Source of the DNA: an uncultured Actinomycetes bacterium
GTDB lineage: Bacteria > Actinomycetota > Thermoleophilia > UBA2241
Direction: 5' to 3'
Length of the DNA: 64,000 nt
Assembly: GCA_963709345.1 (NCBI GenBank)
Contig: CAVPVX010000010.1
Coordinates: 96,001-160,000, forward strand
Shown one piece after another: positions 1 through 64,000 of the stretch. Below the pieces are notes generated by a model. The model was given only the letters and a program-made list of their open reading frames with translations, was not told where the DNA came from and did not search any database. The first letter of the stretch is position 1, and each line of letters begins with the position of its first letter. Position numbers and translations under genes: made by a program.

Positions 1-180
1 CGCATCGATTTGTGACGGGGAGATGTCCAAGGCGACGACGCGATGACCGGCGGCGACGAACACTTCGGTGTCGCGACCGTCTCCGCAGCCGAGCTCCAGA
101 ATCGGGTCGTCGGCAGCGCGGCCGGCGACGAGGTCCAGCCAGTTCTCGAGCCACGGATCAGCGCCGACGTTGCGTTTCAA
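1..180 (-). CDS. Class I SAM-dependent methyltransferase, N-terminal part (runs off the window's left edge)
   Basis: Manual translation of the minus strand from 180 gives ...DDPILELGCGDGRDTEVFVAAGHRVVALDIS, with motif I (ELGCGxG) and the acidic post-beta2 residue; start could be TTG 180 or GTG 192. Confidence 0.75.
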   Translation of the reverse strand, partial: MKRNVGADPWLENWLDLVAGRAADDPILELGCGDGRDTEVFVAAGHRVVALDISPSQIDA

Positions 181-385
181 CCTTGACCCCACTTCTCGAC
201 GGTCTCGCGGAGGAAGCACAACGGATCGATCACCGCTCGCCCCCGTGTCGCATGGCCGTACTCTGCGGCAAGCGCAGGCAGTGCGCTACAGCTGCACACT
301 TCCGCGCAAGACTGTACCACCAGGTTCTCCGGGTGCGGAGGTACGGACGACGGAATGCGACGGGGAGGTGCGGGTGCCGACCGAC

Positions 386-1216
386 TCAGAACTCCGGCGG
401 GAGTTCCTTCATCTGGGCTGCTGTGAAGACGGGCCCGTCCTTGCAGACGTACACGGGCCCGATGTTGCAGCGGCCGCACTTGCCGAGTCCGCACTTCATG
501 CGGTTCTCGAGCGTGGTGAAGATGGCCTCGTCGGCGAAGCCCAGCTTCTCCAGCACCGGAAGCGTGAGCTTGACGACGATCGGCGGGCCGCAGAGCACGG
601 CGACGGCGTTGTCGGCCTTCGGCGCCGTCTTCTCGACGACCGGCGTGACGTAGCCCACCTCGCCGGCCCAGTCCACGGTCTCGCCGCCGGGATCGACGGT
701 GCTTACCATCGTGATGTCGGAGCGCGAGCTCCACTCTTCCAGCTCGCGCTTGTACACGAGGTCCTCGACCGAACGGGCGCCGTACACGATGGTCACGTCG
801 CCGAACTCGTCGCGGCGGTCGAGCACGTTCCAGATGACGCAGCGTACCGGCGCCAGGCCGATGCCGCCGGCGACGAACACCACGTCCTTGCCCTTCCAGT
901 CGTCGACCGGGAACCAGTTGCCGTAGGGACCGCGGAAGCCGACGGTGTCCCCGCGGTTCACTTCGCGAAGTGCCGACGTGACCTTGCCGACCGCCTTGAA
1001 GCTGCACTCGATGTAGCCCTCTCGCGTCGGCGCGCTGGCGATGCAGAAGGTGCTCTCGCCGGCGCCGAAGACGCTGTACTCGCCGAACTGGCCGGCCTTG
1101 AAGGCGAAGCTCTCTCGCAGTGCCTCGTCCTGGAACTCGAGGCGGAGGGTGCGAGTGTCGGGCGTCTCGTCGACAAGCTCCGTGACGGTGGTGAGGAGCG
1201 GCTGATAGATGTTCAC
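386..1216 (-). CDS. flxA: FAD/NAD(P)-binding oxidoreductase with [2Fe-2S] motif (FlxA / AsrB / sulfhydrogenase gamma type)
   Basis: FRGPYGN, AGGIGLAP, LCGPP and MKCGLGKCGRC motifs; last gene of the hdr-flx run. Confidence 0.85.
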   Translation of the reverse strand: MNIYQPLLTTVTELVDETPDTRTLRLEFQDEALRESFAFKAGQFGEYSVFGAGESTFCIASAPTREGYIECSFKAVGKVTSALREVNRGDTVGFRGPYGNWFPVDDWKGKDVVFVAGGIGLAPVRCVIWNVLDRRDEFGDVTIVYGARSVEDLVYKRELEEWSSRSDITMVSTVDPGGETVDWAGEVGYVTPVVEKTAPKADNAVAVLCGPPIVVKLTLPVLEKLGFADEAIFTTLENRMKCGLGKCGRCNIGPVYVCKDGPVFTAAQMKELPPEF

Positions 1217-2442
1217 GAGGTCACCGGCTCGGGGGCGTCGGGGGCGGGCTCGGCGGCGGCGGCTTCGTCCGGCCGCCGCGCCGCGATGTCGATCTCCTGC
1301 AGGATCTCGACGATGTCCTGGCCGGCGTGGCAGACGCGTGTGCAGCGGCCACAGCCGGTGCAGAGCACCTCCCCGAACTTGAGCGGGTAGATCGAGTACT
1401 TGTGGTTGATCCGCTGGCGGTAGCGCACGTGCTGGTCGTCACGCGGGTTGTGTCCGCTGGCGTGCAGGGTGAAGGTCGGCGCCTGGCAAGTGTCCCAGCA
1501 GCGTCGCCGGGTGCCGCGGCCGACGCCCTCCTCCTCGTCGACGATGTCGAAGCAGTGACACGTCGGGCAGACCGAGGCGCAGGCGCCGCAGCCGTTACAG
1601 CGGATCGCGAGGGTGGCGAGGAGGGGATCTTCGAAGTGGCTGTCGATCCAGTCGCGGACCGAGGCGGCGTCGATCTCGAGGTTGGCGGCGACCCGGGCGC
1701 GGGCGGCGGCACGCTCGTCCTCGGCCTGACGCCCGCGAGTGTCCGCTGGGACGTCGTCGCTGAGGCGCGCCGCGTGCGCAGCCGCGAAGGCACGGCCCTT
1801 GTCGGTCGTCACCTCGAGCACATACCCGCCGTCGACCGGCGTGAGCAGGCCGTCGGCGCCCTTGGTGTCGTCGGGCGCCGTGTCGACCGCGGTGCAGAAG
1901 CAGCTCTCGTCGATGACGGGGCAGGCAAGGTTGATGATCGTCGTCGCTGCGCGGCGGCCGTTCCAGAGCTCGTCCCTGTAGTCCCAGTTCATGACCTGGT
2001 CGACGACGGCGAGGGCGGCGCTGTCACAGGGCTTCGCCGCCAGGACGACCCGCGGAGCGAACTCGATGGGGACGTTCTCCACTGCGATTGTGGTGCCCTT
2101 CTGTTTCCAGTGGCAAAGCGCTTCGTGCTCGGGGAGGAAGTACCCCTTGAGCGAGAGCTGCGGCAGGCCGCGGGAGAGGTCGAGCTCGTCGGCGCCGGCC
2201 AGCGGGCGGTAGTCGATGTCCACGGCGGCGACGCCGGGGAGGGTGCACGCCGACGCGGCCATGGCCGACGGAGACTGACACACATCGGTGGCGAGAGGCG
2301 CGATCACTTCCGTGCCCGCACCCAGCAGGTCGCCGACGAGGCTGCGCAGGTCGGGCTCGCTCAGGAAGAAGCGCTTGGGCGGCCCGTTCGAGGCGGTCGC
2401 GTTGCCGCGTGCGCCGGCCGTCGTGTCCGTCGCGTCGGTCAC
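1213..2442 (-). CDS. flxB: 4Fe-4S dicluster protein (FlxB / AsrA type)
   Basis: CNGCGACASVCPTCHCF and CTGCGRCTRVC motifs, KPCD and CFC; GTG start overlaps the upstream stop. Confidence 0.8.
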   Translation of the reverse strand: MTDATDTTAGARGNATASNGPPKRFFLSEPDLRSLVGDLLGAGTEVIAPLATDVCQSPSAMAASACTLPGVAAVDIDYRPLAGADELDLSRGLPQLSLKGYFLPEHEALCHWKQKGTTIAVENVPIEFAPRVVLAAKPCDSAALAVVDQVMNWDYRDELWNGRRAATTIINLACPVIDESCFCTAVDTAPDDTKGADGLLTPVDGGYVLEVTTDKGRAFAAAHAARLSDDVPADTRGRQAEDERAAARARVAANLEIDAASVRDWIDSHFEDPLLATLAIRCNGCGACASVCPTCHCFDIVDEEEGVGRGTRRRCWDTCQAPTFTLHASGHNPRDDQHVRYRQRINHKYSIYPLKFGEVLCTGCGRCTRVCHAGQDIVEILQEIDIAARRPDEAAAAEPAPDAPEPVTS

Positions 2443-3350
2443 TTGATGAACTCCTGCCGGTCGTCGAGGCGGTAGTCGCCTATCGGCGCCACGTTCTCGG
2501 GGTCGTCGCTGACCTTGTAGTCGTAGCGCTCGGCGACGATCTGCTGCAGCTTCCGGTTCACGAGGCTCAGCGGGATCCCGACCGGGCAGAAGCGCTCGCA
2601 CTCGCCGCAGTCGACGCAGCGGCCGGCGAGGTGCAGGGCGCGCGTGACGTTCCAGCTCAGGTTGCCGCGCGGGTGGGCGGAGGACTCGATCCACTGCGGC
2701 TGTGTCTTCTCGACGATGCAGCGCTCGCAGATGCAGAGGGGGCAGACCTGGCGGCAGGCGTAGCAGCGCACGCACTTGCTGAACTGCTCCGTCCAGAATG
2801 CCCAGCGTTCCTCGACTGGCTGGCCGTCGAGCGCAGCCACGCGCTCGTCGATGGTCATCACCGGCCGCGGAGGCTCGGGCTGCGACTCGCCGACGAGGTG
2901 ATCCGTCAGCGTCGGCTCGCGGTTGTCGCAGCCGTAGCAGCGCGGCGCCACGTTCTCCGGCGTGAGGGCCACGGCGGCGGGCAGCTCGTTCTCCTCGAGC
3001 ACGCCGCCGCAGCGTACGCCGATCAGGACGACGTCGTCTCGCTTGAGCTGCGCCTCGCGCAGCAGTCCCGCGACGGCCTTGGCGTCGCAGCCCTTGACGA
3101 CGAGCCCTATCTTGCCGAGCTCGGCGACGTGGTCGCGGCGTGGGTTCAGATAGGTCACCAGATCGTGCACGCAGCGTGTGTCGAAGATGAGTCTGTCCGT
3201 GTCGGCCGGGTCGGTGATGAAGACCGGCCGGGCCCCCAGGCGCGCGGCCTCGTAGCCGATGATGACGCGCACGTCGCCTGCCTCGAGCAGCTCGCGGGCG
3301 ATGCGCCGAAGCTCGGCGACGCCGGTGTAGACGGGCGCGGTCTCCGTCAT
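2439..3350 (-). CDS. flxC: 4Fe-4S dicluster protein (FlxC)
   Basis: KGCD, CVRCYACRQVCPLCIC and CVDCGECERFCP motifs; ATG at 3350 overlaps the flxD stop. Confidence 0.8.
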   Translation of the reverse strand: MTETAPVYTGVAELRRIARELLEAGDVRVIIGYEAARLGARPVFITDPADTDRLIFDTRCVHDLVTYLNPRRDHVAELGKIGLVVKGCDAKAVAGLLREAQLKRDDVVLIGVRCGGVLEENELPAAVALTPENVAPRCYGCDNREPTLTDHLVGESQPEPPRPVMTIDERVAALDGQPVEERWAFWTEQFSKCVRCYACRQVCPLCICERCIVEKTQPQWIESSAHPRGNLSWNVTRALHLAGRCVDCGECERFCPVGIPLSLVNRKLQQIVAERYDYKVSDDPENVAPIGDYRLDDRQEFIK

Positions 3351-3841
3351 GGCGTCACCTCGGCGCTCGCCTGAGCGGGTGCGCCGGACGAAACGGCTTC
3401 GCCGTCGTCGGGCGCCAGCGCCCGATACGCCTCGAAGGGGCCGAGCTCGCGCACGCTTGCGACGGCTTCGTTCACGACGTCCTTCCACTTCGCGCCCTCG
3501 CTCGCCGAGACCCAGCTGAAGGTCATGCGTCGCGGGTCGACGCCGACGAAGTCCATGATGTCGTGGAACACGGCGAACCGCCGCCGGGCGTGGTAGTTGC
3601 CCGAGGTGTAGTGGCAGTCGGCCGGGTGGCAGCCGCTGACGATCACGCCGTCGGCGCCGCGCTCGAACGCCTTGATGATGAACAGCGGGTCGATGCGGCC
3701 CGTGCAGGGCAGGCGGATGATGCGCACGTTGCTCGCCATGTGCAGGCGGCTGGTCCCGGCCAGGTCGGCTCCGGTGTAGGTGCACCAGTTGCAGACGAAG
3801 GCGGTGATGCGCGGTTCGAAGTCGTCGTGCGTCTCGCTCAT
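3347..3841 (-). CDS. flxD: MvhD/FlpD-type [2Fe-2S] subunit (FlxD)
   Basis: FVCNWCTYTGAD, PCTGR, GCHPADCHY and WVSASEG signature of the MvhD family. Confidence 0.9.
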   Translation of the reverse strand: MSETHDDFEPRITAFVCNWCTYTGADLAGTSRLHMASNVRIIRLPCTGRIDPLFIIKAFERGADGVIVSGCHPADCHYTSGNYHARRRFAVFHDIMDFVGVDPRRMTFSWVSASEGAKWKDVVNEAVASVRELGPFEAYRALAPDDGEAVSSGAPAQASAEVTP

Positions 3842-3842
3842 C

Positions 3843-5870
3843 TCACTCCCACGCGCAGAGCGCATTGATCTCGCTGTAGACCTGCTCGTCGGTGAATGTC
3901 TGCAACTCGACGCTCTTGCTCAGGCACACGGCCTGGCAGGTGCCGCAGCCCTGGCAGACGCCCGGGTTCACGTAGGCGGTGTGCCCGCAGACATGGCCGT
4001 CGACCGTGCAGATCTCGCGCTGCTCGATGGCTCCGTACGGGCACACCAGCTCACAACGCATGCAACCGATGCAGGTCTCCTCGCTGACGACTGCCACGGC
4101 CGGCTCGCGCTCGAGCTCGTCGGCGCTGAACAGACCGAGGACCTTGGCGCCGGTGGCGCTGGCCATGGCGACCGCGTCGGGGATATCGCGCGGCGCCTGG
4201 CAGGCGCCCGCGACGAACACCCCTGCGGTGTTGGTCTCGACCGGGCGCAGCTTGGGGTGCGCCTCGTTGATGAAGCCGTGCTCGTCGGTGCTGACACTGA
4301 GCTTCTGCGCCAGCTCACGGATGCCGTCCTGAGGCCGGATGGCAGTCGCGAGTACGACCATGTCGGCGTCGATCGCGACCTGTTCGCCGCTCAGCGTGTC
4401 GAAGCCCCACACCTTGACCTTGTCGCCGTCGCGGAAGATGCGGCTGACGCGGCCGCGGATGTATTCGGCACCGTCTTCCTCGATCGCCCGCCGGCTGAAC
4501 TCGTCGTAACCCTTGCCGGCGGCGCGGATATCCATGTAGAAGGCGACGGCGCGCCCGTCATGCACCTTGTGCTTGTACAGCATCGCGTGCTTGGCGTTGT
4601 ACATGCAGCAGATCTTGCTGCAGTACTCCATGCCTTTGTCCGCGTCGCGGGAGCCGACGCAGTGGACGAAGACCACCGTCTTCGGCTCGGTGCCGTCCGA
4701 CGGCCTGAGGATGGCGCCCGCGGTCGGCCCGCTGGCCGAGGCGAGGCGCTCAAACTGCATGCCGTCGATCACATCCGGTACCTCGCCGTACCCGTACTCG
4801 CCGTATCCTTTGAGGCCCTCGGGCTGGTCGCGACCGATGTCGTAGAGCTTGTAGCCGGTCGCGACCACGATCGCGCCGACCTCCTCGGTCACGAACGTGT
4901 CCTCGGTGTCGTAGTCGATGGCTCCCTTGAGGCACGCCTCCTTGCACTTGCCGCACGCGTCCTTCTTGAGGCCCTTGCGGCGGCCCTTGAAGAGCGTGCA
5001 GTTCTCGCGATCGAGCACCGGGATGTTGGGGACGGCCTGCGGGAACGGCACGTAGATCGCCGTCCGCTTACCGAGCCCTGCCTCGAACTCGCTGGGGATC
5101 TTCTTGGACGGACACACTGCCTGACAATCGCCGCAGCCGTTGCACAGGTCCACGTCCACGGACCGCGCCTTCTTGCGGATCGTCACCTCGAAGTTGCCGA
5201 TGTAGCCGTCGACCTTCTCGACCTCACTCCACGTGTGGAGTTTGATGTTGGGGTGCTGGTATGCCTCGACCATACGTGGTGTCAGGATGCATTGGGAGCA
5301 GTCCAGCGTGGGGAACGTCTCGCTCAGCTGGCTCATGTGCCCGCCGATCGAGGCTTCCTTCTCGATGAGCACGACTTCGTGGCCGCCATCGGCGATGTCG
5401 AGCGCGGCCTGGATGCCTGCGATGCCGCCGCCGATGACGAGGGCGCGCTTCGTCACAGGGATCTTGATCGTCTCGAGCGGCCGGTTGTGCTTGACCTTCT
5501 CCACGATGGTACGGGCGATATCGATCGCCTTGTCCGTGGCCTCTTCGCGGTCCTCATGGATCCAGGAGCAGTGCTCGCGGATGTTGGCCATCTCGCACAT
5601 GAACTTGTTGACGCCCGCCTGGTCGACGGCGCGGCGGAACGTCTTCTCGTGCATGTGAGGCGAGCAGGCGGCCACGACGACGCCGGTGAGGTCGTTCTCT
5701 TCGATGGCCTTCTTGACGAGCTGCTGGCCCGGGTCGGAACACATGTACTTGTAATCCTGTGCGTACGCCACACCCGGGTGGTCTTTGAGCGCCTCGGCGA
5801 CTGCGGCACAATCCACGGTGCGGGCGATGTTCTCTCCGCAGTGGCAGACAAAGACACCGACGCGGCTCAC
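3843..5870 (-). CDS. hdrA: Heterodisulfide reductase subunit A
   Basis: CHCGENI, NIREHCSW, GGGIAG, TFPTLDC, CVGSRD, CSKICC and a C-terminal ferredoxin motif. Confidence 0.95.
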   Translation of the reverse strand: MSRVGVFVCHCGENIARTVDCAAVAEALKDHPGVAYAQDYKYMCSDPGQQLVKKAIEENDLTGVVVAACSPHMHEKTFRRAVDQAGVNKFMCEMANIREHCSWIHEDREEATDKAIDIARTIVEKVKHNRPLETIKIPVTKRALVIGGGIAGIQAALDIADGGHEVVLIEKEASIGGHMSQLSETFPTLDCSQCILTPRMVEAYQHPNIKLHTWSEVEKVDGYIGNFEVTIRKKARSVDVDLCNGCGDCQAVCPSKKIPSEFEAGLGKRTAIYVPFPQAVPNIPVLDRENCTLFKGRRKGLKKDACGKCKEACLKGAIDYDTEDTFVTEEVGAIVVATGYKLYDIGRDQPEGLKGYGEYGYGEVPDVIDGMQFERLASASGPTAGAILRPSDGTEPKTVVFVHCVGSRDADKGMEYCSKICCMYNAKHAMLYKHKVHDGRAVAFYMDIRAAGKGYDEFSRRAIEEDGAEYIRGRVSRIFRDGDKVKVWGFDTLSGEQVAIDADMVVLATAIRPQDGIRELAQKLSVSTDEHGFINEAHPKLRPVETNTAGVFVAGACQAPRDIPDAVAMASATGAKVLGLFSADELEREPAVAVVSEETCIGCMRCELVCPYGAIEQREICTVDGHVCGHTAYVNPGVCQGCGTCQAVCLSKSVELQTFTDEQVYSEINALCAWE

Positions 5871-6991
5871 TCTGCGTCACCACCTTCGGGGCCGGCGGGG
5901 CGGCCTTCGGCCGCTGGGCCGGCGTTGGACTCCGTACTGTCGGCGGCGGCCTTCTCGGCTGCGGCGCGCTTGGCTGCCCGAGCTGCGGCCTTGACGGCGG
6001 CCTCTTCCTGGGCCTTCTTCTCGGCCACGGCACGCACTTCCGCGCGTGCCATGAGGTCTTTGAGGAAAGGCTCGGTGGCGACGAAGTGCCGGCTCATGCC
6101 CATAGGCTCGGTGGGTAGGCCGAGGGCAAGACCCACGACCTCCGTGATGAACAACACGGGCAGCGGCTTCTCTCCGCGCGCCGTCATCGCCTTCTGACGA
6201 AGGTCGAGGTTGCTGTGGCAGAGGGGGCAGGCGACGACGATGGCCTCGGCGCCGCTGCGCCGGGCGTCCTCGACGATCGCGCGGCCCAGTCGTACCACGG
6301 AGGCGGTGCGGCTGACGCTGAAGGCGCCGCCGCAGCACTCCACCTTCATGTTCCAGTCGACGGGCTCGGCGCCACAGGCGCTGATCACTTCGTCCATCGA
6401 GGTCGGCTGCTCGGGATCGTCGTAACCGCACACATCCGCGGGTCTTACCAGCAGACATCCGTAATAGGCGGCCAGCTTGATGCCCCCGAGAGGGTTGGGC
6501 AGTGCGGACGCGCCGGCGACTCTCTCTTTGATGGCCGGCGCCATGTCCCTCAGCAGCTGGATGGCGTTGAAGACCTCGACGCTGTTCTCGAATGGGCGGC
6601 CGAGGATCTCCGGCATGCGCTCGGCGAGACCCTCTTCTTCAGCGACCGCGATGTGTGCCGCTGCCAGGCGGTTGTAGCAGGCGGCGCAGGGCGCCAGTAC
6701 CCGATTGAATCCCTGGGCCTCGGCAAGCGCGAGGTTACGCGCCGGGAGGGCCACACCGAGAAGGTGATCGGTGGTGTGGCCGCTGCTTGCGCCGCAGCAG
6801 TTCCAGTCGTCGATCTCGGTCACGTCGACGTCCAGCGCCTCGACCACGGCGCGCAGGCTCTCATCGAACTCGCGTGAGGTGCCTTTGAGCGAGCAGCCGG
6901 GGTAGTAGGCGATCCGGTCGGACTGCGGCTCAGAGGTCTCCGCCGCGGTTGCGTCGGTCTGCGCGGTCACGTCTTCGGCCACGCTGCTCAC
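5867..6991 (-). CDS. hdrB: Heterodisulfide reductase subunit B
   Basis: YYPGC, WNCCG, PCAAC, YYGC, ECCG and ACPLC (two CCG domains); Ala/Lys-rich C-terminal tail; GTG 6991 overlaps the hdrC stop. Confidence 0.92.
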   Translation of the reverse strand: MSSVAEDVTAQTDATAAETSEPQSDRIAYYPGCSLKGTSREFDESLRAVVEALDVDVTEIDDWNCCGASSGHTTDHLLGVALPARNLALAEAQGFNRVLAPCAACYNRLAAAHIAVAEEEGLAERMPEILGRPFENSVEVFNAIQLLRDMAPAIKERVAGASALPNPLGGIKLAAYYGCLLVRPADVCGYDDPEQPTSMDEVISACGAEPVDWNMKVECCGGAFSVSRTASVVRLGRAIVEDARRSGAEAIVVACPLCHSNLDLRQKAMTARGEKPLPVLFITEVVGLALGLPTEPMGMSRHFVATEPFLKDLMARAEVRAVAEKKAQEEAAVKAAARAAKRAAAEKAAADSTESNAGPAAEGRPAGPEGGDAE

Positions 6992-7530
6992 GGGTTCATC
7001 CCGCATTGCTCGAAGATCCGCTTGACCTCGGCGACGCCGTCGATGCGGTCGGGAAGGATGCTGAGCTTGCCGCGAGCGAACATGGCCGGGGCGTTGGTCA
7101 CGTCTTTCATGAGGTTCCCGCTGCGCAGCTTGTACTCTATGACGAGACCCATCTCATGCAGGCGGCCGTTGCTGCGGATCCGGTCAAGGAAGGACTTGTG
7201 AAAGGCACTGATGGAGCGCGGCATCACGGCCACGCCCGACTCGAAGGCGATCTCACGCACGGCATCGATGACGCGTGCCGGGTCGCAGTCGTTGGGGCAG
7301 CGTGCACTGCAGGTCTCGCAGGTGAGGCAGAGCCAGATGGACTCGTCCTGGAGAGCCTTGTCGCGCGGGCCGTACATCACGCGGCGCATGACCTGGTGCG
7401 GGCGAAGATCCGACTCGGATGCCATGGGGCAGCCGGCAGAGCACTTGCCGCATTGGTAGCAGGTGGCTGCGTTGATGCCGGTGGCGTCCCGGATCTCGGC
7501 GGCGAGGGTGCGGGACTGCGTGCTCGGCAT
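6988..7530 (-). CDS. hdrC: Heterodisulfide reductase subunit C
   Basis: CYQCGKCSAGCP and WLCLTCETCSARCP; GAAGGGA RBS upstream of ATG 7530. Confidence 0.92.
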   Translation of the reverse strand: MPSTQSRTLAAEIRDATGINAATCYQCGKCSAGCPMASESDLRPHQVMRRVMYGPRDKALQDESIWLCLTCETCSARCPNDCDPARVIDAVREIAFESGVAVMPRSISAFHKSFLDRIRSNGRLHEMGLVIEYKLRSGNLMKDVTNAPAMFARGKLSILPDRIDGVAEVKRIFEQCGMNP

Positions 7531-7667
7531 CGTCAGTGATCGATCCCTTCTGGTGGGGCGGGATGGCCTTCGGCCCCGCCGCATCCTTCGTCGAGACTGG
7601 AGAGCAAGTATACATCTTGACTACAGTGTAGAGGCACACCCTAAAGCAGGCAACTCCGCACCTCTAT

Positions 7668-9230
7668 TCACGGGGACGTGCTCGGCGACGTCTGCAGCCC
7701 CGCGCCGGCCCCCGGCGCCCAAGCCGGCGTGAGCGCGTCCTCGAGCAGCACCTTCGCGTCTCCTCCGGCCGGGCTCGTCAGGTAGATCGTCCCGGTCCGG
7801 TACTTCTCCTGGTCGTACTCCGCCCATGCGATGCTCTCGCCGTCCGGCGACCACGACAGCTTCTGCACGATGGTGTCCTTGTACCTGGCCACGACCTGAG
7901 CTTCGCCGCCCGCCTCGATGTCGAAGACCCAGAAGATCGCGGGCCCGATGCCGCCTTCGTCCGCCGCCGGCTCGAGGGAGTGCCCGGTGAACACCACCCT
8001 GGTGCCGCCGGGATCCCAGGCGTACCCCGCCGGCAACTGCGTCGCCTTCTCGGGCATGAGGGTCCTGCCGCTGACGTCGATCACCGTGTAGCTGGTGCTC
8101 ACGTCGCTGCCCGCACGCCTGAAGATGACGGCGTCGCCCGCCGGCGAGAGCAGCGGGTCGTCGAAGCGGCGCGAGTTGACGTCGAAGAACGCCTTTTCCG
8201 AGCCGAGTTCGGTGACCGAACCCGAGGGACGATCGAGCAGCTGGAGCCGCTCCGTGGCCGTGGGCATCCCGTGCTTGTCCGTCTTCTGGTCCGTGTAGGT
8301 GACGAACGCTATCGTCGCGCCGTCGCGGGAGGCGCTCACCGAGACGCCGCTCAGCGCCGAGCCGGCGGAATCCTGGAGCGGAGAGACCTCTTTCGTCGTG
8401 GGGTCGTACACGACGAGCACGGGGTTCTCGCCGGTGTTCTTGGGGGTGGCCGTGTAGCCGGCGATGAGGAGCTCGCCGGCAGAGAGCCAGGCGATGCTGT
8501 CGACTGCGACGACGCCGGGCGTGTCGATGATCACTTCCCTGGGCGCCTCACTCCCGGCCTCAAAGAGCCATACGGCGCTGCGCTTGTAGGTGCCCGCCAC
8601 GCACGCCAGCCACCTGCCCTCCGGCGAATGGGCGATCTGGTAGATCTCGCGGCCGCCGAACGTCATGAGCTCCCGGACGGAGCCGTCGGCGTCCACCGTC
8701 GCCAGCCGGTTGGCGCGTGGGCCGACGGCGGCTGCCAGATACCGAGTCACGACGGGCGCGCTCGTGGCGAGCGTCGAGGCCACCGGCGTCGGGGGCGCCT
8801 CCTTTCCGCCGATGAGGTCGCCGAGGGGCAGGATGAAGACCGCGGCGACGGCGGCGATGGCGATCACGGCGAGGACGACGACCACGATCAGCCAGGTCGG
8901 CGCGCCCTTGCGCGGGCCACCGGGCGGGGCGGTGGCGGCGCCGTGGCCGGGCGGCGGCCCGGCCGGAGGCGGCGCGGTCGATGCGGGCAGAGGAGCGAAC
9001 GACACAGGTGGAGGCGTCGCTGCGAGCGGCTGCGCCGGGGGCACGATCGGCTGGGCCGGAGCCGCCGCCGTAGCCGCCACCGGAACGCCGCAGCTCTTAC
9101 AGAAGGCGGCGTCGGGCGCCAGAAGAGCGCCGCATGAGGCGCAGGTGGCGGAGCGACGGGCCCCGCAGCCCTCGCAGAAGAGCGCGTCGTCTTCGTTTGC
9201 GCGCCCGCAGGCGGAGCAGTTGCTCGCCAT
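7668..9230 (-). CDS. Double zinc-ribbon, single-TM protein with TolB/PD40-like beta-propeller
   Basis: Four CxxC pairs at the N-terminus, Pro/Ala linker, hydrophobic helix, repeated SP[DE]G/WSPDG blades. Confidence 0.75.
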   Translation of the reverse strand: MASNCSACGRANEDDALFCEGCGARRSATCASCGALLAPDAAFCKSCGVPVAATAAAPAQPIVPPAQPLAATPPPVSFAPLPASTAPPPAGPPPGHGAATAPPGGPRKGAPTWLIVVVVLAVIAIAAVAAVFILPLGDLIGGKEAPPTPVASTLATSAPVVTRYLAAAVGPRANRLATVDADGSVRELMTFGGREIYQIAHSPEGRWLACVAGTYKRSAVWLFEAGSEAPREVIIDTPGVVAVDSIAWLSAGELLIAGYTATPKNTGENPVLVVYDPTTKEVSPLQDSAGSALSGVSVSASRDGATIAFVTYTDQKTDKHGMPTATERLQLLDRPSGSVTELGSEKAFFDVNSRRFDDPLLSPAGDAVIFRRAGSDVSTSYTVIDVSGRTLMPEKATQLPAGYAWDPGGTRVVFTGHSLEPAADEGGIGPAIFWVFDIEAGGEAQVVARYKDTIVQKLSWSPDGESIAWAEYDQEKYRTGTIYLTSPAGGDAKVLLEDALTPAWAPGAGAGLQTSPSTSP

Positions 9231-9355
9231 GTCCCCCTCCAGGTACGTTCGGTCGAGGTCGTCGCGATGAATGGTACCTGCTGCGGCTCGCTAGTGACAG
9301 GAGGTCGCCGTGGCTATTTCGGGCGGGGATTCGGCGGGTGAGGCAGCCACATCCC

Positions 9356-10594
9356 TCACCAGCCTGGCTCGGGCGCTCGGGAACACGGCTCGGGGCCGGC
9401 GGCCAGGGCGCGGCGCACGCGGCCCCGGCCGAGAAGCATCAGCGCCGCGGCCAAGGCAGCAGTGGCGGCGCCGAACGAGAACGTCGCCCACGGCCCGATG
9501 GCGCTCCATAGAAGTCCGCCGAGCGTGCTGGCGGCGAAGCTCGCGAGGCCGGTCGCCGTGTAGTAGAGGCCGAGCGCGGAGGCACGCTCGCCCGTCGGGA
9601 TAGCGCGCCCGATCAGCGCCTTGCTGGTGCCTTCGGTGGCGGCGATGTAGAGGCCGTAGGCGGCGAAGAGGCCGGCGAGAGCCCACCCCGAGACGGTTGC
9701 CGCGAAGCCCAGGTAGACGACCGCGAACGCCCCGTATCCGGCGATGACCAGTGGGTACTGGCCGATGCGGTCGCTGAGGCCGCCGAGCGGCAGCGACCCG
9801 GCCGAATAGACGACGTTGTAGAGCACGTAGAGAAGGATCACGGCGGAGGTCCCGAGGCCGACATCCTTGGCCTTGAGCAGGATGAACATGTCGCTGGAGT
9901 TGCCGACTGCGAAGAGCAGGGAGCCGGCCAGCAGCCAGCGGAAGGCCGGCGACGCCGGCAGCGACAAACGGAAGGCCCGGCGCTGGGGCTGCTCCCTGTG
10001 CTCGCGCACGAAGAGCAAGATCGCGAGCACGCTCAGCAGCCCCGGCACCACGGCGATGGCGAAGATCCAGCGCAGCGACACGTGCGCCTGCACCAGAGCC
10101 AGGGCCACGAGCGGCCCGATCACGGCGCCCAACGTGTCCATGCTGCGGTGCAGGCCGAACGCCAGACCCTGCTGTCCGGGTCGCGTGTTCGCCGCGATGA
10201 GGTCGTCGCGCGGGGCCGTGCGCATGCCCTTGCCGAGGCGGTCGGTGAAGCGACCGGCCAGCGCCGACGGCCAGCCGGCCGCCAACGCGATCGCGAGCTT
10301 GCCGAGGCCGCCGAGCGTGTAGCCGGCAAGCACGAAGGGCTTGCGCCGGCCGGTGTAGTCGGCGGCCTGTCCGAACGGGTACTTGGTGAGGCTCGCCGTC
10401 GCCTCGGCGATGCCCTCGATGACTCCGAGGGCCGCCACCGGCAGGCCGAGCACCGAGGTGACGAAGATGGGGAACAGGGGATACGCGATCTCCGAGCTCA
10501 GGTCGGCGAAGAAGCTGACGAGGCCGAGGCTGCGCACGTTGGGGTCGAGGGTGCGGAGCCTGGCGGACCAGCGGCGCGGGTCGAGACGGGCCAT
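9356..10594 (-). CDS. MFS transporter
   Basis: About 12 hydrophobic segments; GQAADYTGRRK and GGLSDRIG (motif A). Confidence 0.88.
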   Translation of the reverse strand: MARLDPRRWSARLRTLDPNVRSLGLVSFFADLSSEIAYPLFPIFVTSVLGLPVAALGVIEGIAEATASLTKYPFGQAADYTGRRKPFVLAGYTLGGLGKLAIALAAGWPSALAGRFTDRLGKGMRTAPRDDLIAANTRPGQQGLAFGLHRSMDTLGAVIGPLVALALVQAHVSLRWIFAIAVVPGLLSVLAILLFVREHREQPQRRAFRLSLPASPAFRWLLAGSLLFAVGNSSDMFILLKAKDVGLGTSAVILLYVLYNVVYSAGSLPLGGLSDRIGQYPLVIAGYGAFAVVYLGFAATVSGWALAGLFAAYGLYIAATEGTSKALIGRAIPTGERASALGLYYTATGLASFAASTLGGLLWSAIGPWATFSFGAATAALAAALMLLGRGRVRRALAAGPEPCSRAPEPGW

Positions 10595-10738
10595 GGCCCG
10601 ATGCTATCAGTCGAGCGGCTCCCGGGCGGTGAGGCCCTCTGTGAGGGCGCCGGCGTGGCCACGCCGGCGATGCCGCCGGGCGAGCGCGGCGGCGCGGAGG
10701 GGCGGGTCAAGCTCGGCGACGGTCCGCAGCCGGGGGCC

Positions 10739-11137
10739 TCAGAAGGCTCCGGGGCCGATGTAGGCGGTGAGCCCGGAGTCGGCCTCTTCGTAGATGCCCC
10801 AGACCTTCTTCACCGGCGTCAGGTTCCTCCAGTAGCCCGTGCTGCCCTTGGGCGTGATGAGGATGTCGCCGGGACCGGCGACATGCACCGCGCCGTCGTC
10901 GTCGGTGACCTCGACCTCGCCCTCGATGATGTAGGCGACCTCGTGGTACGGCCGCTCGAAGTGGCGGCGCTGGTCGTCGCGTTTCCACAGACCGAAGCTG
11001 AACTTGTCGTCCGCCGACATGGCGGCGGTGAACTCGTGCCCCGGGGGCTCGGTCTCCTCCGGGTTTCGCGGAGCCTCTTCCCAGATGACGTCCTCGGACT
11101 TGATCACGCGGATCCGTGTGGTGTCCAGATCGCCCAT
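10739..11137 (-). CDS. Cupin-domain protein (DUF861/EutQ-like)
   Basis: GLW...HEVAYIIEGEV...GPGDILITPKGSTGYW cupin pattern. Confidence 0.8.
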   Translation of the reverse strand: MGDLDTTRIRVIKSEDVIWEEAPRNPEETEPPGHEFTAAMSADDKFSFGLWKRDDQRRHFERPYHEVAYIIEGEVEVTDDDGAVHVAGPGDILITPKGSTGYWRNLTPVKKVWGIYEEADSGLTAYIGPGAF

Positions 11138-11256
11138 CGATCCTCCTGTCGCTTGGCTCTGCGCGCCGCTCGGACGGCGTAGAATCGCGGCGGTGCTCCG
11201 GCGCCGCCATTGTATGCCGCCGGAGTCGTGGTGTCCGTCGTCGGAGGAGGTCGCTG

Positions 11257-12567
11257 GTGAATCTGCAGTCTGCGCTCGAGGAGCACATCGTCGAAGCCGT
11301 ACACGCAGCCAGGGACGAGCTCGTCGGCCTGGCCGCGGAACTCGTCGCCTGCGACACCAGAGCGCGCCTCCCCGGCGAGCCGGCGCGTGACGAGGAGAAG
11401 CTGCAGCGGCTGCTCGCAGGGCGGCTGGAGGCGCACGGCGCGGAGCCGGACGTGTGGGAGCCGGAGCCGACCGGTGAGGGCGACCGTTTCGTGCCGGCCG
11501 GCCTCGACTTCGTCGGGCGGCCGCAGCTCGCCGCCGTCCTCCCCGGCTCCGGCGGCGGGCGAAGCCTGCTCCTGAACGGCCACGTCGACGCCGTCGACGT
11601 GGAGCCGCGCGATCAGTGGCTCAGCGACCCGCTCAGGCTCACCGAGCGCGACGGCTACCTGTACGGACGAGGCGCGAACGACATGAAGGGCGGCATCGCG
11701 GGCATGGCCATCGCCCTGGATGCGCTGCATCGTCAGGGCGTCCGTCTTGCCGGAGACGTCGTCTTCTGCACGGTCACCGACGAGGAGTCGTCGGGCGCCG
11801 GCGGCCGCGCCGCGGTCGAACACGGCGTCCGCGCCGACGCCGGCATCGCTGCCGAGCCCACCGACTTCGACGCCTGGGTGAGCTGTCGGGGCACCGTCAC
11901 GCCGACGATCACCGTCGCCGGCCGCGCCGGCCACGCCGAGATGCCGCAGGCCGGGTGGCGTGAGGGCGGCGCAGTCAACGCCATCGAGAAGCTCGTGACG
12001 GTGCTGGGCGGGGTGGGCGCGCTCCGCGAGGAGTGGAAGACGCGCCCCGACCACGCGCATCCGCTGCTCGCTCCGGGCGACATCGTCCCGACGGTCGTGC
12101 AGGGGGGCACCTGGATCGTGACCATCCCCGCCTCGTGTGCGGTCACGTGCGACATCACCTATTTGCCGAACCACGTGGACGCGGACGGGACCGGGAAGGC
12201 AGTCGAGGCGGAGGTGATCGACCGCCTGAACAAGGCTGTGGCCGGCGACCCGTGGTTCGCGGAGCATCCGCTGCGCTTCACCTGGTCGGATGACGTCGTG
12301 CCCGCCGAGATGCCGGCCGATCACCCGCTGGTGACGACCGCGCTGGGCTGCGCCGCCGCGCTCGGTCGCGCGGGCAAGCCCGCCGGCCTGAACAGCTGGC
12401 ACGACGCGGCCACTTTCACCCGCGCCGGCACGCCGACCTTCAGCTTCGGCCCGGACGGTATCGAGACCGCCCACGCCGTCAACGAGCGCGTCGGCGTCCA
12501 GGCCCTCGTCGACTTCAGCGCCGCGATCGCGCTGACGGCGGTGCGCTGGTGCGGGGTCGCGTCGTGA
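11257..12567 (+). CDS. M20 family ArgE/DapE-like deacylase
   Basis: LNGHVD, GRGANDMKGG, DEE, AEPT and AHAVNE metal-binding motifs; GGAGG RBS before GTG 11257. Confidence 0.88.
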   Translation: MNLQSALEEHIVEAVHAARDELVGLAAELVACDTRARLPGEPARDEEKLQRLLAGRLEAHGAEPDVWEPEPTGEGDRFVPAGLDFVGRPQLAAVLPGSGGGRSLLLNGHVDAVDVEPRDQWLSDPLRLTERDGYLYGRGANDMKGGIAGMAIALDALHRQGVRLAGDVVFCTVTDEESSGAGGRAAVEHGVRADAGIAAEPTDFDAWVSCRGTVTPTITVAGRAGHAEMPQAGWREGGAVNAIEKLVTVLGGVGALREEWKTRPDHAHPLLAPGDIVPTVVQGGTWIVTIPASCAVTCDITYLPNHVDADGTGKAVEAEVIDRLNKAVAGDPWFAEHPLRFTWSDDVVPAEMPADHPLVTTALGCAAALGRAGKPAGLNSWHDAATFTRAGTPTFSFGPDGIETAHAVNERVGVQALVDFSAAIALTAVRWCGVAS

Positions 12568-12681
12568 ACGTCCGCGTGGTCTCTCGCGCGCCGGGACTCC
12601 CAGGGGCCCGCGCGCCTCACTGCTCGGGCCCGCCGTCGTTGTAGGCTGTGCCCAGGTCGCTCGCGGTCGAGGGAGGTAGTC

Positions 12682-13441
12682 GTGGAAGGTCTGGCCGACA
12701 AGGTCGTTCTGATCACCGGCGGGTCGTCGGGTATCGGTGAGGCGTGTGCGCGGCGTCTCTCGGTGGAGGGCTGCGCCGTCATGGTCGCGGGGCGCGCCGA
12801 GGCGAAGACGCGTGCGGTCGCCGAAGGCATCCTCCCCGAGGGCAAGCACGGCTGGGTGACGGGCGACGTGCGCAACGCTGGTGATTGCCGGGCGCTGGTC
12901 ACGGCGACGATGGAGCGCTATGGGCAGCTCGACGTGCTGGTGCACTGCGCCGGCGTTTGGGATGAGCGGCCGACGCTCGACGTCACCGAGGAGGACTGGG
13001 ACGCCGTCCTCGAGACGAACCTCAAGGGCGCCTTCTTCACGATGCAGGCGGCGCTCTCCCCGATGGTCGAGGCCGGCGGCGGCGTGATCGTCGTCATCGC
13101 CAGCGACTCCGGCACGCACGGGGAGCCCGGCGCTGCCGCCTACGGCGCCTCGAAGGCCGGGCTCATCAATCTGGTGCGCACGCTGGCTCATGACCACGGG
13201 TCCGGACGGCGTGCGCGTCTGCGCCGTCTCGCCGGGCATCATCGAGACGCCGATGCTGACGCGGGCGATCGCCGGCGCGCCGGACCCGGAGGCATACGCG
13301 GCCGTGCAGGCCGACGGGTACCCCGTCGGCAGGGTCGGCCGCCCCGAGGAGGTCGCCGCCGTGGTCGCCTTCGTCGCCAGTGACGAGGCGAGCTTCGTCA
13401 CCGGTGACTCCTGGCTGGTCGACGGCGGTTTCACCGCGTGA
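12682..13441 (+). CDS. SDR family oxidoreductase, with one frameshift near 13200
   Basis: TGGSSGIG and YGASK in the first frame; GVRVCAVSPGIIET...GRPEEVA...VDGG in the shifted frame. Confidence 0.8.
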
Positions 13442-14403
13442 CCCGAGGGCCGGCCGAGCCGCCGGAGGCGGTGGCGCCGGCCCCTGCGCGCGCCCGCGTG
13501 CCGGATCGCCGGCGCGCCCTCATCGCCGACGCGGCGCTGCTCAGCGTCGCCGTCATCTGGGGTCTCAACTTCGTCGTCATCAAGGACGCCATCGCCGACA
13601 CGGGCCCGATGACGTACCTGCTCTGGCGGCACATCCTGGCGGCGCTCATGCTCGCGGCGGTGATGCCGCGCGCGGTCGGGCAGATCGGCCGGCGCGACTG
13701 GCTCTACGGCTCCGTTCTCGGTGCCTGCCTCTTCGTCGCCTTCGCGGCGCAGACGATCGGGCTGCAGTGGACGACGCCGGGCAAGAGCGGTTTCATCACC
13801 AGTCTCTACATCGTCATGGTGCCGTTCCTGTATTGGATCGTGGCGCGCCGCTCGCCGGGCTGGCTGCAGGTGTCGGGCGCGGTTGTCGCGACGGCGGGTC
13901 TGGGGTTCCTGACCTTGCGCGGCGGTCTCGGCATGGGGCGCGGCGACCTGCTCACGCTGGTCGGCGCCGTCGGCTTCGCCGGGCAGATCGTGGCCACCGG
14001 GTTCTTCGCGCCGCGCACTCGTCCGGCGGTGCTGGCGCTGACGCAGATCGCCGCCGCGGCCGCGCTCTTCGTCGTCGTCACCCCGTTCGTCGAGCACGTG
14101 AGCGTGGACTTCGGCGCGAGGGCCTGGGCGGCCATCGTGTGGACGGCCGCCAGCGGCACCGTCTTCGGTTTCGTCGTGCAGGCCTGGGCGCAGAAGGCGA
14201 CGACCTCGACGCGCGCCGGGGTCATCCTCGGGCTCGAGGGCCTCTTCGCCGCCGTCTTCGGCCTGCTGTTCGGCTTCGACGCGCTCACCTGGCGCTTCGT
14301 CCTCGGAGCGGCGCTGATCGCCGCCGGCGTGATCGTCATCGAGGCCGCGCCCGGCCGGCGCGGCGAGCCGAACCCGGCCGATGTGCTCCCGCGGGCGGAC
14401 TGA
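13438..14403 (+). CDS. DMT/EamA family transporter
   Basis: IWGLNFVVIK, QTIGLQWTT..SGFITSL and QAWAQK; about 10 TM segments. Confidence 0.88.
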   Translation: MTRGPAEPPEAVAPAPARARVPDRRRALIADAALLSVAVIWGLNFVVIKDAIADTGPMTYLLWRHILAALMLAAVMPRAVGQIGRRDWLYGSVLGACLFVAFAAQTIGLQWTTPGKSGFITSLYIVMVPFLYWIVARRSPGWLQVSGAVVATAGLGFLTLRGGLGMGRGDLLTLVGAVGFAGQIVATGFFAPRTRPAVLALTQIAAAAALFVVVTPFVEHVSVDFGARAWAAIVWTAASGTVFGFVVQAWAQKATTSTRAGVILGLEGLFAAVFGLLFGFDALTWRFVLGAALIAAGVIVIEAAPGRRGEPNPADVLPRAD

Positions 14404-14577
14404 CGACGAGTGGCCGCCGGTGCGGCCGGCGGCGGCAGTCGGCCGGCGAGACCCTGCCGGTGGCTCGGGCTTGATGGGCTTGAAGCGACCGAGCCTGAGT
14501 CGGCGGCGCACCAGACCGCCCCGGCGCCCGGCCTTCAGCGTCCCGTCACTCGCCGCGCTTCCGATAGGATCATCGTG

Positions 14578-15582
14578 ATGGCGACTCTCCCGAGCAGCAC
14601 GCACGCATCGCGCCGCAAGGCGCTCGTCGCCGACGTGCTGCTCTTCAGCGTCGCCATCTTCTGGGGCAGCAACTTCGTCTTCATCAAAGACGCCGTCGAG
14701 CGCACCACCGAGCTCGCCGCCGGGAGCATCGTCGCCGGCACGATGCTGTATCTGGTGCTGCGCTACGTGGTCGCGACCGGGATCTTCGCCGTGGCGCAGC
14801 CGCGCAGCTGGCTCCGGTCGACTCGCGGCGACTGGGCGCGGGGCGGCCTGCTCGGCGCCTTCTACCTGACCGCCCTCATCCTCCAGACCATCGGGTTGCA
14901 GCGCACGTCGCCCGGCGTCAGCGGGTTCATCACCGGGATGAGCGTCGCCATGGTCCCCTTCCTCTACTGGGCCGTTGCCCGCCGGTCGCCGGGCCGCTGG
15001 CAGATCATCGGCGCGATCATCGCCACCGTCGGGCTTGGGGCGCTCAGCCTGCAGGGCGACTTCTCGATCCGCTGGGGCGACGCGATCACCCTGCTCGGCA
15101 CGCTCTTCTACGCCTTGCACATCATGACCACCGGCTTCTTCGCGCCGAAGGTGAAGCCGACGACCTTGGCGATCACCCAGATGGCCGTCTCGACGGCGGT
15201 CCTCGTCGTCGTCACCCCGTTCGTGGTGCAGATCACCTTCGATCTGCCTTGGCAGGTGTGGGCGGCCGTGGTCTGGACTGCCGTCACCGGCACCATCTAT
15301 GCGTTCTTCATCCAGAGCTGGGCGCAGCGCTACACGACCTCGACGCACGCGGCGATCCTCCTCGGCTTCGAGAGCGTCTTCGCCGCCATCGCCGGCATCG
15401 CCGTCGGCATGGACTCCGTGACCTGGCGCTTGCTGGTCGGCGGCACGATGATGCTCAGCGGCGTCTTCATCGTCGAGTTGTTGCCCTCGTCAAAGGGGGT
15501 CGTCGACGAGATCGAGGCGGAAGAGGGGCCGGTCGGCGTGGACGGACCGGTGGACTCCGGCGGACCGTCCGGCGCGTCGTGA
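14578..15582 (+). CDS. DMT/EamA family transporter (tandem paralogue)
   Basis: FWGSNFVFIK, QTIGLQRTS..SGFITG and QSWAQR; clearly homologous to 13438..14403. Confidence 0.88.
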   Translation: MATLPSSTHASRRKALVADVLLFSVAIFWGSNFVFIKDAVERTTELAAGSIVAGTMLYLVLRYVVATGIFAVAQPRSWLRSTRGDWARGGLLGAFYLTALILQTIGLQRTSPGVSGFITGMSVAMVPFLYWAVARRSPGRWQIIGAIIATVGLGALSLQGDFSIRWGDAITLLGTLFYALHIMTTGFFAPKVKPTTLAITQMAVSTAVLVVVTPFVVQITFDLPWQVWAAVVWTAVTGTIYAFFIQSWAQRYTTSTHAAILLGFESVFAAIAGIAVGMDSVTWRLLVGGTMMLSGVFIVELLPSSKGVVDEIEAEEGPVGVDGPVDSGGPSGAS

Positions 15583-16310
15583 GCGGCCCGGCGCCCGGTG
15601 GCTACGAGGCGCTCGCGCTCACGCCGGCCGAGCGCGAGCAGATCGAGGAGCAGCTGAGCGCGTGCTTCGGGCTGACGCCCGCCGGCGCCCGCGCCTGGGT
15701 CGCCACATCGGCGCGCCGCGGCTGGTACTACGGCTGGAGGGTCGGGGAGCGGATCGCCGCCAGCGTCGCCTTCGAGCCGCTGGAGTTCAGGCGCGGAGGG
15801 CGCGCGGCGGGCGCCGCTCCGCTCCGCGCCCTCCTTCTGCAGAGCCACTACGTGCACCCCGACTTCCGCGGGCAGGGCTACCGCGTGCGTGAGGCGTTCC
15901 TCGACGAGGTGCTCGAGCGGCACGACGGCCGTACCATCGTGCTCTGTCTGTACGACGACGCGTTGGCTGGGTACTGGCGCGAGGCGGGGTTCGATCTGGA
16001 GCACGGGCGCGAGACCGTTACGACGGCGGCGGCGCTGGATCGCTGGGCCGCCGCGCTCTCGCCGGTGGTCTCCGCCGGCTACCTGGCCGCGAAGCGCGAG
16101 GAGGCCGAAGCCGACGGCGCCTCGGTCACCGAGGTGTGCGGGCTCATGCTGATCAGCGATCGTGGCTCGGCCGCCCACACGGAACTGCTGGTCACCGACC
16201 TCGAGCGCGCGCGTCTCGCGCCTCCGGCGCTGCTCGCGCAGCCGCTCGAGGTCACGACGATCATGAGCTATCCGGCGCGGCTCGGCCTCTTCTGCCCCGT
16301 GGTGGTCTGA
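15579..16310 (+). CDS. GNAT-like acetyltransferase
   Basis: YVHPDFRGQG acetyl-CoA motif and YWREAGF; GTG overlaps the upstream stop. Confidence 0.6.
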   Translation: MSGPAPGGYEALALTPAEREQIEEQLSACFGLTPAGARAWVATSARRGWYYGWRVGERIAASVAFEPLEFRRGGRAAGAAPLRALLLQSHYVHPDFRGQGYRVREAFLDEVLERHDGRTIVLCLYDDALAGYWREAGFDLEHGRETVTTAAALDRWAAALSPVVSAGYLAAKREEAEADGASVTEVCGLMLISDRGSAAHTELLVTDLERARLAPPALLAQPLEVTTIMSYPARLGLFCPVVV

Positions 16311-16358
16311 GCGGCGCGGGCTCCGTGGCGAGGCATGAGCTCGTGATAGCGCGATGGG

Positions 16359-16510
16359 GTCACGTCCGAGCTCACAGACCGCCCGTTCGCCGACCTCCCG
16401 CCGACGGCGCGCCGCATCTTTGCCGCCGCGCAGACGATCGTGTCGGAGCGGCTACGCCGATCTCACCATGGCCGCGCTCGAGATGGAGTCGGGCGCCGAC
16501 CCGGCTTCCG
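16359..16510 (+). pseudogene. TetR-family HTH remnant
   Basis: TARRIFAAAQTIVSER, a frameshift, then GYADLTMAALEMESG; no start codon or C-terminal domain. Confidence 0.45.
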
Positions 16511-16762
16511 GCGCCCGGCGTCCCGTCACGGCTGTTCGCGGCCGTCGTGTACCCGGTGCCGACGTGGGTCTGGGTGAAGCGCGCCGGCAAGGGCGGCTAC
16601 GTGCCCGCCGGAGGCTTTGCCTGACAAGCACGGTTTCTGCACGGCCGCCTCGCGGGCATAAGGTCGCAGGGGCCGCCTGAAGCGGATTCACGCTTTGTCC
16701 GGCATGGCCCGTACACCGCCGGGGCGAAGACCACGGCCGAGGCGAGGGATACATGGCTCGGG

Positions 16763-18034
16763 ATGAGTGATCAGTTGAAGCCGCGGGTCGCGCTTGACGG
16801 CCTTCTGATCGCCGCATCGTCGGTTGCTTATGCGCGCTTCACGCGAGGCGGTGCCCTGCACAGCGCGAACGCGTGCTTTCGCGACTTGATCGGGGAGGTC
16901 GGAGGAGACGTCCGGCTGGTCGATCTGGTCGTGGAGGGGCAGCGCGAGGCAGTCGAGCGTCTGCTGGACGGCGACGAGCTGCCCTCCGAGGCGCTCAACC
17001 TCCATCTTGCCGTCCGCGACCAGACGCCCACCACGTTGCTCGCGACGTGGGCGTGGGACGGGGACCATCTGGTCCTGCTCGGCGAGATCCCCTTCGCCGA
17101 CCTGGAGGCCGCCCAGGCCACGCTGGTCAAGCTCAACAACCGCGTCTCCGAACTGGCGCGCGAGAATGCGAAAAAGAGCGCTCAGCTCGAGCGCGCGCTC
17201 GACGACTTGCGTGAGACGCAGGCGATGCTCGTGCACCGCGAGAAGATGGCCGCGCTGGGCCAGATGACGGCCGGCGTAGCCCACGAGCTCAACAACCCGC
17301 TCGCCTACGTCAAGAACAACCAGTACCTGGTGCGTCAGGGGGTCCTGGATCTTCTCGAGCTGATCAATCTGTTCGGCGAGGGCCTCGATCCGATCGAGGA
17401 GGCGCAGCCCGAGCTGTTCGATGTGATCATGCAGCGGATCCAGGACGTCGACCTGCCGCGTCTCGGGGAGCGGCTGCCGCGGCTTCTCGAGTCTGTCGAC
17501 GAGGGGCTCGACCGGTCCGTCGGACTGGTCAAGGGCCTGCGCACGTTCTCGCGTCTCGACGAGGCCGAGGTCAAGAGCATCGACCTCAACGAGTCCTTGC
17601 GCTCGGTCGTCGAGTTCGCCGGCTTCCTGATGAAGGAGAACGACACGGAGTTCACTGCGAGCTACGGCGACCTGCCGGCGGTCGTGTGTGCCCCCGGCCA
17701 GCTGAACCAGGCGGTGCTGAACATCCTCACGAATGCCGTGCAGGCGGCCGGTCCCGGCGGGAGGGTGAGCCTGTCCACGGCGGTCGTCGGTGACGAAGCG
17801 CTCATCCGCGTGAGCGACAGCGGGCCCGGCGTGCCGGAGGAGCTCGCCGACCGCGTCTTCGACCCGTTCTTCACGACGCGTCCTGTTGGCGAAGGTACCG
17901 GTCTCGGGCTGAGCATCGCGCACACCGTGGTCGCCGAGCACGGCGGGCGCATCTCTCTTGAAGACGCGCCCGGCGGAGGCGCCGCCTTCACCATCCACCT
18001 GCCTCTCACGGAAGGAGCGCCGCGTGGTCGCTGA
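16763..18034 (+). CDS. Sensor histidine kinase with PAS-like N-terminus
   Basis: GVAHELNNPL H-box, NILTNA, DSGPG, FDPFFTT and GTGLGL. Confidence 0.92.
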   Translation: MSDQLKPRVALDGLLIAASSVAYARFTRGGALHSANACFRDLIGEVGGDVRLVDLVVEGQREAVERLLDGDELPSEALNLHLAVRDQTPTTLLATWAWDGDHLVLLGEIPFADLEAAQATLVKLNNRVSELARENAKKSAQLERALDDLRETQAMLVHREKMAALGQMTAGVAHELNNPLAYVKNNQYLVRQGVLDLLELINLFGEGLDPIEEAQPELFDVIMQRIQDVDLPRLGERLPRLLESVDEGLDRSVGLVKGLRTFSRLDEAEVKSIDLNESLRSVVEFAGFLMKENDTEFTASYGDLPAVVCAPGQLNQAVLNILTNAVQAAGPGGRVSLSTAVVGDEALIRVSDSGPGVPEELADRVFDPFFTTRPVGEGTGLGLSIAHTVVAEHGGRISLEDAPGGGAAFTIHLPLTEGAPRGR

Positions 18035-19235
18035 GCCCATGAACCCGGCATTCGCCGCCAAGCTTGGGCGGCGCAAGACCGGCCGGCGAGCGGACGGCGC
18101 GCCAGAATCGGGTCCGGAGGCGACCGACAGGCGTGCTTGCGTGCTGGTCGTCGACGACGAGCCGGAGATCACTCGTTCGGTGGCTGAGTTGCTCGAGCGC
18201 GACTACCGTGTGCTCACGGCCAACTCCGCCGACGAGGCTCTCGGGCTGCTCGGGACGAATCCCGTCTCGGTGATCCTTACGGACCAGCGCATGCCCGGCG
18301 GCAGCGGGGCGGAGTTGCTCGCCCACTCGCTGGACATCGCCCCCGAGACGACGCGCATCCTGTTCACCGGCTACTCGGACATCAGCGCCGTGATCGAGGC
18401 GGTCAACGAGGGCCAAGTGTACCGGTACGTCACCAAGCCGTGGCGACCGGAAGAGCTGCTGGCGGTCGTGGACCAGGGTCTCGAGCGCTACAGTCTGGTG
18501 GTCGAGAACCGACGCCTGCTCGAGGAGCTCTCACAGGCCAACGCGGACCTGGAGATCGCCAATCGCAATCTCCAGCAGTTCGTCTACTCTATGTCGCATG
18601 ACCTGCGCTCGCCGCTGCGCGCTCTCGACGGTTTCAGCCTGGCCATTCTGGAAGACTACGCCGATTGTCTCGACGACACCGGGGCCGACTACCTGAAGCG
18701 CATCCGGGCCGCCAGCCAGCGGATGGCGGAACTGTTCGACGCTCAGCTGGCGCTGGCGCGAACGGGATACCGGGAGGTGGAGATCACCGACGTCGACGTC
18801 ACTGAGCTTGCGCGACGCCTGGTCGAGAGGCAGAAGAGCGCCGATGCGTCGCGCTCCGTCAAGTTCAGCGTCGCCGACGGCATGACCGCCCGCTCCGACG
18901 CGGTGGTGGCCGGGCTGGTGCTGGAGCGGCTCCTCGACAACGCCTGGAAGTTCACGTCCAAGCAGACTGAGGCGCACGTAAACGTAGGCTGCGAGGACAG
19001 GGACGGAGAGAACGCTTTCTTCGTGCGCGACGACGGCGTCGGCTTCGAAGATGCGTACGCGCACAAGCTCTTTGCGCCGTTCGAGCGGCTCCACACAGCG
19101 GAGGAGTTCGTCGGCACCGGTATCGGGCTGGCGAGCGTCCGTCGCCTTCTGGAGCGTGTCGGCGGGCGGTGTTGGGCGGAGGGCCGGCCCGGCGAAGGGG
19201 CGGTCGTGTGGTTCACTCTCGAGGGCGATGACTGA
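18024..19235 (+). CDS. Hybrid receiver-histidine kinase
   Basis: VVDDE / TDQRMP / KPW receiver, then SHDLRSPL, NAWKF, DDGVG and GTGIGL. Confidence 0.9.
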   Translation: MVAEPMNPAFAAKLGRRKTGRRADGAPESGPEATDRRACVLVVDDEPEITRSVAELLERDYRVLTANSADEALGLLGTNPVSVILTDQRMPGGSGAELLAHSLDIAPETTRILFTGYSDISAVIEAVNEGQVYRYVTKPWRPEELLAVVDQGLERYSLVVENRRLLEELSQANADLEIANRNLQQFVYSMSHDLRSPLRALDGFSLAILEDYADCLDDTGADYLKRIRAASQRMAELFDAQLALARTGYREVEITDVDVTELARRLVERQKSADASRSVKFSVADGMTARSDAVVAGLVLERLLDNAWKFTSKQTEAHVNVGCEDRDGENAFFVRDDGVGFEDAYAHKLFAPFERLHTAEEFVGTGIGLASVRRLLERVGGRCWAEGRPGEGAVVWFTLEGDD

Positions 19236-20395
19236 TGTCTGCCGCCGGCGCAACGACGCTCAACCCCGCCTTCGCCGCCAAGCTCGAGCAGCGCAGGGCA
19301 GAGCGGCGCCCGGATGGCCCGGCCGCGCGGCGTCCGGAGGCGTCCGACCGGCGCCCGTGCGTGCTGGTCGTCGACGACGAGCTTGAAATCACGCGTTCGG
19401 TGGCTGAGTTGCTCGAACGCGACTACGACGTGCTCACGGCCAATTCCGCCGACGAGGCGCTGACGTTGCTCGAGGACAATGAGGTCGCCGTGGTCCTCAC
19501 CGACCAGCGCATGCCCGGCGGCAGCGGCTCCGAGCTGCTCGCCCGCTCGCTGGACATCGCCCCCGAGACGACGCGCATCCTCTTCACCGGCTACTCGGAC
19601 ATCAGCGCCGTGATCGAGGCGGTCAACGAGGGCCAGGTGTACCGGTACGTCACCAAGCCGTGGCTGCCGGAGGAATTGCAGGGGGTGCTGCACCAAGGCC
19701 TCGAGCGCTACCGGCTCGTGGTCGAGAACCACCGTCTGCTCGAGGAGCTCACGACGGCGAACGAGGACCTGGAGCGCAGGGTCGAGGAGAGGACCAGCAA
19801 GCTGCGCGAGCAGAACGAGGCTCTCCGGCGCGCGCGCCAGCGCATCGAAGAGCTGTCACGACGAGACTCGCTCACGGGTCTCACCAACCGGCGCTGGCTG
19901 GACGAGGTATTCCGCGTCGAAGTGGAGCGCAGCAAGAGGTACGACGCGCCGCTCTCGGTGGTCATGGTCGATCTGGATCACTTCAAGGCGGTCAACGATT
20001 CGTTCGGCCACACGGTGGGTGACCAGGTCCTGAGGTCGGCGGCGGACGCGCTCGCGGGTGCGGCACGGATGACCGATGTGGTCGGCCGCTACGGGGGCGA
20101 GGAGTTCTTGGCGCTCCTCCCCAACACGCGTATCGAGCAGGCACGGGTGCTGGCCGAGCGCCTGCGCGCTGCGCTGCGCGAGATGCCCGTCGCCTTCCGC
20201 CCGGAGCCGGTGACGGCCAGCTTCGGCGTGGCTCAGTGGGCTCCGGGAGATTCACCGACTGACGTCGTCGACCGTGCCGACGAGGCTTTGTATGAAGCCA
20301 AGCACGCCGGCCGCGATCGCGTCGTCAGTCGCGACGCCGAGCGGGCCGGACGATCCGATCGTGAAGGCCGGGATGAGGGGAGCGACGATGGGTGA
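19235..20395 (+). CDS. Receiver-diguanylate cyclase
   Basis: REC domain, coiled coil, DSLTGL, DLDHFK and GRYGGEEF. Confidence 0.92.
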   Translation: MSAAGATTLNPAFAAKLEQRRAERRPDGPAARRPEASDRRPCVLVVDDELEITRSVAELLERDYDVLTANSADEALTLLEDNEVAVVLTDQRMPGGSGSELLARSLDIAPETTRILFTGYSDISAVIEAVNEGQVYRYVTKPWLPEELQGVLHQGLERYRLVVENHRLLEELTTANEDLERRVEERTSKLREQNEALRRARQRIEELSRRDSLTGLTNRRWLDEVFRVEVERSKRYDAPLSVVMVDLDHFKAVNDSFGHTVGDQVLRSAADALAGAARMTDVVGRYGGEEFLALLPNTRIEQARVLAERLRAALREMPVAFRPEPVTASFGVAQWAPGDSPTDVVDRADEALYEAKHAGRDRVVSRDAERAGRSDREGRDEGSDDG

Positions 20396-20789
20396 CGTGA
20401 CACTGGACGATGTTCTCAGAGACAACCACGACGCGATACTCGCGGCCGCGCAGGCGCGCATGCGCGGCGACGAGACGATGGGCAAGGTGGCGGCGCAGCG
20501 GGAACTCACCGAGAGTGATCTCTCGAGCCAGGTACTCGGCTTCTGGCTGCAGGGCATCCGCAGCGACGTGACGCTCGGGTCTACGGTGACCATGGCTCAG
20601 AATCTCCAGTGGCTGTCACACCTGCGCAGCGGGCACGAGCTGCCCTTCGACGACCAGATGGTCCAGGGGATGTTCGACGACATCTCCGAAGAGATCGAGG
20701 CGCATCTCGACTCCGCTGAGCTGCGCAGGGAGTGGGAGACGTACAGGGCACAGGTCGCGTGCCTCATCGGCGACGCCTTTCCCCAGTGA
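20388..20789 (+). CDS. Small all-helical hypothetical protein (possibly RsbRD-N/globin-like)
   Basis: Coupled to its neighbours, GAGGGGAG RBS, GC3-biased codons; fold assignment is a guess. Confidence 0.55.
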   Translation: MGDVTLDDVLRDNHDAILAAAQARMRGDETMGKVAAQRELTESDLSSQVLGFWLQGIRSDVTLGSTVTMAQNLQWLSHLRSGHELPFDDQMVQGMFDDISEEIEAHLDSAELRREWETYRAQVACLIGDAFPQ

Positions 20790-20802
20790 TCGGAGGCCGG
20801 GA

Positions 20803-21435
20803 ATGAAACTCCAGGAGTACGTGGACCACCTGCTCGCCGGTGAGGACGACGCCTGTGTGGCTGAGGGCAAGCAGCGTGCCGGCGACCTCGACGGCCTGCA
20901 CGCGCTGTACGTCGAGGTCATCCAGCCGTCGCAGTATCGTGTCGGCGAGCTCTGGGAGAGCGGTCGCATCTCGGTCGCGGCCGAGCACCTCGCCACGGCC
21001 ACCAACAGCTTTGTTGCCAGCACCTGCTACGCGCCGCTGGCGCGGGCGACGAGCGGCGGCCCCAAGGCATTCGTCGCTTGCACACCCGAGGAGATGCACG
21101 AGCTCGGCGCGCGGCTGTTCGCCGACCTGCTTGAGTGCGACGGCTGGGACGTCGACTTCTACGGGACGTCCATGCCCGTGCGCGACCTGATCGGCGCCAT
21201 CCGGGAGCGCAAGCCGCGCTTCGTCGGGCTCTCGGCTGCACTGGTGATGCACCTCGGGAGCGTCAAGCGCACCATCACGGCCATCCGTGACGCGCTCGGC
21301 GTCGAGACGCCGCCGATCGTCGTCGGCGGCAATGCCTTCAGCGCCGACCCCGACCTGTGGAAGCAGGTGGGCGCCGACCTCTACGCGGCCGACGCCTCGA
21401 CCGCGGTCGAGATGCTGCGTGGCCTCAAGGAGTGA
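20803..21435 (+). CDS. Stand-alone cobalamin-binding protein (CarH/AerR-like, no DNA-binding domain)
   Basis: VGELWESGRISVAAEH (W-x9-EH), EMHELGA (ExHxxG), VGLS and VVGG. Confidence 0.88.
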   Translation: MKLQEYVDHLLAGEDDACVAEGKQRAGDLDGLHALYVEVIQPSQYRVGELWESGRISVAAEHLATATNSFVASTCYAPLARATSGGPKAFVACTPEEMHELGARLFADLLECDGWDVDFYGTSMPVRDLIGAIRERKPRFVGLSAALVMHLGSVKRTITAIRDALGVETPPIVVGGNAFSADPDLWKQVGADLYAADASTAVEMLRGLKE

Positions 21436-21467
21436 TCGGTCGGCTGCCGGGTGGGTCCGGCGACCCG

Positions 21468-22820
21468 CTACCGCGCCAGCTCCACACGATTTCGGCCGCC
21501 CTCCTTGGCGCGGTAGAGGGCCTCGTCCGCCAGCTTGATGAGGCCGTCCTCCTGTGCGACGTTCTGGCTCGGATAGGCGGCCCCGCCGCCGCTGAGCGTG
21601 ACGCGCACGGTCTTCTCGCCGTCGGCGACGGAACTGTCTTCGACGGCCTTGCGCAGCCGCTCGCCCATGTGCCGCAGATCCGCGGTGGATGCCGCCGGCA
21701 TCACCGCGAGGAGCTCCTCACCGCCGTAGCGCAGGAGCACGTCTCCCTCACGCAGTGATGAACGGACGATCGCGCACACCGATTTGAGGACCCTGTCGCC
21801 GACGAGGTGCCCGTAGGTGTCGTTCACGACCTTGAAGTGGTCGATGTCGAGCATGAGCACGCCGAGGGGGGAGGTCATGCGCACGGCGCGGCCGAACTCC
21901 TCGTGCAGCCTCCCCAGGCCGAAGCGCCGGTTGTAGATGCCCGTGAGCGGGTCGAGGGCGGCGAGATTCTGCAGGCGGTCGTGGGCGATGGCGTTGTTGA
22001 GCGCCAGTCCGAAACCCTGGATGAAGAGGTCGATGAGGTCGCTCTGATCGGCGGTGAAGGCACGTGGGCCGGCGAGCACGACGACGCCGAGCGGAACGCT
22101 CTTGTACCTGACGGGGTGGACGCGTACCTCGGCCGGGCGGAAGTCCGCGACGACGCCCTCGAGGAGCACATCCTCGGGGATCATGATCGTCTGGGAGCGG
22201 CCGCTGCGCACGGCGTCGTCGACGTGGCCACTCGCCGCGACTGCTGCCGCGTCGCGCAGCCCGCGCGAGGCGGCCACGTTCAGCTCGCCGGCCGCCTCGT
22301 AGAGGATCAATCCTCCGGCAGCCCCGGTGTGTTCGAAGAACTGGCGAAGCGCCTCTTCGGCCAGCGTCTCGATCTCCAGCTGGCTGGTCATCATCTCCGA
22401 GAAGGCACGCACCGCTCCCTGGGTCCTCATCGACGCCGACAGGGCCTCCACGAGCCGGTTGAAGGCAAGCGCGCTCTCGCCGATCTCGTCCTCGGAGTCG
22501 ACGACGATCTCGCAGGCCTCAGGCGTGCAGGCGGACACGTCTCCGCTCGAAGTCATGCCTTCCAGGCTCTGCTCCACGTGGGTCATGCGTTCGGCCAGGG
22601 TTCGCAGACGCTTGCCGACGACGCGGCGCGAGATGGCGTAGTTCACGACGCCGGCCAAGGCTCCGGCGAAGAGGCACGCGGCGAAGAACAGCGGCGTCAG
22701 CGCGGTCTCCTGCGGCACCCCGAGCAGCATGACGAAGAAGGGGAACGCAAGCCCGATGCAGAGGCCGAAGCCGATCTGCCAGATTGCGAGGTCGTGGAAG
22801 ACCTTGCGAGTGATGCGCAT
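21468..22820 (-). CDS. Membrane diguanylate cyclase (2 TM, HAMP-like, GAF, GGDEF)
   Basis: Two N-terminal TM helices, DEIG, DPLTG, DIDHFK and RYGGEEL. Confidence 0.88.
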   Translation of the reverse strand: MRITRKVFHDLAIWQIGFGLCIGLAFPFFVMLLGVPQETALTPLFFAACLFAGALAGVVNYAISRRVVGKRLRTLAERMTHVEQSLEGMTSSGDVSACTPEACEIVVDSEDEIGESALAFNRLVEALSASMRTQGAVRAFSEMMTSQLEIETLAEEALRQFFEHTGAAGGLILYEAAGELNVAASRGLRDAAAVAASGHVDDAVRSGRSQTIMIPEDVLLEGVVADFRPAEVRVHPVRYKSVPLGVVVLAGPRAFTADQSDLIDLFIQGFGLALNNAIAHDRLQNLAALDPLTGIYNRRFGLGRLHEEFGRAVRMTSPLGVLMLDIDHFKVVNDTYGHLVGDRVLKSVCAIVRSSLREGDVLLRYGGEELLAVMPAASTADLRHMGERLRKAVEDSSVADGEKTVRVTLSGGGAAYPSQNVAQEDGLIKLADEALYRAKEGGRNRVELAR

Positions 22821-23016
22821 CGGGCGCCTCCCAGGTTGCGGCCGCGGTCACGTGCACTGTACCCACGCCGCCGCGCGGTATTCCACGTCGTGATGACGGC
22901 GACAGGGCCGGCGATACGGCCCCTCATCATTCTCCGGGGCCGGCCTGCTATCCTTGCGGCGGGCGGGGCCCGGAGGGCCGCTCCCGCCCCACGCGCCGTC
23001 GTCAACGGGAGACCAC

Positions 23017-24252
23017 ATGCCCGACCAGCCATACGAAGACGTCCAGATCGAGGGCCACCTCATCGACTCTCTCATGATGCCGCAGACGATGGACGAGATC
23101 ATGGACCTCGAGGGCGAGTACGAGGTACTGACCTTCGACGTTGGGCGCGTGAAGGATGACCCGTCTCACGCCGTGCTGCGGATCTTCGGCCGCGACGCCG
23201 CTCACCTGGACGAGCTGCTCAGGGCGGTCACGAAGTTCGGCATGTGCGCCTTGCAGCCCCACGATGCCGTGCTCGAGGCCGCCGACATCGACGGCGTCTT
23301 CCCCGACACCTTCTATTCCACCACCAACCTCGACACCTTCGTCCGCGTGGCCGGAGACTGGGTGCGGGTGCAGCATCCCGAGATGGACTGCGGCATCCGC
23401 GTGGACGAGGCGGCCGGCGCGGCCGAGACGGTGGTGATGAGCGACGTGCGGGCCGGCGACCGCTTCGTCACCGGCCATCGCGGCATCCGCGTGCTGCCGC
23501 TGGCGCGGCCACGTGAGAGCCAGCCGTTCGAGTTCATGGCCTCGGCGGTCAGCAGCGAGAAGCCCAAGGCGCAGATCGTCCACGAGGTCGCGCACATCCT
23601 CCGGCAGGTCAAGGAGGAGGGGCGGCTCACCATAGCCGTGGTCGGGCCGGCGGTCGTGCACACGGGGGCGGCGCCGAGCCTCGCCCGCCTCATCGAGGCG
23701 GGCTACATCGGCGCGGTCTTCGGCGGGAATGCCGTGGCCACCCACGACGTCGAGTCGAGCCTGTTCGGCACCTCCCTGGGCATCAACCTCAAGGAGGGGA
23801 CGCCGGTGCCCGGCGGCCACGAGCACCACCTGCGCGCCATCAACACCATCCGGCGCGCCGGGAGCATACGGGCCGCCGTCGACCAGGGCATCCTGACCGG
23901 CGGCCTCATGTACACGCTCACGAAGACCGGCACGCCCTTCGTCCTCGCGGGGAGCATCCGCGACGACGGCCCGATGCCCGAGGTGGTCACCGACGTCATG
24001 CAGGCGCAGCACGAGATGCGGCGCTACGCGCAGCAGGCCGGCGCCTGCCTCATGCTGAGCACGATGCTGCACAGCATAGCCGTAGGCAACATGCTGCCGG
24101 CCAGCGTGCGCACCGTCTGCGCCGACATCAACCCCGCGGTCGTGACGAAGCTGGCCGACCGTGGTTCCTTCCAGGCCATCGGCATCGTCACCGATGTCGG
24201 CCTGTTCGTGGAGCAACTCGCCGACGAGCTGGACGGCGCCGGCGGCCGATGA
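23017..24252 (+). CDS. TIGR00300 family protein (ArgZ/AgrE-type ornithine cyclodeaminase-like)
   Basis: EGHLIDS, FYSTTN, EMDC, FEFM, VSSEK, AGSIRDDGP and LHSIAVGNMLP. Confidence 0.85.
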   Translation: MPDQPYEDVQIEGHLIDSLMMPQTMDEIMDLEGEYEVLTFDVGRVKDDPSHAVLRIFGRDAAHLDELLRAVTKFGMCALQPHDAVLEAADIDGVFPDTFYSTTNLDTFVRVAGDWVRVQHPEMDCGIRVDEAAGAAETVVMSDVRAGDRFVTGHRGIRVLPLARPRESQPFEFMASAVSSEKPKAQIVHEVAHILRQVKEEGRLTIAVVGPAVVHTGAAPSLARLIEAGYIGAVFGGNAVATHDVESSLFGTSLGINLKEGTPVPGGHEHHLRAINTIRRAGSIRAAVDQGILTGGLMYTLTKTGTPFVLAGSIRDDGPMPEVVTDVMQAQHEMRRYAQQAGACLMLSTMLHSIAVGNMLPASVRTVCADINPAVVTKLADRGSFQAIGIVTDVGLFVEQLADELDGAGGR

Positions 24253-24299
24253 AGCCGACACGCCGGCCGCCGCACGCGGACGGGGCGGCGGGAAGCCCT

Positions 24300-24564
24300 T
24301 CCGGGCCGCCGACAACGGCCCGGTGCCGGCGAGCGTCCCGTCTATGCCTGCCGCCGCGACCGCTTCGGAGTGCACGGACAGCTCCGCGCCGTCCGCGAGC
24401 GCGTCGGCCACGGTGCCGTCGCACGTCCTCGCTTCCAGCGTCGCGGGGCTCTCCGCGCCGCCGCCTTCCTCTTCGCTTCCGCAGGTGGTGACGGCGACCG
24501 CGGAGCCGAGCACGAGCACGGCGATGAAGACGAGCCAGTGCACCACCCCTCGCGATTCCTTCAT
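24300..24564 (-). pseudogene. Truncated fasciclin (FAS1)-like secreted/lipoprotein remnant
   Basis: Signal/lipobox-like start, then TVADALADGAELSVHSEAVAAAGIDGTLAGTGP, matching the FAS1 N-terminus; breaks off where FTVFAP is expected. Confidence 0.45.
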
Positions 24565-24741
24565 GCCGACCTTCGCTCTCTGGCTTTCCCTGGCCGTTGC
24601 GTGGCGCTACTTGCCGCACCAGGAAGGGAGCCCATCGGGCGGTTGTGAGGGTTCGGTGAGCGCTCGGTCAGCGGATGGCGGAGCTTCGGTGAGGGCGCTG
24701 CGAAGAAGACGCCGGGGTGGCGGCGGAGCCGGCCCGCGGGT

Positions 24742-25164
24742 TCAGGGCAGCTCAGGCAAGCCATCCTCGCCGATGGTCCAGAAGGGGTTGAAGGCGACTT
24801 CCCAGGCGTGGCCGTCCGGATCCGCGAAGTACCCGGAGTAGCCACCCCAGAACCGGTCCCGGGCCGGCCGCAGCAGCGTCTCGCCGGCCCGTGCCGCCTC
24901 GTCCAGACACTCGTCGACGAGCTCGCGGCTCTCGACGTTCATCGCCAGGGTCGCACGGATGGAGCCGGGAGCCGCCGCCGGCTGCCCGGCCTCATCGGCG
25001 AGGCCCTCAAGCGCGTCGAGCGCCAGCCGCGACCCGGCGGTGCGGAAGAAGGCGACCTGGTCCTCCGGCTCGCCGCTGAGCGGCCAGCCGAGCGCCCGGT
25101 AGAAGGCTCGCGCTCTGGGTACGTCTGCAACGCCCAGAGTGATCACGCTGATCCGTGCCCGCAT
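24742..25164 (-). CDS. VOC/glyoxalase family protein
   Basis: ISVITLGVADV..ARAFY and FWGGYSGYFADPDGHAWEVA. Confidence 0.88.
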   Translation of the reverse strand: MRARISVITLGVADVPRARAFYRALGWPLSGEPEDQVAFFRTAGSRLALDALEGLADEAGQPAAAPGSIRATLAMNVESRELVDECLDEAARAGETLLRPARDRFWGGYSGYFADPDGHAWEVAFNPFWTIGEDGLPELP

Positions 25165-25334
25165 GGCTCTCGCTCCTTGTTCGCACGGTCGGGCGGCGAG
25201 ACCGGCCGCCACCACCCGACCGTCTGTCCAACCGTACTCCGCGATTTCCCCCATCCGACAGGCGTCGTGGCCGGCCTCGTGGATATACTCCAAGTGATGC
25301 ACTTCCACAGTCCGCGACCTCATCGAGGGACACT

Positions 25335-26546
25335 ATGAAGCCACGTCTCATCCGCGACAACGTCCATCTCATCGGCAGCGTCGATTGGGACCGCCGCCTC
25401 TTCGATGCGCTCATTCCGCTGCCCGACGGCACCAGCTACAACTCGTACTTCGTCGTCGGCAGCGAGAAGAACGCGCTGATCGACACCGTCGACCCGGCCA
25501 AGTGGCCGGAGCTCTCCGCCCAGCTCGACGAGCTGCCGGCGCCGGACTACCTCGTGATCCATCACGTCGAGCAGGACCACTCGGGCTCGACGCCGATGCT
25601 CCTCGAGCGCTTCCCGGACCTCACGATCGTCTGCAACCAGAAGGCGAAGGGCATGCTCATCGACCACCTGCACGTGGACGACGCCCGCTTCCACGTGGTC
25701 GCCGACGGCGACGAGCTCTCGCTCGGCGACAAGACGCTGAAGTTCCTGTTCACGCCGTGGGTCCACTGGCCCGAGACGATGAGCACGTGGCTGGCCGAGA
25801 GCAAGATGCTCTTCAGCTGCGACTTCTTCGGCTCGCACTACGCCACCAGCGACGTCTTTGCCGACAAGCACGAGGTGTACGACGGCGCCAAGCGCTACTA
25901 CGCCGAGATCATGATGCCGTTCGGCGCCCAGGTGCTCAAGAACATCGACAAGGTCACGCAGTATCCCATCGAGATCGTCGCGCCGAGCCACGGCCCCGTG
26001 TACGACGACCCCGGCTTCATCATCGAGGCGTACCGCGACTGGGCGGGCGGAGAGCCGCAGAACATCGTCTGCCTCCCGTACGTGACCATGCACGACAGCA
26101 CGCGGCTGATGGTGGACCATCTCACGGCCGCGCTCACCGATCGCAGCGTCTCCGTAGAGCGCTTCGACCTCACCACGCTCGATGCCGGCGAGCTCGCCAG
26201 CTCGCTGGTCCACGCCGGCACCATCGTGATCGGCACGCCGACGGTGCTCACCGGGCCGCACCCGCTGGCGATGTACGCGGCCGCGCTGGCGAACGCCCTG
26301 CGGCCGCGCGCCAAGTTCGCGACGGTGGTCGGCTCGTACGGCTGGGCCGGCAAGACCGTCGAGACGCTGGTGGGGATGATGCCCAAGCTCAAGCTCGAGT
26401 ACCTCGAGCCGGTACTCGCCAAGGGCATGCCTCGGGCTGGGGACTACGCGCGCCTCGACGCGCTCGCGGACACCATTGCCGAGAAGCACAAGGACTTGGC
26501 GCCGCGTAACTTCGCCGACCTCACCGTTTGTCGCACCGACTTCTGA
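25335..26546 (+). CDS. fprA: Flavodiiron (A-type flavoprotein) O2/NO reductase
   Basis: GTSYNSY, HVEQDHSG, HWPE, SCDFFG, PSHG and flavodoxin GSYGW. Confidence 0.92.
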   Translation: MKPRLIRDNVHLIGSVDWDRRLFDALIPLPDGTSYNSYFVVGSEKNALIDTVDPAKWPELSAQLDELPAPDYLVIHHVEQDHSGSTPMLLERFPDLTIVCNQKAKGMLIDHLHVDDARFHVVADGDELSLGDKTLKFLFTPWVHWPETMSTWLAESKMLFSCDFFGSHYATSDVFADKHEVYDGAKRYYAEIMMPFGAQVLKNIDKVTQYPIEIVAPSHGPVYDDPGFIIEAYRDWAGGEPQNIVCLPYVTMHDSTRLMVDHLTAALTDRSVSVERFDLTTLDAGELASSLVHAGTIVIGTPTVLTGPHPLAMYAAALANALRPRAKFATVVGSYGWAGKTVETLVGMMPKLKLEYLEPVLAKGMPRAGDYARLDALADTIAEKHKDLAPRNFADLTVCRTDF

Positions 26547-26669
26547 CGGGCGGCGGCGGCAGCTGACGGATCGCAGAGGGGCGCGCCGGCCGAAGAGCTC
26601 GGCGCGCCTCTTCATGCTGTGGTCTGCCTGCCGGGACGGAATGGCCGAGTAGTCTAGTAGAGTATCCGC

Positions 26670-27539
26670 ATGCTCACCGTCGCATCCGGTCTCGCGTCGG
26701 CTCTTGGCTACGCCGTCCACGACTACCTGCTCGTACGCATCGTCCGCGCGGCCTCTCTGTGGACGGCGCTCCTGTGGGTGATGCTGGTCGGTGTCGCGAT
26801 ACTGCTGCCGCTCGCGCTCGTCATCGACGGGCTGCCCAGCGGCGACGAGCAGTGGCGCGCAGCCGGGTTTGCGGCGGCCAGCGGCGTGCTCGAGTTCCTG
26901 GGGCTGGGCGCGCTCCTCAAGGGGCTGGCCACTGGCGATCTCTCGGTTGTCACGCCCCTGGGGTCGCTTGCCGGCGGGTTCGCCGCAGTGGCCGCCATCG
27001 CGCTCGGCGAGACATTGCCGCCGATCGCCTGGATCGGACTCCCGCTGGCGGTCGCCGGCGGGTTGTTGGCCTCGATCGAGCGCGCGCCGGAGAGCGCCTT
27101 GGGTGTGCGGCGCCGGACCCGGGCCACGGCCGGCGCCGGCTGGGCGCTGCTCTCCGCTGTCCTGTTCGCGGGCGCGCTTCTCTTCTTCGCCGAGGCCACG
27201 GCGCTGCCGCCCGTCTCTCTCGCCGCGGTCGGAAAAGTCGCCACCTGCTTCATCGTCGTTCCGGTGGCCCTGTTCACGGGCGGCCTTGTGCTGCCGCGCG
27301 AGTTCCGCCGGCGGGCGACCGTCGCCGGCGTGGTCGACGCCGGCGCGTTCGTCGCACTGGCGCTCGCGGTCAGCCTGGGGCCGGTGGCGATCGCAGCCGT
27401 CACTGTTGCCCAGGCCGGGACCTGGGCGGTCGTTATCGGGCTCGTCGTGCTGCACGAGCGACTGAGCCGGGTTCAGTTGGTGGGCGTCGTCCTCACGTGC
27501 GTGGCCGTCACGATGCTGGCCGCGGCGGGGCTCGAGTAG
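26670..27539 (+). CDS. DMT/EamA family transporter
   Basis: About 10 TM segments; GDLSVVTP and LHERLSRVQLVG. Confidence 0.8.
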   Translation: MLTVASGLASALGYAVHDYLLVRIVRAASLWTALLWVMLVGVAILLPLALVIDGLPSGDEQWRAAGFAAASGVLEFLGLGALLKGLATGDLSVVTPLGSLAGGFAAVAAIALGETLPPIAWIGLPLAVAGGLLASIERAPESALGVRRRTRATAGAGWALLSAVLFAGALLFFAEATALPPVSLAAVGKVATCFIVVPVALFTGGLVLPREFRRRATVAGVVDAGAFVALALAVSLGPVAIAAVTVAQAGTWAVVIGLVVLHERLSRVQLVGVVLTCVAVTMLAAAGLE

Positions 27540-27569
27540 CGGCTCCGCCCGGGCGCATCCGGCCGGCGA

Positions 27570-27720
27570 CGCTCGGCACGTCACGCTCCCGCGGGTAGCC
27601 CTCTGCTGTCTCCACGAGCCCGGCGCGCTCGAGCGGCCATCCGTGTCCGGGGTACACGACGTCGACGTCGAGCATGCGCAAGACCTCAACCGTCCCCAGG
27701 CAGGCCGTCTCGCTCGAGCC
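27570..27720 (-). pseudogene. C-terminal remnant of an MBL-fold hydrolase
   Basis: VEVLRMLDVDVVYPGHGWP matches the terminal PGHG motif; no N-terminal HxHxDH. Confidence 0.4.
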
Positions 27721-27734
27721 GGGCCGCGGCCGCC

Positions 27735-28234
27735 GGCTGATGGCGTCACTGGAGAAGCTGCCGAAGGAGACAGTGCTCGGGCTGGAAGACGGCGCTTCCG
27801 GTTCTTCGGCTCCGGCCGGCCGGGCGCGCTGCCACCGCCGGCTGGGCACTGCTCTCAGCGGCGCTCTTCGCGATCACCATGCTGCTCCTCGTCGAGGCGA
27901 GTGCACTGCCCCCGGTGGGGCTCGCCGCCTACGGCCGCCTCGGCACGATGGTGGTGCTCGTCCCAGTGACGCTCCTGCTCGCCGGCCTGAGACTGCCGCG
28001 TGCCCTGGTGCGCCGGGCGGCGTTTGCGGGGGTCTTCGATGCCGCTGCGTTTCTGGCGCTTGCAGCGGCGATCACCATCGGCCCCATCGCTGTCGCCTCG
28101 GTGGTGGTCTCGCAAGAAGCGGCACCATGGCGGCGCTGCTCGGGCTGTTCGTTCTGCGCGAGCGGCTCTCGCGCGTGCAGATCGTGGGTGTGGCGCTCAC
28201 GTGCGTGGCGGTGGCACTGCTCGCGGTCGGGTGA
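27735..28234 (+). pseudogene. 5'-truncated, frameshifted EamA paralogue
   Basis: LMASLEK..AGWALLSAALF..LPPVGLAA..LRERLSRVQIVGVALTCVAV parallels the C-half of 26670..27539 across several frames. Confidence 0.7.
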
Positions 28235-28308
28235 CAGCGTCCGTCGTGCGTGACATGTAGCGGCATGACGCCTTGAAAAGGCCCCGTCTCAGGTATCCCC
28301 GAGCTCCG

Positions 28309-29334
28309 TCAGTACTGGGCCTCGTGACCGACCTCGATCATGGCCCGGATGTTTTCGATCGGAGTATGGAGGCTCAGATCGCAGCCACTCGCGAGCACGA
28401 AGCCCCCACCCGCCCAGCCCTTCGACACGCACGACCTGGCCGCTTCCCTCACCGTCTCGGGAGAGCCGTCGAGAAGGAGCCCAACGGGATCCACGTTACC
28501 GAGCAGGCAGACGGAGGCGCCGATGGCCTCCTTCACGACGGCCGTATCCACCGACGCGTCGAAGCTGAAAGCCGTCGCACCCGTGTCCGCTGCGAGCGTG
28601 AGGATCTTGGCGGTCTTGCCACACACGTGCAGGATCGACGGCAAGTCCACCTTCTGGAGCGCCTCGACGACAGTCCTCGTGGACGGAGCTGCGTACTCCG
28701 CGTAGTGTCGTGGAGATATCAGGTCGCCGGACGCGGTGGGGTCGCTGAGGACGAACCCGTGGACCCCGAGGTCCGCGTACAGCTGCAGATGCCGCACGAT
28801 GACCTCGGTCGAGAACTCGATCAAGCGGTGGACCTCGTCGGCGTGTTCGATCAGATCCGTCATCAGGTCGGTCATCCCGCGCAGGTGACCCGCCAGCGTG
28901 AAGGGCAGAGGGAGCGAGGCGTAGCAGAACACTTCATCGCCAAGCTCCTCCAGGAGCGCCTCGGCAGCGATCAGAGACGACTGCACGCGGGAGCTTGCGC
29001 TCGTGTCCACGAGGACGAGGTCCGCCACCTCATCAAGTGAATGAAGCGCAGGCTCGATGACACTGGGGCTCCCAACCTCGGTGATCCGGGAAGTGCAGCC
29101 AAGCAGGTCGACGAAGGCGAACCAATCCCAGACGATCTCGATCGCGTCAAAGGGACAGGCTGCCTGTGCATTGACGATGGCTGCGGCTGCCCTCTCAGGA
29201 TGAGCCAACGACTCGGGGGTCGACAAGCCGAAGGCGTCGAGAGCCCAGTAGCCTTGGAAGGGAGGCGCGACGGGCACCCTGTCGGGCGGGTCGAGCAGTC
29301 GAAGAGCCTTGGTGAACCTCTCCCTCCCGGTCAT
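28309..29334 (-). CDS. Uroporphyrinogen decarboxylase family / MtaA-CmuA-like methylcobamide methyltransferase
   Basis: DRVPVAP, PFTLAGHLRG, SDPTAS..ISP, LHVCG, GNVDP and LASGCD (Zn ligands H-x-C...C). Confidence 0.85.
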   Translation of the reverse strand: MTGRERFTKALRLLDPPDRVPVAPPFQGYWALDAFGLSTPESLAHPERAAAAIVNAQAACPFDAIEIVWDWFAFVDLLGCTSRITEVGSPSVIEPALHSLDEVADLVLVDTSASSRVQSSLIAAEALLEELGDEVFCYASLPLPFTLAGHLRGMTDLMTDLIEHADEVHRLIEFSTEVIVRHLQLYADLGVHGFVLSDPTASGDLISPRHYAEYAAPSTRTVVEALQKVDLPSILHVCGKTAKILTLAADTGATAFSFDASVDTAVVKEAIGASVCLLGNVDPVGLLLDGSPETVREAARSCVSKGWAGGGFVLASGCDLSLHTPIENIRAMIEVGHEAQY

Positions 29335-29925
29335 CTGCGTCCCTTCTGCGTCTGAGGCTTCATCGGGCGTCCTCTCCGCAGCTGCGGCATGAACGAGGCG
29401 CCCCGCGTGCGGTGCCCGTTCGCCGAGACCTCGCTGCGGACGATGGCGAGTGCAGTGTATCCGTACGTACTCGGCCTTGGCGGTGGCACCCCGCGCCGTC
29501 CTCGACCGCGAGTTCGACGCGCCGTGCGAGTGGAACATCCAGGCGCGTGCACTCGTCTCCCTGGGGCGTACAAGGGTCTGTGGACGAGCGCGACCACTGG
29601 CCGGGCGTTCCGCAGCGAGTGTCGGCCGTCGGTGACTACGTGGGTGCGGGCCCAAGCGCTCTCGCGTGCGTCCAACGCTCGGCGGGCGAGATGCTGAGTG
29701 GCAACGCGCGCGACGATTCCCCCGAGGTCACCGCACCTCTCGCGGCTCCCGGCATGCGACTGTGGGATGACGCAAGTGCTGTGACGATTGTGGGAGCCCG
29801 CGGCGCCGGCGCCGCGTTCGGCGGCGTGTGTCGAGCGATCTCACTCCGCACGCACGGCACTTGCTCTTGCACAGCAGGATGACTCATAGTCGCAAGACGC
29901 TGCGACGAGGAGGATCGAACGTGAC

Positions 29926-30918
29926 ATGCCCGACTCCCCCACCCGACGAGAGGAGGCTCCAGTGAGGGGCTACGGGCCCGCAGACCCATCGGCGACGCCG
30001 CGCTTCGCGGGGATCTCCACGTTCCTGCGTTTGCCGCACACGACGAACCTCGAGGGCGTGGATGTGGCGGCGGTGGGCTTGCCGTTCGACACCGGCGTGT
30101 CGTTTCGCGTGGGAGCACGATTCGGGCCAAAAGCCATCCGGGACGGCTCTCTGGCGTTTCGCCCGGACTTCAACCCGGAGCAGGGCGTCTCGGTGTTCGA
30201 ACGGCTCTCGGTGATCGACTATGGCGACGCCCCGATCGTGCCCGGCGCGACAGTAGCATCGCTCGACAAGATGTCCGGGTCGTTGGGCGTGCTGCATGAA
30301 GCGGGCGTGATACCGATTGGCTTCGGTGGAGATCACAGCGTGCTGCTCGCGGAGCTGCGGGCAGCCGCCGCGACGCGCGGTCCGCTTGCAGTCATCCAGT
30401 TCGACGCTCACTGCGATACTCGTGATGACTACTTCGGCGAGAAGTACACCCACGGTACAGTCCTGCGTCGCGCCTGCGAGGAGGGACTCGTCGACGCGTC
30501 CCGCTCGACTCTGATGGGCATGCGGGGCGGGCTCGCCGGACCGAATGACCATGAAGAGGCTCGTGCCCTGGGCTTCCATGTCGTGCGCTGGACCGAACTG
30601 GCCAGTCTCGGCGTGGGCGCGGTCAAGACGGCTGTCGAACGTGCTCGCGGCAAGGCTTTCCTCACGTTCGACATCGACTTCATCGACCCGGCGTACGCTC
30701 CGGGCACGGGCACCCCCGTGTGTGGTGGCCCGTCGTCGATGCAGGCGCTGGAGTTGCTGCGGGCGTGTCGCGGCCTGCATATCATCGGTGCGGATGTCGT
30801 CGAGGTGGTGCCCGACCTCGACAGCTCCTATCTCACGGCGATGCTTGCGGCGACGGTCGCGTGGGAGATCCTCAGTCTCATCGCCGTGAGTACGGTGATG
30901 ACTGCGGGAAGCCACTAG
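29926..30918 (+). CDS. Ureohydrolase (agmatinase/guanidinobutyrase family)
   Basis: GARFGP, GGDHS, FDAHCD, HGT, FDIDFIDP, APGTG and DVVE. Confidence 0.9.
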   Translation: MPDSPTRREEAPVRGYGPADPSATPRFAGISTFLRLPHTTNLEGVDVAAVGLPFDTGVSFRVGARFGPKAIRDGSLAFRPDFNPEQGVSVFERLSVIDYGDAPIVPGATVASLDKMSGSLGVLHEAGVIPIGFGGDHSVLLAELRAAAATRGPLAVIQFDAHCDTRDDYFGEKYTHGTVLRRACEEGLVDASRSTLMGMRGGLAGPNDHEEARALGFHVVRWTELASLGVGAVKTAVERARGKAFLTFDIDFIDPAYAPGTGTPVCGGPSSMQALELLRACRGLHIIGADVVEVVPDLDSSYLTAMLAATVAWEILSLIAVSTVMTAGSH

Positions 30919-30921
30919 CAG

Positions 30922-31317
30922 GCCGTCACGCCGATTCGTCCCGGTCTCGCCCTCTACAACCCGGTCAAGATCCCCTTCACCCCGGAGTTCTGGGAACTCA
31001 TGAAGAAGAACGACTGGGAGTTGATTCCGGCCGCCGAGCCGACCTGGGTGCACCAGATCCCGTGCTGCCTGTACGATGTGTACAAGCAGAAGTCATGGAT
31101 CTCCATGAACACCTTCTCGCTCGGCCCGAACACCATCTGCGTGGAGTCGCACGAGACGGCCTTCTGCGAGCAGCTCGACAAGCTCGGCGTCGAAGTCGTT
31201 CCAATCCCCTACGAGAAGGTCACGCCATTCGGCGGGGCGCTCCACTGCACCACGCTCGATGTCTACCGTGATGGGGACTGCGAGGACTACTTCCCCAACC
31301 AGATCGAAGGGTACTGA
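30922..31317 (+). pseudogene. C-terminal third of an amidinotransferase (paralogue of 36532..37743)
   Basis: AVTPIRPGLALYNP...KSWISMNTFS...FGGALHCTTLDVYR aligns with the full copy from just after its HID motif; N-terminal two thirds absent. Confidence 0.85.
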
Positions 31318-31577
31318 TGGTCAGTTGACTCACGCTCCGGGAGGAGCTGGCCCGAAGCGGCGCTGACGGCGGCGGTTGTTTCACCTGACCCCGGGTCTCG
31401 CCCCAGCGCGCTCGCGGCTCCCCCGCCGTGGCCCACGGGCCGGTTCCTTCCGGAACGTTCTTCTGACGCAGCCGCAGGGCGAGAGTCCTGGAGCCGCCGC
31501 AATGCCTTTTCACCCTCTGAGAACCGCGCCGAGCGCCGTGGACTTGCGGCTCTGCTCTTGAGCGACCATGCGGAGGG

Positions 31578-31626
31578 ACCTGCAGCGACAGGAGTGAGCA
31601 TGGCAGAGAGAACGCAAGCTCTGTTC
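31578..31626 (+). repeat. Degenerate copy of the arcE RBS and first 9 codons
   Basis: acctgcagcgacaggagtgagcATGgcagagagaacgcaagctctgttc aligns ungapped with 31780..31828 (MAERTQALF vs MAERTKVLI). Confidence 0.8.
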
Positions 31627-31751
31627 AACTCTCCAATTGTTCGGTAGGTATTGTCGTCTTCGTGCATCCCACCGCCCTCACGTGTAGCTGTCCGCCTAGG
31701 AAAACGGCCTCCGGAGGACCGTTTGACACTCTACAGTCGACTGGTAGAATA
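31618..31751. repeat. About 135-bp repeat, copy 1: truncated MerR-regulator start plus divergent promoter
   Basis: Closely similar and ungapped vs 36229..36362 (offset 4611); minus strand encodes MHEDDNTYRTIGELNR vs MHEDDKTYRTIGELSR. Confidence 0.9.
31723..31750 (+). promoter_or_regulatory. sigma70-type promoter of arcEBC with palindromic operator
   Basis: TTGACA (31723), 16-bp spacer, TAGAAT (31745); spacer contains the CAGTCGACTG palindrome (31734..31743), extendable to TCTA..TAGA. Confidence 0.8.
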
Positions 31752-31801
31752 GCGGCGCTGCAAAGAGGCACGTATAGACACCTGCTACCACAGGAGTGAC
31801 C

Positions 31802-33124
31802 ATGGCTGAGCGAACCAAAGTCCTGATCATGGGAGCCGCCGGACGCGACTTCCACAACTTCAACACGTACTTCCGCGACAACGAGGCGTACGAAGTCGTG
31901 GCGTTCACCGCCACGCAGATCCCGTTCATCAACGACCGCAAGTACCCGGCTGGGCTCGCCGGCAAGCTCTATCCCGACGGCATCCGCATCTACGACGAGT
32001 CGGAAATGCCCGAGCTCGTCAAGAAGTTCGCCGTCGACCAGGTCGTGTTCGCGTACTCGGACGTACCATATGAGTACGTCATGCATCGCTCGGCTCTCGT
32101 CAACTCCCTCGGCGCCGACTTCCGCCTGCTCGGCCCGGAGCACACCATGGTCAAGAGCACCAAGCCGGTGATCGCGGTCTGCGCCGTGCGTACCGGCGCC
32201 GGCAAGAGCCAGACCACGCGCAAGATCCAGACCACCCTGCGCGCCGCCGGCAAGAAGGTCGTCAGCATCCGTCACCCCATGCCCTACGGCGACCTGGTCG
32301 CCCAGAAGTGCATGCGCTTCGCCACGGTCGAGGACCTCGCCAAGAACAACTGCACCATCGAGGAGATGGAAGAGTACGAGCCGCACGTCACGGCCGGCAA
32401 CGTGATCTACTCCGGCGTCGACTACGAGGCCATCGTGCGCGAGGCCGAGAAGGAAGCCGACATCATCCTCTGGGATGGCGGCAACAACGACTTCTCCTTC
32501 TACAAGCCCGACCTGTACATCACCGTCGCCGACCCGCATCGTCCGGGTGACGGCCTCAGGTACTATCCCGGCGAGGTCAACCTTCGGCTCGCCGACGTCG
32601 TCGTGCTCAACAAGGTCGACTCCGCAGATGCCGCCGGCATCCAGGCCGAGCTCGAGGCGGTGCGCTCGGTCAATCCCGACGCACGTATCATCATGGGCGC
32701 TTCGCCGCTCACCGTCGACAAGCCCGAGCTCGTCCAGGGCAAGCGCGTCCTCGTGGTCGAAGACGGCCCGACGCTCACGCACGGCGAGATGAAGTACGGC
32801 GCCGGCACCGTGGCCGCCAGGCAGCTCGGTGCCGCCGAGTTCATCGACCCGCGTCCGTTCGCCGTCGGCGAGATCACCTCCACCTTCGAGAAGTACCCGA
32901 ACATCGGCGTGCTTCTTCCGGCGATGGGCTACTCGCAGGAGCAGCTCAACGACATGGAGACCACGATCAACAACTCCGGTGCCGACGTGATCGTCATCGG
33001 TACGCCGATGGATCTTCGCCGCATCATCAACATCAAGATCCCCGCGGTGCAGGTCAAGTACGACCTCCAGGAGATCGGCAGCCCGACGCTTGAGGACATC
33101 TTGCGCGAGCGCAAGTTCATCTAG
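31802..33124 (+). CDS. arcE: Arginine synthetase (ArcE; usually auto-annotated as cyclic 2,3-DPG synthetase-like GTPase)
   Basis: MGAAGRDFHNFN, P-loop AVRTGAGKS, RHPMPYG, WDGGNND, EDGPTLTHG and PAMGY; directly upstream of OTC and carbamate kinase. Confidence 0.8.
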   Translation: MAERTKVLIMGAAGRDFHNFNTYFRDNEAYEVVAFTATQIPFINDRKYPAGLAGKLYPDGIRIYDESEMPELVKKFAVDQVVFAYSDVPYEYVMHRSALVNSLGADFRLLGPEHTMVKSTKPVIAVCAVRTGAGKSQTTRKIQTTLRAAGKKVVSIRHPMPYGDLVAQKCMRFATVEDLAKNNCTIEEMEEYEPHVTAGNVIYSGVDYEAIVREAEKEADIILWDGGNNDFSFYKPDLYITVADPHRPGDGLRYYPGEVNLRLADVVVLNKVDSADAAGIQAELEAVRSVNPDARIIMGASPLTVDKPELVQGKRVLVVEDGPTLTHGEMKYGAGTVAARQLGAAEFIDPRPFAVGEITSTFEKYPNIGVLLPAMGYSQEQLNDMETTINNSGADVIVIGTPMDLRRIINIKIPAVQVKYDLQEIGSPTLEDILRERKFI

Positions 33125-33141
33125 GAGCCGCTCGTAGCATT

Positions 33142-33181
33142 TCGGCGGCGGCCGGTTTGCGGAACAACCGGCCGCCGCCGA
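33142..33181 (+). terminator. 16-bp-stem intergenic hairpin between arcE and arcB (terminator or mRNA stabiliser)
   Basis: tcggcggcggccggtt ... aaccggccgccgccga; no strong U-tract. Confidence 0.55.
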
Positions 33182-33238
33182 GCCGTCTGTTGCGGCGGCT
33201 CACCAGTTCAGCCAACTATCCCGTCAAGGGAGGGTTGC

Positions 33239-34201
33239 TTGTCTACCCCGTTGAATCAATGCATCTCCGAACTCGATCTCACCGGTCGCAGCTTCCTCAC
33301 GATCCACGAGTTCACACCAGCTGAAATCACCGCGTTGCTCGATCTGACCACGGAGTTCAAGGGAGCGCGGAAGCGCCGTGAGCTGACGCCACTGCTTGCC
33401 GGACGCACTGTCGCGATGATCTTCATGAAGACCTCGACGCGCACCCGGGTGAGCTTCGAGGTCGGCATCGCCCAGCTCGGCGCCCAGGCCATGTTCCTCA
33501 ACGCCAACGACATCCAGCTTCACGTCGGGGAGACCATCAAGGACACGGCCAACGCGATGAGCCGCTACGTGGATTGCATCATGATCCGCACCTTTGCCCA
33601 CAAGGACGTCGAGGACCTCGTGGCCTACGGGCAGATCCCGATCATCAACGGGCTCACCGACCTGCATCACCCGTGCCAGGCACTCTCGGACGCACTCACG
33701 ATCCGCGAGCACGTCGGCCGCCTCGAGGGCGTCAGGGTGGTCTACTCAGGCGACGGCAACAACGTCGCCCACTCCCTGGCGGAGGTGGGCGCGAAGACAG
33801 GGATGCATGTCGTGATCTGTTCACCAGCCGGGTATCGGCCCGACACTGCGATCATCGAACGGGCCCGCGAGGACGCCAAGGCGACCGGTGCGACCATCGA
33901 GCTCACGAGTGATCTCAAGACCGCCGTCAAGGGCGCGGACGTCATCTACACCGACACGTTCACGAGCATGGGCCAGGAGGCGGACCACGACGTCCGCCTC
34001 GCCGGCCTGCGCGACTACCAAGTCAATATGGACCTGCTACGCCTCGCTGGCCCGCAGGCCAAGGTCATGCACTGCCTGCCGGCGCACTGGGGTGAAGAGA
34101 TCACCGAAGAAGTGCTCTACTCGCCGCGCTCCGTGGTCTTCGACCAGGCGGAGAACCGGCTGCACGCACAAAAGGCGATCATGGCAGCAGTGATCGCATG
34201 A
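33239..34201 (+). CDS. arcB: Ornithine carbamoyltransferase
   Basis: STRT, HPCQ, DxxxSMG and HCLP motifs (SMG loop indicates ornithine specificity). Confidence 0.92.
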   Translation: MSTPLNQCISELDLTGRSFLTIHEFTPAEITALLDLTTEFKGARKRRELTPLLAGRTVAMIFMKTSTRTRVSFEVGIAQLGAQAMFLNANDIQLHVGETIKDTANAMSRYVDCIMIRTFAHKDVEDLVAYGQIPIINGLTDLHHPCQALSDALTIREHVGRLEGVRVVYSGDGNNVAHSLAEVGAKTGMHVVICSPAGYRPDTAIIERAREDAKATGATIELTSDLKTAVKGADVIYTDTFTSMGQEADHDVRLAGLRDYQVNMDLLRLAGPQAKVMHCLPAHWGEEITEEVLYSPRSVVFDQAENRLHAQKAIMAAVIA

Positions 34202-35205
34202 GCCTCGTGAAGGAGTCAGGTAACGTGCCTCAGAACTCAGGCGAACGCGGAAAGACAGTAGTGATTGCCCTCGGTGGCAATGCGATCTTGCAGCCGGGGC
34301 AGATCGGGACCTTCGAAGAGCAGCTTGTGAATGTCGATGGCGCTATGCGCTGCATCACCGATCTTGTCGAGGGCGGCTGGCGCGTCGTGCTCACCCACGG
34401 CAACGGCCCCCAGGTCGGTGATCTTCTCGTGCAGAATGCGCTCGCCGCAGGGACTGTACCGGTGATGCCGATGGATGTCTGCGGCGCCGAGAGCCAGGGC
34501 GAGATCGGCTACATGCTCGAGCAGACCCTCTTGAATCACTTCCTGAAGCGGCACATCTCCGTGCCGGTCGTCACAGTGCTTACGCAAGTTGCCGTGAGCG
34601 CCACAGACCAGGCGTTCGAGAACCCGACCAAGCCGGTCGGCGCGTTCTACTCTGAGGACGAGGCAAAGAAGATGATGCTTGAGCAGGGCCACGTCATGCG
34701 GGAAGACGCCGGCAGGGGCTGGCGGCGCGTGGTTCCTAGCCCCGAACCCGTGGAGATCGTCCCTCGCAAAGCGATCGTCGACATGGTCGACGACGGTATC
34801 TGTGTCATCTGCTCCGGCGGGGGCGGCGTTCCCGTGGTGCGCGCCAAGGATGGCACACTATCGGGCATCGCGGCAGTCATCGACAAGGACCTGGCTGCGG
34901 CACTGCTTGCCAAGGAAGTGGCCGCTGACGCGCTTCTCATTCTCACCGACGTGTCTCAGGCCTACGTTGACTACAACACCCCGGACCAGCGTGGTCTTGG
35001 CATCGTGAGTCTCACCGAGATGCAGGGATACGCTGACGACGGACACTTCAAGGCCGGCTCCATGGGCCCCAAGGTGAAGGCATGCATGCGGTTCGTGGAG
35101 GGCGGGGGGACGGCAGTCATCGGCAGCCTGACCGAAGTGGTCCAGGCGATGGCCGGTGAGGCTGGGACCACCATCGTCCCTGACGACGACCCACGGACCG
35201 AGTAG
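34198..35205 (+). CDS. arcC: Carbamate kinase
   Basis: ALGGNA, THGNGPQVG, PTKPVG, RRVVPSPEP, AVIDKD and GSMGPK. Confidence 0.95.
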   Translation: MSLVKESGNVPQNSGERGKTVVIALGGNAILQPGQIGTFEEQLVNVDGAMRCITDLVEGGWRVVLTHGNGPQVGDLLVQNALAAGTVPVMPMDVCGAESQGEIGYMLEQTLLNHFLKRHISVPVVTVLTQVAVSATDQAFENPTKPVGAFYSEDEAKKMMLEQGHVMREDAGRGWRRVVPSPEPVEIVPRKAIVDMVDDGICVICSGGGGVPVVRAKDGTLSGIAAVIDKDLAAALLAKEVAADALLILTDVSQAYVDYNTPDQRGLGIVSLTEMQGYADDGHFKAGSMGPKVKACMRFVEGGGTAVIGSLTEVVQAMAGEAGTTIVPDDDPRTE

Positions 35206-35444
35206 CGGCTGTCGACAAGGCGAGGCAAGGGGAGGATCAGCGGCCGAATCGCGAATGGCCCTTGCGAGCCGGGATCGTACAAGAGGGAGCGGGAGGCGGG
35301 TGACCGTCGCCCGTTCCCTCCGTCAGCGGAGAGTGCGCGGGGAGGAGAGAAGACACCGACTCCAGGGGTGCCGATCCCGTTCGCACTGACTCGCTTCCCA
35401 GGAGGTGAGACCCAGCCATCCGCTCGACACGGACCGTCGGGGCG

Positions 35445-36278
35445 CTATTCGGAGGTGCTGGAACACGACGGTGCTCCTATCATCTCGACGTGTACCGCAT
35501 GCGCCTCGGTGTCGGTCGGGTTGCTCCATGTCCACGGAGTGCCGGGAGGCAGCATGATCGAGTCGCCGGGGCCCAGAAGAGCGGCCTCTTCAATGCTTTC
35601 GCCCGTGACGAGACGGAACTCGAACCAGCCCTCCGTGACGAACACGAACGTCTCGTAGCGACGCGAGAGATACCCGCCGCTGCCCGATCCTGCCGGCGCG
35701 ATGATGAGAGCGGGCTCCATACAGTGGCCGAGCCCGGCAAGCTCTTCGTATCTGACGCCACCTGCCAACGAGATTCCCCGACGGCTTGCTGCTCGTTCGA
35801 CGTGCCTGTCGGCGGGTTGCGGTCCGCTGGAGAAGACGCTCTGGGGCAGATTGAGCGCGTCGGCGATCCGCGCCATGGTCGTCGCCGATGCGCCAGACTC
35901 GCCGCGCTCGAGACTGGACAGGAACGACTCGGACAGCTCGGCATCGGCCGCCAGCGCCTGGAGGGTCAGACCGCGGGACAGGCGTATGTGCCGCACTCTG
36001 GCGCCCAACGACGAGTCGCCTGCGTCGGGATTCTGCTTCGGTGCCGAAAGCGTCCCGGAGCTGAGCATGGCGGCCGCGTTCCACCCATGCTGGCGCCGCA
36101 GTCCGACCACCTGGCGTACCCTGCGGTAGCACTCCGCGTCGTAGAGCCGCTGTCCACCCGCGCTCCTGTGCGGCGAGATCAAGCCTCGCCGCTCCCAGTT
36201 TCGCAGCGTCTGAGGACTCACGCCGACGGCTCTGCTCAACTCTCCAATTGTTCGGTAGGTTTTGTCGTCTTCATGCAT
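35445..36278 (-). CDS. Transcriptional regulator: MerR HTH + XRE HTH + cupin
   Basis: TIGELSR..TLRNWERRGLI.P.RSAGGQRLY; LTLQALA..SESFLSSLERG; C-terminal cupin (ETFVFVTEG...PGDS). Confidence 0.88.
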   Translation of the reverse strand: MHEDDKTYRTIGELSRAVGVSPQTLRNWERRGLISPHRSAGGQRLYDAECYRRVRQVVGLRRQHGWNAAAMLSSGTLSAPKQNPDAGDSSLGARVRHIRLSRGLTLQALAADAELSESFLSSLERGESGASATTMARIADALNLPQSVFSSGPQPADRHVERAASRRGISLAGGVRYEELAGLGHCMEPALIIAPAGSGSGGYLSRRYETFVFVTEGWFEFRLVTGESIEEAALLGPGDSIMLPPGTPWTWSNPTDTEAHAVHVEMIGAPSCSSTSE

Positions 36279-36362
36279 CCCTTCGACCTCACGTGTAGCG
36301 GTCCGCCTAGGAAAAAGGCGCCCGGAGGACCGATTGACACTCTACAGTCGACTGGTAGAATA
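36229..36362. repeat. About 135-bp repeat, copy 2: intact regulator start plus divergent promoter
   Basis: Matches 31618..31751. Confidence 0.9.
36334..36361 (+). promoter_or_regulatory. sigma70-type promoter of the amidinotransferase with the same operator
   Basis: TTGACA, 16-bp spacer, TAGAAT; the 28 bp are identical to 31723..31750. Confidence 0.8.
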
Positions 36363-36531
36363 TCAGCGTTACAGCGTCTCAATGAAGATTTCTCATCTTG
36401 CGGACGACGCGGCGGCAACAACAAGGAGGTTCATGCGCGGTAGCTTGCTGACTAGTCCAAGTGCCTCCGAGACTGACGGTACTGCCTCGGCAGCGCACTG
36501 ACCCAAATGCCCCTACCAGAGGAGTGAAGAT

Positions 36532-37743
36532 ATGCCTACTATCGTCAAGTCGTGGGATGAGTGGTCGCCACTCAAGCGCGTGATCATCGGGCGTCCGGAG
36601 GGGACCAACGTTCCGGCTCCCGAGCCGGCTTGGTTCTACGACCTGCCGAATGGCGGGTACCCGCTCGGCTCGCACGGCCCGTTCCCGCAGGAAATGGTCG
36701 ACGCCGCCAACGAGCAGATGGACTACTTCGTCGCCCAGATCGAGAAGCGCGGCGCCATCGTCGAGCGCATCGACATCCAGCCCTTCATGATGAACAAGCC
36801 CCTCTGCTCGCCGCTCGGCTGGGTCCATGAGGGCGCGCACGGCGTGAACAACGTCCGCGACGTCACCACGATCCACGGCAACTACATCATCGACGCCACG
36901 ACGGTCCGCCGCTCCCGCGTCTTTGAGCGCTTCAACCTCCGGCCGATCTTCGAGCGCTACTGCGAGGAAGATCCCGAGGCTGTGCACTTCTCCGCGCCGT
37001 TCCCGATGCTCACCGACGAGTCGTACGTGAACATCTCCGGCACCGGCGCGCCGGACTACTACCATTACTACGAGAACGTGTGGACCGACGAGGAGAAGCG
37101 CGACCGCCTCTACAACTCCGAGTTCCAGCTCGCTGAGAAGGAAGCCCTCTGGGATTCCGCCGACACCATGCGTTTCGGCAAGGACTGCTTCCACCAGATC
37201 TCCTGCGTGACCAACAAGAAGGGCGTAGACTGGCTGAAGCGCATGTTCGCCTCCCTCGGCCTGCGGCTGCACCACATCACGTTCGACACGCCGATGGATC
37301 CGTCCAAGCAGAAGCCGGAGAACTTCCATCCGTGGCACATCGACGTCAACTTCGTGCCGCTGCGCCCGGGTCTCGTCATGACCAACCCGGACTGGAAGCC
37401 GCGCACTCCTGAGGTCTTCGAGCTCTTCAAGCTCAACGATTGGGAGATGATCGAGGCCGCACGCCCGACGCGCGTCCACAAGAACGACGTCTTCCTGACC
37501 GGCCTCTACGAGGGTAAGTCCTGGATCTCGATGAACACCTTCTCGTTCGACGAGAAGACCGTGTTCGTCGAGGCCGGCGAGACGGCGTACTGCGAGCAGC
37601 TTGAGAAGCTCGGCTTCGACGTCGTGCCGATCCCGTACGAGAAGGTCATTCCATTCGGTGGGGCGCTGCACTGCACCACCCTGGACGTCCACCGCGAGTC
37701 CGAGTGTGTGGACTACTTCCCGAAGCAGGTAAAGGGATACTGA
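36532..37743 (+). CDS. Amidinotransferase (glycine/inosamine-phosphate amidinotransferase family)
   Basis: SWDEWSPLKRVIIG, RD, DSAD, WHID and GGALHC(T)TLD: Asp-His-Cys triad of the pentein amidinotransferases. Confidence 0.9.
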   Translation: MPTIVKSWDEWSPLKRVIIGRPEGTNVPAPEPAWFYDLPNGGYPLGSHGPFPQEMVDAANEQMDYFVAQIEKRGAIVERIDIQPFMMNKPLCSPLGWVHEGAHGVNNVRDVTTIHGNYIIDATTVRRSRVFERFNLRPIFERYCEEDPEAVHFSAPFPMLTDESYVNISGTGAPDYYHYYENVWTDEEKRDRLYNSEFQLAEKEALWDSADTMRFGKDCFHQISCVTNKKGVDWLKRMFASLGLRLHHITFDTPMDPSKQKPENFHPWHIDVNFVPLRPGLVMTNPDWKPRTPEVFELFKLNDWEMIEAARPTRVHKNDVFLTGLYEGKSWISMNTFSFDEKTVFVEAGETAYCEQLEKLGFDVVPIPYEKVIPFGGALHCTTLDVHRESECVDYFPKQVKGY

Positions 37744-37758
37744 GTCGAATCGCGCAGA

Positions 37759-37790
37759 ACAGGAGGGCGCCGCACGTGGCGCCCTCCTGT
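37759..37790 (+). terminator. Hairpin after the amidinotransferase
   Basis: 13-bp stem acaggagggcgcc / ggcgccctcctgt. Confidence 0.6.
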
Positions 37791-38126
37791 GCTGCATCCA
37801 AGCAGCGTTGTCCCCCAAGGACAAGGGGAAACATGCGGGCCCCACGCCAAACGGCACGACCCGCGCTCTTCCCCGGGAGAGGGCTCTCGGGGCTTGTGCG
37901 GCGCCCGTGCACGACCGCTGCGCGTAGCCGGTCGTTACCGGCTTTGAACGGCGATCGCGCACGCATGCCGCGTGCGGCCATCTTCGGCCGCGTTCCGTAT
38001 CGTTGTCTTCCGTACTCATTCAGCATGCGCTCGGTGTCGGCAGGGGATAGATCCGCCACCGGGCGGACGAGGGGGAGATCGTGATGCAAACAGGGTGCCA
38101 TGGGATAATCGAAGGGGGTTTGACCA

Positions 38127-39653
38127 GTGGATAAGTTCGAAATCGGCCTTTTCCTGCTCATCGCTTTTTTCGCCATAGTCGGTATGTCCACGTATTTCCT
38201 CGTACGTAAGAGCGGTAAGCGCTTCATCATCGCCGGCAAGTCGCTGCCATTCTTCATCATCGGAACGATGCTGTTCGCCCAGGCGCTGGATGCCAACGCC
38301 ACGCTGGGGAACACTGGTGCCGCCTACGGCAGTGGCTTCTGGTGGGGGTTCCAGTTCCCGCTGGGCCTGGCCCTCTGCCTGTTCATCACCGGTATCTGGT
38401 TCGCCAAGCCGCTGAACCGGATGAACCTCATGACGCTGCCCGACTATTACTACCGGCGCTACGGCAGCGCGACAGAGGTCATCGTCTCCGTGCTGATGGC
38501 CGTGAGCTTCATCATCCTCGTGGCCGGTAACCTGGCGGGCTGTGCCTGGATCATCCACATCATCTTCGGCGTAGGCTACGTCCCGTCACTCATCATCATC
38601 AGCCTGATCATCATGGCCTACACCGTCAGCGGCGGGCTCTTCTCGTGCGCCGCGACCGACATCGTGCAGCTGTATCCGGCGTTCATCGCCTTCGTGGTGG
38701 GGACGATCTGGCTGGTCGTCGACGGCGGTGGCTGGTCCGAGTACGCCGCCGTGATCCCGGACGGGTACTTCAGCATGGCCGGCCTGACGTCGTTCGACGA
38801 CGGCGCGCTTGTCGTCTGGGCCGGCATCCTGGCGCTGGCGATCGGCGATATCGTCGCACTGGACTTCATGGAGCGCATCTTCTCCGCCAAGAGCCCGGAA
38901 ACGGCGCGGAGAGGCTGCTTCTTTGCCGGCGTCATGACGCTCGTCGTCGGCTTCTGCGCTTCTCTCATGGGCCTGATGGCGTTCAAGCTGATCCCCGGCG
39001 GCGTGGACGACCCGCGGTCGGTAATCATCACTATTGCGACCGCATCGTTGCCGTTCCTCCTGGGCCTCTTCGTTCTCGGCGGCATCCTCGGCGCCGGCTT
39101 GTCCACCGCCAACGGTGGCTCTCTCGGAATCTCCGCCGTCTTCGCCCGGAACATCATGCAGAGGAACATCTTCCTGCCGAGGATCCGCAGGCAGGCCAAG
39201 GCCGAGGGCAAGGACTTCCTGGAGGTCATGGAGTCGACCGACTGGCACAAGGCAGACCAGAAGCTGCTGTGGTACGCGCGACTCATGCTCATCCCCACGT
39301 TCGCGGCGGCCATCACGCTCGCCTACTATCGGCCTGAGCCGGGCATGCTGCTCGTCCTCGCGTTCGACGTGGTCTTTGCCGGCTGCGTCGCGCCCCTGAT
39401 CCTGGGGATGTACTGGAAGAAGGCCAACGCGTACGGCGCCGTGACGGCCGTCATCGTCGGCAGCGTGTTGCGTCTGGTGCTCTACTACACCATTCCGGTG
39501 GAGTGGGCCGGCATCGATACCATGATCCCGCCGGTCGTTTCGGTGGTGGTCATGGTGATCGTGTCGCTGGCCACACAGACGCAGAGTCCGCCGATGCACG
39601 AAGTGAACTTCGAGACGCCCGACGAAGCCGAGGTCGCTCGAGCACTCCGCTAG
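38127..39653 (+). CDS. Sodium:solute symporter family transporter
   Basis: FIIAGKSLP, TLPDYYYRRYG, YTVSGGL..TDIVQ and RIFSAKS; about 13 TM segments. Confidence 0.9.
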   Translation: MDKFEIGLFLLIAFFAIVGMSTYFLVRKSGKRFIIAGKSLPFFIIGTMLFAQALDANATLGNTGAAYGSGFWWGFQFPLGLALCLFITGIWFAKPLNRMNLMTLPDYYYRRYGSATEVIVSVLMAVSFIILVAGNLAGCAWIIHIIFGVGYVPSLIIISLIIMAYTVSGGLFSCAATDIVQLYPAFIAFVVGTIWLVVDGGGWSEYAAVIPDGYFSMAGLTSFDDGALVVWAGILALAIGDIVALDFMERIFSAKSPETARRGCFFAGVMTLVVGFCASLMGLMAFKLIPGGVDDPRSVIITIATASLPFLLGLFVLGGILGAGLSTANGGSLGISAVFARNIMQRNIFLPRIRRQAKAEGKDFLEVMESTDWHKADQKLLWYARLMLIPTFAAAITLAYYRPEPGMLLVLAFDVVFAGCVAPLILGMYWKKANAYGAVTAVIVGSVLRLVLYYTIPVEWAGIDTMIPPVVSVVVMVIVSLATQTQSPPMHEVNFETPDEAEVARALR

Positions 39654-39668
39654 ACGCGTCTTGCTTGT

Positions 39669-39706
39669 GGGGCGGGGCGATCCTGCGGGATCGCCTCGCC
39701 CCTTTT
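39669..39706 (+). terminator. Rho-independent terminator
   Basis: ggggcggggcgatcc ... ggatcgcctcgcccc followed by tttt. Confidence 0.7.
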
Positions 39707-39952
39707 CGCGTACGCCCGGCGTCGTCTGAGGACGCTCTGTTCGCGCTCTCCGCATCATCGAGCGCTTCGACAGCCTGCAAGACGCGACTTGGCTGCCGCC
39801 CGGCGCTGGCAGGGTCGCACACTCCACCGCCCCCTCGTCGGTCGTCTGACGTTCACCGGCACGCGTCAATCCGGTAGACTGCGCGCAACTCCCGGTGACT
39901 TGGCTTCGCACCCGCGGATGCCGCGCCCGGCCGCTTCAAGGAGACCACCTCG

Positions 39953-41317
39953 ATGGCAGCCAACCTCATCGACGACAGTCACCTCGTCAAGACGCGCGAG
40001 ATGTTCGCCAAGTGCCAGCAGGTCGTCTCCGGCGGCGAATCCAGCTACGCGCGCCTCATCGGTACGCGCCCGATCGTCATGGAGCGCGGCGAGGGCGCCT
40101 ACTTCTTCGACGTGGACGGCAACGCCTACATCGACTGGTGCATCGGCTACGGCCCCATGATCTTCGGCCACCGCCCCAAGCCGATCCTCGACTCGATCGT
40201 CGCCCAGATCACCCAGGGCGGCATGCTCTACACCTTCCCGCACGAGCTGGACTACGAGGTCGGCCGCAAGATCATCCAGGCGGTGCCCGGCATCGACCAG
40301 GTGCGCTTCGCCAACTCCGGCAGCGAGGCGACCCAAGCGGCGATCCGCCTCGCGCGTGCCTACACGGGCAAGGACAAGATCATGAAGTGGGAGGGGAGCT
40401 ACAACGGCTTCCTCGACTGTCACGCCTACTCGCACATCACGGCGATGGGGGCGGCCGGCACCGAGCGCTTTCCGCGCGTCCAGCCGTCCTCGGCCGGCAT
40501 TCCCAAGGCACTCGACGACACGATGGTCATCGGCTGCTTCAACGATCTGGACGCCGTCGAGACGGTCATCAGGCGCAACCGCGACGAGCTGGCCTGTGTG
40601 CTCGCGGAGCCGATCCTCGCCGACGCCGGCATCATCCCGCCGGTCCCCGGCTTCCTCGAGGGCCTGCGCCGCATCTGCGACGATAACGGCGTGCTCCTCG
40701 TCTTCGACGAGATCATCACCGGCTTCCGGGTCTCGCTCGGGGGCGCCCAGGAGCTGTACGGCGTCACCCCGGACATCACCTGCGTCGCCAAGGCGGTCGG
40801 AGGCGGCACGCCCGGCGCGGCGGCCTTCGGCGGCAAGAAGGAGATCATGGCACTCGAGGCCGACGGCACCGTGCTCCACGGCGGCACCTACAGCGGCAAC
40901 CCCATGACGCTGGCCGGCATGAACGCCGCGCTCGACATCCTGATCAACGACCGCGAGCGCGTGTACGGCCACCTCAACTCGATCGCCAACGCGATGGTCC
41001 AGGGCATGCGCGGCATCTTCACCGAGAACGGCGTGCCCGCGTACATCAGCCAGGTGGGGCCGATGTGGCAGGTGTTCTTCGGCCAGGAAGGCCCGGTCAC
41101 GAAGTACCGGCAGGCCCGGGCCAGCGACACCCGGTTCTTCGGCATGCTGCAGGCCGAGTGCCAGATGCGCGGCGTGTACTTCCACAACTTCAACTTCGAG
41201 CGCTTCTTCGCGAGCACGGCGCACACCAAGGCCGAGGTCGACCGCAGCCTCGAGGTGATCGCCACGGCGACGAAGATCGTGAAGGACCGGCTCTCGAATC
41301 TGCCGGCCGGGGTCTGA
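39953..41317 (+). CDS. Class III PLP aminotransferase (glutamate-1-semialdehyde aminomutase-like)
   Basis: DVDGNAYID, RFANSGSEA, FDEIITGFR, AKAVGGG (PLP Lys) and GTYSGN. Confidence 0.88.
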   Translation: MAANLIDDSHLVKTREMFAKCQQVVSGGESSYARLIGTRPIVMERGEGAYFFDVDGNAYIDWCIGYGPMIFGHRPKPILDSIVAQITQGGMLYTFPHELDYEVGRKIIQAVPGIDQVRFANSGSEATQAAIRLARAYTGKDKIMKWEGSYNGFLDCHAYSHITAMGAAGTERFPRVQPSSAGIPKALDDTMVIGCFNDLDAVETVIRRNRDELACVLAEPILADAGIIPPVPGFLEGLRRICDDNGVLLVFDEIITGFRVSLGGAQELYGVTPDITCVAKAVGGGTPGAAAFGGKKEIMALEADGTVLHGGTYSGNPMTLAGMNAALDILINDRERVYGHLNSIANAMVQGMRGIFTENGVPAYISQVGPMWQVFFGQEGPVTKYRQARASDTRFFGMLQAECQMRGVYFHNFNFERFFASTAHTKAEVDRSLEVIATATKIVKDRLSNLPAGV

Positions 41318-41383
41318 GACGGCCTGAGCGGCCGCGACACGAGTGGCCCGGGGGCGCCCGAGCGGCGCCGGTGGAGATGATGC

Positions 41384-41426
41384 GACGGGGGCGAGGCGGC
41401 CGGAAGGGCCACCCCGCCCCCGTCGT
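41384..41426. terminator. Hairpin between the convergent aminotransferase and vapC
   Basis: gcgacgggggcg ... cgcccccgtcgt. Confidence 0.45.
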
Positions 41427-41443
41427 GCGCGTGCTGCCGGCCT

Positions 41444-41851
41444 TCAGCTCCGGGGTGCGTACCGCGTGAAGCCCTGCTCGTCGAAGTGCGGGTCGAGGCC
41501 GAGATAGCGGTCGATCTCACGGCGGCGCATCACCGCGAAGCTCACGCAGTCCACGAGACTGAGGCGACGCCGCCGTGCGGTCAGCAGCGCTTGCAGGCCG
41601 AGCGCGTGATCCGCATCGGTGACCCAGTGGATCTCGGCCATGGGGAGCATGTCGTCCATGAGTGTGCGGACCGCGTCCACGCCGAGACGCCGCTGCGTCA
41701 GGGCGGTCGTCTCGAGTACGACGTAGTTGCTGGTCACAAAGCCCTCGCCGTCGTCGATACCGCTGTCCCAAGCGGGGCGAAGGAGCTCGTGACCGACGTC
41801 GCCGATGTCGAGGAGAGCGTACAGAGCGGTGGTGTCGACGAACACAGTCAT
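41444..41851 (-). CDS. vapC: PIN-domain toxin
   Basis: VFVDTTA, VVLET, SLVDCVSF and DPHF. Confidence 0.9.
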   Translation of the reverse strand: MTVFVDTTALYALLDIGDVGHELLRPAWDSGIDDGEGFVTSNYVVLETTALTQRRLGVDAVRTLMDDMLPMAEIHWVTDADHALGLQALLTARRRRLSLVDCVSFAVMRRREIDRYLGLDPHFDEQGFTRYAPRS

Positions 41852-42099
41852 TCGTCGATGGAATCTGCGAAGTAGTCGTCGTGGCGCACGGAGACGTCGC
41901 CAAGCCCCGAGCGGAAGCGGCCGCAGGCCGCCTTGGCTCTGCGCCTGCGTTCGTCGAGGCTGACACCGGGGCGCTGCCGCAGCAAGCTCTCATCGACGGC
42001 GTTGCGCACCACAGCCGAGATCGAGACCTGACGCTCAGAGGCTTGGCGACGCAACGCCTCGACCGCGGACTCGGTGAACTGGATCTGCATGCGGATCAT
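41848..42099 (-). CDS. vapB: Ribbon-helix-helix antitoxin
   Basis: MIRMQIQF...SISAVVRNAVD...SG..DVS.RHDDY; overlaps the toxin start. Confidence 0.8.
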   Translation of the reverse strand: MIRMQIQFTESAVEALRRQASERQVSISAVVRNAVDESLLRQRPGVSLDERRRRAKAACGRFRSGLGDVSVRHDDYFADSIDE

Positions 42100-42130
42100 G
42101 GTGCGCCTCACTTCGTCACTGATGGTATCT

Positions 42131-42148
42131 ATGCCAGTATGATGGCAT
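42131..42148. promoter_or_regulatory. Putative vapBC autoregulatory operator
   Basis: ATGCCA-N6-TGGCAT palindrome just upstream of the antitoxin. Confidence 0.5.
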
Positions 42149-42189
42149 GATTCGGGACAGGCAAGGGCGCCGTGGATCAGTCCGGGTGA

Positions 42190-43566
42190 CTACTCCACGA
42201 GGATCGCGCGGAAGTCGTTGACGTTGGTGCGGGTCGGGCCGGTGACGACGAGGTCGCCGATGGCCGCGAAGAAGCCGTAGGCGTCGTTGGCGATCAGCAT
42301 CGCGACGGGGTCCGCGCCGGCGTCGCGGGCCCGGGCGAGAGTACCCGGCGTCACGATCGCCCCGGCGTTGTCTTCGCTGCCGTCGATGCCGTCGCTGTCG
42401 CAGGCGATCGCCGAGACGCCCGGGTGTCCGTCGAGCGCGAGCGCCAGGCCGAGCAGGTACTCGACATTGCGGCCACCGCGGCCGGACCCGGACACGGTGA
42501 CGGTCGTCTCGCCGCCGGAGAGCAGCACGAGCGGTCTCTGCGGGCCGGTGAGGATCGAGCCCTCGATGTGCGCGACGCCACGCGCAACCGCTTCGCGCAG
42601 CGCGACGAGCGCCGCCTCTCCGCCGCGCGCGCACGCGATCGCGAGGGCGCCGTGCGCCCCGCCGAGGTTGCGGGCCTCTCCCTCGAGGTCGCCGCCGAGA
42701 GTCACGACGTCGAGGCCGGCGGCGCGGGCGCAGCCAGCCGCCGCCTCGAGTGCGTCGTCAGCCGTCGCGAGCATCACGACCTCGTCGCCGGCGAACGCCG
42801 GATCGGCGGGCTTCGGGGTCTCGGCCACCGAGCCCGCGGCGCCGGCGCGCAGGTGCTCGCGAACCGCCGGAGGCGCGGCGACCTCGTACTTCTCCAGCAC
42901 GTCGAGGGCGGCGGCGAACGTCGTCGGATCGGGCACGGTCGGCCCGGAGGCGATCACCGAAGGGTCGTCGCCGGGCACGTCGCTGATCAGGTACGTGACG
43001 ACGCGTGCGGGGTGGGCTGCGGCGGCGAGGCGACCGCCCTTGATCGCCGAAAGGTGCTTGCGCACGCAGTTCATCTCGTCGATGGCGGCGCCGCTCCGGA
43101 GCAGGGCGGAGCTTACGGCGCGCTTGTCGTCGAGAGAGACGCCCTCGGCCGGCAGCGCCAGCAGAGCTGAGCCGCCGCCCGAGACGAGGCAGAGCAGGAG
43201 GTCGCCGGCGGAGAGGCCGCCGGCGACCTCGAGGATCGTGCCGGCCGCGGCTCGGCCGGCCGCGTCCGGCACTGGGTGCGCGGCTTCCACGACCGCGATG
43301 CGCACGCACGGTATGCCGTGGCCGTAGCGGGTGACGACGAGGCCCTCGAGAGGGCCGTCCCACTCGCGTTCGACGGCCCGCGCCATGGCGGCCGCGGCTT
43401 TGCCGGCGCCGGCGACCACCGTCCGGCCGGCAGGGATCTGCGGAAGCCGCCCGGCCAGCAGTTTGTCGGGGTCGGCCGCCGCGACCGCGGCGCCGAACAG
43501 CGAGCGTAAGAGGGCGCGCGGCGTGAGCGGGTCGCCGTTCGCCGCCGCGCGCCACCCGCCGGTCAT
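42190..43566 (-). CDS. Glycerate 2-kinase (MOFRL/TtuD type)
   Basis: GAGKAA, SGGGS, RKHLSAIKGG, SDVPGD, GGETTV, DGIDG and TGPTRTNVND. Confidence 0.92.
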   Translation of the reverse strand: MTGGWRAAANGDPLTPRALLRSLFGAAVAAADPDKLLAGRLPQIPAGRTVVAGAGKAAAAMARAVEREWDGPLEGLVVTRYGHGIPCVRIAVVEAAHPVPDAAGRAAAGTILEVAGGLSAGDLLLCLVSGGGSALLALPAEGVSLDDKRAVSSALLRSGAAIDEMNCVRKHLSAIKGGRLAAAAHPARVVTYLISDVPGDDPSVIASGPTVPDPTTFAAALDVLEKYEVAAPPAVREHLRAGAAGSVAETPKPADPAFAGDEVVMLATADDALEAAAGCARAAGLDVVTLGGDLEGEARNLGGAHGALAIACARGGEAALVALREAVARGVAHIEGSILTGPQRPLVLLSGGETTVTVSGSGRGGRNVEYLLGLALALDGHPGVSAIACDSDGIDGSEDNAGAIVTPGTLARARDAGADPVAMLIANDAYGFFAAIGDLVVTGPTRTNVNDFRAILVE

Positions 43567-43594
43567 CTGGGCACCTGGGCGCGCGGCTGTGGTG

Positions 43595-44755
43595 TCACGC
43601 CCTCCACCTCGGGAGGCCCAGTTCGTCCGCGTTGACGATGCTGGGCGCCGCTGCCGGCGGCTCGGGGTCGTCGAGGAAGGGCGCGACGTCGTCGCGCCCG
43701 GCGATCGGCGGCCACACCGGTAGACCCTGGATGACCGCCGCGGCGTTGGCCGCGGCCAACGTCGCCATGCCCTCGCGCGTCCAGGTTGTGGCCGATCCCA
43801 GATGAGGCACGATGACGACGTTGTCGAGGTCGGCGAGGCCCGGCGCCATGCTGGGCTCGTGCTCGTAGACGTCGAGGCCGGCACGGAAACACGGATGGGT
43901 GCGGCAGTGGGCGACCAGCGCGGCCTCGTCTATCAGCGGGCCGCGACTGGCGTTGACCAGCACCGCGGTCTCCTTCATCGCGGCGAGCTCGCGCGCGCCG
44001 ACCAGGTGACGTGTGCGCTCGGTGAGCGCGGCGTGGATGCTGACGACGTCCGCGGCGCCGAGAAGCTCCTCCAGGTTCCCTGCGCGTCGGCAGTGGACCG
44101 GCTGCTCGCCGCGCGCCGCAAGGAAGGCGCCGTAGTCGGCGACGTAGCGCTCGAGCTGGTCGTTGGCGCGCACGTCGTAGTAGACGACGTCCATCTTGTG
44201 ACCCTCGACCATCATGCGCGCGTACGCCTCTCCGATGCGCCCGGCGCCGACGACGCCGAGAGTGCCGCCGTAGAGGAGCGAGCCGAGCAGCATGCGCGGC
44301 AGCCAGCCGTGGTACTTGCAGGCGCGCATCAGGCGATCGCCCTCGACGACGCGCCTCGCGGCGGCGAAGGTGAGGGCGACCGCAAGCTCGGCCGTGGTCT
44401 CGGTGAGGACGCCGGGGGTGTTGCCGACCGGCAGGCCGCAGCTCGTCGCCGCGGCAACGTCGACGTTGTCGTAGCCGACCGCGAACTGGCTGTAGATCGC
44501 GGCTCCGGCGGTCTTGAGGCTTTCGAGGAGCGGGGCGGACCAGGCCTCCGTGAGCTGGCCGATGGCGGCGTCCACGTGATCGCCGAAGGCGGCGTTGAGC
44601 TCGTCCGCCCCGAGGATGTCGTCGCCCTGGGCGATCTCGACGCGGCAGTCGGCGGCGGTGAGGATCTGGAGCCAGCGGTCGCCCGGCAGCTCCTTGCTCA
44701 CCATGACTCGGCGTGATCCGCCCTTGTTCACGACTCTCCACTCGCGCCGGCTCAT
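43595..44755 (-). CDS. Hydroxypyruvate reductase / D-glycerate dehydrogenase, plant HPR1-like
   Basis: AVGYDNVD, GNTPGVLTETTAE, GAGRIG, RMMVEG, SRGP, GLDVYE.EP and PHLGSA; AGGAGG RBS. Confidence 0.9.
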   Translation of the reverse strand: MSRREWRVVNKGGSRRVMVSKELPGDRWLQILTAADCRVEIAQGDDILGADELNAAFGDHVDAAIGQLTEAWSAPLLESLKTAGAAIYSQFAVGYDNVDVAAATSCGLPVGNTPGVLTETTAELAVALTFAAARRVVEGDRLMRACKYHGWLPRMLLGSLLYGGTLGVVGAGRIGEAYARMMVEGHKMDVVYYDVRANDQLERYVADYGAFLAARGEQPVHCRRAGNLEELLGAADVVSIHAALTERTRHLVGARELAAMKETAVLVNASRGPLIDEAALVAHCRTHPCFRAGLDVYEHEPSMAPGLADLDNVVIVPHLGSATTWTREGMATLAAANAAAVIQGLPVWPPIAGRDDVAPFLDDPEPPAAAPSIVNADELGLPRWRA

Positions 44756-44819
44756 GCACACACCTCCTGGACGACGAAGGACAGGGTGATGAGACCCATC
44801 ACCCTGTCCGCGGTGGGGG

Positions 44820-44962
44820 CGACGAGCGCCCGTCGCTTCAGGGGGCCCGTAGAGTCGCGTTCCGGTGGCCTGAGAGTTTCGGCGACGCGTCCGGCGCCGT
44901 CCTTGCCCCTTCGGCGCCCGCTCGCTCCGCTGAGCGGCGGACTCTCACGCGACCTTCATCCG
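44820..44962 (-). ncRNA. Glycine riboswitch (single aptamer, possible 3' ghost aptamer)
   Basis: Minus strand reads GAUGAA-GGUCGCG-UGAGAG...CGCCGAAGGGGCAA...AAACUCUCAGGC...CGCGACU, with P1 GUCGCG/CGCGAC; lies in the 5' leader of the hpr-glycerate kinase pair. Confidence 0.85.
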
Positions 44963-45040
44963 GGCATCCTCGGTGTTGAGCGCAGAGTAGCACCCGGCGC
45001 GGGGCGTGACAACGAGATGGACCGGCGTCGTCGTCTGCCT

Positions 45041-45391
45041 TCACAGGCTCAGCACCCACCAGACCTGGTAGGTGACCACGGCGGCCAGCACGGCGGTGAG
45101 CAGAACCGCGGCGACGGTCGCCGAGCGGTGTGCTCGCAGGCGCCAGAGCAGCACCGCGCCCACCGTCACGATGCCGAGCTTGAAGGCCAGCGCCTGTGCC
45201 GTTCCGGCCCGGAGGAAGAAGTCCATGATGTCGTTCGACTCGGTGGCGAAGCCGAGCCACATCGCGTGGCGGGTCAGCGCGAGGTCGGCGACGTTGAGCA
45301 GCCATAACTGGACGAGCAGCAGCAGGAGGAACCGGTCTCGGGCGGCGCTGGGGCGGGGTCGCCCGGTGATCGCCCGGTGCTGCCAGTTCAC
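45041..45391 (-). CDS. Small membrane protein (DUF5658-like)
   Basis: LNVADLALT...G..ESN..M...K pattern; 3 TM segments. Confidence 0.65.
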   Translation of the reverse strand: MNWQHRAITGRPRPSAARDRFLLLLLVQLWLLNVADLALTRHAMWLGFATESNDIMDFFLRAGTAQALAFKLGIVTVGAVLLWRLRAHRSATVAAVLLTAVLAAVVTYQVWWVLSL

Positions 45392-46614
45392 TGCGGCAGC
45401 TCCGTGGTCTCAACCCGGACGGCGCCTGCGACGGTCGCGAGCCACGCCGCCACGCCGCCGCTCACCGCGACCTCTGTGACGGGGCCGGGGACCGCGGCGA
45501 TGGTGAAGGCGGGGCCATCGCCGAGGCGACGCCCCCGGATGCGGTAGCCGGAGGCGGCGTCGTCACGCTCTGCCCAGACGGCGGTCCGGCCGTCGAAGGC
45601 AGGACCGACGAGCCCTGCGACGCCGGCCGCCACGGGGCGCGTCGCGCCTCCGTCGACGGAGGCGGCGAGGACGCTTCCTGCTGAGTCGACGCCTGCGGCG
45701 ACCTGTCCCCACACGAGCGTGCGCGCGCCGAGGGCGAAGCCCGTCAACTCGCCGCTCTGCCCGCCGGTCGCCAAGGGCCACGCGCGCCCACCGCTCAGCT
45801 CACGAGCCGTGAAGGGCCCGCTCGGCCCGCGAGACCAGACGACCAGCCCGTCCGAGACGACCGGCGTGCCGTACTCGGGGGCGATGTCGAACGGGGCGCC
45901 CGTGATGATGCGGACGCCGCCGAGGCGCGGCTCGCCGATCTTCGCCGCCGCGCACCACACCGCGGTCTCGCCGGACACGGAGGGGTACGAGTAGACGGAG
46001 CCGATGTCGGCCACGGCCCAGCGGCGCCCGCTCGCGGTGTCGTAGACGACCACCTGAGCCGCCAGTGCGCCCGTGGTGTCGGCCTCGAACCAGACCGCGT
46101 AGCGCTCGCCGACCGCGGGCGCCCAGGTCGAGCGCATGCCCGGACCCGGCCCGAGCAGGCGGAGCCTGCCGGAGGCGAGATCGAGATACTCGATGGACGG
46201 CCCGTTCTGCCAGAGCAGCCGTGGGCCGCTCAGCGCGAGGCCGCTGAACCGGCGCCCGGGACTGCCGGTGACGCGCCAGCCGTCTGTCGTCTCGGCGACG
46301 GCCGGTGGCCGCAGTGAATACGCGCGCTCCATGCGGAACCAGGCGGTGCCCAGAACCGCGCCTGCGAGCAGGACAAGGAGGGTGATGAGGCCGGCGCGCA
46401 GCCACGACGGCCGCCGTCCCGGGCGGGCGTCGCTGCTCGCCCCGGCGGCGAGGGGCGGAGCCGGGCACTCGTCGCCGCGCGGGTCGCTCACCTGACGTCG
46501 CTCCGCGCTGCGACACTCGTTCCCGGCCGCGGCCGGGGGTCGTCGTCTGGGCACACGCTCCTGCCGGCCATTCTGCGGACTCCGTTCCGGTGCCGTCGTG
46601 GACGGTACCGACAT
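45388..46614 (-). CDS. Membrane-anchored hypothetical beta-propeller protein
   Basis: One TM helix, then repeated P.VSG..AVW blades; start uncertain. Confidence 0.6.
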   Translation of the reverse strand: MSVPSTTAPERSPQNGRQERVPRRRPPAAAGNECRSAERRQVSDPRGDECPAPPLAAGASSDARPGRRPSWLRAGLITLLVLLAGAVLGTAWFRMERAYSLRPPAVAETTDGWRVTGSPGRRFSGLALSGPRLLWQNGPSIEYLDLASGRLRLLGPGPGMRSTWAPAVGERYAVWFEADTTGALAAQVVVYDTASGRRWAVADIGSVYSYPSVSGETAVWCAAAKIGEPRLGGVRIITGAPFDIAPEYGTPVVSDGLVVWSRGPSGPFTARELSGGRAWPLATGGQSGELTGFALGARTLVWGQVAAGVDSAGSVLAASVDGGATRPVAAGVAGLVGPAFDGRTAVWAERDDAASGYRIRGRRLGDGPAFTIAAVPGPVTEVAVSGGVAAWLATVAGAVRVETTELPQ

Positions 46615-46811
46615 GATGGCACAGGGACCGGGACGACAGCATCCGGGACGCTCGCGGCCGGGCCGCGGCGCGGCTGCGCGGATCCCCCCGGTGTCGCTAT
46701 ACTACTCCGACCTGCCTACGGAGCAGACCGACAAAGGATGCAACTCTTGCTGCATAGGTCGAGGGGTTATTCGTCGCGGTCCGGTCGTCGTCCTGTGGCG
46801 GGGGAGCGGGC

Positions 46812-47699
46812 GTGACCGACGTCCTGCAGCAGGTGCTCAACGGCATCAGCCTGGGAAGCACGTATGCTTTGCTCGCTTTGGGCCTGGCCATCGTCTTCAG
46901 TATCGTCGGGCTGGTCAACTTCGCCCACGGCGAGCTCATCACGGTCTGCGGCTACGTCATGTTCGGCGGCCTCGCTCTGGGACTGCCTTGGTGGGCCTAC
47001 GCGCTGCTCGGGATCCTCGGCACGGTGCTAGCCGCGCTCGCCATGGAGCGCCTCGCCTTTCGCCCCGTCCGTCACGCGAGCCCACTGACGATGATGCTCA
47101 CGTCTCTCGGCGTGAGCATCATGATCGCCGCCGCCTTCGAGAGCTTCGTTTCGCCTCGCGTGAGGGCGGTGCCCGCTCCCGGCTGGGTGTCTTCGGCGGT
47201 GCACGTCGGCGAACTGCGCATCCAGGCCGAGCACATCCTGACCATCGGCGTCACCGCGGTGGCCGTGCTCCTCCTCCTCCTCCTCCTCAAGCGCACGGTC
47301 ATCGGCACCGCGATGCGCGCCGCCTCCGAGGATTTCGACGCCGTCCGCCTCATGGGCGTCAAGGCGAACAAGGTGATCGTCGCCGCGTTCGCCATCTCGG
47401 GGCTGCTCGCCGGCCTGGCCGCCGTGCTCATCCTGGCCCGTCGCGGAGCGGTGAGCCCGCACATGGGCGTCTTTCTCGGCATCAACGCCTTCGTCGCCAA
47501 CGTCATCGGCGGGCTCGGCAACATCTGGGGAGCTCTCGCCGGAGGCTTCGCCCTGGGCTTCATAGAGGTCATGCTGCGGGCCTGGCTGCCGGCCGGCATG
47601 AGCGGCTTCACCACCGGCTTCGTCTTCCTGTTCGTCGCGATCGTGCTCGTCCTGCGTCCGGGCGGGCTCTTCGGCGAGGTCAGCGCGGAGCGCGTGTGA
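46812..47699 (+). CDS. Branched-chain-amino-acid-type ABC permease (LivH-like)
   Basis: NGISLGSTYALLALGL..VNFAHGE, G.AMRA.SED..LMG and IGGLG. Confidence 0.92.
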   Translation: MTDVLQQVLNGISLGSTYALLALGLAIVFSIVGLVNFAHGELITVCGYVMFGGLALGLPWWAYALLGILGTVLAALAMERLAFRPVRHASPLTMMLTSLGVSIMIAAAFESFVSPRVRAVPAPGWVSSAVHVGELRIQAEHILTIGVTAVAVLLLLLLLKRTVIGTAMRAASEDFDAVRLMGVKANKVIVAAFAISGLLAGLAAVLILARRGAVSPHMGVFLGINAFVANVIGGLGNIWGALAGGFALGFIEVMLRAWLPAGMSGFTTGFVFLFVAIVLVLRPGGLFGEVSAERV

Positions 47700-49645
47700 G
47701 CCTGTATCGCCGCGACCTCTCCCGGGCGGCGCTGGGCGCCGTTGCGCTCTTCGCCATCGTCGCTGCGGTCACGCTCGTCTACGGCTCGTTCGGCGGCTCG
47801 CAGGCGAATGTGGCGATCGTGCTGCTGATCAACCTCATCATCGTGCTCGGCCTGCAGATCTTCGCTGGCAACTCGGGCGTCCTCACGCTGGCTCACGTCT
47901 CGTTCGCGGGCATCGCCGCCTACGCGTCCGCGATCCTTAGCACGCCGGCTCTCGTCAAGGGCACGATCATCGCCGGCGCGCCGCTCGGCCTCGCCGAGGT
48001 GCAGTTGCCGGTGCCGCTGGCGATGCTCGCCGCCATCGTCCTGACGACGGCTCTGGCGGCGCTGATCGGCCTGGCTCTCGCGCGGCTCTCCGGGATCAGC
48101 GCCACCATCGTCACGCTCGCGCTGGTGATCGTCGTGTTCGCCGTGCTGACCAACTGGAAGAGCGTCACCGGCGGCGCCGAGGCCTTCTACGGTATCCCCT
48201 CCACGACCACGCTGGGGTGGGCGCTGGCTGCGGCCTTCGCGGCGCTGCTGATCGCTCGGCTCTTCAAGGCCTCGAAGCTCGGGCTGCGCGTGCAGTCCAC
48301 GCGCGAGGACGCCGTTGCGGCGGCTGCGTGCGGTGTGCAGGTCGTCCGCTCACGGTACTGGTCGTGGGTGCTCAGCTGCGCCGTGTGCGCCCTGGGCGGC
48401 GTGCTCATGGCGCACTTCCTCGGGGCCATCAGCCCCGCGGGCTTCTACTTCCCGCTGCTCTTCCTCACGCTGTCGATGCTGGTCCTTGGCGGGGAATACA
48501 GCGTCACCGGAGCGGTGGTCGGCACGTTTCTCATCACCATCATGGCGGAGGCCACACGCTTTCTCGGCGACGGCCCCGTCATCCTCGGCTGGCAGGTGCC
48601 GGCGCTGGCGGGTCTGTCGCTGCTCAGCCAGGGCGCGATCATCATCATCGTGATGATCTGGCGGCCGACCGGGCTTCTCGGAGACCGTGAGATCGACGGG
48701 CTGTTCCCGCGGCGCGCGCTCCGTGCTCGCACGGATGCCGGAGCAGAGCGCGCGGATGCTGCGGCCGCCGCACGCGCCTTCGGCGCACGCGGCGCGGAAG
48801 TACCTGCCGCGGGTGCACCCGCGGCGTCGCCCTCGGCGACCACCCGCCCGATCACGCTCATCGTCAAGCACGCGTGCAAGCATTTCGCCGGCCTGACCGC
48901 GCTCGAGGACGTGTCGCTGGAGGTCCAGACCGGCGAGATCGTCGGGCTGATCGGGCCGAACGGCGCGGGCAAGACCACGCTGCTCAACCTCGTGTCCGGT
49001 CTGTACGAGGCGACCGAGGGCGAGATGACCCTGGACGGAGTCTCGCTGGACCGGGTCTCCCCGCACCGCATCGCGCGCCTCGGCATGGCGCGCACCTTCC
49101 AGACGACGCGCCTGTTCCGCGAGCTCACCGTGGATCAGAACATCGAGGTCGCGGTTTCGGTGGCGCATCGTCACCGGCCGGAGGCTGCACGGCCCGCCGG
49201 CGACATCCTCGCGCAGTTCGGGTTCGAGGACATCGCCGAGCGAAAGGCCGGGGTGCTGCCCTACGGCCGCCAGCGCGAGGTCGAGATCGCTCGTGCCGTC
49301 GCCCTTTCGCCCTCGATCCTCCTGCTCGACGAGCCGGCGGCGGGCCTCAACGACGAGGAGTCGATGGAGCTCGTTCACGCCGTGCGCACGATCCGCGACC
49401 GCGCCGGCTGCGGAGTGCTGCTCATCGACCACGACCTGCACTTCGTGATGGCGCTCTGCGAGCGCATCTACGTACTCGACGCCGGGCGTGTCATCGCCGC
49501 GGGGACTCCCGCGGAGGTCCAGTCCGACCCACTCGTCGTCGAGGCCTACCTGGGGACGCGCGAGGTCCGGCGGCCTCGCGCTTCGCCGGCCGACGCATCC
49601 GCAGCGCCGCGGACGGGTGCCGGCGACCTCGGCGTGACGACATGA
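47696..49645 (+). CDS. Fused ABC permease-ATPase (LivM-LivG-like)
   Basis: TM domain with TGGAE and REDAVAA, then GPNGAGKTT, RTFQ and LLLDEPAAG. Confidence 0.9.
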   Translation: MSLYRRDLSRAALGAVALFAIVAAVTLVYGSFGGSQANVAIVLLINLIIVLGLQIFAGNSGVLTLAHVSFAGIAAYASAILSTPALVKGTIIAGAPLGLAEVQLPVPLAMLAAIVLTTALAALIGLALARLSGISATIVTLALVIVVFAVLTNWKSVTGGAEAFYGIPSTTTLGWALAAAFAALLIARLFKASKLGLRVQSTREDAVAAAACGVQVVRSRYWSWVLSCAVCALGGVLMAHFLGAISPAGFYFPLLFLTLSMLVLGGEYSVTGAVVGTFLITIMAEATRFLGDGPVILGWQVPALAGLSLLSQGAIIIIVMIWRPTGLLGDREIDGLFPRRALRARTDAGAERADAAAAARAFGARGAEVPAAGAPAASPSATTRPITLIVKHACKHFAGLTALEDVSLEVQTGEIVGLIGPNGAGKTTLLNLVSGLYEATEGEMTLDGVSLDRVSPHRIARLGMARTFQTTRLFRELTVDQNIEVAVSVAHRHRPEAARPAGDILAQFGFEDIAERKAGVLPYGRQREVEIARAVALSPSILLLDEPAAGLNDEESMELVHAVRTIRDRAGCGVLLIDHDLHFVMALCERIYVLDAGRVIAAGTPAEVQSDPLVVEAYLGTREVRRPRASPADASAAPRTGAGDLGVTT

Positions 49646-49749
49646 CGACGACCACCGCCCGGCGACGACGGTCGTCGCCGGGCGAGACGAACATGACTGT
49701 AGAGTGAGACGATCTTGACGACAAAGAGACCGGCGAACAGGGGGATATC

Positions 49750-50951
49750 GTGAGAAGAAGCAAGCGGATAGGGACGATCGTCATCGTCCTCGCGCTGGCC
49801 GTCACGGCGGCGACCGGCGCGCTGGCCTGCGGCGGGTCGGGCGACGAGGGTGACGGATCCTCGAGCGAGAAGATCGTCATCGGCGCCGCCCTCGGGCTCG
49901 TCGGCGACGCGGCGCCCGGCGACGTGCCCGCCTCCGAGGCGATGAAGTACGAGGTGGCGCAGATCAACGAAGCGGGCGGTATCGACGGCAGGCAAGTCGA
50001 GCTGATCGTCAAGGACATGAAGAGCGACCCGGCTCTCGGCGGCACCGTGACCCAGGAGCTTCTCGACGCCGGCGCGCAGGTCATCATCGCCCCGGCTTTC
50101 CCGGGCATGGGTGCCGGAGTGGTACAGACGGCGGCCAAGGCCGGCGTGCCGGTGCTCAGCGCGACGTCCACGCAGCCCGAGTACGTCGTCGTCGGCGGCA
50201 GCAAGGCCTATCTGGTCGCCTTCGGCGACAACGTGCAGGCCGCGGCATCCGCCGAGTACGCGCTCGGGCAGGGCTTCAAGACCGCCTACACGCTCACCTC
50301 GCCGGATCTCTCCTACACCGAGCTCGCTGCCCAAGTTCTTCACGGAGGCGTTCAAGAACGGCGGCGGCACGACCATCGGCGACGCCGCGTTCAGCATCGG
50401 CCAGCAGGACTTCGCCGCCCAGGTGACCAAGATCCAGGCGCTCGACCCGCAGCCCGACGTCATCTACACGAGCATGTTCCCGCCGGACGTCGGCGTGCTG
50501 GTACGCCAGCTGCGCAGCGCCGGCGTCAAGGCTCCGCTCTACGGCGCCGACGGCTGCGACCAGCAGGCGCTGATCGACCTTGCGGGGAAGGACGCCAACG
50601 GGATCGTCTTCACGACGCACGGCTTCCCCACCCCGGGCGGGACGTTCGAGGAGTTCATGACCGGCCTCACGGAGTTCCAGGGTAAGGCCCCCGGAGGCTC
50701 CGGCGCTGGCCGCGCTCGGCGGCGACGCGATGCTCGTCGTCCAGGCTGCCATCGTGGCGGCGGGGAGCACCGACCCGAAGGCCATCGCCGACGCGCTTGC
50801 GAACCTGGAGAACGTCGAGGTCGTGAACGGCGCGATCACCTACGCCGGGACCAACGGCGTGCCGTCCAAGACCGTGGCCATGGTGGAGATCGAAGACGGC
50901 CAGTTCGTCTTCAAGGAGACCATCACGCCTTCGTTCATCCCCGAGCCGTGA
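49750..50951 (+). CDS. ABC substrate-binding lipoprotein (LivK-like), with frameshifts near 50325 and 50690
   Basis: LACG lipobox, INEAGGIDGR, DFAAQVTKI; continuous homology over three frames. Confidence 0.8.
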
Positions 50952-50995
50952 CCGCCGGCGCGTGAACCGCGAGGGCGATGGGTGAACGGGATGCC

Positions 50996-51794
50996 ATGAC
51001 GGAACGGCAGGCAGCATCTGAGCCGGGTCCGGCGACCGGCGCGGCCATGCCGCGCGGTCGCCGGGACCCCGGCTCCGTCCTGCTCTCGGTCGAGGGCCTC
51101 GTGGTCAAGTACGGAGGCATCGAGGCCCTGCACGGTATCTCGCTGCACGTGACCGCCGGTGAGATCGTCGGCGCTCCTCGGCCCCAACGGGGCGGGCAAG
51201 TCGTCGGCGCTGAACGGCATCATCGGACTGGTGCGGACCGCCGCCGGCCGCATCGCCTTCGAGGGTCGGGACATCACCGGCCGCGAGACCGAGAGCATCG
51301 TGCGCGGCGGTCTCGCACTGGTGCCCGAGCGTCGCCGCCTGTTCGGCCGCCTGAGCGTCCGCGACAATCTCCTGCTGGGCGGCGCGTCTCGCGGCGACAA
51401 GGCTGCGGCACGGCAGGACCTGGAGCGTGTCCTGAGCCTGTTCCCCGTGCTCGGCGACCGGCTCGACCAGCTCGCCGGCCTGCTCTCCGGCGGCGAGGCC
51501 CAGCAGCTGGCCATCGCCCGGGCGGTCATGTCCGGGCCGCGGCTGCTGCTGCTCGACGAGCCGTCGCTGGGACTGGCGCCGCTGCTGGTCGACAGGGTCT
51601 TCGAGCTGGTGCAGACCTTGCGTGACGAGGGGCTCACGATCCTCATCGTCGAGCAGAACGCCTATCAGGTTCTCGAGTTCGCGGATCGCGCCTACGTGCT
51701 GCGCAACGGCTCGATCGTCGACGAAGGCACGGGTCGGGAGCTTCTGGCGCGAGAGGACCTCCATGCGCAGTATCTCGGGTCGAGCGCCGGGTAG
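50996..51794 (+). CDS. ABC ATPase (LivF-like), with frameshift near 51170
   Basis: YGGIEALHGISL..GEIV / ALLGPNGAGKS, LSGGE and LLDEPSLGLAP. Confidence 0.85.
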
Positions 51795-51827
51795 GCCGGG
51801 CGCTTCTAGTGGAAGGGTGAGCAGAAC

Positions 51828-52383
51828 ATGGAGACGGTGAGCGGATCGGGAGAGCGTATCTCCCTGTCGGTCAACGGCGCCCGGCACAGCTACGTGCTCG
51901 GCCACGACCTGCTGGGGACCGAGACACTGGCCGAGGTGCTGCGCGAGCGCATCGGCCTCACCGGGCTCAAGGTCGCCTGCGGACGAGGGCGCCTGCGGCG
52001 CCTGCACGGTGATGATGGACGGCCGGGCCGTCCTCTCCTGCATGGTCCTGGCGATCGAGGCGGCCGGGCACGAGGTGCTCACCATCGAGGGACTCGACGA
52101 CGACGACCCCGTGATCCAGGCGTTTGCCTGCCAGTGCGAGCCCGGGCACGGCACGGCTCTGCAGTGCGGCTATTGCACCCCGGGCGCCGTGATGACGGCC
52201 AAGGCCTTCTTGAGCGAGAACCCGGATCCCACACTGGACGAGGTGCGCGAGGCCCTCGCGGGCAACCTCTGCCGCTGCGGCTGCTACCAGGGCATCGCCC
52301 AGGCGGTGTTGAACGCGGCGGCGACGATGCGCGAGCGGCGGGCCTTCGAGGCGCCGCTCGCCGCGGGCAGAGCCGAGTCGTGA
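51828..52383 (+). CDS. Molybdoenzyme 2x[2Fe-2S] small subunit (CoxS/XdhC-like), with frameshift near 51985
   Basis: LTGLKVAC / EGACGACTV, TIEGL, QCGYCTPG and GNLCRC. Confidence 0.85.
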
Positions 52384-54840
52384 CCCGCCCCTTCGTGCCT
52401 CGCGAGCCGCACCGGTACGTCGGGACGTACCGCCCCAGGGTCGACGCTCTCGAAAAGGCGAGCGGCCGGGCCGAGTACCTCGACGACATTGCTCTCGGCG
52501 CCAAGCTTCCCGGGCATGCTGCACGCCAAGGTGCTGCGCAGCCCGTACCCGCATGCCCGCATTCTGAGCATGGACACGACTGAGGCCGAGGCTCTGCCCG
52601 GCGTGCACTGCGTGCTCACCTACGCCGACCCCGAGGTCGCGGCCCTCAAGCCGACCACGAACGCCTGGACGAGCATGAACACGGCCGGGTACCGGCAGAT
52701 GTACTGGCCCAGCCTGCGCGACCGGCGCGTGCTCAGCGACCACGTCACCTGGGCCGGCGACGAGGCCGGCGCGGTCGTGGCCGCGGAGACCGAGGCGATC
52801 GCCGACGAGGCGCTGCGCCTCATCGAGGTCGAGTGGGAGGAGCTGCCGTTCGCGCTGCGGCCGCAGGACGCTCTCGCCGAGGACGCACCGCTCATCCACC
52901 CCGAGATCAACTCGGCGAGCAACCTCTTCCCGGTGGCCGAGGACACGCAGGAGGACGTCTTCTACGAGCGCGGCGACGTCGCCGCGGGGTTTGCCGCCGC
53001 CGACGTGGTCGTCGAGGTCACGGCGCGGCACCATCGCGCCGACCACGGCTGCCTCGACACGCGCGGCTGCCTGGTGCGCTGGCAGGGCGGCAAGCTGACC
53101 TGCTGGACCAACCTGTACCAGGCGGACCAGACGCGCATGCACATCGCCGAGATGCTGGACCTGCCGCTCAACAAGGTGCGCGTGATCTGCCCCTACGTGG
53201 GCGGCTCGTTCGGGCGCGGCAACGTCGGCGACCAGATCTTCTTCATCTTCACCGCCATCCTGGCCCGGCGTACCGGCCGCCCCGTGCGCTTCAAGCACAC
53301 GCGGCGCGAGGACTTCCACGACACGCGCAACGCCATCGACTACGCGATGCGAGTCGGCGCCACCAGCGACGGCCGCATGACCGCGCTGGCGACCCACGCC
53401 ATCGGCGACGCCGGCGCGTACGCCGAGCACACGCACGCGGCCGTGAAGATGGTGCTCGAGCTCGACGCTCTCGAGGTGCTGCTGCCGCGGATCCCCGCCG
53501 TCGAGCTCAAGGGCCACTCGGTGTACACGAACACCATCCCGGGCGGCTGCATGCGCGGCATCGGCAACATCCAGTTCAACCTGGCCATGGGGCTGGCCGT
53601 GGACGAGCTCGCCGAGCGGCTCGGCCTCGATCCCATCGATGTCGCCGTGAGCAACTTCAGTCACGAGTGGGAGGCGCCGCCCAACAAGAGCCTGCAGGCC
53701 GTTCTGGCCGCCGGCGCCGAGCGCATCGGCTGGGAGCGCCGCGGGGAGCCCGGCGCCGCTCAGCCAGGCCCCGACGGCAAGTGCCGCGGCATCGGCTTCT
53801 CGTTCCACCACGCTTGGCACGCCGCCTGGCAGGAGGAGCCTCGCGGGCGCGTGCAGGTGGGCGTCAAGCTCAATCCCGACGGCACGGTGATCCTGCAGGC
53901 CTCTCAGGTCGAGACCGGTGTGGGCTCCAACACCTGCGCCGTACTCGCCTGCGCCGAGGCGCTCGACTTCCTCGGCGTGACCGCGGACGACGTGGAGTGG
54001 ATCTCCCCGACGGACACGGAGACCGGGCTCAAGGACATGGTGCAGACGGACAGCGCCGTGTCGTACCTGCACGCCGAGGTCATGGCGCAGGCGGCGCGGG
54101 AGCTCAAGGTCCAGGTGTGCGCCGCCGCCGCCGCGGAGCTCGGGGTCGCCGCCGGGGACGTCGACGTCCGCGGCGGCGTCATCTTCGTCGGCGGCGCCGA
54201 CAGCGGCAAGGCGGTGACCGACATCCTGCAGGCCGGCGACATGCTGCCCCTGCACGTCACGGTCACCGACCATCTTCCCCTGGAGAAGACGGGCGCCCCG
54301 TACCTTGCTTCGTTCGCCGAGGTCGAGGTCGACACCGGGACGGGCAAGGTCGACGTCCTGCGGCTCGTCGTCGTCCACGACGCCGGCACGGTGATGTTCC
54401 CGCCGGGCGCCGAGGCGCAACAGATCGGCGCCCAGGTCCAGGCCATCGGCGAGGCGCTGTACGAAGAAGTCGTGTACGACGAGGCGAGCGGGCAGCCGCT
54501 CTCGTTCGACTGGGTCGGCTACACCATGCCGACGATGCTCGACATGCCCACGGTCGAGCCGGTGCTCCTCGAGGTGTGGAAGGGCGCTGGGGAGTACGGC
54601 GCCTGCGGCATCGGCGAGTCGGCCATCACCTGCACGCCACGGGCGATCCTGAACGCCGTCTACAACGCCACCGGCGTGCGCATCAACGAGATCCCCGCCA
54701 AGCCGGAGAAGGTACTAGAGGCGTTGGGTCGCAAGGAGCGGAATGAGGTCGCCGTAGACGAGGAGCTGAACGTGGAGGTCCACGGGCGCCTGGATGCCGC
54801 CGTGAGCCTGAGCGAAGCCGGCGGGCAGGTGGCGCCGTGA
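52380..54840 (+). CDS. Xanthine dehydrogenase family molybdopterin-binding large subunit, with frameshift near 52510
   Basis: RVDALEKASGRAEYLDD / MLHAKVLRSPYPHA, VGGSFG, MRG, EVEVDTGTG and GIGE. Confidence 0.88.
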
Positions 54841-57221
54841 GCTTCTCGCATCGCAGCGCCGGCACCCCCGAGCATGCGGCGGAGCTCCTCGCCGAGTCTC
54901 CCGGCGCGGCGAGGATCGTCGCCGGAGGCACCGACCTGCTCGGCGTCATCAAGGACCATGTCCACTCGCAGTCGCCCGAGGTGCTGGTCGACCTCAAGAC
55001 CGCCGCGGGGCTTGACGCCGTTGTCGAGAGGGACGGCGGCGTCGCCGTCGGCGGCCTCGTGCGCCTCAGCGACCTCGAGCGTGACCCGCTGGTGCGCGAG
55101 CGCTACCCGGCGCTCGCGGCGGCGGCCCACGCCGTGGCTTCGCCGCAGGTGCGCAACATGGGCACCGTCGGCGGCAACATCTGCCAGGAGCCGCGGTGCT
55201 GGTACTACCGCGCCCCTGAGAACACCTTCGATTGCACGCGCAAGGGCGGCCGCTACTGCAACGCCTTCACCGGCGACAGCCGCTTTCACTCAATCGCCGG
55301 CTCGATGCGAGTCGACACGCGGCCCTGCACGGCCGCCTGCCCGGGTGGCGTCGAGATCCCCGAGTACATGGATCTGCTGCGCGCCGGCGACGTCGACGGA
55401 GCCGCACGGCGCCTTCTCGCGCGCAACCCCTTGCCGGCGGTGACGGGGCGTGTGTGCCCGCACACCTGCGAGGACGACTGCAACCGGGGTCTCTTCGACG
55501 AGGCGGTCTCGGTGCGCGACGTGGAGCGCTTCCTGGGGGACCACGTCCTCGAGCACCCGGAGCTCCTCGGCGGCGGCCTGCCGGACACCGGCAAGGGCGT
55601 CGCCGTCGTCGGCTCCGGCCCGGCGGGGCTGTCGGCCGCTCACTACCTGAGGCTGAAGGGCCACCGTGTGACCGTCTTCGAGCGCGCCGACCGTCCTGGC
55701 GGGATGCTGCGCTACGGCATTCCGGCCTATCGCCTGTCGCGGCAGGTGGTGGACCGCTCCGTCGCACTGCTCGAGGATCTCGGCGTCGAGTTCCGCTGCG
55801 GCGTCGCCCTCGGTGAGTCGCTCACCGTGGATGCCCTCCGCGCCGACTTCGACAGGGTCTTCGTCGCCACCGGCGCCTGGGGGCTGCCGCGCATCGGCCT
55901 CGAGGCCGAGGACGAGCTCCTCACCGGCCTCGACTTCCTCACGGCCGTCGCGGGCGGCGACCGGCGGGTGCCCGGGCCTCGCGTCCTGGTCATCGGTGGC
56001 GGCAGCGTGGCGATGGACGTAGCCGTGACGGCCCGGCGCCTCGGCGCCGAGCGCGTCACGGTAGCGTGCCTCGAGACCTGCGACGAGATGCCGGCTCTGC
56101 TGGAAGAAGTCGAGGAGGCGCTCGCCGAGGGGATCGAGCTGGCCCCGTCGTGCGGGCCCTCGCGGGTGTTGCGGCGAGACGGCCGCATCGTGGGTCTGGA
56201 GGTCGTGGCCTGCACCTCCGTGTTCGACGACCAGGCGTGCTTTGCGCCGACGTTCGATGAGAGCCTGCGAGACACGGTCGAGGCCGACGAAGTCATTCTC
56301 GCCGTCGGCCAACGGGTGGAGGCGGAGACGCTGGCCGCAGCCGGGCTGACGCTCGACGGCGGCCGTCTCGTGGCCGATCCAGAGACACAGGCAGCCGCGG
56401 CCGATCGCGTCTTTGCCGGCGGTGATGTGGCGACCGGTCCGGCGACGGTGATCGCGGCGATCGGCGCCGGGAGGCGTGCCGCCGCGGCGATCCACGCCGA
56501 GCTGTCGGGAACGGCGTCCGAGGGGGCGGCCGATGTGGTGGCCGAGGCAGGACAGGCCTTCCAGCACTTCGACGCCGGCTGCACGACTCCATCGGCGCGC
56601 CTCTCCGGCGTGCCGGCGTCCGTCGCCGAGCGCAGCCTTGTCGAGGAGGACTGCCGTACGGTCCCGGGTTCTGCCGCCGTGCGCGAGGCCGCCCGTTGCT
56701 TCAACTGCGGGTGCGTCGCGGTCAGCCCGTCCGATCTGGCTCCCGTCCTCGTGGCGCTCGACGCCACCGTCGTGACGACCGTCCGGGAGCTGCCTGCGGC
56801 GGCCTTCTTTGCGGCGACACGGGCATCGTCCACGGTCCTCGGCGACGACGAGGTCGTGACGGAGGTGCGTCTGCCGCCGCCCGCCGCCGGGACGCGCACC
56901 GCCTTCGACAAGTTCCGCCTGCGGAACGCCATCGACTTCCCCATCCTCTCGGTGGCGATCTCGCTCGTGGTGCGGGACGGCGTGGTCGGGGATGCGCGCG
57001 TCGTGCTGGGCGCCGCAGCCCCGATCCCCTTGCGCGCGCCGCTCGTCGAGCGCGCGCTCGAGGGTCTCGAGGCGTCATCCGCCGGGTTCGGCCCGGCCGC
57101 TCGCGCCGCCGCGACGGAGTGGGCGGCGGGCTGCCTGCCGCTGGCCCCGAACGCGTACAAGCTGAAGATCGCGACGACGCTGATCGGCCGCGCCGTGGAG
57201 AGAGCCGCGAGCGCCTGCTGA
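54837..57221 (+). CDS. Molybdoenzyme FAD subunit (CoxM/PaoB-like) with inserted GltD/PreT-like Fe-S flavo-oxidoreductase
   Basis: AGGTDL, ASPQVRNMGTVGGN, CWYYR; then CTAACP, GRVCP..CE..C, GSGPAG, GGGSVAMD, FAGGD; then CoxM resumes with PSDLAPVLVALDA and KFRLRNAIDF. Confidence 0.88.
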   Translation: MSFSHRSAGTPEHAAELLAESPGAARIVAGGTDLLGVIKDHVHSQSPEVLVDLKTAAGLDAVVERDGGVAVGGLVRLSDLERDPLVRERYPALAAAAHAVASPQVRNMGTVGGNICQEPRCWYYRAPENTFDCTRKGGRYCNAFTGDSRFHSIAGSMRVDTRPCTAACPGGVEIPEYMDLLRAGDVDGAARRLLARNPLPAVTGRVCPHTCEDDCNRGLFDEAVSVRDVERFLGDHVLEHPELLGGGLPDTGKGVAVVGSGPAGLSAAHYLRLKGHRVTVFERADRPGGMLRYGIPAYRLSRQVVDRSVALLEDLGVEFRCGVALGESLTVDALRADFDRVFVATGAWGLPRIGLEAEDELLTGLDFLTAVAGGDRRVPGPRVLVIGGGSVAMDVAVTARRLGAERVTVACLETCDEMPALLEEVEEALAEGIELAPSCGPSRVLRRDGRIVGLEVVACTSVFDDQACFAPTFDESLRDTVEADEVILAVGQRVEAETLAAAGLTLDGGRLVADPETQAAAADRVFAGGDVATGPATVIAAIGAGRRAAAAIHAELSGTASEGAADVVAEAGQAFQHFDAGCTTPSARLSGVPASVAERSLVEEDCRTVPGSAAVREAARCFNCGCVAVSPSDLAPVLVALDATVVTTVRELPAAAFFAATRASSTVLGDDEVVTEVRLPPPAAGTRTAFDKFRLRNAIDFPILSVAISLVVRDGVVGDARVVLGAAAPIPLRAPLVERALEGLEASSAGFGPAARAAATEWAAGCLPLAPNAYKLKIATTLIGRAVERAASAC

Positions 57222-57264
57222 CCCGCACGGGCGCTCCTTCAGAGCGCCGTGACGTGCGCTGCCG

Positions 57265-58341
57265 TCAGCGCGTTCGGTAGAGGTGCAGGAGGTCGGCGTA
57301 GACGCCGTAGGCCGTCTGCGGCACGAGGCCGTGACGCTCGCTGACGACGACGTCGGCCATGAGGTCGGTGTGCAGGACGGCGCCGAGCGACTCCCCGGTC
57401 AGCGCCGCGAGCGGGTGCTCGATGTCGAGTTCGCGGGCGCGCAGGCGGGCGCGCACGCACCCGGCCTCATCGCGCCACACGCTGGTGACCAGACGAAGCC
57501 TGCGCCCGTCGGCGCGGGCCCGCAGGATGCGTTCGAGCGGCACATCGTGCAGCCGCTCGCGGTCCACATCCGCCGGCGTGATCTCGGCGTCCATGGCCAC
57601 GTTGGCCAGCGCCGCCGCCTTGCTGGCCGCGTCCCAGCCGTCGAGGTCGTTGGACGGGTCGGCCTCCGCGTACCCGTCCGCCTGGGCGCTCGCGAGAGCG
57701 TCACCGAGGTCGCGGCCTGTCCCCATCTCATCGACGATGAAGTTGGTCGTCGCGTTGAACACGGCGTCGAAGCCGAGCAGCGTGCAGTCCGGCAGGGTGT
57801 ATTCGAGGAGGCTGAACACGGGCAGGCCGTCCATGACGGTGCTCTCGAAGCGGATGCGGCGGCCGCTTGCGGCGGCCGCCGGCGAGACCTCGGGCCAGCT
57901 CCAGGCGATCGGTCCTTTGTTGGCGGTGACGACATCCATGCCGAGGCGGAACGCCTCGAGGGCGTGCGCGGTGGCGGCGGGGACGAAGGTCGTCTCGCCG
58001 CCCGCGACTCCGGAGAGGTCGCCCATCACGGTGAGCTCCACGAGCACGTCCGCTCCGGACGCGGCGAGGAGCTCGGCGGCCGGCAGAGGCGCCTGCGGCG
58101 GGGCCGGCCGTTCGCCCACCTCCGCGAGCACGGCCGCGGGGCTCAGCCCCGCCGGCGCCAGCAGACTGCCGTGACGGGTGCCGGCGGCGGTGATCAGGAC
58201 GCGTAGGCCGTGGCGCTCGGCGAGCACACGTTCCTGGTGTGCGAGCAGCTCGCAGAACGCCCGCGCGACGCTGCCGAATCCGAGCAGGCACAGGCGCACG
58301 TCGCGCGGCGCGCCGGCCGGCGTGGCGGGGCCGGCGCTCAT
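57265..58341 (-). CDS. hom: Homoserine dehydrogenase
   Basis: GFGSVA, VVTANKGP, FESTVMDGLP, NATTNF and GYAEADPSNDLDGWDAASK. Confidence 0.85.
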   Translation of the reverse strand: MSAGPATPAGAPRDVRLCLLGFGSVARAFCELLAHQERVLAERHGLRVLITAAGTRHGSLLAPAGLSPAAVLAEVGERPAPPQAPLPAAELLAASGADVLVELTVMGDLSGVAGGETTFVPAATAHALEAFRLGMDVVTANKGPIAWSWPEVSPAAAASGRRIRFESTVMDGLPVFSLLEYTLPDCTLLGFDAVFNATTNFIVDEMGTGRDLGDALASAQADGYAEADPSNDLDGWDAASKAAALANVAMDAEITPADVDRERLHDVPLERILRARADGRRLRLVTSVWRDEAGCVRARLRARELDIEHPLAALTGESLGAVLHTDLMADVVVSERHGLVPQTAYGVYADLLHLYRTR

Positions 58342-59645
58342 CGCACCGATCGCGAGAGGTCGCCGACGGCGGTGACCAGCCGCTCGAGCTCACCTTCCGT
58401 CGTGTACGGGGCGAGACCGACGCGCACGAGACCGCCGCTCTCGAGCAGTCCGAGCAGTTCCACGAGGCGGTGTGCGTAGAAGTCGCCGTCCCAGGCGAAG
58501 AGGCCGCGGGCGCCCAGCGCTCGGCACACCTCGGCGGGCCGGTAGCCGGCGAGTGTGAAGGCCACGGTGGACGTGCGCGGGCTGCCTTCGGGCGGTCCGC
58601 ACAGCCTGACGCCCGGGGTGTCGGCGAGCTGTTCGCGCAGCCGCCTCGCGAGCGGCTGCTCGTAAGCCTCGCCGGCCAGTATGCCGGCGACGATCGCCTT
58701 GCGCCTGCCGTGCAGCGCCGGGCTGGAGGAGCCGGTCGCGGCGCAGCCGAGACCGCCGGGGAGCCGGTCCCCGACCATGCCGAGGTGCCGCTCGCCGAGG
58801 TCGGCGATGAAGTCGATCGCCGCGGTCGTGCCGGCCATGCCCTCGTGATTGAGCGTCCCCGTCTCCCACACGCACGGTGGTTCGTCCTCCTGCGTGCTCA
58901 AGCGTATCGGGTCCAGCATCCGCGTCGTCTCCCGGCGCGCGTACATGAGACCGATGTGCGGGCCGAAGAACTTGTAGGCCGAGCAGAGCAGGAAGTCGCA
59001 GCCGATCGCGCTGACGTCGATCGGCCCGTGCGGTGCGTAGTGGACGGCGTCGACGATGCTGAAGGCGCCGGCGTCGCGCGCCAGCGCTGCGGCGCGCGCT
59101 ACGTCGTTGACGGTGCCGACCGCGTTCGAGGCGTAGCCCAGCGCGATGACCTTGGTCCTGCCGGGCTCCACCAGCTTCTCGAAGGCGTCCCAGTCGAGGG
59201 TGCAGCTCTCGAGGTCGACGGGCACCTCGCGAACGACTGCGCCGCGTTCGGCCAGACGCAACCAGGGTCCGCGGTTCGCCTCGTGGTCGAGTTGCGTGAC
59301 GAGCACCTCGTCGCCCGGCCCTATGTCGCGGGCGATCGCGTCGCTCAGCAAGAATGCGAGCGTGGTCATGTTGGCGCCGTAGCTGACCTCGTCCCAGTCG
59401 CAGCCCATGAGGTCGGCGCCGGCCTCGTGCGCCGCCTGGACGACCGCATCGGTCTCTTCGCTCGTCGCGAAGAAGCCGTGGATGTTGGCGTTGTGGTTGA
59501 TGAGGTAGTCCTGGACGGCGTCCAGGACCCGCTGCGGCGTCTGCGTGCCGCCGGGGCCATCCAAGTAGGCAACGGGGTGGCCGTCGATGACTCTCTTGAG
59601 TGCGGGGAACTGGCTGCGCACGTAGGCGATATCGAATGCAGGCAT
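58338..59645 (-). CDS. Cysteine desulfurase-like class V PLP enzyme
   Basis: YLDGPGGTQ, LDHEAN, ASNAVGT, DAVHYAPH, CSAYKFFGPH and ETGT. Confidence 0.88.
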   Translation of the reverse strand: MPAFDIAYVRSQFPALKRVIDGHPVAYLDGPGGTQTPQRVLDAVQDYLINHNANIHGFFATSEETDAVVQAAHEAGADLMGCDWDEVSYGANMTTLAFLLSDAIARDIGPGDEVLVTQLDHEANRGPWLRLAERGAVVREVPVDLESCTLDWDAFEKLVEPGRTKVIALGYASNAVGTVNDVARAAALARDAGAFSIVDAVHYAPHGPIDVSAIGCDFLLCSAYKFFGPHIGLMYARRETTRMLDPIRLSTQEDEPPCVWETGTLNHEGMAGTTAAIDFIADLGERHLGMVGDRLPGGLGCAATGSSSPALHGRRKAIVAGILAGEAYEQPLARRLREQLADTPGVRLCGPPEGSPRTSTVAFTLAGYRPAEVCRALGARGLFAWDGDFYAHRLVELLGLLESGGLVRVGLAPYTTEGELERLVTAVGDLSRSVR

Positions 59646-59740
59646 CGGCTCACCTCGGGTCGGCGGGTCGGCGGGTCGTCGGGAGACCAGTGTATCGCCG
59701 TCGTGCATGAAGCGCGCACATGGGGGAGGATGTGAGCACG

Positions 59741-62700
59741 ATGCCGAAGAGCGACGACAAGACGACGGCGGCTGAGGTCGCGCGGGCGGTGACCGCTGAG
59801 GGTCTGCCCGCGTCCGCCGGGCGGGACGGACCCGGAGACGAGGCCGCCGGTCGTGCTCTCGCGCGTGCTCTCGATCACGAGTTCGATCTGATCTGCTTCG
59901 ACTGGGAAGGGACGGCCGTTGCCGACCTTCGGGCGGACGCCGCGGCCGTCCGCGGCCGCGTCGAACGCCTCACGGCGCTCGGCGTCGACATCGCCGTGGT
60001 GAGCGGTGGAGGCGCCGCCGCCGTCGACGGTCAGCTTCTCGCCCGGCCCGGCGTCGAGGGTCGGCTGTTCCTCTATCTCTCGGGCGGCTCCGAAGTCTAC
60101 GTCGTGGGCCCGAGCGGCCCACGGCTGCTCGAGCGCCGGCAGGCGACACCGGAGGAGAACGCGCAGCTCACGGGCGCCGCCGAGGCGTTGCGCGACCGGC
60201 TGGTCGCGGATGGCCTCCGCGTCGAGGTCGCCTACGACCGGCTGAACCGGTGTCGTGTCGACCTCGCTCCGGACTGGCCCGACCCGCCGCAGGGCGGGCT
60301 CGGCGAGCTGCGGCGCCAGGTGAACGAGCGTCTGCGGAAGGCCGGCATCGCCGGCGTCGACGGGTGCGTCGATCTGGCGCGCGAGCTGAGCCACGAGGCC
60401 GGCCTCGCGCACCTGCGCATCGCCGGTCACGGCAAGCGCATCGAGATCGGGTTGACGGACACCGGCGATTCGATGCGCTCCGTGCTGCGTTCGCTCGTCG
60501 TCGGCCGTGGGCGCCGGCCGCAGGATGTGCTCGTGCTCGGCTCCCGGTTCGGCTCTGTCGACGGCGAATCGCCGCTGCTCATCCCCGAGCTGCGCCGGGC
60601 GGTGTTCGTCGGCGTCGGCACGGAGCCCGGCGACGCACCCGCGAGGGTGCTGAAGGGCGGCGGCGGCCCCGGGCGCTTCCTCGAGATCCTGCACGACCAG
60701 CTGGCGACGCGCGAGATCGTCGCGCAGCGCGGCTTTCCCGAGCCGATCGCCGACCCGGCCTGGCGCTTCGAGGTCAAGGGCTTCGACCCGTTCCGCGAGC
60801 GCGAGGTCGAGACGTGGCTCACGGTCGCCAACGGCGAGACCGGTACGCGCGGCGCCGTCGAGGAGGGCTCGGCCGTCAGCACGCCGGCCACCTTCGTCGC
60901 CGGCGTCTTCGGAGACGGCACCGGCGACCCGGCCTTTCGCCAGCCGGTGCCGGCGCCCGACTGGACCGGGCTGCGTCTCATGGTCGGCGGGAGCATCCTC
61001 ACGCTGGCCAACGGCGAGATCCTCGAGCACGAGCGCGTGCTCGATCTCAAGCACGGGGTCGTGTACCGGTACTGGCGCCAGCGCCTGCGCACGGGGCGCA
61101 CCGTGCGCGTGCGTACGGCGCGCTTCGCGTCGCTCGCCGACCGGCAGCTCATGGCTGTGCGCGCCGAGGCGACGCCGGAGGACTTCGCCGGCACGCTCGT
61201 TTGGCAGGGCGCCGTGGGCGTGACGTACGCGGGCGGGGCGACCAAGGAGACCGTGTTCGAGCATCTCGAAGACCCGCCCGGGTTTCTTGCCCGCACGCGC
61301 GGCCGCAACGGCGGCGGGCACGCGCTCGCGGTGACAACGAGCCCGGCGCCCGGCTCGCCGGTCGCGCGCACGGTGCAGCAGGCGCGCGACGTCATCGGCG
61401 GCCGCCTCGAGCCCGGGGACCCCGCAACGGTCGACCGTCTGGCCGCCGTCGTCTCGGCCCGCACCAGGGCGCCGTCGGGCGACTCCGCCCGCCGCGCGCT
61501 CGTGCGCGCAGAGACGCTCGGCTTCGACGAGCTGCTTCGCCGCCACCGCGCGGCGTGGGACGAGGCCTGGGGGGCTGCCGACCTGCGCATCGACGGTGAC
61601 GCGTCCGACCAGCACGCCCTGCGTTTCGCCATCTACCACATGATCAGCACCGCGCACCCCACCAAGGACACCGTGTCGGTCGGCGCGCGCGGCCTCGGCG
61701 GCATGTCGTACTTCCTCCACGTTTTCTGGGACACGGAGATCTTCGTGCTGCCGTTCTTCATCTACACGCAGCCGGAGACGGCGCGGACGCTGCTCACCTA
61801 CCGCTTTCGCAATCTCCGAGGCGCGCGCGAGAAGGCGGCGAGCCTCGGGCACCACGGAGCCCTGTATCCTTGGGAGTCGGCGGACAAGGGTGTGGAGACG
61901 ACGCCGCCGTACGCGTATCTGCCCAGCGGCGAGATGGTCCCGATCCTCTCGGGGCTGATGGAGCATCACATCTCGGCCGACGTGGCCTGGGGTACGTGGG
62001 AGTACTGGAAGGCGACCGGCGACGACGCCTTCATGGCGAGCATGGGCGTCGAGATGATGCTCGAGACGGCGCGCTTCTGGGTCTCGCGCGCCGTGCTCGG
62101 CGACGACGGGCGGCATCACGTCGAGGTGGTCGTGGGCCCCGACGAGTACCACGAGGGCGTCGACGACAACGCCTACACCAACGTACTGGCGCGCTGGAAC
62201 ATCCGGCACGCGCTCGAGGCCGTGGCCTGGCTCGAGAAGGTCGACTCCGGGTACGCGGAAGAGCTCAAGGAGCGTCTCGGGCTGACCGTCACGGAGCTGT
62301 TCGGATGGCGCCGAGTGATAGACGGTCTGGCGGACGGGTACGACCCGGAGACGCTGCTCTACGAGCAGTTCGCCGGCTTCTACGACATGGCCGACGTGCC
62401 GCTCGAGAAGCTCCGCCCGCGGCCGATGGCCGCCGACCTGCTGCTCGGCCGCGACGTCACGCTGGTGAGCAAGGTCGTCAAGCAGGCTGACGTCGTCATG
62501 CTCTGCCACGTGCTCGCCGACGAGATCGACGACCCCACGACTCGCGCCAACTACGACTACTACGAGCCGATCACCTGTCACGGCAGCTCGCTGAGCCCAG
62601 GCATCCACGCCGCCGTTGCCGCGCGGCTCGGTCATGTGCCCGAGGCGACCGAGTACTTCAAGATGGCTGCGGCCATCGACCTCGCCGACAACATGGGCAA

Positions 62701-63028
62701 CGCCGCTGCCGGGCTGCACATGGCCACGATGGGCGGTCTGTGGCAGGCGGCTGTGATGGGCTTCTGCGGCCTCATGCGCCGTGGGGAGGCCCTGCAGCTC
62801 GACCCGCACCTACCGAAGGCGTGGAAGCGCGTGCGGCTCCCGCTGCGCTTCCGCGGCTCGCGCGTGCGCTTCGATCTGCGACGCCGCAGGGGTGGTGACG
62901 AGGTGGGTATACACATCGAGAAGGCGCCGCTCACGCTGTTGCTCGACGGCGAGGAACGGGAGTTCCGGCCCGGCGAGCATCGCCTGAGTCGCCTGGACGG
63001 ACAGGCTTGGCGAGAGGTCGTGGAATGA
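59741..63028 (+). CDS. HAD-like domain fused to a GH65 disaccharide phosphorylase/hydrolase
   Basis: N-terminal CFDWEGT; GH65 motifs FWDTE, YPWES, GPDEYHE, KQAD and HGSSLS; start may be 59720-59741. Confidence 0.88.
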   Translation: MPKSDDKTTAAEVARAVTAEGLPASAGRDGPGDEAAGRALARALDHEFDLICFDWEGTAVADLRADAAAVRGRVERLTALGVDIAVVSGGGAAAVDGQLLARPGVEGRLFLYLSGGSEVYVVGPSGPRLLERRQATPEENAQLTGAAEALRDRLVADGLRVEVAYDRLNRCRVDLAPDWPDPPQGGLGELRRQVNERLRKAGIAGVDGCVDLARELSHEAGLAHLRIAGHGKRIEIGLTDTGDSMRSVLRSLVVGRGRRPQDVLVLGSRFGSVDGESPLLIPELRRAVFVGVGTEPGDAPARVLKGGGGPGRFLEILHDQLATREIVAQRGFPEPIADPAWRFEVKGFDPFREREVETWLTVANGETGTRGAVEEGSAVSTPATFVAGVFGDGTGDPAFRQPVPAPDWTGLRLMVGGSILTLANGEILEHERVLDLKHGVVYRYWRQRLRTGRTVRVRTARFASLADRQLMAVRAEATPEDFAGTLVWQGAVGVTYAGGATKETVFEHLEDPPGFLARTRGRNGGGHALAVTTSPAPGSPVARTVQQARDVIGGRLEPGDPATVDRLAAVVSARTRAPSGDSARRALVRAETLGFDELLRRHRAAWDEAWGAADLRIDGDASDQHALRFAIYHMISTAHPTKDTVSVGARGLGGMSYFLHVFWDTEIFVLPFFIYTQPETARTLLTYRFRNLRGAREKAASLGHHGALYPWESADKGVETTPPYAYLPSGEMVPILSGLMEHHISADVAWGTWEYWKATGDDAFMASMGVEMMLETARFWVSRAVLGDDGRHHVEVVVGPDEYHEGVDDNAYTNVLARWNIRHALEAVAWLEKVDSGYAEELKERLGLTVTELFGWRRVIDGLADGYDPETLLYEQFAGFYDMADVPLEKLRPRPMAADLLLGRDVTLVSKVVKQADVVMLCHVLADEIDDPTTRANYDYYEPITCHGSSLSPGIHAAVAARLGHVPEATEYFKMAAAIDLADNMGNAAAGLHMATMGGLWQAAVMGFCGLMRRGEALQLDPHLPKAWKRVRLPLRFRGSRVRFDLRRRRGGDEVGIHIEKAPLTLLLDGEEREFRPGEHRLSRLDGQAWREVVE

Positions 63029-63068
63029 GTTCGTCGAGTAGGGCAGGGACACGTCAGGAGGCGTCGTC

Positions 63069-63863
63069 GTGACGCTCCTCATCGCCGTCGCCGACGCCGG
63101 CGCGGACGCCGATCTCGTCGTCGCGGCGCGTGCGCTCGCCGCAGCCGCCGGCTGGGATGTGCGCGCCGTGCACATCCACGAGGCCGGCGCCGCCCCGGTC
63201 GGCGACCCCGGGCTCGACGAGATCGAGCTCACCGAGCTCGAGGGCGATCCGGTCGCCGCGCTGTGCTCCCTGGCCGGCCGAGGCGGTATCGACGCCTTCG
63301 CCATTGGCCTGCGGTCGTCGGCCGGCGCAGCGCCGGAGCCCGGCCTGGGTCACGTCGCGGAAGCGATTCTCGCGGCTGCTGTGGCGCCGCTTCTGCTGGT
63401 ACGGCCCGGCATGCGCCCCCTCGGTGGCCTGAGGCGCATCCTCGTTCCGCTCGAAGGCAGCCCGTCCGCGTCCGCCTCGATGAAGGTCGCCGACGACGCC
63501 TTCTGCAGGCGCGGCCGCGAGATCGTGATGCTGCATGTGGTGACCAGCGAGACGCCAAGTGAGCGAGGGAGCCTGCCGGCGCCGCGCATGATGGACCAGG
63601 AGCACTACGAGTGGGCCGCCTGGCAGGACGAGTTCACGATGCGGTTCTCCGCCTGCCCCGAGGGCGGCCGGCACCGCGTGGCCGTGCGCGTCGGCGACCC
63701 TGCAGACACCATCGCCGAGGAGGCGGCTGGTCTGAACGCCGAGCTCATCGTCCTCTCGTGGAACGGCTCGTTCGCAGCCGGTCACGGCGCCGTAGTGGGA
63801 GAATTGCTCGACACGGCGCCGTGCCCCGTGCTGCTCGTTCCCTGCGGGGTCTGCGCCGTCTGA
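63069..63863 (+). CDS. Universal stress protein (tandem USP)
   Basis: RILVPLEGS, GDPADTI..A..LIVL and APCPVLLVP. Confidence 0.85.
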   Translation: MTLLIAVADAGADADLVVAARALAAAAGWDVRAVHIHEAGAAPVGDPGLDEIELTELEGDPVAALCSLAGRGGIDAFAIGLRSSAGAAPEPGLGHVAEAILAAAVAPLLLVRPGMRPLGGLRRILVPLEGSPSASASMKVADDAFCRRGREIVMLHVVTSETPSERGSLPAPRMMDQEHYEWAAWQDEFTMRFSACPEGGRHRVAVRVGDPADTIAEEAAGLNAELIVLSWNGSFAAGHGAVVGELLDTAPCPVLLVPCGVCAV

Positions 63864-63948
63864 GCCCGCGGCCTCCCGCACCCGTGCTTGACCCGCTCCG
63901 TCGCCGGCTGACACACTGCAGGGACGACGCATGCGAGCAACGGGGGGC

Positions 63949-64000
63949 ATGAGACGTACCACCACCATCCGCGGGCTCGTGGCCGCCGCCGCCCTTGCGG
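63949..64000 (+). CDS. Start of a secreted protein (partial)
   Basis: MRRTTTIRGLVAAAALA signal-peptide-like N-terminus after a G-rich RBS. Confidence 0.4.
   Translation, partial: MRRTTTIRGLVAAAALA

Follow-up and report, generated by a model that had tools for sequence, protein, structure and literature searches.

We identified an amidinotransferase (AT) with an intact active site in the window, i.e., the whole 64,000-nucleotide stretch of DNA analyzed here, where its gene is followed by that of a sodium:solute symporter (SSS) and preceded by an exact copy of the promoter sequence found in front of an arcE-arcB-arcC operon. The same type of AT lies beside genes for an ArcE-type arginine synthetase in genomes of many phyla, and these occurrences support a functional coupling of AT and ArcE. 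We propose, with confidence that is only middling, that AT and the importer act together as a module feeding the arginine synthetase pathway, itself reversible, in which ornithine would cycle catalytically.

An arcE-arcB-arcC operon and its copied promoter

Coordinates are those of the window, and genes are on the forward strand unless stated. The first gene of the operon (31796..33124; likely true start ATG 31802, giving 440 aa, like its relatives) encodes a protein without a Pfam family, and neither Pfam nor NCBIfam holds a model for ArcE. The paper describing ArcE (PMC11032458) reports weak similarity to cyclic 2,3-diphosphoglycerate synthetase and homologues annotated as GTPase, and both traits are seen here: the protein matches cyclic 2,3-diphosphoglycerate synthetase 9sxb (E 1.3e-8, residues 215-357) and a HypB-type GTPase (E 0.0012), and its relatives are annotated ‘predicted GTPase’ or ‘cyclic 2,3-diphosphoglycerate synthase’. 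The context is also that of ArcE, with arcE-arcB-arcC contiguous and arcA absent from the genome. We call the protein an ArcE-type homologue from the 9sxb similarity, the annotations and the gene context. The gene arcB (33239..34201; TIGR00658, 422.8 bits) encodes the second ornithine carbamoyltransferase (OTC) of the genome, and the start of arcC (34198..35205; TIGR00746, 405.3 bits), encoding carbamate kinase (CK), overlaps the arcB stop. A putrescine carbamoyltransferase was rejected, since TIGR04384 scores below its 500-bit cut-off.

The first-pass annotation placed the same 28-bp promoter/operator before this operon and before the AT gene, and this pairing is borne out. The 28-mer, TTGACACTCTACAGTCGACTGGTAGAAT, occurs as two exact forward-strand copies in the window, at 31723..31750 ahead of arcE and at 36334..36361 ahead of the AT gene and its ~170-nt leader, with 0 further matches at up to 3 mismatches and a chance expectation of 0 (100 shuffles); its 17-nt core has 2 copies in the whole 3.1-Mb genome at up to 2 mismatches, against 0 for a control pattern. 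Both copies read TTGACA, a 16-nt spacer containing the palindrome CAGTCGACTG, and TAGAAT, i.e., 11 of 12 consensus positions with an extended -10 TG, and no other sigma-70-like site was found in 29500-41600. Each copy of the 28-mer forms the core of a longer direct repeat of 145 nt (31618..31762 and 36229..36373, 90% identity overall, with the core itself 100% identical), which also takes in, in antisense, the ~16 codons at the start of the divergent regulator gene. The second copy, between the regulator and the AT gene, is presumed to be the original, and in the first copy the regulator codons are a remnant. Two independently evolved operators were rejected, as the 28-mer sits inside this copied cassette with its regulator codons. 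The first copy sets an intact promoter and palindrome 46 nt 5′ of the arcE ribosome-binding site. We propose that a single near-consensus promoter, present in two copies, serves both transcription units, and because the cassette has been copied, co-regulation of the two units is plausible; in the closest relative (locus L004), this operator is not conserved. The cassette lies in a low-GC island that bears further remnants of rearrangement.

The divergent regulator (35445..36278, reverse strand) combines an N-terminal MerR-type HTH (PF00376, 8e-17, residues 10-46) with an XRE-type HTH and a cupin sensor domain, and a homologue of 64% identity occupies the same position in the closest relative. 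The palindrome in the promoter spacer is probably bound by this protein. Promoters of MerR-family activators have an over-long spacer of 19-20 nt between the -35 and -10 hexamers, and such a promoter type was rejected for the 16-nt spacer present here. In addition, the protein's second HTH, of XRE type, and its cupin domain are like those of PuuR-type repressors, and repression at the palindrome is therefore the more likely mode. The two units would be induced together.

The 5′ edge of the cluster holds three features that the first-pass annotation overlooked. A full-length ureohydrolase (29926..30918) is closest to 3-guanidinopropionase and guanidinobutyrase (GpuA/GbuA-like; PDB 3nip, E 7.6e-75, and 3nio, E 4.5e-65), scores 191.4 bits with the NCBIfam agmatinase model TIGR01230 (cut-off 174.3) and 267.8 bits with PRK02190 (cut-off 302), has a 62% paralogue on contig C1 of the genome, and may provide guanidino acids with a parallel route, by hydrolysis. 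Immediately after the ureohydrolase stop codon begins AT′ (30919..31317), the remnant of a second amidinotransferase: an in-frame C-terminal third with no start codon that matches residues 275-403 of the intact AT, with 72% DNA identity (to 37356-37655) and 63% amino-acid identity to it, and 70-74% identity to cluster-type ATs of other phyla. The third feature, 5′ of the inserted cassette, is the remnant of a duplicated arcE 5′ end, with ribosome-binding site and the first ~9 codons (31578..31627, forward strand; 78% identity to 31780-31829). The presence of AT′ directly upstream of arcE shows that an older AT>ArcE>OTC>CK unit existed, and that co-expression was re-established once AT′ had disappeared.

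The amidinotransferase and its neighbors

The first-pass annotation described an AT gene followed by an SSS transporter and a class III aminotransferase, and all three identities hold. AT (36532..37743; 403 aa) is homologous over its full length to solved amidinotransferases (SxtG, E 3.5e-39; HsvA, 5.5e-38; AGAT, PDB 1jdw, 1.5e-34; StrB1, 5.2e-27). Its C381, H269 and D208 align with AGAT C407, H303 and D254, the Cys-His-Asp catalytic triad, and D110 and D271 align with AGAT D170 and D305, the two guanidino-binding residues. All five positions are invariant in 15 family members, and the active site is that of an intact amidinotransferase. AT nevertheless differs from AGAT and its relatives, with which it shares a reaction that is reversible in principle: identity is only 25-30% (estimated by eye from the alignments), AT has an 11-residue insertion ahead of the substrate flap and carries H266 and W268 where AGAT has N300 and M302, and it forms a clade of its own with 60-90% identity across phyla. 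Its genomic setting is one of arginine catabolism or central arginine metabolism, together with a transporter, in contrast to the natural-product or creatine pathways of those relatives. Membership of PF02274, as first assigned, did not hold up, since no Pfam family matched the 403-aa protein at E ≤ 0.001; AT′ scored 18.9 bits with that model, which is centered on arginine deiminases, and so fell below its cut-off. Use of the L-arginine/L-ornithine pair by AT, and amidino transfer as opposed to hydrolysis, are supported only indirectly, through the linkage with ArcE and OTC.

Just 3′ of the AT stop, a G+C-rich forward-strand hairpin (37754..37795; 18-nt arms, 94% complementarity) may attenuate or terminate transcription ahead of the SSS gene, although it has no T run and is not scored as a terminator. 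With this hairpin and a gap of 383 nt between them, the AT and SSS genes may not share one transcript. Metatranscriptome contigs matching arcE and AT are short, come from relatives and are possibly DNA. The SSS protein (38127..39653), the conserved partner of AT, matches Pfam SSF over the full profile (PF00474, 1.9e-29, positions 1-406 of 406) and is the presumed importer of the second substrate; none of the equivalog models reaches its cut-off, so no substrate is assigned, and in the closest relative the importer is an APC permease.

The class-III aminotransferase (39953..41317) was rejected as a conserved part of the module, and the claim that the released amine is transaminated is weak. This HemL/GntE-like protein is a HemL paralogue, its gene differs in codon composition (GC3 0.96, against 0.88-0.90), and the 78 AT loci of other genomes contain no orthologue of it, only ArgD-like proteins of 25-27% identity, which makes its membership doubtful.

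Linkage of AT and ArcE across genomes

The linkage is not unique to this contig. ArcE lies inside the retrieved flank in 48 of 78 AT loci from other genomes, usually in the order ArcE>AT>SSS, and within 400 nt of AT in 36; the other partners are SSS (43 loci, within 500 nt of AT in 29), OTC (38) and CK (36, with identity as arcC confirmed in 2), and ArcE, OTC and CK occur all together in 26. Many of these loci share a MAG with others or are near-duplicates, and the counts thus overstate independence. When at least 5 kb was available on both sides (27 loci), ArcE was present in 20, OTC in 22, CK in 16 and SSS in 16. The ArcE-linked ATs come from MAGs labeled Actinomycetota, Chloroflexota, Thermodesulfobacteriota, Bacillota, Spirochaetota and Acidobacteriota, among others.

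At the level of whole genomes, 56 of the 59 AT-bearing genomes tested hold ArcE, which is encoded elsewhere in 15 of the 18 genomes lacking it in the AT flank. The converse does not apply: ArcE is present in 115 of 401 genomes sampled from the window's phylum, and a close AT (>50% identity) in the window's genome alone. ArcE is thus found in nearly all AT genomes and AT is rare among ArcE genomes, and therefore AT depends on ArcE, and not the reverse. In the literature searched, we found no paper connecting an amidinotransferase with arginine synthetase (ArcE).

Arginine metabolism of the host

The host of the window is a soil or sediment actinobacterium. The absence of an arginine deiminase, first noted for the window, extends to the whole genome, where no canonical arcA was found; the best candidate, a 291-aa DDAH-like protein on another contig, was rejected as a deiminase (arcA score 83.6 bits, cut-off 489). 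For an Arg/Orn antiporter, a single APC permease query gave no match on the window's contig. Searches of the genome gave no match to argC or argJ and did not find argH, and argB and argG survive only as remnants; carB (carbamoyl-phosphate synthetase) and a second OTC are present. By this gene content, the organism makes neither ornithine nor arginine de novo, and ornithine would therefore act only catalytically, as first suggested, with the ornithine cycle alone giving net flux. The loss of arg genes with retention of carbamoyl-phosphate synthetase would thus leave the ornithine/citrulline/arginine pool closed.

Proposed function

In the feeder cycle that we propose, the importer would take up some guanidino compound, and AT would shift its amidino group to ornithine, forming arginine. 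ArcE would convert arginine, ADP and Pi to citrulline, NH3 and ATP; OTC would split citrulline into ornithine and carbamoyl phosphate; CK would draw a second ATP from the latter; and ornithine would return to AT. The sole net flux would be from the guanidino compound to amine, CO2, 2 NH3 and up to 2 ATP, and the arginine pool would be refilled as well. The ArcE reaction lies near equilibrium according to PMC11032458 (Keq 10.1, deltaG0' -6.8 kJ/mol), and therefore arginine supply can drive ArcE towards ATP. We count CK, present in the operon here and in 36 of 78 loci, in favor of this cycle, since it marks the recovery of ATP from carbamoyl phosphate. The adjoining ureohydrolase could handle the same substrates by hydrolysis, the ‘wasteful’ urea route. 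Of the interpretation first put forward, the AT/ArcE coupling, the active site, the absence of arginine deiminase and the catalytic ornithine are upheld, and the transamination step is not.

The nearest known system is the arginine synthetase pathway of Thermococcus kodakarensis (ArcE TK2200, ArcB, ArcC), which according to PMC11032458 and PMC13260591 likewise joins an ArcE-type enzyme to OTC and carbamate kinase with no arginine deiminase, forms ATP by near-equilibrium deimination in a host without ArgG/ArgH, and doubles as a carbamoyl-phosphate source; the word ‘amidinotransferase’ is absent from both texts, whereas here AT and an importer are attached, with ArcE in 48 of 78 related loci. 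Here, moreover, the input would be a guanidino compound and not arginine, ornithine would be recycled, the host is bacterial and mesophilic, and the units are split and tied by a copied promoter. The agmatine deiminase pathway (AguA, putrescine carbamoyltransferase, carbamate kinase and an agmatine/putrescine antiporter) deiminates its substrate itself for 1 ATP. It resembles our proposal in importing a guanidino compound other than arginine and in turning the carbamoyl unit into ATP by carbamate kinase, but the amidino group would here pass first to ornithine, the ArcE route could give 2 ATP, and putrescine carbamoyltransferase is lacking, as scored above. GpuA and GbuA of Pseudomonas aeruginosa, of which a close homologue is encoded just upstream, act on the substrate class proposed for AT and yield urea with no energy conserved, unlike the proposed AT route; such enzymes are not a conserved cluster part, since ureohydrolases occur in 6 of 78 loci and both of those checked are SpeB-type agmatinases.

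Other AT loci frequently neighbor arginine-biosynthesis genes (ArgA-like GNAT, ArgB, ArgJ, ArgC, ArgD) and PyrR, which lies within the cluster in 6 loci, carB being missing from 2 of 3 such genomes tested. Among 41 cluster genomes, argG is present in 16 and carB in 22, against 38 for the alaS control; argG is absent from 25, carB from 19 and both from 14, absences that MAG incompleteness inflates. Within the window's phylum, to which background rates of loss are confined, argG is missing from 17 of 115 ArcE-positive and 8 of 286 ArcE-negative genomes. These neighbors and losses make possible a role in supply and not energy, which we consider unlikely, though worth taking seriously: with the same chemistry and AT direction, amidino salvage would make arginine from ornithine without ATP cost, ArcE and OTC would deliver carbamoyl phosphate for pyrimidines in lineages without ArgG/ArgH and often without carbamoyl-phosphate synthetase, and CK would merely balance the carbamoyl-phosphate pool. 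There is a precedent in PMC13260591, where a T. kodakarensis strain without CPS, ArgG and ArgH obtains carbamoyl phosphate via the ArcE pathway. The window's genome, itself an arginine auxotroph through gene loss, fits less well: it has carB, its lack of ornithine synthesis means that AT would give no net arginine unless ornithine is imported, and its CK gene is predicted to be co-transcribed in the arcE operon.

A reversed cycle would make the guanidino compound, with CK or CPS supplying carbamoyl phosphate, OTC citrulline and ArcE arginine for one ATP, and with AT transferring the amidino group to an amine that has been imported, so that ornithine is regenerated, i.e., a urea-cycle-like amidination machine. 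The characterized PDB-matched relatives AGAT, StrB1, SxtG and HsvA, all of which we take to be biosynthetic with arginine as donor, agree with this direction, as do the arginine-biosynthesis genes adjoining the cluster and the 15 of 41 cluster genomes with argJ and no argG, where ArcE must therefore run towards arginine. ArcE, OTC and CK are also reversible, as stated in PMC11032458. We give this reading distinctly little credence, since no NRPS/PKS, methyltransferase or kinase genes are conserved around AT in these loci, the conserved partner is a sodium-coupled importer and not an exporter, and guanidino-acid hydrolase or agmatinase genes by the cluster point to breakdown. Carbamate kinase in an anabolic role is unusual, and we know of no role that a guanidino product made in bulk would play in anaerobes so diverse.

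It is very improbable that the 28-mer is a recombination scar without co-regulation, with AT, SSS and regulator an independent unit beside arcEBC by chance: the useless regulator fragment in the repeat, the adjoining arcE 5′ fragment, the remnant-rich low-GC island and the operator's lack of conservation in the closest relative would suit a scar, but the copy brings an intact promoter and palindrome to arcE in 12 kb devoid of other sites, its core has stayed identical in a diverged repeat, and AT-ArcE linkage is the rule in other genomes.

The feeder cycle thus remains our preferred reading for the window, although the anabolic neighbors, the argG and carB losses and a sister genome (G355), which lacks argG and has arcE as the first gene of an arcE-argC-argJ-argB operon, weigh against a pure energy role. 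In other genomes, the module may provide arginine and carbamoyl phosphate, either instead of conserving energy or in addition to it. The AT-ArcE partnership recurs in many anaerobic bacteria, and points to an undescribed way of harvesting guanidino compounds.

Distribution of the amidinotransferase and its genomic partners

Using the intact amidinotransferase (AT) encoded at 36532-37743, a scan with one genome per species identified 119 relatives, the best 80 of which were kept, and these represent 78 distinct loci in which we counted partner genes by open reading frame clustering and tblastn. The first-pass annotation had proposed that this AT feeds an arginine synthetase (ArcE) cycle with guanidino compounds, and co-localisation of AT with ArcE, ornithine carbamoyltransferase (OTC, ArcB) and carbamate kinase (CK, ArcC) across genomes was set as a test beforehand. 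The linkage recurs: among these 78 loci (best 80 of 119 relatives), ArcE is present in 48, a sodium:solute symporter (SSS) in 43, OTC in 38 and carbamate kinase in 36, followed by a HAD-IIA hydrolase (17), an ArgA-like GNAT protein (11), a family we call c14 (11) and a ureohydrolase (6), although these counts do not represent independent events, since several loci come from one MAG or chromosome and the loci L031 and L032 are the same. Within the same set, ArcE lies less than 400 nt from AT in 36 of 78 loci and the SSS gene less than 500 nt away in 29 of 78; 26 of 78 contain all three of ArcE, OTC and CK, and the commonest gene orders are OTC-CK-ArcE-AT-SSS and ArcE-AT-SSS-CK. When the count is restricted to the 27 of these loci flanked by 5 kb or more on each side, 20 contain ArcE, 22 OTC, 16 CK and 16 SSS. 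L031 and L032 are assigned to a Desulfatiglandales MAG and a Sedimentisphaerales MAG, and so to different phyla, yet have identical AT proteins and gene maps, and are probably one contig binned twice.

The ArcE-linked entries in the AT tree come from MAGs labelled Actinomycetota, Chloroflexota, Thermodesulfobacteriota, Bacillota, Spirochaetota, Acidobacteriota/Aminicenantes and others, and the linkage label changes 14 times on this tree, versus a mean of 25.9 when shuffled. ArcE is encoded elsewhere in the genome in 15 of the 18 AT genomes that do not have it at the locus, i.e., 56 of 59 AT genomes (41 cluster genomes and 18 others) contain ArcE. The reverse dependence does not hold: of 401 genomes of the same phylum (a sample whose ArcE, AT and argG tallies include genomes flagged unpublished), 115 contain ArcE, and a close AT is present only in the genome studied here (G000), with the next best AT being 48% identical and not adjacent to arcE. 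This comparative genomics strongly supports a functional coupling of the AT clade to ArcE.

Gene content of the locus

G000 is a 3.1 Mb genome of approximately 70% G+C and 98% completeness. The G+C content of the window is 63-65% at approximately 30000-40000 versus 68-73% in the remainder, and the arcEBC/AT/SSS region resembles a compositional island. A full-length ureohydrolase gene (29926-30918, plus strand), with best matches to 3-guanidinopropionase (3nip, E 7.6e-75) and guanidinobutyrase (3nio, E 4.5e-65), is followed in frame, immediately past its stop codon, by the final third of a second amidinotransferase (AT'; 30919-31317, plus strand). Downstream on the plus strand are arcE (31796-33124), arcB (33239-34201) and arcC (34198-35205), then a divergent regulator gene (35445-36278, minus strand) encoding MerR HTH, XRE HTH and cupin domains, and, again on the plus strand, the intact AT, a G+C-rich hairpin (37754-37795) between AT and the SSS gene, the SSS gene itself (38127-39653) and a class-III aminotransferase gene (39953-41317). 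The AT leader of approximately 170 nt contains a 22-codon open frame (36433-36501, plus strand) preceded by AAGGAGG, and no Rfam family matched this leader. An arginine/ornithine-related gene 7 kb upstream of the region (22897-24252, plus strand) encodes a stand-alone protein with LOR/SDH and ArgZ-like C-terminal domains (PF21570, 2.5e-97) and without a guanidino-modifying N-terminal domain.

The AT matches amidinotransferase structures and can be aligned from end to end with SxtG, HsvA, AGAT and StrB1. Residues C407, H303 and D254 of human AGAT (1jdw chain numbering) correspond to C381, H269 and D208, and D170 and D305 to D110 and D271; none of these five catalytic positions varies among 15 aligned family members. 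In the substrate flap, AGAT N300 and M302 are replaced by H266 and W268, and an 11-residue insertion lies ahead of the flap; we take the roles of all seven AGAT residues to be those assigned in the structure literature. Members of this family are 60-96% identical among the best 120 matches and 60-90% identical between phyla, and are named in databases either “glycine amidinotransferase” or, wrongly, “serine/threonine protein kinase.” G000 also encodes a third, distant AT paralogue (28-32% identity; contig C1, 398956-400020, locus L003) and, 9 kb from it, a 291-aa DDAH-like protein (C1, 408612-409487, locus L084).

The ArcE homologue matches no Pfam or NCBIfam family, and its closest relatives are in MAGs named Thermoleophilia. 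It shows weak similarity to cyclic 2,3-diphosphoglycerate synthetase, as does ArcE itself according to a section of the paper describing that enzyme (PMC11032458), and its identification as an ArcE of the TK2200 type is putative. Curated cut-offs were passed by all six cluster OTCs and both CKs that we checked; since all six pass the OTC cut-offs, their identification as PyrB or putrescine carbamoyltransferase is ruled out.

A copied promoter cassette and the history of the locus

The same 28-bp promoter/operator had been noted before both units, and it is real: the 28-mer occurs in two exact copies where zero are expected by chance, and its core has no other copy in G000. A consensus scan of 12 kb found only these two sigma-70-like sites, both matching 11 of 12 consensus positions, with a 16-nt spacer, a TG ahead of the −10 hexamer, and a perfect palindrome, CAGTCGACTG, inside the spacer. 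Both 28-mers sit inside a longer, 145-nt repeat that is 90% identical overall and of which they form the fully conserved core; it is located at 31618-31762 before arcE and at 36229-36373 before AT. This repeat includes the antisense of the first ~16 codons of the regulator, which indicates that the cassette before arcE was probably taken from the regulator/AT intergenic region. A 50-nt duplicate of the ribosome-binding site and first codons of arcE was also detected as a repeat match at 31578-31627 (plus strand). Three remnants (AT', the 5′ fragment of arcE and that of the regulator) point to a locus history in which an older AT'-arcE-arcB-arcC unit lost most of AT' and arcE later gained the promoter belonging to the second AT. 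Identities of AT' to cluster-type ATs from other phyla are 70-74%, and the order AT-ArcE-OTC is also present in other loci such as L059, L063 and L075. In a sediment metagenome run (X6), positions 31609 and 31821 are linked on one contig of a relative, separated by 9 other letters. A relative without the inserted cassette would be expected to look like this; with a shorter side of only 26 letters, this joint is weak evidence. An operator footprint was not apparent in the closest relative (locus L004), where the 28-mer is not conserved in the regulator-AT intergenic region. Rfam searches returned only three chance-level miRNA/snoRNA matches in 29000-42000 (E ≤ 1) and one tRNA in nine related loci at the gathering threshold, and no guanidine or other riboswitch was found in either.

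Partners and neighbours of the module

The SSS protein reached no NCBIfam equivalog cut-off. In L004, an APC permease and a metallophosphoesterase (2477-5104) replace the SSS gene between AT and arcE, and give no clue to the transported substrate; similar phosphoesterase-permease pairs occur in G000 at C11:117014-119710, C3:10757-13396 and C2:389985-391654. The class-III aminotransferase, which had been proposed to transaminate the released amine, does not hold up as a partner: it has no counterpart in the 78 loci (best 80 of 119 relatives), where class-III aminotransferases are ArgD-like and 25-27% identical, and its GC3 is 0.96 versus 0.88-0.90 in arcE, AT and the SSS gene, so that its membership in the AT/ArcE module is doubtful. 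It is a HemL paralogue (387 bits versus 590.6 for the true hemL), and the possibility that it is the housekeeping HemL beside hemE is ruled out by the presence of the true hemL on contig C7. The cluster-adjoining ureohydrolases elsewhere are SpeB-type agmatinases in both cases checked, and these are not orthologous to the GpuA-like ureohydrolase of the window.

The 451-aa family c14, with no Pfam or PDB match, takes the place of ArcE beside some ATs. It is adjacent to AT in 11 of the 78 loci (best 80 of 119 relatives), in up to five tandem copies, e.g., downstream of AT in two Aminicenantes MAGs (L068 and L069) and also in L070, L071, L073 and L076; it is often paired with a 260-aa protein (c39), and most c14 loci are without ArcE in the flank. 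A PyrR gene is located between AT and carbamate kinase in six loci (L011, L016, L019, L028, L067 and L071), the one checked (L028) scoring 202.7 bits against a cut-off of 138, and no carB, argG or argJ was found in the genomes of L016 and L028.

Direction of flux and arginine biosynthesis genes

The arginine operon of G000 at C11:471630-473191 (L098) has decayed: argB persists as a remnant in two frames, argR is intact, the adjoining argG is reduced to a 70-residue remnant, and an unrelated gene for a glycosylase follows. No argC, argJ or argH was found in this 98% complete genome, and carB and a second OTC are present. These losses imply that the cell can make neither ornithine nor arginine, and since without ornithine synthesis AT, ArcE and OTC can only interconvert a closed pool, ornithine can serve only as a catalyst, in agreement with the first-pass annotation. 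The carbamate kinase within the arc operon counts towards the same cycle, and of the readings considered for G000, the most coherent is one in which ornithine cycles catalytically. No sequencing run contained at least half of the query words (best 0.22), and four runs yielded only contigs of relatives, including short sediment metatranscriptome contigs on arcE (32357-32553) and AT (36526-37614), which, being relatives' sequence, are not proof of transcription in G000.

In other genomes, several observations point towards a supply role for these genes, in place of or in addition to energy conservation. In a genome of the same genus (G355), an arcE 83% identical to that of the window heads an arcE-argC-argJ-argB row (L107, G355:C1:1467000-1486000, 5419-10017, minus strand) and argG was not found, which makes ArcE anabolic in this genome. 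Across the phylum sample, 17 of 115 ArcE-positive genomes lack argG, compared with 8 of 286 ArcE-negative ones, a tally in which 5 of the 25 argG-negative genomes are inferred from listing gaps and relatives are not independent. Taken with the gene row of G355, this suggests that in some Actinomycetota it is now ArcE, in place of ArgG/ArgH, that forms arginine. Of the 41 genomes with an AT and ArcE cluster, 38 contain alaS, 30 ArgJ, 22 carB and only 16 argG; ArgJ without argG is seen in 15, neither in 10, and both argG and carB are missing in 14. Genes for ArgA-like GNAT proteins, ArgB, ArgJ, ArgC, ArgD and PyrR are also neighbours of AT loci. This picture resembles Thermococcus kodakarensis, for which one part of a study describes the ArcE pathway as the source of carbamoyl phosphate in a strain lacking CPS, ArgG and ArgH (PMC13260591). 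The ArcE reaction is given in a section of its describing paper as close to equilibrium (Keq 10.1; PMC11032458), so the same genes can run both ways. We consider a putative energy pathway to be in competition with the supply role, and envisage AT and the importer as feeding amidino groups into a reversible ArcE hub, the output of which would depend on the host, i.e., ATP, carbamoyl phosphate or arginine, and in G000 mainly ATP and ammonia. A reversed cycle producing a guanidino compound is improbable, as there are no conserved follow-on genes and it fits poorly with an importer and adjoining guanidino-compound hydrolases.

Novelty and significance

Guanidino compounds, among them guanidinoacetate, guanidinobutyrate, agmatine, taurocyamine, homoarginine and guanidine, are common metabolites rich in nitrogen, which bacteria are known to break down via urea or via an ATP-consuming carboxylation. 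To our knowledge, the arginine synthetase pathway was first described in 2024 and has so far been seen in a single archaeon. Our literature search of main texts found no paper with both an amidinotransferase and arginine synthetase, and nothing relevant on amidinotransferase, carbamate kinase and OTC together with guanidino compounds; in its part on amidinotransferases, a review of guanidine treats these enzymes only as biosynthetic (PMC12623156).

We tentatively propose, at somewhat less than even odds, that a widespread, undescribed “reverse ornithine cycle” operates in anaerobes of sediment and soil across many bacterial phyla. In it, AT would load catalytic ornithine with an amidino group taken from an imported guanidino compound (free guanidine being conceivable), and ArcE, OTC and CK would then yield two ATP or carbamoyl phosphate. 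If true, this would be substrate-level phosphorylation from guanidino compounds, and the first known pathway to yield as many as two ATP from each guanidino group, and would give a reason why many such lineages were able to dispense with argininosuccinate synthetase/lyase and carbamoyl-phosphate synthetase. The comparative data also raise a second testable point, that of ArcE acting in place of ArgG/ArgH in some lineages. The proposed cycle would extend the arginine synthetase pathway to a defined gene cluster that bacteria of many phyla carry, and would give a function to a large and highly conserved amidinotransferase family.
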